A stretch of DNA of 64,000 nucleotides from Eledone cirrhosa (taxonomy: Eukaryota). Positions 1 to 64,000 of this stretch are shown here, piece after piece. Below the pieces are notes generated by a model that was not told where the DNA came from, did no database searches, and saw only the letters and a program-made list of their open reading frames with translations. Positions within the stretch are counted from its first letter, which is position 1. Each line of letters begins with the position of its first letter. The translations under genes were made by a program, and so were the position numbers. The stretch spans positions 395,498,001 to 395,562,000 of the forward strand of contig OZ024740.1 in assembly GCA_964016885.1 (NCBI GenBank), read 5' to 3'.

Positions 1-329
1 AATTTCTACCACCTTATTACTATCACCACCATCATCATCATCCTCATCTTCATCTCATTCACATATACGTTCAACCACATAATTTTTTTTTTGATCTCAC
101 ACTGCTTTGGCCAGTAACTTTGCAACTGAAAACAATTATTTATTTGCCGGCTTGCTCATTAACCAAACTAGCTCGAAGTTAATGTCAGGCTGTGAAATTA
201 ATTATGTTTCCAAAAATGACTTAATGAAACTTATCTCCTTTATTATTATCAGTAAAATTATCGTCATCATCATTACAATTCTGGCTCTGGAATGGCAAAA
301 TTAGTAGGGGATAATACAGAATCATTATC

Positions 330-502
330 ATCATTATCACCATCACCGTCATGTCCATTTTTCCATGCTAATATGGGTTAGATTAACCCTCTCTAGTACA
401 GCATTGCTGTTTCTTTCCTTTGTCATCTCTTTTGTGAGATTCAGTTTCTTGAGCCCAGCTTTCACTATTTCTGCTCACATCTTTCTTAGTTTTTCTCTTC
501 TA
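330..502 (-). mobile_element. Degenerate 3' end of RTE-clade LINE
   Basis: Reverse strand ends in ...ctaacccatattagcatggaaaaatggacatgacggtgatg, the same tail as RTE copies at 54.5-55.1 kb and 61.7-62.5 kb. tttgtcatctc at 419 aligns with tttgtcatcttc at 61801. Confidence 0.6.
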
Positions 503-1328
503 TAGAGGGTTAGGAAACCAGCTGGATCTGCCTCAAACAATTTCCTATCATAAACAATGTACCTGATATATAATGTTATTAATATGGGTTACAATATAAC
601 AGCATTCTGCTTGTATATCAACATGTGCTAACCATTGTATGCAAAAAATGACTTTAACATTCTGCTCTTTTAATTCTGTGTGAGTAAAATACTTTGTTTG
701 ATGAATGTAAGCAGTACACTAGAATGTTCATCTTTACACATAATCTAAATATTATGGTTCTAAATATGTACTGTTATTTCAAATCTGCACACGCCATTTT
801 CTAGCAATATGCCTCTTTACCATACAACTTCACCTTTAGTGCTTATATTCCCTGGTTACACAAATCACTTGCTCAATATTTCTTATGTGTTCTGTTCACT
901 TCTCAAAAATTTACTTTTATTTTTGCTGGATGTTTTATGTAAATCAATGGTTCTATCTGTGTTTCCTGATGAAATGGGGATTTATGCTTGAGTGCGATTT
1001 AAGTTGATTATTAATTGTTGGACTAATTATTTGATTGATTCTGTATACTGGGGCTATATTTATCTCTATAGAAACAATTGTAGAAATTAAAGGTGAATTT
1101 GAATAACAACCTTGGTTTTCCTTTTGCATTAATTAATTATACTCTGTGGCTTTACTGTCTTCATCTAACTGTATTGTAATCCATTAGAGTACAACTTTGA
1201 CTTGGATTCCTGGCTTTAATAATGCATTAAGCTTGACACACCTTAAAATGATAGTGGAATATTCCACTCTCATTATCTCTATATAAATATATATATATGT
1301 GTGTGTGCATGTGTGTATGTGTGTGTGT

Positions 1329-1481
1329 GTTGATGTTAGGAAGGGCATCCAGCCATAGAAACCATGCCAAAATCAGTTCTGTGTAAGCATGACATGGTCA
1401 TCTGATCTGACGTGTCCCACAATGAGACAACTCGTCTAACCCATGCTAACGTGGAAAAATGAACACTAAACAGTGATGATG

Positions 1482-1482
<1 letters not shown>
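1329..1482 (+). mobile_element. SINE family A fragment (ttaggaagggcatccagc core, RTE-type tail)
   Basis: Core gttaggaagggcatccagccatagaaa, then cgtctaacccatgctaacgtggaa and a (gat)n tail; homologous to 3680-3840. Confidence 0.8.
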
Positions 1483-1531
<49 letters not shown>

Positions 1532-1545
1532 CATACATACATACA
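1483..1545. repeat. (TA)n/(TACA)n microsatellite
   Basis: Direct reading. Confidence 0.95.
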
Positions 1546-1702
1546 CAGAGAGAGATTTGTTAAAAAGAATTCTTTTATGACTTGTTGAAAAAAATGTGTT
1601 TGAATTTCTGAGGTTTTACACATTTGGAAACAAAATAAATCCAATCAGAAACTATATATGATTAAGGGATATAGTCAGCACAATGCAGATAAGTATAATA
1701 AT

Positions 1703-1862
1703 TGTTTCTACGTTAGGCACAAGGCCAGCAATTACCCAGTGTATTACTGGTACTTTATTTTATCGACCCCGTAAGGATGAAAGCCAAAGTTAATCTCGGC
1801 GGGATTTGAACTCAGAATGGCAAGGGCCGTAACTCTATGCGTCAAAGCATGGCGTCCGACCC
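1703..1862 (-). mobile_element. tRNA-derived SINE family B (Nin/Deu-like central domain)
   Basis: Minus strand has a B-box-like gagttcaaatccc, then gccgagattaactttggctttcatccttacggggtcgataaaataaagtaccag. Close to the copy at 47465-47670. Domain name assigned from memory. Confidence 0.75.
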
Positions 1863-2250
1863 ACTATAAGTATAATAATAGTTAATAACTAGGAATAGTA
1901 GCTGAATAAAGCAAGTAAAGTACTCCTGTAGATGAAAGAAAGTGGGGAAACACACACATAGCATGTGTCCTGGTTTATTAATACCACCTGGTTATTGAGG
2001 CCATTAATGCAGCTCATTTTCTTGCAAGTATTGCATTTGGGACCGATCATTCAAGTACTTTTCCATTCATTGATCTGCAGATGATTGTCTTCTAGGAAGA
2101 GAATGTGAAAAAAAATGTTATACATATATATATATATGTATATATATATATGTATATATATATATGTATATTCATTCATTCATTGCTTAGTGGTTAAGAA
2201 ATGAATGAATGAATGAATATAGGGAAAAGCGGACGTAAAATGAAATGATG

Positions 2251-2401
2251 ATTTCATTTTACATCCACTTTTCCCTGCTTGCAAGGGTGGGGTGGGAACT
2301 GATTCTGGCTTGATTTCTACAGCTGGATGCCCTTCCTAACACCAACCTCATTTTCAGTGAGTGCTGGGTGCTTTTTTGCCGTGGCACCTCCACGACCACT
2401 T
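2251..2401 (-). mobile_element. SINE family A copy, inverted relative to 3579-3840
   Basis: Reverse complement nearly identical to parts of 3579-3727 (gtggtcgtggaggtgccacggcaaaaaagcacccagc...aggaagggcatccagctgtagaaatcaagcca). Confidence 0.85.
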
Positions 2402-2429
2402 TACATTGGAATGATAGGGACCCCAGTCC

Positions 2430-2581
2430 CTATTATCTCATTTCTACAGCTGAGTAAACTGGAGAAATGTGGAATAAAGTGTCTTGCTCAAGGAAACAAC
2501 ACATCACCCAGTCTGAGAATTGAACTCACAACCTTTTGATTGCAAGGCCAATGCTCTAACCACTAAGCCATGTGCCTCCAT
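2430..2581 (-). mobile_element. tRNA-derived CORE-like SINE head; may be the 5' part of the 2251-2401 element
   Basis: Minus strand: A-box tggcttagtgg, B-box gagttcaattc, then CORE-like gtttccttgagcaagacacttt. Confidence 0.8.
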
Positions 2582-2586
2582 ATATA

Positions 2587-2626
<40 letters not shown>

Positions 2627-2639
2627 GATATAGATATAG

Positions 2640-3539
2640 AAGCAGGGACTAGAAAGAAAGGCTCTCAAAGTCAACATGACAAAGACTAAGGTCCTTATAA
2701 GTAGACGAGAAAACAGAACCCAGATCCCCTCAGGGAAATGGCCTTGCTCAGTATGTAGGAAAGGTGTAGGTAGGAACTCCATTCTCTGCCCCAAATGCAA
2801 ACAATGGGTACACAAGAGATGTAGCGGGATCTCAGGAAGCTTAATTAAGAATGTAGGCTTCACATGCAGCAGCTGTGCTGAGACACCAAGCAGCAAACAG
2901 CCACAGGAAACAAGTACCACCAATCTCTGGGAGGGCTCTGTAGAAACAGTAGACAGCTTCTGCTACCTAGGTGACCGAATTAGCAGCGGAGGTGGGTGTT
3001 CAGAAAGTACAATAACTAGGGTAAGAAGGGGATGGAAGAAGTTTAGGGAACTACTACCACTGCTAGCTGCAAAAGGCTTCTCCCTCAGAATGAAAGGCAG
3101 ACTGTATGATGCGTGTATCCGAACAGCAATGTTGCATGGTAGTGAGACCTGGGCGCTGAAGGTGGAAGACTTATATAGATTAGAGAGAAACGAAGCCTGC
3201 ATGCTCCGATGGATGTGTAACAGTAATATACGTGAACGACAAAGCATAAATGAATTGAGAGAGAGACTGAGCATAAGAGGAATCAAATGCTGTGTGCAGG
3301 AGAGGCGGTTGTGCTGGTATGGACATGTGATGCGTATGAAGGATGACAGCTGCATAAAAAGGTGCAGAGCACTAGAAGTTGATGGAAACTGCAGAGTGGG
3401 GAGACCCAAGATGACCTGGGATGAGGTGATAAAAGCCGACCTTACCCAATTACACCTCTCAAAGGCAATGACACACGACCGTGACTTCTGGCGTCACACA
3501 GTAATACAGAGTACCCGACCTCCCATGGGTACAAGCTGA
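2640..3539 (+). mobile_element. 5'-truncated RTE-clade LINE; open frame covering the RT C-terminus with a Cys/His-rich (PHD-like) module
   Basis: Frame reads ...LKVNMTKTKVL (end of RT), WPCSVC..C..C..WVHKRC, then FCYLGD, MLHGSETW, LRWMC and LCWYGHVMR...GRPKMTW, typical RTE motifs. It starts abruptly after a (TA)n tract, without the YADD core or endonuclease. Confidence 0.92.
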
Positions 3540-3578
3540 AGCATATAGACAATATGCCCCCACACTCCCCACCGCAAG

Positions 3579-3838
3579 GTGGTCGTGGAGGTGCCACGGC
3601 AAAAAAGCACCCAGCCCACACTGTAAAGTGGACGTGTAGGCGCCACGAAAAAGCACCCAGCACTCACTAAATGAGGTTGGTGTTAGGAAGGGCATCCAGC
3701 TGTAGAAATCAAGCCAAATCAGTTCCTGTATGAGCAAGGCATGGTCAGCCGACCAGACACTGCCCACAACAGGACAACCCGTCTAACCCATGCTAGCGTG
3801 GAAGAACGGACGTAAAACGGTGATGATGATGATGATGA

Positions 3839-3840
<2 letters not shown>
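3579..3840 (+). mobile_element. SINE family A copy with RTE-type tail and (gat)n end
   Basis: aaaagcacccagc module twice, core ttaggaagggcatccagc, tail cgtctaacccatgctagcgtggaagaacggacgtaaaacggtgatgatgatg. Confidence 0.85.
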
Positions 3841-3873
<33 letters not shown>

Positions 3874-3904
3874 TATATATATAAATTTATATATATATAT
3901 ATAT

Positions 3905-4088
3905 ATAGGAACCAGTAAGACCCCGTTTCGACGGCTAATTCTGGACTAGAGTCCAGAATTAGCCGTCGAAACGGCTTGAGCTCAGCTGTCGGGGTCTTAC
4001 TGGTTCCTATTACCCACTCTACTACCTCAAGTATTGAGTACTTTGGTGCGTTATGGTCCACCTGGTTCCTTACCACATTTCCTTCGTT
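3905..4088. mobile_element. Short palindromic element inserted in a (TA)n tract
   Basis: Perfect 25-bp inverted repeat 3923-3947/3950-3974 and perfect 21-bp inverted repeat 3905-3925/3990-4010; GC-rich island between TA tracts. Confidence 0.75.
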
Positions 4089-4120
4089 ATATATATATAT
4101 ATATATAGATATATATATAA

Positions 4121-4163
<43 letters not shown>

Positions 4164-4182
4164 AATTTATATATATATATAT

Positions 4183-4640
4183 ATCATCATTGTTTAACAT
4201 CCATTTTACATGCCTGCATGGGTTAGACGGGTTGTCAGGTTAAGAAACAAGTCAGGTCAGGAGACCATATCTTGTTCATATGGATTTGCATTTTGGCTTG
4301 GTTTCTACGGTTGAATGCCCTTCGTCCTTCCTAACACCAACCACATTACAGTGTGGACTGGGTGCTTTTTATTGTGGCACTGAAATGACCACCTTACAAG
4401 GTCAACTGAGTGCTTTTTGTTGTGTCACTAACACAATCACTTTACAGTGTGGACTGGGGCCTTTTTGATGTGTCACCAGCATGACCACCTTAATGTGCAG
4501 ACAGAGCGATTTTTGTCATATCCCCCATCACAATCACCTTAGATAATGGTTTGGATGCTTTGTTGTTGTGACACTGGAGCAGCACACAAGATGGACTTTG
4601 TGCTTTTTGTCATGGCACAGCATTGTGGAGGTCAGATGTC
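4183..4640 (-). mobile_element. SINE family A copy with tandemly amplified internal module
   Basis: Tail tcatcattgtttaacatccattttacatgcctgcatgggttagacg, core atgcccttc..ctaacaccaac, then about six degenerate gtgctttttNttgtgNcac...accaccttaca modules. Confidence 0.75.
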
Positions 4641-4898
4641 AAGTGTATCTTGCTACAGTCATACAAATATACATATATACTCTACATATAGAAACTTGTA
4701 TATATATACACTCATAAACATACAAACACAAGGACACACATTTATATGTAATACTAGTTTGGATTTGAGATTAATCAATATATATGTAAACAATAAAATA
4801 GAAAAGCCAAGGAAAAGATATTGGGTTCTTTGTAAGACATTTAACAATCCATATATATTGATTATGTAATACAATGTAATATATATATATATATACAC

Positions 4899-4957
<59 letters not shown>

Positions 4958-4960
<3 letters not shown>

Positions 4961-4998
4961 TCATCATCATCGTTTAACATCCATTTTCCACGCTAGCA

Positions 4999-5000
<2 letters not shown>
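4958..5000 (-). mobile_element. Isolated SINE-A/RTE tail inside (TA)n
   Basis: tcatcatcatcatcgtttaacatccattttccacgctagcatg. Confidence 0.7.
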
Positions 5001-5037
<37 letters not shown>

Positions 5038-5220
5038 CACCCTCTCATACACACACACACACAAACATACATATATAGAAACACATATAAGCTTCTCTTC
5101 ATTATTTTTTCAAATTCCCACAACCAATATTCTCTTGAGATGAATTATAGTGGTTTTACTGTTCTATGTATATATATTAGTATTGGTGATATGTATATGT
5201 ATGTAAGCATGTGTGTATAT

Positions 5221-5365
5221 GCTGCTGTTTAGCCCCAGGCCAGCTCTTATCAAGCAGATGAAAGGCATTCAAGTGATTACTATCCTTTTTTTTTATTTTA
5301 TACACCATGTTTGTGGAACTACATTATTGAATGTCTTCTATTTCCAAGCTGTAGAGTTTCATTAT
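5221..5365 (-). mobile_element. SINE-like family C, 3' part
   Basis: Reverse complement ends gaatgcctttcatctgcttgataagagctggcctggggctaaacagcagc; homologous to 48820-48880. Confidence 0.7.
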
Positions 5366-5410
5366 ATAGAAGATCACTCATCGGCTCTTACACGCACACA
5401 CACACACATT

Positions 5411-5560
5411 ACACAGAAAAATAGCAAAGCAAACAACACAGAACGATGAATACATATATTAGTTTAATGCTTGAAATAATAGGAAAAGAGTCTTAACGTT
5501 TTGGATACTTGTCCTTCATCAGAAGATAGAATGAGAAATAAAAGATGAAAGAGAAAGCTA
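5411..5560 (-). mobile_element. Dispersed repeat with minimal hammerhead-ribozyme motif (Penelope-like terminal repeat)
   Basis: Minus strand 5526-5491: tctt CTGATGA a ggac aagt atcc aAAAC gtt aaga, followed by tcaagcattaaactaat, shared with the 52.8 kb and 63.9 kb copies. Confidence 0.65.
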
Positions 5561-5762
5561 GAGATTGAGAAGAGGAAGGAATGGAAAAAATATTGAGAAA
5601 AAGAAACATGTATTCAGTCAGCTATTTTGGAGAGATGTTGGTCAGTGGGTATCTTAGGTATTAGAGAAGTTTAGGAAGGGAGGTAATCATTGTATATTTG
5701 GTGTTGACATATGTATCCGTGTGTGTGCACATGCAGCATGTGTGTGCGTGTGTGTAGGTTTG

Positions 5763-5976
5763 TTTGTTTGTATAGAGATTTGTGGGATGGGCATTGGACC
5801 ATGACAGGCTGGCTGCTGTGAGTGTGTGGAGGTGTAAGTGAGTATGCACACAGGAACTGACCAACATAGTTTGTTTGTGCAGAGATTTGTAGGATGGTCA
5901 TTGGACCGTGACAGGCTGGCTGCTGTGAGTGTGTGGAGGTGTGAGTGAGTATCCACACAGGAACTGACTAACATAG
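5763..5976. repeat. 107-bp tandem duplication (2 copies)
   Basis: 5763-5869 and 5870-5976 are colinear with about 8 substitutions. Confidence 0.9.
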
Positions 5977-6304
5977 AAGATGTACAAATATGTATATGAA
6001 TTTCTGTGGATACATACACACACAGAAATAGTAGAAAGGGGCTGTATAGAAAAGAAGTCAGTAGTAAATATAGTCGTTGACTTTATATTTCATTTTGTCG
6101 TATGGTCATAAGAGAAGATGCTTCACTTCAGGTACAACAATATGGTGGTACAACCACAAATGGTTAAACAGGTAGTTGTTCAATCAACTGTGTACTCTAC
6201 TTGTTAAATCCCATAGACAGGAGTATCATTAACGTAATTCTCAAACTAAATTAGCATGACATGACCTTCTAATTACAAATACAATTGACCTGACAAAATT
6301 TCAC

Positions 6305-6430
6305 AGTTTCTTTTTACTTAATTTCACTCACAAGGTTTGTGTTGACATGAGGGTACGGTAGAGATACTTGCCTAAGATTCTATACTGTGGGATCAAACCA
6401 AGGACCCCATCATTTGAATACACATACACC
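6305..6430 (-). mobile_element. Degenerate CORE-like SINE
   Basis: agatacttgcctaag...gtgggatcaaacc, the reverse complement of B-box plus cttaggcaagtatct. Confidence 0.45.
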
Positions 6431-7009
6431 TTACGTATAAATTTGTCTTGTGCCAATGCTTAGAAATCAATCTAGAAACATTTTAACATTTTATTTATTT
6501 TAATTCTTTCAATAACATTGTCTGTTAGACAAAAAATATTTTTTTTAAATAAGCGAAATTTGTAAGATTTTAGTTTTCATTTTTTCTTTTCTGAATAAAA
6601 GTAATCATTTTTAAAGTCCATTAAAGATACATTTTTTTTAAAATTATATTTTATTGTTGCACATAATCGAAAATTCTATAACTGAACTAAAATTAAGTAA
6701 CAAGTAACTTTTATTTACATATTTTTTATTAAATCTTTCGTGTCTTTTTTTTTTTTTTTTGTTTTTTTTTTTTTCTTCCTTTGCACACCCAGTCAGACAA
6801 CCTTTGCTTTTATCAAATCATTTTCAAACTAAAGCCAGAGTTGAAGTAGTTAAGAAATAATCTATTAACCAAATCTTTTGGTAATATATTTATGTTACTT
6901 TTTTTACTTATTTTATTTTACTTTTATTTATTTATTTTTATTTATTTACTTATTTTTGGCCTTTTGATTATTACTCACTAAGTACCCACTTAATTTTATA
7001 AATAAATTG

Positions 7010-7165
7010 CAGAATGGATGGACAGGCTAACAGACAAAAAGACAAAGAGGCAACCAATCAGTTAGATAGATGGATAGATAAAAAGGGAGATGAATAGATA
7101 GGTAGATTGATGGATAGATAAGTAGGTAGTCAGTTGGATAGACAGATAGATAGACAAATAGTTAA
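7010..7165. repeat. Degenerate (GATA)/(GACA) microsatellite
   Basis: Direct reading. Confidence 0.7.
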
Positions 7166-7475
7166 ACAGTAATTAATTTTTTGCTTTAAAATTATAGACA
7201 TCATAATGTTTGTGTAACTGTAAATGTATACATATATATACATTGTTTTCTCTTCTTTTACTGATTCAAGTCATCCAACTATAGCCAGCCATACTGGAAG
7301 ACTATTTTTAGTTAATTATATTAAACCTAGTAGTTTGGTACATATTTTATTAACCTCAGAAGTCAAGAGGTGAAGCTATAAAATGAGGCAGTAGTCAGTT
7401 ACTGAGAATGATTTAATCGAGTATACTCTTCCTCCAAAATTTGTGGCCAAAGTTAATGAATTTTATTCATGCTAA

Positions 7476-7630
7476 TGGTGGCTAATTATCAAAGTCATTA
7501 GAATATAGGACAAAATGCCTTGTTATATTTGTTCCTCATCTCTAAATTCCATTTCTCTGATGTCAACTTTGATTTTCACCCTTTCAGGGTTGATAAAATA
7601 AAGTAGCAGTCCAGTGCAGTGAATTGATAT
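7476..7630 (+). mobile_element. Degenerate SINE family B
   Basis: gatgtcaactttgattttcaccctttcagggttgataaaataaagtagcag matches the family B core. Confidence 0.65.
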
Positions 7631-7771
7631 CATTTTTAGAGTGCTGAATGAGATATTTTGTTGTATTTGTTCCAGCGCTCTGTAAACTCTTTGCAATTTT
7701 GTGTGTTAGACTTAACACTATCATATAGCTCTTGTATGCTAATACCAGAATTCACTCTTTACAAGCATTTA

Positions 7772-7880
7772 GACCTGATCTCTAGTTTGAGAATAACATT
7801 TTCTATTCTTCCCACAAGTCTCAGAAGCCCTGAAGAAATAAAGGATTAGGACTGCTGCCCTTCCTCCCTGACTAAGTGAT
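7772..7880 (+). repeat. Dispersed repeat fragment shared with 63078-63175
   Basis: Identical 19-mer cccttcctccctgactaag (7858 and 63153), with upstream gatctctNgtNtgagNataac similarity. Confidence 0.7.
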
Positions 7881-8228
7881 ATATTACATTAATTAAAGTA
7901 ATATCACCATTGTACTGATCAACAACTGAGTAAGAGAGAGTTAAATACTTTGTTTGAGCAATGGCACAACACAGAACTGTTTGAAAGACACACACCATTG
8001 ACCCAGTAGTTGGTAGTCTAACATATTATCCATTCACCCAGATGGGATTCTTATCTAACAGTACACACCAAACAGAAACAACAACAAAAATAGCAATAAA
8101 GTATTGTAATCGATAACAACAATGGAAAAAAAGAATAGTTACTATTACCATGACTACATGAACAGAATCAACCTTGGCAAAACAAAGAATAACAATCTAA
8201 ATAAAATCTGTGTTTAGTAGAACTAATG

Positions 8229-11200
8229 ACCTGGTGTTATACAACAACTGTCTATACACCACTGGGCTAACCTGGTGTTATACAACAACTGTCTGTACAC
8301 CACTGGGCTAACCTGGTGTTATACAACAACTGTCTGTACACCACTGGGCTAACCTGGTGTTATACAACAACTGTCTGTACACCACTGGGCTAACCTGGTG
8401 TTATACAACAACTGTCTGTACACCACTGGGCTAACCTGGTGCTATACAACAACTGTCTGTACACCACTGGGCTAACCTGGTGTTATACAACAACTGTCTG
8501 TACACCACTGGGCTAACCTGGTGTTATACAACAACTGTCTATACACCACTGGGCTAACCTGGTGTTATACAACAACTGTCTGTACACCAATGGGCTAGCC
8601 TGGTGCTATACAACAACTGTCTATACACCACTGGGCTAACCTGGTGCTATACAACAACTGTCTGTACACCACTGGGCTGACCTGGTGCTATACAACAACT
8701 GTCTATACACCACTGGGCTAACCTGGTGCTATACAACAACTGTCTATACACCACTGGGCTAACCTGGTGCTATACAACAACTGTCTGTACACCAATGGGC
8801 TAACCTGGTGCTATACGATGACTGTCTGTACACCACTGAGCTAACCTGGTATTATACGACAACTGTCTGTACACCACTGGGCTAACCTGGTGTTATACAA
8901 CAAATGTCTGTACACCACTGGGCTAACCTGGTGTTATACAACAACTGTCTATACACCACTGGGCTAACCTGGTATTATACAACAACTCTCTGTACACCAC
9001 TGGGCTAACCTGGTGTTATACAACAAATGTCTGTACACCACTGGGCTAACTTGGTGTTATACAACAACTGTCTGTACACCACTGGGCTAACCTGGTACTA
9101 TACAACAACTGTCTGTACACCACTGGGCTAACCTGGTGCTATACAACAACTGTCTGTACACCACTGGGCTAACCTGGTGTTATACAACAACTGTCTGTAC
9201 ACTACTGCGCTAACGTGGTGTTATCCAACAACTGTCTGTACACCACTGGGCTAACCTGGTGTTATACAACAACTGTCTGTACACCACTGGGCTAACCTGG
9301 TGCTATACAACAACTGTCTGTACACCACTGGGCTAACCTGGTGTTATACAACAACTGTCTGTACACCACTGGGCTAACCTGGTGCTATACAACAACTGTC
9401 TGCACACCACTGGGCTAACCTGGTGTTATACAACAACTGTCTGTACACCACTGGGCTAACCTGGTGCTATACAACAACTGTCTGTACACCACTGGGCTAA
9501 CCTGGTGCTATACAACAACTGTCTGTACACCACTGGGCTAACCTGGTGCTATACAACAACTGTCTATACACCACTGGGCTAACCTGGTATTATACAACAA
9601 CTGTCTGTACACCACTGGGCTAACCTGGTGTTATACAACAAATGTCTGTACACCACTGGGCTAACTTGGTGTTATACAACAACTGTCTGTACACCACTGG
9701 GCTAACCTGGTACTATACGACAACTGTCTGTACACCACTGGGCTAACCTGGTGCTATACAACAACTGTCTGTACACCACTGGGCTAACCTGGTGTTATAC
9801 AACAACTGTCTGTACACTACTGGGCTAATGTGGTGTTATCCAACAACTGTCTGTACACCACTGGGCTAACCTGGTGTTATACAACAACTGTCTGTACACC
9901 ACTGGGCTAACCTGGTGCTATACAACAACTGTCTGTACACCACTGGGCTAACCTGGTGTTATACAGCAACTGTCTGTACACCACTGGGCTAACCTGGTGT
10001 TATACAACAAGTGTCTGTAAACCACTGGGCTAACCTGATGTTATACAACAACTGTATGTACACCACTGGGATAACCTGGTGTTATACAGCAACTATCTGT
10101 ACACCACTGGGCTAACCTGGTGTTATACAGCAACTGTCTGTACACCACTGGGCTAACCTAGTGCTATACAACAACTGTCTGTACACCACTGGGCTAACCT
10201 GGTGCTATACAACAACTGTCTTTACACCACTGGGCTAACCTGGTGTTATACAACAACTGTCTGTACACCACTGGGCTAACCTGGTGTTATACAACAACTG
10301 TCTGTACACCACTGGGCTAACCTGGTGTTATACAACAACTGTCTGTACACCACTGGGCTAACCTGGTGTTATACAACAACTGTCTGTACACCAATGGGCT
10401 AACCTGGTGCTATACAACAACTGTCTGTACACCACTGGGCTAACCTGATGTTATACAACAACTGTCTGTACACCACTGGGCTAACCTGGTGTTATACAAC
10501 AACTGTCTGTACACCACTGGGCTAACCTGGTGTTATAGAACAACTGTCTGTACACCACTGGGCTAACCTGGTGTTATACAACAACTGTCTGTACACCACT
10601 GGGCTAACCTGGTGTTATACAACAACTGTCTGTACACCACTGGGCTAACCTGGTGTTATACAACAACTGTCTGTACACCACTGGGCTAACCTGGTGCTAT
10701 GCAATAACTGTCTGTACACCACTGGGCTAACCTGGTGTTATACAACAACTGTCTGTACACCACTGGGCTAACCTGGTGCTATGCAATAACTGTCTGTACA
10801 CCACTGGGCTAACCTGGTGTTATACAACAACTGTCTGTACACCACTGGGCTAACCTGGTGCTATACGACGACTGTCTGTACACCACTGGGCTAACCTGGT
10901 AGTATACAACAACTGTCTGTACACGACTGGGCTAACCTGGTGTTATACAACAACTGTCTGTACACTGGGCTAACTTGGTGTTATACAACAACTGTCTGTA
11001 CACCACTGGGCTAACCTGTTGTTATACAACATCTCTCTGTACACCACTGGGCTAACCTGGTGTTATACAACAACTGTCTGTACACCACTGGGATAACCTG
11101 GTGCTATACAACAACTGTCTGTACACCACTGGGCTAACCTGGTGTTATACAACAACTCTCTGTACACCACTGGGCTAACCTGCTGTTATACACCAACTGT

Positions 11201-14200
11201 CTGTACACCAATGGGCTAACCTGGTGCTATACAACAACTGTCTGTACACCACTGGGCTAACCTGGTGCTATACAACAACTGTCTGTACACCACTGGGCTA
11301 ACCTGGTGTTATACAACAACTGTCTGTACACCACTGAGCTAACCTGGTGCTATGCAATAACTGTCTGTACACCACTGGGCTAACCTGGTGTTATACAACA
11401 ACTGTCTGTACACTACTGGGCTAACGTGGTGTTATCCAACAACTGTCTGTACACCACTGGGCTAACCTGGTGTTACACAACAGCTGTCTGTACACCACTG
11501 GGCTAACCTGGTGCTATACAACAACTGTCTGTTCACCACTGGGCTAACCTGGTGTTATACAACAACTGTCTGTACACCACTGGGCTAACCTGGTGCTATA
11601 CAACAACTGTCTGTACACCACTGGGCTAACCTGGTGTTATACAACAACTGTCTGTACACCACTGGGCTAACCTGGTGCTATACAACAACTGTCTGTACAC
11701 CACTGGGCTAACATGGTGTTATACAACAAGTGTCTGTAAACCACTGGGCTAACCTGATGTTATACAACAACTGTCTGTACACCACTGGGCTAACCTGGTG
11801 TTATACAGCAACTGTCTGTACACCACTGGGCTAACCTGGTGTTATACAGCAACTGTCTGTACACCACTGGGCTAACCTAGTGCTATACAACAACTGTCTG
11901 TACACCACTGGGCTAACCTGGTGCTATACAACAACTGTCTTTACACCACTGGGCTAACCTGGTGTTATACAACAACTGTCTGTACACCACTGGGCTAACC
12001 TGGTGTTATACAACAACTGTCTGTACACCACTGGGCTAACCTGGTGTTATACAACAACTCTCTGTACACCACTGGGCTAACCTGGTGTTATACAACAACT
12101 GTCTGTACACCACTGGGCTAACCTGGTGCTATACAACAACTGTCTGTACACCACTGGGCTAACTTAGTGTTATACAACAACTGTCTGTACACCACTGGGC
12201 TAACCTGGTGTTATACAACAACTCTCTGTACACCACTGGGCTAACCTGGTGTTATACAACAACTCTCTGTACACCACTGGGCTAACCTGGTGTTATACAA
12301 CAACTGTCTGTACACCACTGGGCTAACCTGGTGCTATACAACAACTGTCTGTACACCACTGGACTAACCTGGTGTTATACAACAACTGTCTGTACACCAC
12401 TGGGCTAACCTGATGGGATACCTCAACTGTCTGTACACCACTAGGCTAACCTGATGTTATACAACAACTGTCTGTACACCACTGGGCTAACCTGGTGTTA
12501 TACAACAACTGTCTGTACACCACTGGGCTAACCTGGTGCTATACAACAACTGTATATACACCACTGGGATAACCTGGTGTTATAAAACAACTGTCTGTAC
12601 AGCACTGGGCTAACCTGGTGTTATACAACAACTGTCTGTACACCACTGGGCTAACCTGATGTTATACAACAACTGTCTGTACACCACTGGGCTAACCTGA
12701 TGTTATACAACAACTGTCTGTACACCACTGGGCTAACCTGGTGTTATACAACAACTGTCTGTACACCACTGGGCTAACCTGGTGTTATACAACAACTGTC
12801 TGTACACCACTGGGCTAACCTGGTGTTATACAACAACTGTCTGTACACCACTGGGCTAACCTGGTGTTATACAACAACTGTCTGTACACCACTGGGCTAA
12901 CCTGATGTTATACAACAACTGTCTGTACACCACTGGGCTAACCTGGTGTTATACAACAACTGTCTGTACACCACTGGGCTAACCTGATGTTATACAACAA
13001 CTGTCTGTACACCACTGGGCTAACCTGGTGTTATACAACAACTGTCTGTACACCACTGGGATAACCTGATGTTATACAACAACTGTCTGTACACCACTGG
13101 GCTAACCTGATGTTATACAACAACTGTCTGTACACCACTGGGATAACCTGGTGTTATACAACAACTGTCTGTACACCACTGGGCTAACCTGTTGTTATAC
13201 AACAACTCTCTGTACACCACTGGGCTAACCTGGTGTTATACAACAACTGTCTGTACACCACTGGGATAACCTGGTGCTATACAACAACTGTCTATACACC
13301 ACTGGGATAACCTGGTGTTATAAAACAACTGTCTGTACAGCACTGGGATAACCTGGTGTTATACAACAACTGTCTGTACACCACTGGGCTAACTTAGTGT
13401 TATACAACAACTGTCTGTATACCACTGGGCTAACCTGGTGCTATACAACAACTGTCTGTACACCACTGGGCTAACCTGGTGCTATACAACAACTGTCTTT
13501 ACACCACTGGGCTAACCTGGTGCTATACGACGACTGTCTGTACACCACTGGGCTAACCTGGTATTATACAACAACTGTCTGTACACGACTGGGCTAACCT
13601 GGTGTTATACAACAACTGTCTGTACACTGGGCTAACTTGGTGTTATACAACAACTGTCTGTACACCACTGGGCTAACCTGTTGTTATACAACAACTCTCT
13701 GTACACCACTGGGCTAACCTGGTGTTATACAACAACTGTCTGTAGACCACTGGGATAACCTGGTGCTATACAACAACTGTCTATACACCACTGGGATAAC
13801 CTGGTGTTATAAAACAACTGTCTGTACAGCACTGGGATAACCTGGTGTTATACAACAACTGTCTGTACACCACTGGGCTAACTTAGTGTTATACAACAAC
13901 TGTCTGTATACCACTGGGCTAACCTGGTGCTATACAACAACTGTCTGTACACCACTGGGCTAACCTGGTGCTATACAACAACTGTCTTTACACCACTGGG
14001 CTAACCTGGTGCTATACGACGACTGTCTGTACGCCACTGGGCTAACCTGGTATTATACAACAACTGTCTGTACACGACTGGGCTAACCTGGTGTTATACA
14101 ACAACTGTCTGTACACTGGGCTAACTTGGTGTTATACAACAACTGTCTGTACACCACTGGGCTAACCTGTTGTTATACAACAACTCTCTGTACACCACTG

Positions 14201-17200
14201 GGCTAACCTGGTGTTATACAACAACTGTCTGTACACCACTGGGATAACCTGGTGCTATACAACACCTGTCTGTACACCACTGGGCTAACCTGGTGTTATA
14301 CAACAACTCTCTGTACACCACTGCGCTAACCTGCTGTTATACACCAACTGTCTGTACACCAATGGGCTAACCTGGTGCTATACAACAACTGTCTGTACAC
14401 CACTGGGCTAACCTGGTGCTATACAACAACTGTCTGTACACCACTGGGCTAACCTGGTGTTATACAACAACTGTCTGTACACCACTGAGCTAACCTGGTG
14501 TTATACAAAAACTGTCTGTACACCACTGGGCTAACCTGGTGCTATGCAATAACTGTCTGTACACCACTGGGCTAACCTGGTGTTATACAACAACTGTCTG
14601 TACACTACTGGGCTAACGTGGTGTTATCCAACAACTGTCTGTACACCACTGGGCTAACCTGGTGTTATACAACAACTGTCTGTACACCACTGGGCTAACC
14701 TGGTGCTATACAACTGTCTGTTCACCACTGGGCTAACCTGGTGTTATACAACAACTGTCTGTACACCACTGGGCTAACCTGGTGCTATACAACAACTGTC
14801 TGTACACCACTGGGCTAACCTGGTGTTATACAACAACTGTCTGTACACCACTGGGCTAACCTGGTGCTATACAACAACTGTCTGTACACCACTGGGCTAA
14901 CATGGTGTTATACAACAAGTGTCTGTAAACCACTGGGCTAACCTGATGTTATACAACAACTGTCTGTACACCACTGGGCTAACCTGGTGTTATACAGCAA
15001 CTGTCTGTACACCACTGGGCTAACCTGGTGTTATACAGCAACTGTCTGTACACCACTGGGCTAACCTAGTGCTATACAACAACTGTCTGTACACCACTGG
15101 GCTAACCTGGTGCTATACAACAACTGTCTTTACACCACTGGGCTAACCTGGTGTTATACAACAACTGTCTGTACACCACTGGGCTAACCTGGTGTTATAC
15201 AACAACTGTCTGTACACCACTGGGCTAACCTGGTGTTATACAACAACTGTCTGTACACCACTGGGCTAACCTGGTGTTATACAACAACTGTCTGTACACC
15301 AATGGGCTAACCTGTTGCTATACAACAACTGTCTGTACACCACTGGGCTAACCTGGTGCTATACAACAACTGTCTGTACACCACTGGGCTAACCTGGTGT
15401 TATACAACAACTGTCTACACCACTGGGCTAACCTGGTGTTATACAACAACTGTCTGTACACCACTGGGCTAACCTGGTGCTATGCAATAACTGTCTGTAC
15501 ACCACTGGGCTAACCTGATAGACAACAACTGTCTGTACACCACTGGGCTAACCTGATGTTATACAACAACTGTCTGTACACCACTGGGATAACCTGGTGC
15601 TATACGACGACTGTCTGTACACCACTGGGCTAACCTGGTATTATACAACAACTGTCTGTACACGACTGGGCTAACCTGGTGTTATACAACAACTGTCTGT
15701 ACACCACTGGGATAACTTGGTGTTATACAACAACTGTCTGTATACCACTGGGCTAACCTGGTGTTATACAACAACTCTCTGTACGCCACTGGGTTAACCT
15801 GGTGTTATACAACAACTGTCTGTACACCACTGGGCTAACCTGGTGCTATACAACAACTGTCAGTACACCACTGGGCTAACCTGGTGTTATACAACAACTC
15901 TCTGTACACCACTGGGCTAACCTGGTGTTATACAACAACTGTCTGTACACAACTGGGCTAACCTGGTGTTATACAACAACTCTCTGTACACCACTGGGCT
16001 AACCTGGTGTTATACAACAACTCTCTGTACACCACTGGGCTAACCTGGTGTTATACAACTGTCTGTACACCACTGGGCTAACCTGGTGCTATACAACAAC
16101 TGTCTGTACACCACTGTGCTAACCTGGTGTTATACAACAACTGTCTGTACACCACTGGGCTAACCTGATGGGATACCTCAACTGTCTGTACACCACTGGG
16201 CTAACCTGATGTTATACAACAACTGTCTGTACACCACTGGGCTAACCTGGTGTTATACAACAACTGTCTGTACACCACTGGGCTAACCTGGTGCTATACA
16301 ACAACTGTCTATACACCACTGGGATAACCTGGTGTTATAAAACAACTGTCTGTACAGCACTGGGCTAACCTGGTGTTATACAACAACTGTCTGTACACCA
16401 CTGGGCTAACCTGATGTTATACAACAACTGTCTGTACACCACTGGGCTAACCTGATGTTATACAACAACTGTCTGTACACCACTGGGCTAACCTGGTGTT
16501 ATACAACAACTGTCTGTACACCACTGGGCTAACCTGGTGTTATACAACAACTGTCTGTACACCACTGGGCTAACCTGGTGTTATACAACAACTGTATGTA
16601 CACAACTGGGCTAACCTGGTGTTATACAACAACTCTCTGTACACCACTGGGCTAACCTGGTGTTATACAACAACTGTCTGTACACCACTGGGATAACTTG
16701 GTGTTATACAACAACTGTCTGTATACCACTGGGCTAACCTGGTGTTATACAACAACTCTCTGTACACCACTGGGCTAACCTGGTGTTATACAACAACTGT
16801 CTGTACACCACTGGGCTAACCTGGTGCTATACAACAACTGTCAGTACACCACTGGGCTAACCTGATGTTATACAACAACTGTCTGTACACCACTGGGCTA
16901 ACCTGATGTTATACAACAACTGTCTGTACACCACTGGGCTAACCTGGTGTTATACAACAACTGTCTGTACACCACTGGGCTAACCTGGTGTTATACAACA
17001 ACTGTCTGTACACCACTGGGCTAACCTGGTGTTATACAACAACTGTATGTACACAACTGGGCTAACCTGGTGTTATACAACAACTCTCTGTACACCACTG
17101 GGCTAACCTGGTGTTATACAACAACTCTCTGTACACCACTGGGCTAACCTGGTGTTATACAACAACTGTCTGTACACCACTGGGCTAACCTGGTGCTATA

Positions 17201-20200
17201 CAACAACTGTCTGTACACCACTGTGCTAACCTGGTGTTATACAACAACTGTCTGTACACCACTGGGCTAACCTGATGGGATACCTCAACTGTCTGTACAC
17301 CACTGGGCTAACCTGATGTTATACAACAACTGTCTGTACACCACTGGGCTAACCTGGTGTTGTACAACAACTGTCTGTACACCACTGGGCTAACCTGGTG
17401 CTATACAACAACTGTCTATACACCACTGGGATAACCTGGTGTTATAAAACAACTGTCTGTACAGCACTGGGCTAACCTGGTGTTATACAACAACTGTCTG
17501 TACACCACTGGGCTAACCTGATGTTATACAACAACTGTCTGTACACTGGGCTAACTTGGTGTTATACAACAACTGTCTGTACACCACTGGGCTAACCTGT
17601 TGTTATACAACAACTCTCTGTACACCACTGGGCTAACCTGGTGTTATACAACAACTGTCTGTACACCACTGGGCTAACCTGGTGTTATACAACACCTGTC
17701 TGTACACCACTGGGCTAACCTGGTGTTATACAACAACTCTCTGTACACCACTGTGCTAACCTGCTGTTATACACCAACTGTCTGTACACCAATGGGCTAA
17801 CCTGGTGCTATACAACAACTGTCTGTACACCACTGGGCTAACCTGGTGCTATACAACAACTGTCTGTACACCACTGGGCTAACCTGGTGTTATACAACAA
17901 CTGTCTGTACACCACTGAGCTAACCTGGTGTTATACAAAAACTGTCTGTACACCACTGGGCTAACCTGGTGCTATGCAATAACTGTCTGTACACCACTGG
18001 GCTAACCTGGTGTTATACAACAACTGTCTGTACACTACTGGGCTAACGTGGTGTTATCCAACAACTGTCTGTACACCACTGGGCTAACCTGGTGTTATAC
18101 AACAACTGTCTGTACACCACTGGGCTAACCTGGTGCTATACAACAACTGTCTGTTCACCACTGGGCTAACCTGGTGTTATACAACAACTGTCTGTACACC
18201 ACTGGGCTAACCTGGTGCTATACAACAACTGTCTGTACACCACTGGGCTAACCTGGTGTTATACAACAACTGTCTGTACACCACTGGGCTAACCTGGTGC
18301 TATACAACAACTGTCTGTACACCACTGGGCTAACATGGTGTTATACAACAAGTGTCTGTAAACCACTGGGCTAACCTGATGTTATACAACAACTGTCTGT
18401 ACACCACTGGGCTAACCTGGTGTTATACAGCAACTGTCTGTACACCACTGGGCTAACCTGGTGTTATACAGCAACTGTCTGTACACCACTGGGCTAACCT
18501 AGTGCTATACAACAACTGTCTGTACACCACTGGGCTAACCTGGTGCTATACAACAACTGTCTTTACACCACTGGGCTAACCTGGTGTTATACAACAACTG
18601 TCTGTACACCACTGGGCTAACCTGGTGTTATACAACAACTGTCTGTACACCACTGGGCTAACCTGGTGTTATACAACAACTGTCTGTACACCACTGGGCT
18701 AACCTGGTGTTATACAACAACTGTCTGTACACCAATGGGCTAACCTGTTGCTATACAACAACTGTCTGTACACCACTGGGCTAACCTGGTGCTATACAAC
18801 AACTGTCTGTACACCACTGGGCTAACCTGGTGTTATACAACAACTGTCTACACCACTGGGCTAACCTGGTGTTATACAACAACTGTCTGTACACCACTGG
18901 GCTAACCTGGTGCTATGCAATAACTGTCTGTACACCACTGGGCTAACCTGATAGACAACAACTGTCTGTACACCACTGGGCTAACCTGATGTTATACAAC
19001 AACTGTCTGTACACCACTGGGATAACCTGGTGCTATACGACGACTGTCTGTACACCACTGGGCTAACCTGGTATTATACAACAACTGTCTGTACACGACT
19101 GGGCTAACCTGGTGTTATACAACAACTGTCTGTACACCACTGGGATAACTTGGTGTTATACAACAACTGTCTGCATACCACTGGGCTAACCTGGTGTTAT
19201 ACAACAACTCTCTGTACACCACTGGGTTAACCTGGTGTTATACAACAACTGTCTGTACACCACTGGGCTAACCTGGTGCTATACAACAACTGTCAGTACA
19301 CCACTGGGCTAACCTGGTGTTATACAACAACTCTCTGTACACCACTGGGCTAACCTGGTGTTATACAACAACTGTCTGTACACAACTGGGCTAACCTGGT
19401 GTTATACAACAACTCTCTGTACACCACTGGGCTAACCTGGTGTTATACAACAACTCTCTGTACACCACTGGGCTAACCTGGTGTTATACAACTGTCTGTA
19501 CACCACTGGGCTAACCTGGTGCTATACAACAACTGTCTGTACACCACTGTGCTAACCTGGTGTTATACAACAACTGTCTGTACACCACTGGGCTAACCTG
19601 ATGGGATACCTCAACTGTCTGTACACCACTGGGCTAACCTGATGTTATACAACAACTGTCTGTACACCACTGGGCTAACCTGGTGTTATACAACAACTGT
19701 CTGTACACCACTGGGCTAACCTGGTGCTATACAACAGCTGTCTATACACCACTGGGATAACCTGGTGTTATAAAACAACTGTCTGTACAGCACTGGGCTA
19801 ACCTGGTGTTATACAACAACTGTCTGTACACCACTGGGCTAACCTGATGTTATACAACAACTGTCTGTACACCACTGGGCTAACCTGATGTTATACAACA
19901 ACTGTCTGTACACCACTGGGCTAACCTGGTGTTATACAACAACTGTCTGTACACCACTGGGCTAACCTGGTGTTATACAACAACTGTCTGTACACCACTG
20001 GGCTAACCTGGTGTTATACAACAACTGTCTGTACACAACTGGGCTAACCTGGTGTTATACAACAACTCTCTGTACACCACTGGGCTAACCTGGTGTTATA
20101 CAACAACTGTCTGTACACCACTGGGATAACTTGGTGTTATACAACAACTGTCTGTATACCACTGGGCTAACCTGGTGTTATACAACAACTCTCTGTACAC

Positions 20201-23200
20201 CACTGGGCTAACCTGGTGTTATACAACAACTGTCTGTACACCACTGGGCTAACCTGGTGCTATACAACAACTGTCAGTACACCACTGGGCTAACCTGGTG
20301 TTATACAACCACTCTCTGTACACCACTGGGCTAACCTGGTGTTATACAACAACTGTCTGTACACAACTGGGCTAACCTGGTGTTATACAACAACTCTCTG
20401 TACACCACTGGGCTAACCTGGTGTTATACAACAACTCTCTGTACACCACTGGGCTAACCTGGTGTTATACAACAACTGTCTGTACACCACTGGGCTAACC
20501 TGGTGCTATACAACAACTGTCTGTACACCACTGTGCTAACCTGGTGTTATACAACAACTGTCTGTACACCACTGGGCTAACCTGATGGGATACCTCAACT
20601 GTCTGTACACCACTGGGCTAACCTGATGTTATACAACAACTGTCTGTACACCACTGGGCTAACCTGGTGTTGTACAACAACTGTCTGTACACCACTGGGC
20701 TAACCTGGTGCTATACAACAACTGTCTATACACCACTGGGATAACCTGGTGTTATAAAACAACTGTCTGTACAGCACTGGGCTAACCTGGTGTTATACAA
20801 CAACTGTCTGTACACCACTGGGCTAACCTGATGTTATACAACAACTGTCTGTACACCACTGGGCTAACCTGATGTTATACAACAACTGTCTGTACACCAC
20901 TGGGCTAACCTGGTGTTATACAACAACTGTCTGTACACCACTGGGCTAACCTGGTGTTATACAACAACTGTCTGTACACCACTGGGCTAACCTGGTGTTA
21001 TACAACAACTGTCTGTACACAACTGGGCTAACCTGGTGTTATACAACAACTCTCTGTACACCACTGGGCTAACCTGATGTTATACAACAACTGTCTGTAC
21101 ACCACTGGGCTAACCTGGTCTTATACAACAACTGTCTGTACACCACTGGGCTAACCTGATGTTATACAACAACTGTATGTACACCACTGGGCTAACCTGA
21201 TGTTATCCAACAACTGTCTGTACACCACTGGGCTAACCTGGTGTTATACAACAACTGTCTGTACACCACTGGGCTAACCTGGTGCTATACAACAACTGTC
21301 TATACACCACTGGGATAACCTGGTGTTATAAAACAACTGTCTGTACAGCACTGGGATAACCTGGTGTTATACAACAACTGTCTGTACACCACTGGGCTAA
21401 CTTAGTGTTATACAACAACTGTCTGTATACCACTGGGCTAACCTGGTGCTATACAACAACTGTCTGTACACCACTGGGCTAACCTGGTGCTATACAACAA
21501 CTGTCTTTACACCACTGGGCTAACCTGGTGTTATACAACAACTGTCTGTACACCACTGGGCTAACCTGGTGCTATACGACGACTGTCTGTACACCACTGG
21601 GCTAACCTGGTGTTATACAACAACTCTCTGTACACCACTGGGCTAACCTGCTGTTATACACCAACTGTCTGTACACCAATGGGCTAACCTGGTGCTATAC
21701 AACAACTCTCTGTACACCACTGGGCTAACCTGGTGCTATACAACAACTGTCTGTACACCACTGGGCTAACCTGGTGTTATACAACAACTGTCTGTACACC
21801 ACTGAGCTAACCTGGTGTTATACAAAAACTGTCTGTACACCACTGGGCTAACCTGGTGCTATGCAATAACTGTCTGTACACCACTGGGCTAACCTGGTGT
21901 TATACAACAACTGTCTGTACACTACTGGGCTAACGTGGTGTTATCCAACAACTGTCTGTACACCACTGGGCTAACCTGGTGTTATACAACAACTGGCTGT
22001 ACACCACTGGGCTAACCTGGTGCTATACAACAACTGTCTGTTCACCACTGGGCTAACCTGGTGTTATACAACAACTGTCTGTACACCACTGGGCTAACCT
22101 GGTGCTATACAACAACTGTCTGTACACCACTGGGCTAACCTGGTGTTATACAACAACTGTCTGTACACCACTGGGATAACCTGGTGCTATACAACAACTG
22201 TCTGTACACCACTGGGCTAACATGGAGTTATACAACAAGTGTCTGTAAACCACTGGGCTAACCTGATGTTATACAACAACTGTCTGTACACCACTGGGCT
22301 AACCTGGTGTTATACAGCAACTGTCTGTACACCACTGGGCTAACCTGGTGTTATACAGCAACTGTCTGTACACCACTGGGCTAACCTAGTGCTATACAAC
22401 AACTGTCTGTACACCACTGGGCTAACCTGGTGCTATACAACAACTGTCTTTACACCACTGGGCTAACCTGGTGTTATACAACAACTTTCTGTACACCACT
22501 GGGCTAACCTGGTGTTATACAACAACTGTCTGTACACCACTGGGCTAACCTGGTGTTATACAACAACTGTCTGTACACCACTGGGCTAACCTGGTGTTAT
22601 ACAACAACTGTCTGTACACCAATGGGCTAACCTGTTGCTATACAACAACTGTCTGTACACCACTGGGCTAACCTGGTGCTATACAACAACTGTCTGTACA
22701 CCACTGGGCTAACTTGGTGTTATACAACAACTGTCTGTACACCACTGGGCTAACCTGGTGTTATACAACAACTGTCTGTACACCACTGGGCTAACCTGGT
22801 GCTATACAACAACTGTCTGTATACCACTGGGATAACCTGGTGTTATACAACAACTGTCTGTACACCACTGGGCTAACCTGGTGCTATGCATTAACTGTCT
22901 GTACACCACTGGACTAACCTGATGTTAGACAACAACTGTCTGTACACCACTGGGCTAACCTGGTACTATACGACGACTGTTTGTACACCACTGGGCTAAC
23001 CTGGTATTATACAACAACTGTCTGTACACGACTGGGCTAACCTGGTGTTATACAACAACTGTCTGTACACCACTGGGATAACTTGGTGTTATACAACAAC
23101 TGTCTGTATACCACTGGGCTAACCTGGTGTTATACAACAACTCTCTGTACACCACTGGGCTAACCTGGTGTTATACAACAACTGTCTGTACACCACTGGG

Positions 23201-26200
23201 CTAACCTGGTGCTATACAACAACTGTCAGTACACCACTGGTCTAACCTGGTGTTATACAACAACTCTCTGTACACCACTGGGCTAACCTGGTGTTATACA
23301 ACAACTGTCTGTACACAACTGGGCTAACCTGGTATTATACAACAACTCTCTGTACACCACTGGGCTAACCTGGTGTTATACAACAACTCTCTGTACACCA
23401 CTGGGCTAACCTGGTGTTATACAACAACTGTCTGTACACCACTGGGCTAACCTGGTGCTATACAACAACTGTCTGTACACCACTGTGCTAACCTGGTGTT
23501 ATACAACAACTGTCTGTACACCACTGGGCTAATCTGATGGGATACCTCAACTGTCTGTACACCACTGGGCTAACCTGATGTTATACAACAACTGTCTGTA
23601 CACCACTGGGCTAACCTGGTGTTATACAACAACTGTCTGTACACCACTGGGCTAACCTGGTGCTATACAACAACTGTCTATACACCACTGGGATAACCTG
23701 GTGTTATAAAACAACTGTCTGTACACCACTGGGCTAACCTGGTGTTATACAACAACTGTCTGTACACCACTGGGCTAACCTGATGTTATACAACAACTGT
23801 CTGTACACCACTGGGCTAACCTGATGTTATACAACAACTGTCTGTACACCACTGGGCTAACCTGGTGTTATACAACAACTGTCTGTACACCACTGGGCTA
23901 ACCTGGTGTTATATAACAACTGTCTGTACACCACTGGGCTAACCTGGTGTTATACAACAACTGTCTGTACACCACTGGGCTAACCTGGTGTTATACAACA
24001 ACTGTATGTACACCACTGGGCTAACCTGATGTTATACAACAACTGTCTGTACACCACTGGGCTAACCTGGTGTTATACAACAACTGTCTGTACACCACTG
24101 GGCTAACCTGATGTTATACAACAACTGTCTGTACACCACTGGGCTAACCTGGTGTTATACAACAACTGTCTGTACACCACTTGGCTAACGTGGTGTTATA
24201 CAACAACTGTCTGTACACCACTGGGCTAACCTGGTGTTATACAACAACTGTCTATACACCGCTGGGCTAACCTGGTGCTATACAACAACAATCTGTACAC
24301 CACTGGGCTAACCTGGTGCTATACAACAACTGTCTGTACACCACTGGGCTAACCTGGTGTTATACAACAACTCTCTGTACACCACTGGGCTAACCTGGTG
24401 TTATACAACAACTGTCTGTACACCACTGGGATAACTTGGTGTTATACAACAACTGTCTGTATACCACTGGGCTAACCTTGTGTTATACAACAACTCTCTG
24501 TACACCACTGGGCTAACCTGGTGTTATACAACAACTGTCTGTACACCACTGGGCTAACCTGGTGCTATACAACAACTGTCAGTACACCACTGGGCTAACC
24601 TGGTGTTATACAACCACTCTCTGTACACCACTGGGCTAACCTGGTGTTATACAACAACTGTCTGTACACAACTGGGCTAACCTGGTGTTATACAACAACT
24701 CTCTGTACACCACTGGGCTAACCTGGTGTTATACAACAACTCTCTGTACACCACTGGGCTAACCTGGTGTTATACAACAACTGTCTGTACACCACTGGGC
24801 TAACCTGGTGCTATAAACAACTGTCTGTACACCACTGTGCTAACCTGGTGTTATACAACAACTGTCTGTACAGCACTGGGCTAACCTGATGGGATACCTC
24901 AACTGTCTGTACACCACTGGGCTAACCTGATGTTATACAACAACTGTCTGTACACCACTGGGCTAACCTGGTGTTGTACAACAACTGTCTGTACACCACT
25001 GGGCTAACCTGGTGCTATACAACAACTGTCTATACACCACTGGGATAACCTGGTGTTATAAAACAACTGTCTGTACAGCACTGGGCTAACCTGGTGTTAT
25101 ACAACAACTGTCTGTACACCACTGGGCTAACCTGATGTTATACAACAACTGTCTGTACACCACTGGGCTAACCTGATGTTATACAACAACTGTCTGTACA
25201 CCACTGGGCTAACCTGGTGTTATACAACAACTGTCTGTACACCACTGGGCTAACCTGGTGTTATACAACAACTGTCTGTACACCACTGGGCTAACCTGGT
25301 GTTATACAACAACTGTCTGTACACAACTGGGCTAACCTGGTGTTATACAACAACTCTCTGTACACCACTGGGCTAACCTGATGTTATACAACAACTGTCT
25401 GTACACCACTGGGCTAACCTGGTCTTATACAACAACTGTCTGTACACCACTGGGCTAACCTGATGTTATACAACAACTGTATGTACACCACTGGGCTAAC
25501 CTGATGTTATCCAACAACTGTCTGTACACCACTGGGCTAACCTGGTGTTATACAACAACTGTCTGTACACCACTGGGCTAACCTGGTGCTATACAACAAC
25601 TGTCTATACACCACTGGGATAACCTGGTGTTATAAAACAACTGTCTGTACAGCACTGGGATAACCTGGTGTTATACAACAACTGTCTGTACACCACTGGG
25701 CTAACTTAGTGTTATACAACAACTGTCTGTATACCACTGGGCTAACCTGGTGCTATACAACAACTGTCTGTACACCACTGGGCTAACCTGGTGCTATACA
25801 ACAACTGTCTTTACACCACTGGGCTAACCTGGTGTTATACAACAACTGTCTGTACACCACTGGGCTAACCTGGTGCTATACGACGACTGTCTGTACACCA
25901 CTGGGCTAACCTGGTGTTATACAACAACTCTCTGTACACCACTGGGCTAACCTGCTGTTATACACCAACTGTCTGTACACCAATGGGCTAACCTGGTGCT
26001 ATACAACAACTCTCTGTACACCACTGGGCTAACCTGGTGCTATACAACAACTGTCTGTACACCACTGGGCTAACCTGGTGTTATACAACAACTGTCTGTA
26101 CACCACTGAGCTAACCTGGTGTTATACAAAAACTGTCTGTACACCACTGGGCTAACCTGGTGCTATGCAATAACTGTCTGTACACCACTGGGCTAACCTG

Positions 26201-29200
26201 GTGTTATACAACAACTGTCTGTACACTACTGGGCTAACGTGGTGTTATCCAACAACTGTCTGTACACCACTGGGCTAACCTGGTGTTATACAACAACTGG
26301 CTGTACACCACTGGGCTAACCTGGTGCTATACAACAACTGTCTGTTCACCACTGGGCTAACCTGGTGTTATACAACAACTGTCTGTACACCACTGGGCTA
26401 ACCTGGTGCTATACAACAACTGTCTGTACACCACTAGGCTAACCTGGTGTTATACAACAACTGTCTGTACACCACTGGGATAACCTGGTGCTATACAACA
26501 ACTGTCTGTACACCACTGGGCTAACATGGAGTTATACAACAAGTGTCTGTAAACCACTGGGCTAACCTGATGTTATACAACAACTGTCTGTACACCACTG
26601 GGCTAACCTGGTGTTATACAGCAACTGTCTGTACACCACTGGGCTAACCTGGTGTTATACAGCAACTGTCTGTACACCACTGGGCTAACCTAGTGCTATA
26701 CAACAACTGTCTGTACACCACTGGGCTAACCTGGTGCTATACAACAACTGTCTTTACACCACTGGGCTAACCTGGTGTTATACAACAACTTTCTGTACAC
26801 CACTGGGCTAACCTGGTGTTATACAACAACTGTCTGTACACCACTGGGCTAACCTGGTGTTATACAACAACTGTCTGTACACCACTGGGCTAACCTGGTG
26901 TTATACAACAACTGTCTGTACACCAATGGGCTAACCTGTTGCTATACAACAACTGTCTGTACACCACTGGGCTAACCTGGTGCTATACAACAACTGTCTG
27001 TACACCACTGGGCTAACTTGGTGTTATACAACAACTGTCTGTACACCACTGGGCTAACCTGGTGTTATACAACAACTGTCTGTACACCACTGGGCTAACC
27101 TGGTGCTATACAACAACTGTCTGTATACCACTGGGATAACCTGGTGTTATACAACAACTGTCTGTACACCACTGGGCTAACCTGGTGCTATGCATTAACT
27201 GTCTGTACACCACTGGACTAACCTGATGTTAGACAACAACTGTCTGTACACCACTGGGCTAACCTGGTACTATACGACGACTGTTTGTACACCACTGGGC
27301 TAACCTGGTATTATACAACAACTGTCTGTACACGACTGGGCTAACCTGGTGTTATACAACAACTGTCTGTACACCACTGGGATAACTTGGTGTTATACAA
27401 CAACTGTCTGTATACCACTGGGCTAACCTGGTGTTATACAACAACTCTCTGTACACCACTGGGCTAACCTGGTGTTATACAACAACTGTCTGTACACCAC
27501 TGGGCTAACCTGGTGCTATACAACAACTGTCAGTACACCACTGGTCTAACCTGGTGTTATACAACAACTCTCTGTACACCACTGGGCTAACCTGGTGTTA
27601 TACAACAACTGTCTGTACACAACTGGGCTAACCTGGTATTATACAACAACTCTCTGTACACCACTGGGCTAACCTGGTGTTATACAACAACTCTCTGTAC
27701 ACCACTGGGCTAACCTGGTGTTATACAACAACTGTCTGTACACCACTGGGCTAACCTGGTGCTATACAACAACTGTCTGTACACCACTGTGCTAACCTGG
27801 TGTTATACAACAACTGTCTGTACACCACTGGGCTAATCTGATGGGATACCTCAACTGTCTGTACACCACTGGGCTAACCTGATGTTATACAACAACTGTC
27901 TGTACACCACTGGGCTAACCTGGTGTTATACAACAACTGTCTGTACACCACTGGGCTAACCTGGTGCTATACAACAACTGTCTATACACCACTGGGATAA
28001 CCTGGTGTTATAAAACAACTGTCTGTACAGCACTGGGCTAACCTGGTGTTATACAACAACTGTCTGTACACCACTGGGCTAACCTGATGTTATACAACAA
28101 CTGTCTGTACACCACTGGGCTAACCTGATGTTATACAACAACTGTCTGTACACCACTGGGCTAACCTGGTGTTATACAACAACTGTCTGTACACCACTGG
28201 GCTAACCTGGTGTTATATAACAACTGTCTGTACACCACTGGGCTAACCTGGTGTTATACAACAACTGTCTGTACACCACTGGGCTAACCTGGTGTTATAC
28301 AACAACTGTATGTACACCACTGGGCTAACCTGATGTTATACAACAACTGTCTGTACACCACTGGGCTAACCTGGTGTTATACAACAACTGTCTGTACACC
28401 ACTGGGCTAACCTGATGTTATACAACAACTGTCTGTACACCACTGGGCTAACCTGGTGTTATACAACAACTGTCTGTACACCACTTGGCTAACGTGGTGT
28501 TATACAACAACTGTCTGTACACCACTGGGCTAACCTGGTGTTATACAACAACTGTCTATACACCGCTGGGCTAACCTGGTGCTATACAACAACAATCTGT
28601 ACACCACTGGGCTAACCTGGTGCTATACAACAACTGTCTGTACACCACTGGGCTAACCTGGTGCTATACAACAGCTGTCTGTACACCACTGGGCTAACCT
28701 GGTGTTATACAACAACTCTCTGTACACCACTGGGCTAAGCTGGTGTTATACAACAACTGTCTCTACACCACTGGGCTAACCTAGTGATATACAACAACTG
28801 TCTGTAGACCACTGGGCTAACCTGGTGTTATACAACAACTGTCTTTACACCACTGGGCTAACCTGGTGTTATACAACAACTGTCTGTACACCACAGGGCT
28901 AACCTGGTACTATACAACAACTGTCTCTACACCACTGGGCTAACCTGGTATTATACAACAACTGTCTGAACACCACTGGGCTAACCTGGTGCTATACAAC
29001 AACTGTCTGTACACCACTGGGCTAACCTGGTGTTATACAACAACTATCTATACACCACTGAGCTAACCTGGGTGTTATACAACAACTGTCTATGCACCAC
29101 TGGGCTAACCTGGTGTTATACAACAACTGTCTGTACACCACTGGGCTAACCTGGTGCTATACAACAACTGTCTGTACACCACTGGGCTAACCTGGTGCTA

Positions 29201-32200
29201 TACAACAACTGTCTGTACACCACTGGGCTAACCTGGTGCTATACAACAACTCTCTGTACACCACTGGGCTTACCTGGTGCTATACAACAACTGTCTCTAC
29301 ACCACTGGGCTAACCTGGTGTTATACAACAACTGTCTGTACACCACTGGGCTAACCTGGTATTATACAACAACTATCTATACACCACTGGATTAACCTGG
29401 TGTTATACAACAACTGTCTGTACACCACTGGGCTAACATGGTGCTATACAACAACTGTCTGTACACCACTGGGCTAACCTGGTGTTATACAACAACAGTC
29501 TGTACACCACTGGGCTAACTTTATGGGATACCTCAACTCTCTGTACACCACTGGGCTAACCTGATGTTATACAACAACTGTCTGTACACCACTGGGCTAA
29601 CCTGGTGCTATACAACAACTGTCTGTACACCACTGGGCTAACCTGGTGTTATACAACAACTGTCTGTACACCACTGGGCTAGCCTGGTGTTATACAACAA
29701 CTGTCTGTACACCACTGGTCTAACCTGGTGTTATACAACAACTGTCTGTACACCACTGGGCTAACTTAGTGCTATACAACAACTGTCTGTACACCACTGG
29801 GCTAATCTGATGGGATACCTCAACTGTCTGTACACCACTGGGCTAACCTGATGTTATACAACAACTGTCTGTACACCACTGGGCTAACCTGGTGTTATAC
29901 AACAACTGTCTGTACACCACTGGGCTAACCTGGTGCTATACAACAACTGTCTATACACCACTGGGATAACCTGGTGTTATAAAACAACTGTCTGTACAGC
30001 ACTGAGCTAACCTGGTGTTATACAACAACTGTCTGTACACCACTGGGCTAACCTGATGTTATACAACAACTGTCTGTACACCACTGGGCTACCTGATGTT
30101 ATACAACAACTGTCTGTACACCACTGGGCTAACCTGGTGTTATACAACAACTGTCTGTACACCACTGGGCTAACCTGGTGTTATACAACAACTGTCTGTA
30201 CACCACTGGGCTAACCTGGTGCTATACAACAACTGTCTGTACACCACTGGGCTAACCTGGTGTTATACAACAACTGTATGTACACCACTGGGCTAACCTG
30301 ATGTTATACAACAACTGTCTGTACACCACTGGGCTAACCTGGTGTTATACAACAACTGTCTGTACACCACTGGGCTAACCTGATGTTATACAACAACTGT
30401 CTGTACACCACTGGGCTAACCTGGTGTTATACAACAACTGTCTGTACACCACTGGGCTAACCTGATGTTAAACAACAACTGTCTGTGCACCACTGGGCTA
30501 ACCTGATGTTATACAACAACTGTCTCTACACCACTGGGCTAACCTAGTGCTATACAACAACTGTCTGTAGACCACTGGGCTAACCTGGTGTTATACAACA
30601 ACTGTCTTTACACCACTGGGCTAACCTGGTGTTATACAACAACTGTCTGTACACCACAGGGCTAACCTGGTACTATACAACAACTGTCTCTACACCACTG
30701 GGCTAACCTGGTATTATACAACAACTGTCTGAACACCACTGGGCTAACCTGGTGCTATACAACAACTGTCTATACACCACTGGGCTAACCTGGTGTTATA
30801 CAACAACTATCTATACACCACTGAGCTAACCTGGGTGTTATACAACAACTGTCTATGCACCACTGGGCTAACCTGGTGTTATACAACAACTGTCTGTACA
30901 CCACTGGGCTAACCTGGTGCTATACAACAACTGTCTGTACACCACTGGACCTAACCTGGTGCTATACAACAACTGTCTGTACACCACTGGACTAACCTGG
31001 TGCTATACAACAACTCTCTGTACACCACTGGGCTAACCTGGTGCTATACAACAACTGTCTCTACACCACTGGGCTAACCTGGTGTTATACAACAACTGTC
31101 TGTACACCACTGGGCTAACCTGGTATTATACAACAACTATCTATACACCACTGGACCTAACCTGGTGCTATACAACAACTGTCTGTACACCACTGGACTA
31201 ACCTGGTGCTATACAACAACTCTCTGTACACCACTGGGCTAACCTGGTGCTATACAACAACTGTCTGTACACCACTGGGCTAACCTGGTGTTATACAACA
31301 ACAGTCTGTACACCACTGGGCTAACTTTATGGGATACCTCAACTGTCTGTACACCACTGGGCTAACCTGATGTTATACAACAACTGTCTGTACACCACTG
31401 GGCTAACCTGGTGCTATACAACAACTGTCTGTACACCACTGGGCTAACCTGGTGTTATACAACAACTGTCTGTACACCACTGGGCTAGCCTGGTGTTATA
31501 CAACAACTGTCTGTACACCACTGGTCTAACCTGGTGTTATACAACAACTCTCTGTACACCACTGGGCTAACGTGGTGCTATACAACAACTCTCTGTACAC
31601 CACTGGGCTAACCTGGTGTTATACAACAACTATCTGTACCCCACTGGGCTAACCTGGTGCTATACAACAACTATCTGTACACCACTGGGCTAACCTGGTG
31701 CTATACAACAACTGTCTGTACACCACTGGGCTAACCTGGTGTTATACAACAACTATCTGTACACCACTGGGCTAACCTGGTGCTATACAACAACTGTCTG
31801 TACACCACTGGGCTAACCTAGTGCTATACAACAACTGTCTGTACACCACTGGGCTAACCTGGTGTTATACAACAACTGTCTGTACAACACTGGGCTAACT
31901 TAGTGCTATACAACAACTGTCTGTACACCACTAGGCTAACCTAGTGCTATACAACAACTGTCTGTACACCACTGGGCTAACCTGGTGTTATACAACAACT
32001 GTCTGTACACCACTGGGCTAACCTAGTGCTATACAACAACTGTCTGTACACCACTGGGCTAACCTAGTGCTATACAAGAACTGTCTCTAAACCACTGGGC
32101 TAACCTGGTGTTATACAACAACTGTCTGTACACCACTGGGCTAACTAGGTGTTATACAAGAACTGTCTGTACACCACTGGGCTAACCTGGTGCTATACAA

Positions 32201-35200
32201 CAACTGTCTTTACACCACTGGGCTAACCTGGTATTATACAACAACTGTCTGTACACCACTGGGCTAACCTGGTGCTATACAACAACTGTCTGTACACCAC
32301 TGGGCTAACCTGTTGTTATACAACAACTGTCTGTACACCACTGGGCTAACCTGGTGTTATACAACAACTGTCTGTACACCACTGGGCTAACCTGGTGTTA
32401 TACAACAACTGTCTCTTCACCACTGGGCTAACCTGGTGATATACAACAACTGTCTCTACACCACTGGGGTAACCTGGTGTTATACAACAACTGTCTCTAC
32501 ACCACTGGGCTAACCTGGTGCTATACAACATCTGTCTGTACACCACTGGGCTAACCTGGTGCTATACAACAACTGTCTGTACACCACTTGGCTAACCTGG
32601 TATTATACAACAACTATCTGTACACCACTGGGCTAACTTGGTGCTATAAAACAACTGTCTGTAAACCACTGGGGTAACCTGATGTTATACAACAACTGTC
32701 TGTACACCACTGGGCTAACCTGGTGCTATACAACAACTGTCTGTACACCACTGGGCTAACCTGGTGTTATACAACAACTGTCTGTACAACACTGGGCTAA
32801 CCTGGTGTTATACAGCAACTGTCTGTACACCACTGGGCTAACCTGGTGTTATACAGCAACTGTCTGTACACCACTGGGCTAACCTGGTCCTATACAACAA
32901 CTGTCTGTACACCACTGGGCTAACCTGGTGTTATACAACAACTGTCTGTACAACACTGGGCTAACCTGGTGTTTTACAGCAACTGTCTGTACACCACTGG
33001 GCTAACCTGGTGTTATACAACAACTGTCTGTACACCACTGGGCTAACCTGGTGTTATACAACAACTGTCTGTACACCACTGGGCTAACCTGGTGCTATAC
33101 AACAACTGTCTGTACACCACGTGGCTAACCTGGTGTTATACAACAACTGTCTGTACACCACTGGGCTAACCTGGTGTTATACAACAACTGTCTGTACACC
33201 ACTGGGCTAACCTGGTGCTATACAACAACTGTCTGTACACCACTGGGCTAACCTGGTGCTATACAATAACTGTCTGTACACCACTGGGCTAACCTGGTGT
33301 TAACAACAACTGTCTGTACACCACTGGGCTAACCTGGTGCTATACGACGACTGTCTGTACACCACTGGGCTAACCTGGTATTATACAACTGTCTGTACAC
33401 CACTGGGCTAACCTGGTGTTATACAACAACTGTCTATACACCACTGGGCTAACTTGGTGTTATACAACAACTGTCTGTACACCACTGGGCTAACCTGGTG
33501 TTATACAACAACTCTCTGTACACCACTGGGCTAACCTGGTGTTATACAACAACTGTCTGTACACCACTGGGCTAACCTGGTGCTATACAACAACTGTCTG
33601 TACACCACTGGGCTAACCTGGTGCTATACAACAACTATCTGTACAACACTGGGCTAACCTGGTGTTATACAACAACTGTCTGTACACCACTGGGCTAACC
33701 TGGTGTTATACAACAACTGTCTGTACACCACTGGGCTAACCTGGTGCTATACAACAACTGTCTGTACACCACTGGGATAACCTGGTATTATACAACAACT
33801 GTCTGTACACCAATGGGCTAACCTGGTGCTATACAACAACTGTCTGTACACCATTGGGATAACCTGGTATTATACAACAACTGTCTGTACACCACTGGGC
33901 TAACCTGGTGCTATACAACAACTGTCTGTACACCATTGGGATAACCTGGTATTATACAACAACTGTCTGTACACCAATGGGCTAACCTGGTGTTATACAA
34001 CAACTATCTATACACCACTGGGCTAACCTGGTGTTATACAACTGTCTGTACACCACTGGGCTAACCTGGTGCTATACAACAACTGTCTGTACACCACTGG
34101 GCTAACCTGGTGCTATACAACAACTGTCTTTACACCACTGGGCTAACCTGGTGTTATACAACAACTGTGTCTACACCACTGGGCTAACCTGGTGTTATAC
34201 AACAACTGTCTGTACACCACTGGGCTAACCTGATGTTATACAACAACTGTCTGTACACCACTGGGCTAACCTGGTGTTATACAACAACTGTCTGTACACC
34301 ACTGGGCTAACCTGGTGCTATACAACAACCGTCTGTACACCACTGGGCTAACCTGGTGCTATACAACAACTGTCTGTACACCACTGGGCTAACTTGGTAT
34401 TATACAACAACTGTCTGTACACCACTGGGCTAACCTGGTGTTATACAACAACTATCTATACACCACAGAACTAACCTGGTGTTATACAACAACTGTCTAT
34501 ACACCACTGGGCTATCCTGGTGCTATACAACAACTGTCTGTACACCACTGGGCTAACCTAGTGCTATACAACAACTGTCTGTACACCACTGGGCTATCCT
34601 GGTGCTATACAACAACTGTCTGTACACCACTGGGCTAACCTAGTGCTATACAACAACTGTCTGTACACCACTGGGCTATCCTGGTGCTATACAACAACTG
34701 TCTGTACACCACTGGGCTAACCTGGTGTTATACAACAACTATCTATACACCACTGGGCTAACCTGGTGTTATACAACAACTGTCTGTACACCACTGGGCT
34801 AACCTGGTGTTATACAACAACTGTCTGTACACCACTGGGCTAACCTGGTGTTATACAACAACTGTCTGTACACCACTGGGCTAACCTGGTGCTATACAAC
34901 AACTGTCTGTACACCACTGGGCTAACCTGGTGCTATACAGCAACTGTCTATACACCACTGGGCTAACCTGGTGCTATACAACAACTGTCTGTACAACACT
35001 GGGCTATCCTCGTGCTATACAACAACTGTCTTTACACCACTGGGCTAACATGGTGTTATACAACAACTGTCTCTACACCACTGGGCTAACCTGGTATTAT
35101 ACAACAACTATCTATACACCACTGGGTTAACCTGGTGTTATACAACAACTGTCTGTACACCACTGGGCTAACCTGGTGTTATACAACAACTGTCTGTACA

Positions 35201-38200
35201 CCACTGGGCTAACCTGGTGTTATACAACAACTATCTATACACCACTGAGCTAACCTGGTTGTTATACAACAACTGTCTATACACCACTGGGCTAACCTGG
35301 TGTTATACAACAACTGTCTGTACACCACTGGGGTAACCTGGTGCTATACAACAACTGTCTGTACACCACTGGGCTAACCTAGTGCTATACAACAACTGTC
35401 TGTACACCACTGGGCTAACCTGGTGTTATACAACAACTGTCTGTACACCACTGGGCTAACCTGGTGTTATACAACAACTGCCTGTACACCACTGGGCTAA
35501 CCTGGTGTTATACAAGAACTGTCTGTACACCACTGGGCTAACCTGGTGTTATACAACAACTGTCTGTACACCACTGGGCTAACCTAGTGTTATACAAGAA
35601 CTGTCTGTACACCACTGGGCTAACCTGGTGCTATACAACTGCCTTTACACCACTGGGCTAACCTGGTGTTATACAATAACTGTCTGTACACCACTGGGCT
35701 AACCTGGTGCTATACAACAACTCTCTGTACACCACTGGGCTAACCTGGTGTTATACAACAACTGTCTGTACACCACTGGGCTAACCTGGTGTTATACAAC
35801 AACTGTCTGTACACCACTGGGCTAACCTGGTGTTATACAACAACTGTCTGTACACCACTGGGCTAACTTGGTGTTATACAACAACTGTCTGTACACCACT
35901 GGGCTAATCTGGTGTTATACAACAACTGTCTGTACACCACTGGGCTAACCTGGTGCTATACAACAACTGTCTGTACACCACTGGGATAACCTGGTATTAT
36001 ACAAGAACTGTCTGTACACCAATGGGCTAACCTGGTGCTATACAATAACTGTCTGTACACCACTGGGCTAACCTGGTGTTATACAACAACTGTCTGTACA
36101 CCACTGGGCTAACCTGGTGCTATACGACGACTGTCTGTACACCACTGGGCTAACCTGGTATTATACAACTGTCTGTACACCACTGGGCTAACCTGGTGTT
36201 ATACAACAACTGTCTATACACCACTGGGCTAACTTGGTGTTATACAACAACTGTCTGTACACCACTGGGCTAACCTGGTGTTATACAACAACTCTCTGTA
36301 CACCACTGGGCTAACCTGGTGTTATACAACAACTGTCTGTACACCACTGGGCTAACCTGGTGCTATACAACAACTGTCTGTACACCACTGGGCTAACCTG
36401 GTGCTATACAACAACTATCTGTACAACACTGGGCTAACCTGGTGTTATACAACAACTGTCTGTACACCACTGGGCTAACCTGGTGTTATACAACAACTGT
36501 CTGTACACCACTGGGCTAACCTGGTGCTATACAACAACTGTCTGTACACCACTGGGATAACCTGGTATTATACAACAACTGTCTGTACACCAATGGGCTA
36601 ACCTGGTGCTATACAACAACTGTCTGTACACCATTGGGATAACCTGGTATTATACAACAACTGTCTGTACACCACTGGGCTAACCTGGTGCTATACAACA
36701 ACTGTCTGTACACCATTGGGATAACCTGGTATTATACAACAACTGTCTGTACACCAATGGGCTAACCTGGTGTTATACAACAACTATCTATACACCACTG
36801 GGCTAACCTGGTGTTATACAACTGTCTGTACACCACTGGGCTAACCTGGTGCTATACAACAACTGTCTGTACACCACTGGGCTAACCTGGTGCTATACAA
36901 CAACTGTCTTTACACCACTGGGCTAACCTGGTGTTATACAACAACTGTGTCTACACCACTGGGCTAACCTGGTGTTATACAACAACTGTCTGTACACCAC
37001 TGGGCTAACCTGATGTTATACAACAACTGTCTGTACACCACTGGGCTAACCTGGTGTTATACAACAACTGTCTGTACACCACTGGGCTAACCTGGTGCTA
37101 TACAACAACCGTCTGTACACCACTGGGCTAACCTGGTGCTATACAACAACTGTCTGTACACCACTGGGCTAACTTGGTATTATACAACAACTGTCTGTAC
37201 ACCACTGGGCTAACCTGGTGTTATACAACAACTATCTATACACCACAGAACTAACCTGGTGTTATACAACAACTGTCTATACACCACTGGGCTATCCTGG
37301 TGCTATACAACAACTGTCTGTACACCACTGGGCTAACCTAGTGCTATACAACAACTGTCTGTACACCACTGGGCTATCCTGGTGCTATACAACAACTGTC
37401 TGTACACCACTGGGCTAACCTAGTGCTATACAACAACTGTCTGTACACCACTGGGCTATCCTGGTGCTATACAACAACTGTCTGTACACCACTGCGCTAA
37501 CCTGGTGTTATACAACAACTATCTATACACCACTGGGCTAACCTGGTGTTATACAACAACTGTCTGTACACCACTGGGCTAACCTGGTGTTATACAACAA
37601 CTGTCTGTACACCACTGGGCTAACCTGGTGTTATACAACAACTGTCTGTACACCACTGGGCTAACCTGGTGCTATACAACAACTGTCTGTACACCACTGG
37701 GCTAACCTGGTGCTATACAGCAACTGTCTATACACCACTGGGCTAACCTGGTGCTATACAACAACTGTCTGTACAACACTGGGCTATCCTCGTGCTATAC
37801 AACAACTGTCTTTACACCACTGGGCTAACCTGGTGTTATACAACAACTGTCTCTACACCACTGGGCTAAGCTGGTATTATACAACAACTATCTATACACC
37901 ACTGGGTTAACCTGGTGTTATACAACAACTGTCTGTACACCACTGGGCTAACCTGGTGTTATACAACAACTGTCTGTACACCACTGGGCTAACCTGGTGT
38001 TATACAACAACTATCTATACACCACTGAGCTAACCTGGTTGTTATACAACAACTGTCTATACACCACTGGGCTAACCTGGTGTTATACAACAACTGTCTG
38101 TACACCACTGGGGTAACCTGGTGCTATACAACAACTGTCTGTACACCACTGGGCTAACCTAGTGCTATACAACAACTGTCTGTACACCACTGGGCTAACC

Positions 38201-41200
38201 TGGTGTTATACAACAACTGTCTGTACACCACTGGGCTAACCTGGTGTTATACAACAACTGCCTGTACACCACTGGGCTAACCTGGTGTTATACAAGAACT
38301 GTCTGTACACCACTGGGCTAACCTGGTGTTATACAACAACTGTCTGTACACCACTGGGCTAACCTAGTGTTATACAAGAACTGTCTGTACACCACTGGGC
38401 TAACCTGGTGCTATACAACTGCCTTTACACCACTGGGCTAACCTGGTGTTATACAATAACTGTCTGTACACCACTGGGCTAACCTGGTGCTATACAACAA
38501 CTCTCTGTACACCACTGGGCTAACCTGGTGTTATACAACAACTGTCTGTACACCACTGGGCTAACCTGGTGTTATACAACAACTGTCTGTACACCACTGG
38601 GCTAACCTGGTGTTATACAACAACTGTCTGTACACCACTGGGCTAACTTGGTGTTATACAACAACTGTCTGTACACCACTGGGCTAATCTGGTGTTATAC
38701 AACAACTGTCTGTACACCACTGGGCTAACCTGGTGCTATACAACAACTGTCTGTACACCACTGGGATAACCTGGTATTATACAAGAACTGTCTGTACACC
38801 AATGGGCTAACCTGGTGCTATACAACAACTCTCTGTACACCATTGGGATAACCTGGTATTATACAACAACTGTCTGTACACCAATGGGCTAACCTGGTGC
38901 TATACAACAACTGTCTGTACACCATTGGGATAACCTAGTATTATACAACAACTGTCTGTACACCACTGGGCTAACCTGTTGCTATTCAACAACTGTCTGT
39001 ACACCATTGGGATAACCTGGTATTATACAACAACTGTCTGTACACCAATGGGCTAACCTGGTGTTATACAACAACTATCTATACACCACTGGGCTAACCT
39101 GGTGTTATACAACTGTCTGTACACCACTGGGCTAACCTGGTGCTATACAACAACTGTCTGTACACCACTGGGCTAACCTGGTGCTATACAACAACTGTCT
39201 TTACACCACTGGGCTAACCTGGTGTTATACAACAACTGTGTCTACACCACTGGGCTAACCTGGTGTTATACAACAACTGTCTGTACACCACTGGGCTAAC
39301 CTGATGTTATACAACAACTGTCTGTACACCACTTGGCTAACCTGGTGTTATACAACAACTGTCTGTACACCACTGGGCTAACCTGGTGCTATACAACAAC
39401 CGTCTGTACACCACTGGGCTATCCTGGTGCTATACAACAACTGTCTGTACACCACTGGGCTAACCTAGTGCTATACAACAACTGTCTGTACACCACTGGG
39501 CTATCCTGGTGCTATACAACAACTGTCTGTACACCACTGGGCTAACCTGGTGTTATACAACAACTATCTATACACCACTGGGCTAACCTGGTGTTATACA
39601 ACAACTGTCTGTACACCACTGGGCTAACCTGGTGCTATACAACAACTGTCTGTACACCACTTGGCTAACCTGGTGTTATACAACAACTGTCTTTACACCA
39701 CTGGGCTAACCTGGTGTTATACAACAACTGTCTGTACACCACTGGGCTAACCTGATGTTATACAACAACTGTCTGTACACCACTTGGCTAACCTGGTGTT
39801 ATACAACAACTGTCTGTACACCACTGGGCTAACCTGGTGTTATACAACTGTCTGTACACCACTGGGCTAACCTGGTGCTATACAACAACTGTCTGTACAC
39901 CACTGGGCTAACCTGGTGCTATACAGCAACTGTCTATACACCACTGGGCTAACCTGGTGCTATACAACAACTGTCTGTACACCACCTTGCTATCCTGGTG
40001 CTATACAACAACTGTCTTTACACCACTGGGCTAACCTGGTGTTATACAACAACTGTCTGTACACCACTGGGCTAACCTGGTATTATACAACAACTATCTA
40101 TACACCACTGGGTTAACCTGGTGTTATACAACAACTGTCTGTACACCACTGGGCTAACCTGGTGTTATACAACAACTGTCTGTACACCACTGGGCTAACC
40201 TGGTGTTATACAACAACTATCTATACACCACTGAGCTAACCTGGTTGTTATACAACAACTGCCTGTACACCACTGGGCTAACCTGGTGTTATACAACAAC
40301 TGTCTGTACACCACTGGGCTAACCTGGTTTTATACAACAACTGTCTGTACACCACTGGGCTAACCTAGTGTTATACAAGAACTGTCTGTACACCACTGGG
40401 CTAACCTGGTGCTATACAGCTGCCTTTACACCACTGGGCTAACCTGGTGTTATACAATAACTGACTGTACACCACTGGGCTAACCTGGTGCTATACAACA
40501 ACTCTCTGTACACCACTGGGCTAACCTGGTGTTATACAACAACTGTCTGTACACCACTGGGCTAACCTGGTGTTATACAACAACTGTCTGTACACCACTG
40601 GGCTAACCTGGTGTTATACAACAACTGTCTGTACACCACTGAGCTAACTTGGTGTTATACAACAACTGTCTGTACACCACTGGGCTAACCTGGTGTTATA
40701 CAACAACTGTCTGTACACCACTGGGCTAACCTGGTGTTATACAACAACTCTCTGTACACCACTGGGCTAACCTGGTGTTATACAACAACTGTCTGTACAC
40801 CACTGGGCTAACCTGGTGTTATACAACAACTTTCTTTACACCACTGGGCTAACCTGGTGTTGTACATCAACTGTCTGTACACCACTGGGCTAACCTGGTG
40901 CTATACAACAACTGTCTGTACACCACTGGGCTAACCTGGTATTATACAACAACTGTCTGTACACCACTGAGCTAACCTGGTGTTATACAACAACTGTCTA
41001 TACACCACTGGGCTATCCTGGTGCTATACAACAACTGTCTGTACACCACTGGGCTAACCTAGTGCTATACAACAACTGTCTGTACACCACTGGGCTATCC
41101 TGGTGCTATACAACAACTGTCTGTACACCACTGGGCTAACCTAGTGCTATACAACAGCTGTCTGTACACCACTGGGCTATCCTGGTGCTATACAACAACT

Positions 41201-44200
41201 GTCTGTACACCACTGGGCTAACCTGGTGTTATACAACAACTGTCTGTACACCACTGGGCTAACCTGGTGCTATAGAACAACTGTCTGTACACCATTGGGC
41301 TAACCTGGTGCTATACAACAACTGTCTGTACACCACTGGGCTAACCTGGTATTATACAACAACTGTCTGTACACCACTGGGCTAACCTGGTGTTATACAA
41401 CAACTATCTATACACCACTGGGCTAACCTGGTGCTATACAACAACTGTCTTTACACCACTGGGCTAACCTGGTGTTATACAACAACTGTCTCAACACCAC
41501 TGGGCTAACCAGGTGTTATACAACAACTGTCTGTACACCACTGGGCTAACCTGATGTTATACAACAACTGTCTGTACACCACTTGGCTAACCTGGTGTTA
41601 TACAACAACTATCTGTACACCACTGGGCTAACCTGGTGTTATACAACAACTGTCTGTACACCACTGGGCTAACCTGGTGCTATACAACAACTGTCTGTAC
41701 ACCACTGGGCTAACCTGGTGCTATACAGCAACTGTCTATATACCACTGGGCTAACCTGGTGCTATACAACAACTGTCTGTACACCACTGGGCTATCCTTG
41801 TGCTATACAACAACTGTCTTTACACCACTGGGCTAACCTGGTGTTATACAACAACTGTCTGTACACCACTGGGCTAACCTGGTGCTATACAACAACTGTC
41901 TGTACACCACTGGGCTAACCTGGTATTATACAACAACTATCTATACACCACTGGGCTAACCTGGTGTTATACAACAACTGTCTGTACACCACTGGGCTAA
42001 CCTGGTGTTATACAACAACTGTCTGTACACCACTGGGCTAGCCTGGTGCTATACAACAACTATCTATACACCACTGAGCTAACCTGGGTGTTATACAACA
42101 ACTGTCTATACACCACTGGGCTAACCTGGTGCTATACAACAACTGTCTGTACACCACTGGGCTAACCTAGTGCTATACAACAATTGTCTGTACACCACTG
42201 GGCTAACCTGGTGTTATACAACAACTGTCTGTACACCACTGGGCTAACCTGGTGTTATACAACAACTGTCTGTACACCACTGGGCTAACCTGGTGTTATA
42301 CAAGAACTGTCTGTACACCACTGGGCTAACCTGGTGCTATACAACTGCCTTTACACCACTGGGCTAACCTGGTGTTATACAATAACTGTCTGTACACCAC
42401 TGGGCTAACCTGGTGCTATACAACAACTGTCTGTACACCACTGGGCTAACCTGGTGTTATACAACAACTGTCTGTACACCACTGGGCTAACCTGGTATTA
42501 TACAACAACTGTCTGTACACCACTGGGCTAACCTGGTGTTATACAACAACTGTCTGTACACCACTGGGCTAACCTGGTGCTATAAAACAACTGTCTGTAC
42601 ACCACTGGGGTAACCTGGTGCTATACAACAACTGTTTGTACACCACTGGGCTAGCCTGGTGCTATACAACAACTGTCTCTACACCACTGGGCTAACCTGG
42701 TGCTATACAACAACTGTCTCTACACCACTGGGCTAACCTGGTGATATACAACAACTGTCTCTACACCACTGGACTAACCTGGTGCTATACAGCAACTGTC
42801 TGTATACCACTCGGCTAACCTGGTGTTATACAACAACTGTCTGTACACCACTGGGCTAACTTAGTGTTATACAACAACTGTCTGTATACCACTGGGCTAA
42901 CCTGGTGTTATACAACAACTGTCTGTACACCACTGGGCTAACCTGGTGCTAGACAACAACTGTCTGTTCACCACTGGGCTAACCTGGTGCTATACAACAA
43001 CTGTCTGTACACCACTGGGCTAACCTGGTATTATACAACAACTGTCTGTACACCACTGGGCTAACCTGGTGTTATACAACAACTATCTATACACCACTGG
43101 GCTAACCTGGTGCTATACAACAACTGTCTTTACACCACTGGGCTAACCTGGTGTTATACAACAACTGTCTCAACACCACTGGGCTAACCTGGTGTTATAC
43201 AACAACTGTCTGTACACCACTGGGCTAACCTGATGTTATACAACAACTGTCTGTACACCACTTGGCTAACCTGGTGTTATACAACAACTATCTGTACACC
43301 ACTGGGCTAACCTGGTGTTATACAACAACTGTCTGTACACCACTGGGCTAACCTGGTGCTATACAACAACTGTCTGTACACCACTGGACTAACCTGGTGC
43401 TATACAGCAACTGTCTATATACCACTGGGCTAACCTGGTGCTATACAACAACTGTCTGTACACCACTGGGCTATCCTTGTGCTATACAACAACTGTCTTT
43501 ACACCACTGGGCTAACCTGGTGTTATACAACAACTGTCTGTACACCACTGGGCTAACCTGGTGCTATACAACAACTGTCTGTACACCACTGGGCTAACCT
43601 GGTATTATACAACAACTATCTATACACCACTGGGCTAACCTGGTGTTATACAACAACTGTCTGTACACCACTGGGCTAACCTGGTGTTATACAACAACTG
43701 TCTGTACACCACTGGGCTAACCTGGTGCTATACAACAACTATCTATACACCACTGAGCTAACCTGGGTGTTATACAACAACTGTCTATACACCACTGGGC
43801 TAACCTGGTGTTATACAACAACTGTCTGTACACCACTGGGGTAACCTGGTGCTATACAACAACTGTCTGTACACCACTGGGCTAACCTAGTGCTATACAA
43901 CAATTGTCTGTACACCACTGGGCTAACCTGGTGTTATACAACAACTGTCTGTACACCACTGGGCTAACCTGATGTTATACAACAACTGTCTGTACACCAC
44001 TGGGCTAACCTGGTGTTATACAAGAACTGTCTGTACACCACTGGGCTAACCTGGTGCTATACAACTGCCTTTACACCACTGGGCTAACCTGGTGTTATAC
44101 AATAACTGTCTGTACACCACTGGGCTAACCTGGTGCTATACAACAACTGTCTGTACACCACTGGGCTAACCTGGTGTTATACAACAACTGTCTGTACACC

Positions 44201-46404
44201 ACTGGGCTAACCTGGTATTATACAACAACTGTCTGTACACCACTGGGCTAACCTGGTGTTATACAACAACTGTCTGTACACCACTGGGCTAACCTGGTGC
44301 TATACAACAACTGTCTGTACACCACTGGGGTAACCTGGTGCTATACAACAACTGTTTGTACACCACTGGGCTAGCCTGGTGCTATACAACAACTGTCTCT
44401 ACACCACTGGGCTAACCTGGTGCTATACAACAACTGTCTGTACACCACTGGGGTAACCTGGTGCTATACAACAACTGTTTGTACACCACTGGGCTAACCT
44501 GGTGATATACAACAACTGTCTCTACACCACTGGACTAACCTGGTGCTATACAGCAACTGTCTGTATACCACTCGGCTAACCTGGTGTTATACAACAACTG
44601 TCTGTACACCACTGGGCTAACTTAGTGTTATACAACAACTGTCTGTATACCACTGGGCTAACCTGGTGTTATACAACAACTGTCTGTACACCACTGGGCT
44701 AACCTGGTGCTAGACAACAACTGTCTGTTCACCACTGGGCTAACCTGGTGCTATACAACAACTGTCTGTACACCACTGGGCTAACCTGGTGCTATACAAC
44801 AACTGTCTCTACACCACTGGGCTAACCTGGTGCTATACAAAAACTGTCTCTACACCACTGGGCTAACCTGGTGCTATACAACAACTGTCTCTACATCACT
44901 GGGCTAACCTGGTGTTATACAACAACTGTCTGCAACCACTGGGCTAACCTGGTGCTATACAACAACTGTCTGTACACCACTTGGCTAACCTGGTATTATA
45001 CAACAACTGTCTGTACACCACTGGGCTAACCTGGTGCTATAAAACAACTGTCTGTACACCACTGGGCTAACCTGGTGTTATACAACAACTGTCTGTATAC
45101 CACTGGGCTAACCTGGTGTTATACAACAACTGTCTGTACACCACTGGGCTAACCTGGTGCTAGACAACAACTGTCTGTACACCACTGGGCTAACCTGGTG
45201 CTATACAGCAACTGTCTGTACACCACTGGGCTAATTTGGTGCTATACAACAACAGTCTGTACACCACTGGGCTAACCTGGTGCTATACAACAACTGTCTG
45301 TACACCAATGGGCTAACCTGGTCGTATACAACAACTGTCTTTACACCACTGGGCTAACCTGGTGCTATACAACAACTGTTTGTACACCACTGGGCTAACC
45401 TGGTGTTATACAACAACTGTCTGTACACCACTGGGCTAACCTGGTACTATACAACAACTGTCTGTACACCACTGGGCTAACCTGGTGTTAGACAACAACT
45501 GTCTGTACACCACTGGGCTAACCTGGTGTTATACAACAACTGTCTGTACACCACTGGACTAACCTGGTGTTATACAACTATCTATACACCACTGGGCTAA
45601 GCTGGTGCTATACAACAACTGTCTGTACACCACTGGGCTAACCTGGTGTTATACAACAACTGTCTGTACACCACTGGGCTAACCTGGTGCTATACAACAA
45701 CTGTTTGTACACCACTGGGCTAACCTGGGTGTTATACAACAACTGTCTGTACACCACTGGGCTAACCTGGTACTATACAACAACTGTCTGTACACCACTG
45801 GGCTAACCTGGTGCTATACAACAACTGTCTGTACACCACTGGGCTAACCTGGTGTTAGACAACAACTGTCTGTACACCACTGGGCTAACCTGGTGTTATA
45901 CAACAACTATCTATACACCACTGGGCTAACCTGGTGCTATACAACAACTGTCTGTACACCACTGGGCTAACCTGGTGTTAGACAACAACTGTCTGTACAC
46001 CACTGGGCTAACCTGGTGTTAGACAACAACTGTCTGTACACCACTGGGCTAACCTGGTGTTATACAACAACTGTCTGTACACCACTGGGCTAACCTGGTG
46101 TTATACAACAACTGTCTGTACACCACTGGGCTAACCTGGTGCTATACAACAACTGTCTGTACACCACTGGGCTAACCTGGTGTTATACAACAAGTGTCTG
46201 TATACCACTGGGCTAACCTGGTGCTATACAACAACTGTCTGTACACCACTGGGCTAACCTGGTGCTATACAACAACTGTCTGTACACCACTGGGCTAACC
46301 TGGTGTTATACAACAACTGTCTGTACACTACTGGGCTAACCTGGTGTTATACAACAACTGTCTGTACACTACTGAGCTAACCTGGTGTTATACAACAACT
46401 ATCT
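8229..46404. repeat. 41-bp tandem satellite array, ~38.2 kb, ~930 copies; consensus acctggtgYtatacaacaactgtctgtacaccactgggcta
   Basis: Continuous head-to-tail period of 41 with sparse substitutions and 1-3 bp indels; no insertion or inversion seen. Confidence 0.99.
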
Positions 46405-46559
46405 AAATGCCATAAGACTTTTGGATCAGGGATCACCTGGTGTTATACAACAACTTTATAAATGCCATAAGACTTTTGGATCAGGGATCACCTGATGTTA
46501 TACAACAACTGTCTGCATGTCACAGGATTGCTGGTTAAAAAGTGACCTTGGGCTAAACA
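46380..46559. repeat. Three 55-bp satellite-related units plus a partial fourth at the array edge
   Basis: acct starts at 46380, 46435, 46490 and 46545 (period 55); the first 21 bp match the 41-mer in the first three units. Confidence 0.9.
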
Positions 46560-46579
46560 TAAAACACTATTAAGCTAAA

Positions 46580-46725
46580 AGCTAGACCTGCTAGAAATAA
46601 AATTCAAGATTCCCTCGAATCATACCTTACCATCTTATAAAATGGAAGGATACATTAGGTAATGTAGTTTTAGATATTAAATTAAAAAACACATAATCGT
46701 AGTTGACCTAGGACTAAACAATACC
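46580..46725 (+). mobile_element. SINE-like family C copy
   Basis: gacctgctagaaata...ccctcgaatcataccttaccatctt...aatgtagt...tgacctaggactaaacaa. Confidence 0.65.
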
Positions 46726-46777
46726 CAGGCATAATAAATACAGGTATCATCAACAAGAACAGTTATGAAGCCAATAG

Positions 46778-46970
46778 TGGAACCTCTACATGGTCGTTTG
46801 ACTAGCTAAAAACAACTGTCAAATCTCCCACAGTTCTTATAAAAAGATGTATTGAACAATGTAGTCTTGAGTTCATATCACGCAGGAAAACTATGAAATG
46901 ATTTTAATTGTAATACCTTTGATCACTCTACTTACTGCCATATAAAAGGAACAGCTAAACAGCAAGAACA
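46778..46970 (+). mobile_element. SINE-like family C copy (degenerate)
   Basis: ggaacctctacatggtcgtttgactagcta...caaatctccc...aatgtagtc...aatacctttgatca...gctaaacagcaa. Confidence 0.6.
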
Positions 46971-47099
46971 TTCTTATCTCTTTCTCACCTGACTTCTCTT
47001 TGTACAAGATGAAGTTTCAAAGGTGTGCAATTTCAAGAGGAATGTCTTGATAAAGAGTTTAGTGTTAGACTCAGCAAAGAGTTCAGTATTGATGGCAAA

Positions 47100-47462
47100 T
47101 ATCAGCAACAATATAGCAATAAATAATAACAATAACAACTGCAACAAAACCAACAGTAACATTATTAACAACAACTGCAGTGGCAATAACAACTGCAGCA
47201 GCAATAAAAGCCACTGCAGTTGAATAACTACAGCAGCAATAACAGCAACTGCAGCAGCAATAACAGCCACTGCAGTTGAATAACAACTGCAGCAGTAATA
47301 ACAGCAACTGCATCAACTGCAGCAGCAATAATAGCCACTGCAGCTGTAATAACTCTGACTATACAACAACAGAACATCAGCTACATTAATATTACCAACA
47401 GTTGCAACTGTGAAAATAACAGTAGTTGCAATGGCAACAAATATAACAACTGCAATAGTAAT
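47100..47462. repeat. Degenerate CAA/CAG/TAA low-complexity tract with ~22-bp aactgcagcagcaataacagcc units
   Basis: Direct reading. Confidence 0.8.
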
Positions 47463-47464
47463 AA

Positions 47465-47670
47465 TTGTTTCTACTTTAGGCACAAGGCCAGCAATTTCAA
47501 GGGAGAGGAAAGTTGATTAAATCAACCCCAGTGCATTACTGGTGCTTTATTTTATCAGCCCATAAGGATGAAAGGCAAAGCTAACCTCGGCAGGATTTGA
47601 ACTCAGAACGTAAAGGGCCATAACTTTATGCTGCAAAGCATGGTGTCTGACGCTCTACCGATTCTGCCAG
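47465..47670 (-). mobile_element. SINE family B, near full length
   Basis: Minus strand starts ctggcagaatcggtagagcgtcagac (A-box-like), then B-box gagttcaaatcc and the core cttgcctttcatcc-like segment; homologous to 1703-1862. Confidence 0.85.
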
Positions 47671-47699
47671 TAAGAATAGTAAGAATAGCCACATGAATA

Positions 47700-48122
47700 C
47701 CAACAAGAACTTCAACAATGATAACAGCAACATAACTGTAACATTAACAACAACAACAATAACAACAACTGCAACAGTAATAACAACAACATAAATAACA
47801 AGGACAACAATGTGAATAACAACAACAGTAGCAACAACAACAACTGTAACAACATCAACAATAGCAACAACAACAACAATAGCAACAATAACTGTAGCAA
47901 CATCAACAACAGTAACAACAACAACTGTAGCAACAACAACAACTGTAACATCAACAACAGCAACAATTGCAAGCTCATAAAGAATGTAACAACTCACATA
48001 AATTACTAACAACAACAATAACAGTAATAATAATAATCACAACAACAACAACAATGATAGCACCAAAAACAACAATAATAATAATAACAGCAATAAGAAC
48101 AACAACAAAAGCAACAACAACA
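47700..48122. repeat. Degenerate (CAA)n microsatellite
   Basis: Direct reading. Confidence 0.9.
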
Positions 48123-48207
48123 TGTTTTCATTTGTAAAAGTAACAATGTAAGAATTAGATTGGAACAAGGATTAATCAATAAGATGACTTTAACTAACCC
48201 TGCCCTA

Positions 48208-48432
48208 CCACATACATACATGCACACACACACACACACACACATACATACACATGCACGTACACACATACATACACAAATAAACACACACACACACGCA
48301 TACACAAATAAACACACACACACACATGCATACACAAATAAACGCATTCAATATTTATGCACACACACATTCAGACATGCACATTTTCCCACTTGTACAC
48401 TTACTCACACACACACACACACACACACACAG
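48208..48432. repeat. (CA)n-rich microsatellite
   Basis: Direct reading. Confidence 0.9.
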
Positions 48433-48497
48433 TCACATACCATAGCTTGCATTATCTGCATTGCACCACCACCACCTTCCCCACTAACACCATCACT

Positions 48498-49285
48498 ATA
48501 TGGTTGTTAAACCTGCTAGAAACAGCAGCCAAATCCTCCTGAGATCCCACCCCATAGTCTTAAAAAAATGAATTGCACATTAGATAATGTAGTCATTGAT
48601 ACACAAAAAGATAAGGTCCTGACTATGTTTAGTAGCTCAGAGCTGGAGTTAAACAGATGCCGCACATCAACTACAACATGAGCCAAGGAGAGAGAATGTT
48701 TATGGTCACTTGACCTGCTATCAAAAGCTACCAAATCTCCCTCAGATCACACACTACCATCTTTAAAAAAGACATGCTGCATAATGTGATCCTGAGTTCC
48801 CTACACACAGTAAAATCATTGGATGGTCACAACTGGAATACCTTTAATCATAGGTCTGTTTGATCAGTGCTGACAACAATGAGCCAACATAGGAGCCTCT
48901 ACATGGCTACTCAGCCCACTAGAAAAAGGAGCCAAATTCGCCTAAAAACTGCTGTCTTAACACGTTAGCCTTCACATTACTTTATATTTACTATTGTATT
49001 TTCATGGTAAAGGCTTTACCTGACATAATTATCTCACATAATATTGAAACTATGAGATTTTGATATTATTTATTTTGAGAACAATATCTTAACATCAGTA
49101 TGAGTATGAGCAGACAGTTACAGTCAGTTTGAACAGAAAGGGGTGAAAGAATTCTGGCTGGATACGGCCAGTTTAAATACTAAAGGGTTAAACAAGGTAG
49201 AACACAATTTGTATTAGAAACTTGAATATATTGTCTGAAATTAAGATGGGATGGTCATGACTGGAATGTTTTTATTATAGTCAAG
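48498..49285 (+). mobile_element. Cluster of three family C copies (~48498-48640, ~48700-48880, ~48891-49285; the last is split by a MITE)
   Basis: Recurrent atggtNNNtNacctgctagaaa..agccaaatc motif at 48500, 48702 and 48903; gatggtcaNNactggaat at 48822 and 49250. Confidence 0.7.
48961..49187. mobile_element. TTAA-flanked MITE (piggyBac-type ends)
   Basis: ttaa|cacgttag ... ctaaaggg|ttaa (TSD 48957-60 and 49188-91); termini match 6/8; interrupts a family C copy. Confidence 0.6.
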
Positions 49286-49424
49286 TTAAAGTCAGTCACA
49301 AGCTTAGAGGCTCACTAGACCAGAGCTTAGCTCAGTTTTATTGGCATTAGGTTACTGTAAGTACAAGACTCCCTCCTAAATGGGAAACCAGTCCATCACA
49401 GAGTTAATCCTCAACTGCAGCTGC

Positions 49425-49565
49425 TCATTTTCAGCTGAGTTGACTAGAGCAATGTGAAATGAAGTGTATTGCTCAAGAACACAATGTGAAACTTGGTCTA
49501 GAAATTGATCCCACAACATTATCATCATAAACCCAACTCTTTTATTACTAGGCTATGTGCCATCA
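49425..49565 (-). mobile_element. CORE-like tRNA SINE head
   Basis: cagctgagt...aagtgtattgctcaagaacacaa...ctaggctatgtgcc aligns with 2447-2577. Confidence 0.75.
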
Positions 49566-49589
49566 TTCTTTTGTCATAGATTTTGTAAA

Positions 49590-50835
49590 TTCACCACCAC
49601 CATCACCAACACAATCATCATCATTATCATCAGGGACAGCTTTACCATTCTATCACTGTCTTCAATAGCAACAAGAATAATAACATTAATATAAATGTCA
49701 GCAGCAGTAAAACTACCATTTCCACTACCACCATTACTGCTGCTGCTACGGCCACCATTACCACCACCACCATCATCATCATCATCGTCAATGCTTCATC
49801 ATCTTCGACACTACCATCAATCCCCAGAAAGATCATTATCTCTTATGCAGCCTCTTTACTTCTACCAGCACCAACAACAACAACAACAACATCAACACCT
49901 CAGCCACCATTATCAACATCACTAATGCTGCTTCATTTTTCAACCACTACCGCCACCACCACCACCACCACTACTACCACCACCACCACCACTATCACTA
50001 CTATTACTACCACCACGACCACCACTACTACTACTACTACCACCTTCAACAACAACACCACCACCACCACCTACCACCTTCACACCCTTGAAATATCATT
50101 ATCACTTACGTAGCTTTGTTACTCTTAACACTACCATCTCCCCCTTCACTATTATCAACATCACTTCCTCCCCCTCCAACACTTCCTCCCCCTCCATCAC
50201 TACCTCTCTCTCCATCACAATCATCTTAACTATTACCACCACCACCACCACCACCCCACCACCATTGCTACAACCATCAATAACACCAGCATTACTATTA
50301 CCACCTTCATGACAATCCCTACCCCTGCTACTACAATCAATACTACCATCACAACCACCACCAGAACCACCCTCCGCCATCACTGCCACCACCACCACCA
50401 TCACAACTACCACTACTGCAGCTACTTTAATAGCACTGTCACTAATACTACCATCACCATCACCACTACATCAGCCAACACTGCTACTGCCACCAATACC
50501 ACCACCACAATACTAACGCCATCACCGCTACTACCATCAATACTGCCACCACAACTGCTACTACCACCAATACCACCCCAATACATCTACCTCTACTGCT
50601 ACTACCACCAATACCACCCCAATACATCTACCTCTACTGCTACTACCACCAATACCACCCCAATACATCTACCTCTACTGCTACTACCACCAATACCACC
50701 CCAATACATCTACCTCTACTGCTACTACCACCAATACCACCCTAATACATCTACCTCTACTGCTACTACCACCAATACCACCCTAATACATTCACCTCTA
50801 CAACCACCACTGCTACTACTACAACTACTACTACA

Positions 50836-50869
<34 letters not shown>

Positions 50870-51030
50870 TCATATCACCGCCACTTCCAATGCTACCACT
50901 GCTGCTACCATCAATACCACCAACATCACTACTTCACTTCTACTACCACAGTCACCACTACTACCATCATTACCAACACTGCTTCAGCCACTACTACCTC
51001 CACTACCAACACCACTACCACTGCTATTAC
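49590..51030. repeat. Long degenerate (CAC/CAT/TAC)n trinucleotide region
   Basis: Direct reading; extreme C+A strand skew. Confidence 0.9.
50555..50800. repeat. 41-bp minisatellite, ~6 copies (ctgctactaccaccaataccaccccaatacatctacctcta)
   Basis: Unit starts at 50555, 50596, 50637, 50678, 50719 and 50760. Confidence 0.92.
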
Positions 51031-51840
51031 CACCACCCCACCACAACACCCTCCAACACAACCAGCACCATCAACACCACCACCACCACCACCCCACCAC
51101 AACACCCTCCACACCACCACCACCACCACGACACCCTCCACACCACCACCCCACCACAACACCCTCCAACACAACCAGCACCATCAATACCATCACCACC
51201 CCACCACGACACCCTCCAACACAACCAGCACCACCACCTCCACCACCACCTCACCACGACACCCTCCAACACAACCAGCACCATCAACACCAACACCACC
51301 ACCACCACCACCCCACCACCCTCCAACACAAGCAGCACCATCAACACCATCACACCACGACACCCTCCAACACAACCAGCTCCATCAACACCACCACCAC
51401 CCCACCATGACACCCTCCAACACAACCACCACCACCACCACCACCATCACCACCCCCACCACGATACCCTCCAACACAACCACCACCACCACCACCACCA
51501 CCACCCCACCACGACACCCTCCAACACAACCACCACCACCACCACCACCATCACCACCCCCACCACGATACCCTCCAACACAACCACCACCACCACCACC
51601 ACCACCACCCCACCACGACACCCTCCAACACAACCACCACCACCACCACCACCATCACCACCCCACCACGACACCCTCCAACACAACCACCACCACCACC
51701 ACCATCACCACCCCACCACGACACCCTCCAACACAACCAACACAACCAGCACCATCACCACCCCACCACGACACCCTCCAACACAACCAGCACCACCACC
51801 ACACCACCACGACACCCTCCAACACAACCAGCTCCAACAA
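51030..51840. repeat. Variable-length minisatellite: ccccaccacgacaccctccaacacaacca core plus (cac)n spacer
   Basis: caccctccaacacaa core recurs about 15 times at roughly 40-60 bp spacing. Confidence 0.88.
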
Positions 51841-52304
51841 CACCCCTCCTCTCACTCTCTCTACTTTTATTAGTGTTTCACTGTTTTGGTTTGATCCAGA
51901 AAATCCCTCTGATCGCCACCCTCTCCCCCCCCCCCTTCCTGTGTCCTGTCTCATTAAAGCAATCTGTTGGCTTTCCTGGCTGAAGATGTAATAAGAGGAG
52001 GATGTAACACACACAGTATGTTAAATGTAAGCAAGAGTAGCAGTGGTTGGTGGGTGAGAGTGCGGGTGAGGGTGGGGGTGAGGGTGAGAGAAGGGCTGTG
52101 TGAGCAAAAACAACAAAAGCATTAAAATAATGAGTGGGTGGTGGGATTTGTTGGGGGCAGGGAAGGGGGAAGTTGATGAAAGCAACAATATTGATATTTG
52201 TTGTTATATATTGGCCTCATAATATTAGCTGCTTGTGTGTGTATGTGTATATATGTGTGTGTCCTCATCATCATTTAACATGTATATGTATATTATGTAT
52301 CTGC

Positions 52305-52354
<50 letters not shown>

Positions 52355-52361
52355 ATATATA

Positions 52362-52392
<31 letters not shown>

Positions 52393-52694
52393 GTGTATAT
52401 ATATATACACACACACATATATATATATATACACATGCATATACATAATATACATATATATATACACACATATACCATATATACATACATAAATGGATAT
52501 ATATTTCGCTCTATATTAATTTAGGTAATGTTTTACATATGCAACTGAAAACATATATGCTGACACATGCAACCACACATACACACATACACATACATAC
52601 ACACATATACACACACACATACACACACATATATACAATCATACATATATAAATATATATATGTGTGTGTGTGCGTGTGTGTGTGTGTGTGTGT

Positions 52695-52850
52695 GTAGAT
52701 CAAGAATAAACAAAAGAAACGCAGAGATGCAGAAACACATAGTCTCATTAGTTTCATGCTTGAGAATGAAGGTAAAGAAATAGGGAAATAAATAAATGTT
52801 TCAACATATCAGACATTCGTCCTTCATCAGGAAGGAGAGGATGGAAGATT
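52695..52850 (-). mobile_element. Second copy of the hammerhead-bearing dispersed repeat (degenerate)
   Basis: Minus strand: ttc CTGATGA a ggac gaat gtct GAtAt gtt gaa, and downstream tcaagcatgaaactaat. Confidence 0.6.
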
Positions 52851-53161
52851 GGAAAATAAAGCTTTTTTAAGACAGAGGACGAAGGCAGGCAAATAGTCTG
52901 GTGTGTAGTGGCTGGAGCCTAGGTGGAGATCCCAGGTGTATCACTGGTACTGTTACAGGTGTGCAGATGGAGGGAATTTCGTGGATGTGTATGTCATTGA
53001 TGTTATTTCTCTTTTGAGAGTTTGTGCGTTGTGTATTGGTGATGGAAGTGAGTGTGTGTACATGTTTGTTTTTATGTGTGTGATACTGTAAACGCATGTG
53101 TATGTGTATGTATGAATGTGTGTGTATATACATGTGTGTCTGATTTTTTTATATATATATA

Positions 53162-54036
53162 CAGGGTGTGGACGATATTTGTTCGCAATTTTCAACTGTT
53201 AATTTTATGCAAATTTTTTACTTCCGTTGTCACTCTTGTCTTCATAAAAACAGTGACTATATTTCCATTATTTATTTTCAGAATAATTGATTATGAATAA
53301 TTTTGAACCTCCAAATTTGTGGAAGAGACACGGAGTTCTTCTTGGAATCCGCACCGGGAGGACAAATAAGACCAGAAGATCAACTCCCAGAACAGCAGGT
53401 GGCTCACTGTCTCATCCAAAGACGTGCCCAGAGTCATGCAGACAAAGTTTCCAGCGACAACATTGGTCTCAGGTGTCGTCAGCAGTCAAGGTGACGTCAT
53501 GCCACCTCACTTCTTCCCTGAGGGCCTCAAGCTGAACACCGATGGCTACATCCGCGTTCTGAGCGAGGTAGTAAAGCCTTGGATCAACCAGGTAGCTGCA
53601 GGTAAGCCGTACGTGTGGCAGCAAGACTCAGCGCCCTGCCATACCAGCCGAAAGACCCAAGCCTGGCTGTCAGAGAACTTCGTCGACCACACTTCACCTG
53701 ACATCTGGCCTCCCAGCTCGCCTGACTGCAACCCCCTCAACTTCTTTGTGTGTGGTGCAGTGGAATGAGACACCAACAGATTTAGCTGCAATACGAAAGA
53801 TGATCTGAAGGCCAGGATCACAAGTGCCTTTAGGGGCCTAAGTCGGGGGACAGTGACGAAGGCCTGTAGCCTTGAGGCCATCATCAAAGCCAATGGCGGG
53901 TTTATCGAGTGAGATTGAAAGAACAAATCATGAAGACAAACTGACCCAAGTTTGATAAATATATCTTAAAAAATAAAACTACTGTGTTACTTTTTCCTAG
54001 ACAGTAATCTTGCGAACAAATATCGTCTGCACCCTG
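53162..54036 (+). mobile_element. Internally deleted Tc1/mariner transposon, DD37D (maT/mori) type
   Basis: 27-bp TIRs cagggtgtggacgatatttgttcgcaa (25/27 match) with TA on both sides. The remnant reads VWQQDSAPCH...WPPSSPDCNPLN, with 37 residues between the second D and the third catalytic position. Confidence 0.93.
53293..53912 (+). pseudogene. DD37D transposase remnant
   Basis: N-terminus truncated by deletion and frameshift, third D changed to N, stop at 53766-68, C-terminal LEAIIKANGGFIE* ending at 53912. Confidence 0.85.
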
Positions 54037-54509
54037 TACATGTGTGTCTGAATTTTTTATGTATTTTATGTCTGCACATGTGTGTGTACCAAATGGGATG
54101 AGAGATATATATCCAGAACTTGTGATCAAAATATATGATGGAATATATATATCAATTTATAAATGTGAGGAAAGAATAGACAAAATTATACCTATTTTTT
54201 TCTCCAAAGTCAAGGTAGGACACCACACACACACATATTTATATTTATATATCTGTGTGAGTATCTTAATATTATATATATTCACATAAAATCACACCTT
54301 TTCTCATATAAATACGATGTGAAAAACCAGCAAGTGTCTTAGCTGTTGGATCTAAATTCAAAATATATAGTGCGTTGTAAATGTTGCATATCTAAAGAAG
54401 TTATATACTGCTTATACTGGTGCAACTCTACATAAGTATATATGACAGAGTGAATTAATAGTAAGAGTGACAATGATAATAATAAAATATTAACTTTTTC
54501 CAATTCCGG

Positions 54510-55141
54510 GAAAGATCCATAGAATTGGTTGATAGCGTCTGCTACCTAAGTGATGTAATTAGTGGAAGATGCTTCAAGAGCATAGTAGCTAGAAAAGGGA
54601 CATGATGGGAAAGTTTAGGGAATTGCTACCTCTGTTGATAATGAAAGGTTTCTCCCTACAAACGAAAGGTCAGCTGTATGACTCCTGTGTACAAAGTGTG
54701 AAGCTACATGGTAGTGAGACATGGGCAGTGAATACAGGGGACATGTGAAGACTGGAGAGAACTGAGGCAAGCATGCTTCAATGGATGTGAAATGTTAATG
54801 TGCAAGAACAACAAAGCTTGGATGAACTGAGGGTGAAACTGGGTATAAGAGGAATCAAATGTTATGCACAGGAGAGGAGACTGTTGGTTTGGACATGTTA
54901 TGCGCATGGATAATGATTGATGGATGAAGAAGTGCCACATAATCCCAGTGAAAAGAATCCGCAGTAAAGGAAACCCATGGAAGACCTTGATAGAAGTGGT
55001 GAGAGCTGATTTCAAGTTGCTGAATCTTAGAGGAGATGACAAAGGAACATAAGTGAAGAGATGCTTGCCAAAAAATGGCCCACCCAACCCATGGAAGCAT
55101 GGAATAACAAACGTAAAATAAAGATGATGATGATGATGATG
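54510..55141 (+). mobile_element. Degenerate 5'-truncated RTE LINE
   Basis: Colinear with 2935-3520 (tgctaccta, aagtttaggga, catggtagtgagac, ataagaggaatcaaatg), with stops; ends in (gat)n. Confidence 0.9.
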
Positions 55142-55212
55142 AAATATTTTCTCACAACCCCACCCAACAACAGAATAATAATAAATGACTACAAGAAACC
55201 AAAACAATCAAG

Positions 55213-55243
<31 letters not shown>

Positions 55244-55847
55244 ATTATTAAGCCACAAAACAACTTTTAACACAAAAAACGTTCACAAGTAAATACTCCG
55301 CCAAATATTTCATGTCTAATCAATAAAACATGAAACTCATAAACAAACAAATAAACCTAAACCAAATTTAAACATCTCAAGGAAACACAATAATGCAATA
55401 AAAACCAAGCTACTATGCTAGTACTAAGAGAATGAAATCATCACGCTAAAACCGCCCATAATATTTGGTTCTTTTCAAAGGTTGTTGGTACCAGATAAAT
55501 AAATATATGTATGTGTGTATCTATGTATATTTGTATGCATGTATGTCTGAATGTATGCATGTATGTGTATATATATATATCAGCAGACCTCATATAGATT
55601 ATGATCTGAAAAGGTGTAAGGAATGGGAGGTCTTAAAAAACACATAAGAACACACAGCCAGAACAAAGCAATGGAAGGCCCAGAGGAGCCTACAGTTGCC
55701 ATGTATGTGCCAGAGGGTGCAAGTTTTTGGCTGTTTTAAAGAGCCACCTTCGTGCCTCGCATTTTTTAGCATTTTTTTCAGGCAATGGCAATGCTCAAAC
55801 ACGTGTTTGCAGCCATCATATATATATATATATATATATACATATAT

Positions 55848-56062
55848 ATCATCATCACCTTTAACATCCATTTTTCCACACTAGCATGGGTTAGAGGAGT
55901 TGTCCAGCAATGCTAGGTCAGGTGAACTGATAAAGAACTGATTTTGGCCTGGTTTCTACAGCTGGGTGCCCTTCCTAACGTAAACCTCATTTACGGTGAG
56001 TACTGGGTGCTTTTTGTCATGACACCTACATGACCACTTTACAGTGTGGCCTAGGTGCTTTA
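55848..56062 (-). mobile_element. SINE family A copy
   Basis: tttaacatccatttttccacactagcatgggttaga...tttctacagctgggtgcccttcctaacg...ctgggtgcttttt. Confidence 0.85.
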
Positions 56063-56084
56063 TGTTTGTATATATATATTTGTT

Positions 56085-56180
56085 GGACTTCTTGCTCAAC
56101 ATGCCATTCAGTTCAGGAATCAAACTCATGACCTTGTGATACTGAGCTGAACACCCTAAACACTACATGTTCTTTCACTA
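56085..56180 (-). mobile_element. Degenerate CORE-like SINE head
   Basis: cttgctcaa...ggaatcaaactcatgaccttgtgat aligns with 2483-2545. Confidence 0.55.
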
Positions 56181-56595
56181 TATATATAGCAACTACATCT
56201 TCCTCATATCTCACCCAACCATTTAAAAAAAAAAAACACATTTCGTTGTTTCCTTTTCTCTATCAATATGCTTGTTATTTTCTCACTGTACCGATTGTGT
56301 TGTTATTTCTGTTTAATTTTTACATACATACATACATACATATATATATTGAACAGCAGGCAATTATGACAAAACTACAGTTCTACCAAGGCTGATAAGA
56401 TCTGGAAACAGTGAAAACACCTATGCTGTGTAGATTGTTGATGTCATACTTTCTTAATATATTGATCAGCAACTCAGAAGAGTATTTACTATCATAACGA
56501 AATTCAAACAGAGGATGCAATACTTCCCATATGTATTAATATATATGTATGTTTGTACATATATAATATATATATATATATATGTGTGTCTGTAT

Positions 56596-56879
56596 CCGGG
56601 TTCACTCGAGGGTAACCACAGTAAGTAAGGTACTCAATACATAGTAGAGCGTATACAATATTTAATATAGAAATGGCTTCAACAGGACTAGAACTGTTTC
56701 ATTTGAAGGAAATTATCAGGAAAACGATGATTTGCTTCAAATGAAACAGTTCTTGTCCTGTAGAAGCCATTTCTATATTAAATTTGTTGTGTACACTCTA
56801 CTAATGTATTGAGTACCTTACTTACTCTACTAATGTATTGAGGACCTTACTTACTGTGGTTACCCTCGATTGAACCCGG
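56596..56879. mobile_element. Fold-back (whole-element palindromic) repeat between TA-rich tracts
   Basis: Arm 56596-56717 is the reverse complement of 56726-56879 with scattered mismatches and an 8-bp spacer; the right arm has a 29-bp tandem duplication (56795-56823/56824-56852). Confidence 0.88.
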
Positions 56880-57046
56880 GACTCGTATATATATATATGT
56901 ATACACACACACACATATGAACACATAACATACATTATATCTACATAGATACAGACATACATTTATATATACACAGTTACACACACACATACATGCATAC
57001 ATACCTACATACATTACACACACACATACAAAGACACACAGATTTA

Positions 57047-57905
57047 CAAGGTGTGTCAGAAAAGTTCCAGGACTGATGTCACAAAAGATTTATTTCAAAC
57101 CCAACTTCACACTAAGAGTTTTCTCCTTCAAAGTAATCCCCCTGGAGTGTGTAACTCTGATCTTAGCTCTCTGCAGCGATCAAACTTTTTTCTTCATAAT
57201 TTTATATACATGTCCTCTGTTTCAGGTCGTCAACCAATGAGCACAGAGCAACGAACAAACTTGAAGTTTCTGGTACGGTTGGGGAAAACTCCGTCAGAAG
57301 CACTGGGATTGCTGCAGCAAGTGTATGGAGAGTTTAAAGAAGGACGCGAGGATGTGGAATATGACCCCAGGACCGGAAGGCCCTCAATAACCAGGACTGA
57401 ACTCAACATTGAGCGTGTCAGGCAGAAGCTGCGTAGCGATCGTCGGCTGACTGTTCGACTGATGGCAAATGAGCTGGGCATGAATCGGGACAGCGTCTGG
57501 AAGATTCTCACTGAAGATTTGGACATGCGGAAAGTCTGCGTGAAGATGGTGCCAAAACTGCTGAACGATGACCAGAAGGCTCAACGCATGCAAGTGTGCC
57601 AAGACATCCTCGAGCGTCTTGAAACCGAACCAGACTTGCTAGGGACAGTCATCACCGAGTACGACTCGGAGGGGGCCCGTTTTGAAGACGTGGACGACAT
57701 CAAAAAGGCCCTGATGACGGAACTGCAGAGGATCCCAGAAGAATCCTTCCAAGAGTGCATGCAAGCGTGGCAGAAAAGGATGGAAAAATACATTAGACTC
57801 CAAGGGAGTCTAATGTATTTTGAAGGAGAAAACACTTAGTGTGAAGTTTGGGTTTGAAATAAATCTTTTGTGACATCAGTCCTGGAACTTTTCTGACACA
57901 CCTCG
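57047..57905 (+). mobile_element. Internally deleted mariner-like element with long (~90-100 bp) TIRs
   Basis: TA-flanked; 57047-57135 is the reverse complement of 57816-57905; contains transposase motifs. Confidence 0.95.
57237..57839 (+). pseudogene. Open 200-aa mariner transposase deletion derivative lacking the catalytic core
   Basis: EQRTNLKF..LGKT, FKEGREDV..PRTGRP, DRRLTVR, MRKVCVKMVPKLL (WVP-like linker), VIT, a jump to GARFED and a YFEG end; no DD34D segment. Confidence 0.85.
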
Positions 57906-58199
57906 TATAGTGTGAATATAATATTTCTTACCAAGCTATCTTTTCATTTATCAAGCCTGTTGCTTCAACAATTAATTATTTACCATAGATCCCCTGTTTC
58001 CAATAAGTAAAGGAAAGAACCTGATTAACCATAATTCTTCCCACCTTCAATGATTTCTTCATCATTTACTTTGTGATTTCTCTTTGTTTCTCATTCATCT
58101 TTACCTGTACTATGAATTATATGTATCTACTGGGTATCCAACATATATTGTGTATCTGTTATACATATAGTGTATATCTATTATATATATATGTGTGTA

Positions 58200-59795
58200 T
58201 ATTGTGTATCTACTATATATATATATATTTATTGTGTATCTACTATATATATATATATTGTGTATCTACTGTATATATATTGTATATCTACTGTACATAT
58301 ATTATATATCTACTGTATATATATTGTATATCTACTGTATATACATTATATATCTACTGTATATATATTATATATCTACTGTATATATATTGTATATCTA
58401 CTGTATATATATTGTATATCTACTGTATATATATTGTATATCAACTGTATATATATTGTATATCTACTGTATATATATTGTATATCTATTGTACATATAT
58501 TGTATATCTACTGTATATATATTGTATATCTACTGTACATATATTATATATCTACTGTATATATATTGTATATCTACTGTATATACATTATATATCTACT
58601 GTACATATATTATATATCTATTGTATATATATTGTATATCTACTGTATATATATTGTATATCTACTGTATATATATTGTATATCAACTGTATATATATTG
58701 TATATCTACTGTATATATATTGTATATCTATTGTACATATATTGTATATCTACTGTATATATATTGTATATCTACTGTACATATATTATATATCTACTGT
58801 ATATATATTGCATATCTACTGTATATATATTGTATATCAACTGTATATATATTGTACATATATTGTATATCTACTGTATATATATTGTATATCTACTGTA
58901 CATATATTATATATCTACTGTATATATATTGTATATCTACTGTATATATATTGTATATCTATTGTACATATATTGTATATCTACTGTATATATATTGTAT
59001 ATGTACTGTATATCTACTGTATATATATTGTATATCTACTGTATATATATTGTATATCTACTGTATATATATTGTATATCTATTGTACATATATTGTATA
59101 TCTACTGTATATATATTGTATATGTACTGTATATATATTGTATATCTACTGTATATATATTGTATATTTACTGTATATATATTGTATATCTATTGTACAT
59201 ATATTGTATATCTACTGTATATATATTGTATATGTACTGTATATATATTGTATATTTACTGTATATATATTGTATCTACTGTATATATTGTATATCTACT
59301 GTATATATATTGTATATCTATTGTACATATATTGTATATCTACTGTATATATATTGTATATCTACTGTACATATATTATATATCTACTGTATATATATTG
59401 CATATCTACTGTATATATATTGTATATCTACTGTATATATATTGTACATATATTGTATATCTACTGTATATATATTGTATATCTACTGTACATATATTAT
59501 ATATCTACTGTATATATATTGTATATCTACTGTATATATATTGTATATCTATTGTACATATATTGTATATCTACTGTATATATATTGTATATGTACTGTA
59601 TATATATTGTATATCTACTGTATATATATTGTATATCTACTGTATATATATTGTATATCTACTGTATATATATTGTATATCTATTGTACATATATTGTAT
59701 ATCTACTGTACATATATTGTATATCTACTGTATATATATTGTATATGTACTGTATATATATTGTATATCTACTGTATGTATATTCTATATCTATT
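58200..59795. repeat. 22-bp AT-rich minisatellite (ctactgtatatatattgtatat), ~70 copies
   Basis: Period of 22 read directly, e.g. from 58381 onward. Confidence 0.96.
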
Positions 59796-59851
59796 GTTTT
59801 ATGATCATGAACTAGATACCGTAACTACTAAGTCATAGCTTTCACTATGTA

Positions 59852-59946
59852 AAGGGTGTCCCCCAGATATGTATACACCATTCTAATAAATATTGCCTGT
59901 ATGTATACTGTATAATAGTGTGTATACATTTTGGGGGAATATCCTG
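59852..59946. mobile_element. ~95-bp Tc1/mariner-type MITE
   Basis: ta|aagggtgtcccccagatatgtatacac ... gtgtatacattttgggggaatatcctg|ta; imperfect ~27-bp TIRs. Confidence 0.6.
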
Positions 59947-60656
59947 TATATCATAAATATTATTTGGGCTTAGCATAACTTTATTTACAAAATTTAGTAA
60001 ATGTACAATTAAGTCTATCATATTTAAGCATCTAACTACAATCTAGACAAACTACAATTGAAGAAATTGTTGTGTGTATGCACTGTGATATACTTTTTAA
60101 AAATAAGTAGCCTCCCATATGTCTGGGAGATGAACAATTTCTACAAATAATTTTCAACAATCGATTTGATTTTTTTACCTGTAAATCATAACTACAGTTA
60201 ATGTTACCATTACCTGAATTTGTTTTCTCATAACTTTCTTAATAATGTATTTCTTTATGAAATTTTGCTGAGATACATCTTAGAAGATTGTACTGATGAA
60301 AATTTGTTTTAATTTCATTTTTTTTTTAGTACTATCATTATTGCATACTTCTGTTTATTAATACTTTAATTGCTGTTTCAATCTGTATTTGTAATTAGCC
60401 TAAGCATTAACTCAGAAATGTTTTCATCATACCTTTCAATTTTATGGTGATAAAGAATAATATTAATTAAAATAATGTAATGTCACTTCAATAACATGAA
60501 ATAGGCATTATCTAAAAAAATAAATCATATACATTTTTATCAGGAAGAAACACTTACTGAGACATTTTCAATATCTTGTTGATTTGAATTAGATAGACAC
60601 GACAGCTGTGGTACTCTCTGACTCAACCTGAGTAGCCCAAATGCTAGAGTCGCTAA

Positions 60657-60710
<54 letters not shown>

Positions 60711-61708
60711 ATTTGGATACCAACTACGATGTAATGCCAAATGTACACTACTGCAACCAGAGCCACTTAGGCATTGAGTGCTCAAACTGGTGAACTAATA
60801 GTAACTTAAAGTTACTCACCAATAAATTATGTATATTTTGTTAGACTAACAATAATATTTCATTCCTGTAAGAATAACACCTCAGAATCAATCAAATAGA
60901 AATAAATAAATACCTTGCATATTCTAGAATTCAACCCTTTACATATAATATAAAGGGTTGGCATAACTCTTTAGCTGTGCCAAAGACATAATAGCCTCCC
61001 TAGTGTCAATGCCATAACAATATGCACTCAGTAGAGTGCAGAAATATACATAAATATGCAGGTACTCAGCGCGTTTGAGATCACAATATCTCTGCTTGAG
61101 TACTGTCTGTGGAGACCCATCCAACCCTTGATAGTAGGAATATGTGTGTGTATAAATATGTATGTGTGTGTACATACAAAGCAAATATGAAATATAGAAT
61201 TGAAAGAAAGAAATTTAAAATATATTTATGGGCATTCGTACATTCCAACACAGAGAATATTAGTGGAACATGGTAATAAAATATTCCACTGAATGTAATC
61301 ATTTTTGTTTGTAACAGTAGCCATAAATTATGCACTGCTGTGGTGGTCAGTTGCCTGACTGATATGGAATTTTACTGGAAATCAGAGTGAAGGAGAAAAT
61401 GTATTGACAGTTATCTCTAAATCTACAAATTTTCTATTCTAATTATAAGTTTTCATTTGTACCCAGAATTCTTAGTGCACTCGGTTATTAAATGTCGGTT
61501 ATTAAATGTCTAAATAGTAAACTTGAAAAGATGGGGTCTTTTCAATCTGAAAGTGGAACAAGGAACATATGCAAGTCTTTTCTAAAATTTATATCATTTT
61601 TTACTGTTATCAAAACTTCAATGATGGAGCTTGTTTTTCTTCTTAGAAACCAATTCCTTTTTATAGGAATATTTAAAATGAATATACAAAGCACATATCC
61701 AGTTCACT

Positions 61709-62455
61709 ATCATCATCATCATTTTTACGTCTGCTTTTCTATGTGTGAATGGGTTAGACAGGTCTTTCTCAGCTCGGCATCTCTCCAATTGTCACGATCC
61801 TTTGTCATCTTCTCTGCCAGTCTTAGTGATTTAAGGTTAACTCTCACAACCTCTGTTCAAGTCTTTTTTGGTAATCCTCTACTGCAGCTTCCTTCCACTG
61901 GGATTTGCTGGCATTTCTTCACCCATCAGTTATTGTCCATGCCCATCACATGTCCATACCAATGCAGTTTTCTCTCCTGCACACGACTTCGAATTCCCTT
62001 TAAACTCAGCTTCTTCCTCAACTTGTCCAAACTCTGCCTTTCTCTCACATGTACATTGCACATCCAACAAAGTATGGTTGCTTCCTTTCTCTCCAGTCTA
62101 CGCATGTCCTCTGCAGTCACTACCCATATTTCACTACCATGCAGCATTGCACACTACACACAGGCATCATACAGTCATCCTTTTGTACATAGGGAGAAAC
62201 CTTTTGTTGACAGCAGTGGGAGTAGTTCTCTAAACTTCTTCCATTCTATCCTTATTCTAACTATTATACTCTCTAGCTATTATACTCTGATATCTTTTGT
62301 GTACCAAAGATTTACATTGTGTACCTTGTATGGAGTTTATGCCTACTCCTTTTCTACATATTGAGCATGGTCAATTCCCTGGGGGAATCTGGGTCCTATC
62401 TTCTTTCCTATTCACTAGCACTTTAGTTTTGGCTAAGTTTACTCTCAGACCTGAA
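61709..62455 (-). mobile_element. Degenerate 5'-truncated RTE LINE with internal deletion
   Basis: Minus strand encodes GLRVNLAKTKVL, WPCSICRKGVG-like, MLHGSEIW, LCWMC and LHWYGHV; (gat)n tail at 61709. Confidence 0.92.
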
Positions 62456-62702
62456 AGGGAAAGTGGTTGTGTAATTGTTTAATGTTGGTCGAGAGGTTCT
62501 CACACATGGCATGAATGTTTGGTATTATTCTGAAGTTCTTGGCAAAACATCATAGTTTACCTGTGCTATTTTGCCAGGAAGTTGGGGTATACTCTCAAGA
62601 TTACATTCTCATCAAAGCTATATACATTTCAAGCATACATACTTGAGTATATGGAATTATATAAAATGTGTGTTAGTGTGAAAAATATATGATACCTGTG
62701 TG

Positions 62703-62760
62703 TGTGTGAAGTGTGATGCCGCATGGTAGTGAGTAATGGGCTATTACTGCAGAGGATGTG
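62703..62760 (+). mobile_element. Short internal RTE fragment
   Basis: gcatggtagtgag...ctgcagaggatgtg matches the HGSE..TAED segment. Confidence 0.55.
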
Positions 62761-63030
62761 GTGGTGGTGGGAAGTGAATTGGTAGAATACCGAAAGATAT
62801 CCTTTGTAATATTTATTCCAGCTACCTGTGTTCTGTGTTGAAATTCCACTGAGGTCAACTTTACCTGTCACTATTGTGGGATCAATAGATAAGATATCAG
62901 TCTAGGGCAGTTGACTGACAGAATCCTTAGAGCATCAGGATGCCTTGTAATATTTATTTCATTTTTCATTCAAATCATGCTGTGATCCACTTAGGTGGGT
63001 GACTTAATCTGTCCCCCAGTTTAACACCAC
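62761..63030 (+). mobile_element. Degenerate family B SINE, possibly two in tandem
   Basis: gttgaaattccactgaggtcaactttacct core; a second head ggcagttgactgacagaatc...gatgccttgtaatattt at 62906. Confidence 0.55.
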
Positions 63031-63077
63031 TACCTGGCCCTTGGGTGACTTTGGTGGAAGCCATTATGCAGCATTGG

Positions 63078-63175
63078 AGCCAGATCTCTGGTCTGAGGAT
63101 AACTTTCTTCTCCATCCTCAGAAAATCTGAAAACTGTCATGGCGGCTGCTTTCCCTTCCTCCCTGACTAAGCAAT
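63078..63175 (+). repeat. Dispersed repeat fragment shared with 7772-7880
   Basis: Shared 19-mer and upstream similarity. Confidence 0.7.
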
Positions 63176-63827
63176 AAAAAAAAATCATAAGAAATGATAA
63201 AGTAACCTTGGCAATAAGGTATAAAGTATATATGCATAAAAAAAAAGCTACCTCATATTGTGTGTGTGTGTCCTGTTCTTTTATTATTTATGCGAAACTG
63301 AGAATTGTTGCTTTCTGTCATTGTTTTAGTTGTATTTTTAATCTCAATTCATAAAAGTTTTTGAAGCCACCTGGGAATGAATGATCAGGTAGACAGTTCA
63401 AGTAGAGGGTTAACACAGCTTGATGTTAAAATATTGAAGTGCAGCAGATTTTGTATTTTAGCAGTACTATCTATAGACTATAACCTATTGATTCCTGATC
63501 AGTGTGAAATGAAGCTGAAATTCTGAAGAATAAAAAAAAAAAAACATCAACCCTGCTTTAATAAATTGTCTGCACGGTCTTTCACTAATATTGGCACTTT
63601 CTACAATGTCTTTTATGCTGTATCTGACTGGCAGGCTGTATGGTTATTGGTTTAATGGGTGGGTGGATGAAAGGACAGACAAACAAGCAGATTGAAACAT
63701 TTGACATAGAAAAAGGAAATGTCTGATGAATTTCTAAAAATTGGTAACTCAGCAGGGGACTGACTTAGGTTTCTATAATTTTCAAGTTAAACTATTAATA
63801 TGTATAATAATTTCTCTCTTCTCTCTC

Positions 63828-63860
63828 TAACAGGTCCATTCAACATGAATGGACCTGTTA
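63828..63860. other. Perfect 15-bp hairpin with 3-nt loop
   Basis: taacaggtccattca aca tgaatggacctgtta. Confidence 0.9.
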
Positions 63861-63899
63861 TTTTTATCTAAAGACATATTTTTCCAATTCCATCCCACC

Positions 63900-64000
63900 C
63901 GTCCCCTCAATCTATCTTATTCCTCATTCTTTCTTCTGGTGAAGGACTAGCGTCCGAAACGTTAAGACCCTCTTCCTGCTATATCAAGCGTTAACCTAAT
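63900..64000 (+). mobile_element. Third copy of the hammerhead-bearing repeat (runs off the window end)
   Basis: 63932-63967: tctt CTGgTGA a ggac tagc gtcc GAAAC gtt aaga, then tcaagcgttaacctaat. Confidence 0.7.

Follow-up and report, generated by a model that had tools for sequence, protein, structure and literature searches.

A single-locus array of 41-bp units

The window, by which we mean the whole analysed stretch of 64,000 nucleotides, contains a minisatellite of 41-bp units on the forward strand (positions 8229 to 46404), which comprises about 930 units and 38 kb at a single locus. TRF describes it as one array with a period of 41, 932.6 copies and 93% matches. Intervals between unit starts measure 41 bp in 888 of 929 cases and 55 bp in two, and the 888 41-mers lie at a mean distance of 3.5% from the commonest unit. 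Blocks seem to have been duplicated recently within the array, given that stretches of 38, 37 and 33 identical units come back at shifts of 4304 and 2780 bp. The variants of the 41-mer are regionally distributed along 8229 to 46404.

The array stands among copies of a dispersed repeat, here called family C. On the minus strand, the 3′ half of a copy was detected at 5221 to 5355 (nhmmer 51 bits, profile positions 79 to 218). To the right of the array, copies on the plus strand occupy 46581 to 46674 (44 bits, profile positions 34 to 122) and 46769 to 46925 (75 bits, profile positions 7 to 176). These are followed by three head-to-tail copies or fragments, also on the plus strand, at 48495 to 48655, 48679 to 48874 and 48879 to 48959 (65, 179 and 27 bits), of which the second was the seed query, so that its 179 bits are inflated. 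Other tandem arrays lie further to the right: an unrelated 41-bp array of six copies (50554 to 50801, 98%) and a 50-bp array of 14 copies (51144 to 51844) inside ACC-rich simple repeats, and an AT-rich 22-bp tandem (58143 to 59797, 75 copies, 90% matches).

The 41-bp array is single-locus at exact-match sensitivity. All 434 exact matches of a 27-base core of the 41-mer in the 3.0-Gb assembly fall in the window, as do 621 of the 622 matches of a 15-base motif from its satellite-specific part. Exact patterns were preferred for genome counts because similarity search skips common words; a similarity search with the edge region, to which this applies, matched this locus alone. The search for other 41-mer arrays, which the preliminary description had proposed, thus returned none with these two exact motifs, a procedure that arrays diverged beyond exact 15-mers escape. 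At this sensitivity, the array would have originated at this locus, no older array being found elsewhere.

Contigs from two public runs of one sample reproduced positions 46410 to 47000 without differences and the left junction with one difference. This agreement gives the assembly weak support at both junctions, as the sample may be the assembly's own source. One contig, which seemingly skipped 130 bp at the left edge, was considered as an allele without the array and rejected, as the loose end of this contig belongs to a family C copy elsewhere, on contig C4, that is unrelated to the locus. No coverage of the locus was found in RAD-seq runs from other individuals. No pointer to function was found, and the array is most likely neutral DNA.

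Family C is SINE-like in size and tail only

Family C is a dispersed repeat of about 225 bp. Its profile (226 positions) was built from 33 copies at 29 loci elsewhere in the genome, and copies average 76% identity to it, that is, about 24% divergence. The copy in the window used as query gave 40 scored matches from 450 candidates, while the profile gave 10 matches in 380 kb of arbitrarily placed stretches. Exact 15-mers of family C occurred 1782 times, versus 3 in the control. Family C is short, dispersed and of high copy number, as expected of a SINE. It also has a 3′ tail of simple repeats, another SINE trait: its end consists of a hairpin (z −2.9; 7 of 1000 shuffles) and then a short CAA tail. 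One to nine CAA-like triplets, mostly two or three, were present in 99 of 113 ends, a count that is biased upward by the many ends found through the tail motif.

Promoter boxes and a SINE-type head were not found. Two regular expressions found no Pol III box A or B in the sense strand of the profile, Rfam gave no tRNA, 5S or 7SL match on five family C loci, and relaxed ARAGORN reported nothing in 36 of 40 copies taken with 150 bp of flank. A head of tRNA, 5S or 7SL origin that carries Pol III boxes therefore seems to be lacking. Hence, the label "SINE-like" used in the preliminary description is apt for size and tail and fails for promoter boxes and tRNA head.

Family C appears to be neither a MITE nor a solo LTR. 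The profile has no terminal inverted repeat, and no new sequence is shared upstream of 58 full-length copies. At 56 truncated ends, all of the abutting pairs listed (20 of 57) were family C itself, and the downstream pairs listed (15 of 24) all belonged to one array cluster on contig C25; no longer parent element was seen beside the copies, either upstream of the 58 full-length ones or among these downstream pairs. Flanks shared words of at least 8 bp in 3 of 40 own pairs and 77 of 1560 crossed pairs, which gives no sign of an excess of target-site duplications, although about 24% divergence would erase many of them. Among the 10 matches in random stretches, 5′-only fragments (6 of 10) were more numerous than 3′-only fragments (3 of 10). 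A Helitron origin, suggested by the hairpin near the end, was dropped, as the spacing and target site typical of Helitrons do not seem to fit. No name for family C was found in the accessible parts of PMC13282606, PMC4758252 and PMC8967140, and four family C motifs gave no literature match.

Family C copies also cluster. There were 54 matches in 29 loci of 3 kb, each chosen for one copy, compared with 5 in 380 kb of other sequence when an equal threshold was applied; the clustering is seen in the flanks of loci L032 to L060 and at 46581 to 48959 of the window. Whole copies stand head to tail in 4 of 40 loci. On contig C18 (L139 to L143; 30.20 to 30.23 Mb and 34.58 Mb), a family C end recurs together with its flank every 5.6 or 11.4 kb, as would be expected if a segment of several kb were repeated in tandem.

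Edge units in a 55-bp register

The right edge of the array runs on into element sequence through three 55-bp units and a terminal element end, all on the plus strand. Unit B (46380 to 46434) joins an array-type first 26 bp to 29 bp of old element end. Unit C (46435 to 46489) matches unit B at 52 of 55 positions in element phase (TRF 96%) and is its recent duplicate. Unit D (46490 to 46544) is old and diverged: its last 35 bp match unit B at 19 of 35 positions without gaps (11 of 20,000 shuffles as good), and in element phase (46510 to 46564) it agrees with unit B at 32 of 55. The final piece (46545 to 46564) matches the family C profile at 16 of 20 positions and carries family-type bases at the three positions where the array departs from family C. 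The preliminary description had listed four units starting at 46380, 46435, 46490 and 46545. Their 55-bp spacing is correct, but there are only three periods, as 46545 opens the last 20 bp of an element end. The bases joining tail and satellite occur at one further genomic site (L135), whose tandem junction differs, so that the 55-bp junction looks specific to this locus.

The left edge is less clear-cut. A putative left-edge unit (8194 to 8248, plus strand) consists of an old 35-bp part, which precedes the array, and the 20 bp with which the array begins. The 35-bp part matches unit B in register at 19 of 35 positions without gaps (6 of 20,000 shuffles and 102 of 379,965 genomic 35-mers as good), and its start agrees with that of unit B at 8 of 9 bp, although no array sequence lies upstream of it. 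Against unit D, the match was 14 of 35 and not significant. The left flank is thus probably a 55-register unit too, and the left array edge probably runs on into element sequence as well. The loose resemblance of the left junction itself to the family C terminus, which had been claimed, could not be upheld: 1445 of 3000 shuffles were as good, and an anchored comparison gave 9 of 24 (fraction 0.09).

Immediately upstream, on the plus strand, lies a probable, very decayed full family C copy (7996 to 8195), with a collinear alignment over about 220 profile positions. This copy was missed by nhmmer, and its match is borderline: the score was equalled by 9 of 1000 shuffles and by 10 of 1366 genomic stretches with lenient scoring, which was adopted after strict scoring of the 3′ part had given 117 of 2000. 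It is likely to be the body of the founder copy.

The 41-mer resembles the family C end beyond chance

Local alignment to the family C profile gave the 41-mer a score of 37, which none of 3000 dinucleotide shuffles reached. Units B, C and D scored 48, 44 and 36 (0, 1 and 0 of 3000 shuffles), and the best score among 47 other tandem units from 400 kb was 29. The core of the 41-mer matches the profile at 22 of 26 positions, and unit B, the best family C match at the locus, at 34 of 44 without gaps. On these alignments, the 41-mer is evidently homologous to part of a dispersed repeat. The genome-wide profile thus yielded matches that beat shuffles and are stronger than the figures given earlier for single copies. 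Those figures were themselves sound: 19 of 26 for the edge segment against the family C 3′ end near 48849, and 19 of 26 for the satellite core against the terminus at 5221 to 5246, the latter with the C variant of the 41-mer and 18 of 26 with the commonest unit. The 21 bp specific to the 41-mer gave no match to family C when taken alone (2928 of 3000 shuffles as good).

We give next to no credence to the notion that the resemblance arose by chance, aided by the simple CAA tail. The match is short and includes a low-complexity tail, and an unrelated family end (L204) reached the same 20 bp independently; still, no shuffle (0 of 3000) and none of the other tandem units (0 of 47) did as well, and the array stands among same-strand family C copies. 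Moreover, the 24 bp of unit B upstream of the shared block match the profile at 17 of 24 positions with the tail left out, as did none of about 380,000 genomic windows. For units B, C and D, a chance resemblance was already refuted.

Units B and C as probable mosaic sisters

Unit B is identical to the array over a shared block (20 of 20) and differs from it at 8 of 21 positions elsewhere (Fisher p 0.003). Its first 26 bp are found identically in 11 of 888 41-mers and represent a double variant that is restricted to the right half of the array (25 units, 29025 to 45888). The first 26 bp of unit D are found in 56 of 888. The 55-mers are accordingly nested in 41-mer diversity, an outcome that had been named as contrary to a birth record, in their first 20 to 26 bp and not in their last 29 bp. 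At position 9, family C ends carry C in 97 of 130 cases and T in 27 of 130. The C is kept in 284 of 888 41-mers (the family-type base occurs in 24 of 72 left-hand units, 88 of 378 middle units and 150 of 369 right-hand units), and units B and C carry T, which is a weak marker of descent, being common in family C.

This pattern makes it likely that units B and C are mosaic sister units rather than frozen ancestors. Most simply, 41-mers and 55-mers would have gone on exchanging the shared block once their unit lengths had separated. As the start of unit B is also present in the left flank, exchange may have run in either direction.

Read literally, the edge would be a birth record, with units B and C as the preserved direct ancestors, one of whose kind lost 14 bp just before the expansion. 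Such a reading would account for the match of 33 of 41 after one 14-bp gap, the identity of the first 20 bp and the position of unit B as the best family C match at the locus. Yet, in an array lying 3.5% from its commonest unit, a split of 8 of 21 against 0 of 20 differences to a recent parent is unexpected (p 0.003). Over the 8 bp that immediately precede the shared block, both the 41-mer and unit B depart from family C, each at two different positions, and a third of the 41-mers keep a family base at position 9 that is absent from units B and C. We regard this reading as quite improbable.

The opposite course, in which units B and C derive from 41-mers, would have 29 bp of old element end replace the last 15 bp of a unit at the edge, with duplication afterwards. 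The first 26 bp of both unit B, with its haplotype of the right array half, and unit D, with its identical counterparts in 56 of 888 units, speak in its favor. It explains the mosaic, but not the 55-bp register common to unit B, unit D and the left flank, and the 29 bp would still need an old local 55-bp unit. Hence, it largely folds into the explanation that we favor, and on its own it has as little to recommend it as the literal record.

Proposed origin from an old 55-bp tandem

Based on these findings, we postulate that the single-locus 41-bp minisatellite arose through the loss of 14 bp in an old tandem whose 55-bp units were copies of a family C end, followed by recent local expansion, a history that we consider probable. 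First, a family C copy at the locus would have had its end repeated with a 55-bp period, as seen at the right edge and probably at the left. This tandem may be about as old as family C, since the agreement of units B and D (32 of 55) is about that of two independent copies at 76%, which makes a near-equal age likely. Next, short internal repeats spaced by 14 bp would have allowed slippage or unequal exchange, from which the 41-bp unit emerged. A single unit may have suffered a deletion, or two units may have exchanged once while misaligned by 41 bp; both routes lead to an identical sequence. The 41-mer would then have grown by slippage of units and by duplication of the 2.8 to 4.3 kb blocks observed in the array. 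Lastly, exchange between 41-mers and edge 55-mers may have preserved the likeness of the shared 20 to 26 bp as the remainder diverged, leaving units B and C as mosaic sisters of the founder.

The family C end does hold short direct repeats 14 and 16 bp apart. A 14-bp deletion fitting the 41-mer was found in 2 of 130 family C ends (L179 and L183), and seven loci contributed 9 of 130 ends in which 14 to 16 bp are deleted there; this stretch is the one that folds as a hairpin. The 7-bp deletion of the 55-mers is also present in L169, one of the 130 ends. As reported earlier, removing 14 bp from the first 55-bp unit gives 33 of 41 matches to the commonest 41-mer, and the cut after position 33 is the best of 42 placements. 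Of these matches, 20 are the shared first 20 bp, and the remainder, with its one 14-bp gap, is 13 of 21 (245 of 100,000 shuffles as good). The stretch that discriminates in favor of a 14-bp loss is only 7 bp long (4 of 7 to unit B), and 6 more bp may reflect later exchange, so the 41-mer's own sequence would lend the loss modest support.

A direct duplication of the last 41 bp or so of the family C end would dispense with the 55-bp step, the 55-mers then being neighbors whose shared part was converted later. The best local alignment of the 41-mer covers 39 profile positions with two small gaps and is not in the register of a 55-mer minus 14 bp, and end duplications of 31 to 141 bp exist at other loci. 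Nevertheless, the extra 5-bp match in that alignment adds only about one score point, and its middle 7 bp fit badly. The part specific to the 41-mer opens with the same 6 to 13 bp, in the same register, as units B and D, and the left flank shares its start with unit B with no upstream array to convert it. We consider such a direct origin unlikely, albeit somewhat less so than the two readings of the edge units weighed above.

The chain from element end through 55-bp tandem and 14-bp loss to expansion, which had been put forward in the preliminary description, is therefore retained as the best reading, given that the family C match beats shuffles, that no other 41-mer array was found and that the 14-bp deletion recurs in the family. 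Its claim of preserved ancestors is abandoned.

Tandem arrays elsewhere in the genome

Tandems of the family C end were found at 15 other loci; the tail motif led to most of them, and their number is therefore not an unbiased rate. They range from 2 to 4 old units at L032 and 3.9 copies of 56 bp at L116 (78%) to 6 copies of 47 bp at L105 (97%), 9.8 copies of 81 bp at L147 and 13.8 copies of 129 bp at L149, and are also present at L124, L128, L135, L144, L150, L152, L181, L183 and L192. The longest of those measured, at L148 (2072 to 6000) and L154 (G000:C1:17969072-17976960), consists of about 176 copies of 46 bp (7.9 kb, 90% matches) and starts directly after a family C copy. Of the 42 tail-motif loci that come first on contig C1, 4 were in tandem, by TRF or exact motif. 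Whether tandems count as enriched at family C ends varies with the baseline chosen: p is 0.003 for a founder footprint of 1.5% and 0.46 for a coverage of 8.3%. Some tandems involve the 5′ and middle parts of family C (L124, L148, L150), so that a 3′ preference is at most conjectural.

Long minisatellites are ordinary in this genome, as arrays of 48- to 55-bp units longer than 5 kb occurred in 3 of 38 arbitrarily placed 10-kb stretches. Those at L072, L092 and L100 have units of 48, 55 and 52 bp, and none matches family C. Meanwhile, L149, L150, L151 and L152 (contig C25, 11.7 to 13.7 Mb) have one family C tandem junction in common, with periods of 129 to 214 bp; one derived unit has thus spread over about 2 Mb. 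L154 also holds 41 copies of a 45-bp unit (4549 to 6389, 98% matches) from the end of a different short repeat, which directly precedes that array and is also present in the window at 47481 to 47669.

As a tentative and rather doubtful generalization, the hairpin and (CAA)n end of family C may act as a genome-wide minisatellite nursery, in which tandem ends would be made at insertion by repeated priming of reverse transcription and trimmed between hairpin repeats, with some exploding. If this were true, every stage would be found in one genome: 2 to 4 old units (L116, L032), young short arrays (L105, L144, L147), and arrays of 8 and 38 kb. This locus would then have captured a switch in unit length, with relic units at either edge.

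Comparison with known systems

The host of the 41-bp array is presumably an octopod, unlike that of the squamate satellites sSat1-3 discussed below. Among molluscs, the Helitron and MITE central tandem arrays of bivalves are likewise tied to a short non-coding element, and are carried inside it to many sites. In contrast, the array described here is located at an element end and at one site, with no terminal inverted repeat found. Those bivalve arrays are listed in Table 1 of PMC6947457.

The closest parallels come from the accessible parts of PMC10702118. As in sSat1-3, the unit derives from part of a short dispersed repeat, and the terminal unit keeps the element end; most of these SINE-derived satellites retain a longer terminal unit that matches the SINE to its end. 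Single loci of nearly 950 and more than 1200 units are described there, as are truncated unit variants (PMC10702118). The likeness extends to single-locus arrays of up to about 950 to 1200 units, the long ones being more homogeneous, to variants with a truncation of 16 to 23 nt, the shortest of which prevail in long arrays, and to many short failed loci beside a few long ones (PMC10702118). Compared with sSat1-3 (PMC10702118), the array in the window has a shorter unit, of 41 bp, which was cut from the very 3′ end of its parent. Longer and older units survive at the right and probably the left edge, and the parent is SINE-like in size and tail only. The notion that preserved intermediates are uncommon, which had been part of the interest in this locus, does not hold, given the 15 other family C end-tandem loci and the fact that a terminal SINE piece is usual in squamate satellites, according to the accessible text of PMC10702118.

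Minisatellites derived from Alu and B1, together with the Haber-Louis model of slippage at short repeats, are reviewed in PMC6947457, of which parts were accessible. In that model, the first duplication or deletion is guided by direct repeats of 5 to 10 bp in the element, and later growth proceeds via slippage, conversion and unequal crossing-over, both of which resemble the course proposed here (PMC6947457). The array in the window is far longer, at 38 kb, than the minisatellites covered there, which reach up to 100 units (PMC6947457), and it shows a change of unit length at one locus.

The seeding of arrays by short repeats has thus already been described in reptiles and mammals. No literature on such seeding in octopods was found in our search, outside of which most subscription journals lay. 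In our view, the 41-bp array is likely to be a clear, if ordinary, instance of a tandem array that was seeded by mobile-element-like sequence. The locus is a well-resolved case of a long tandem array starting from a short dispersed repeat, and its change of unit length may be explained by short repeats that gave the same deletion elsewhere. It also illustrates that half-homogenised edge units may mislead as ancestors. Thousands of family C copies and at least 15 other end tandems form a natural series for studying which seeds expand.
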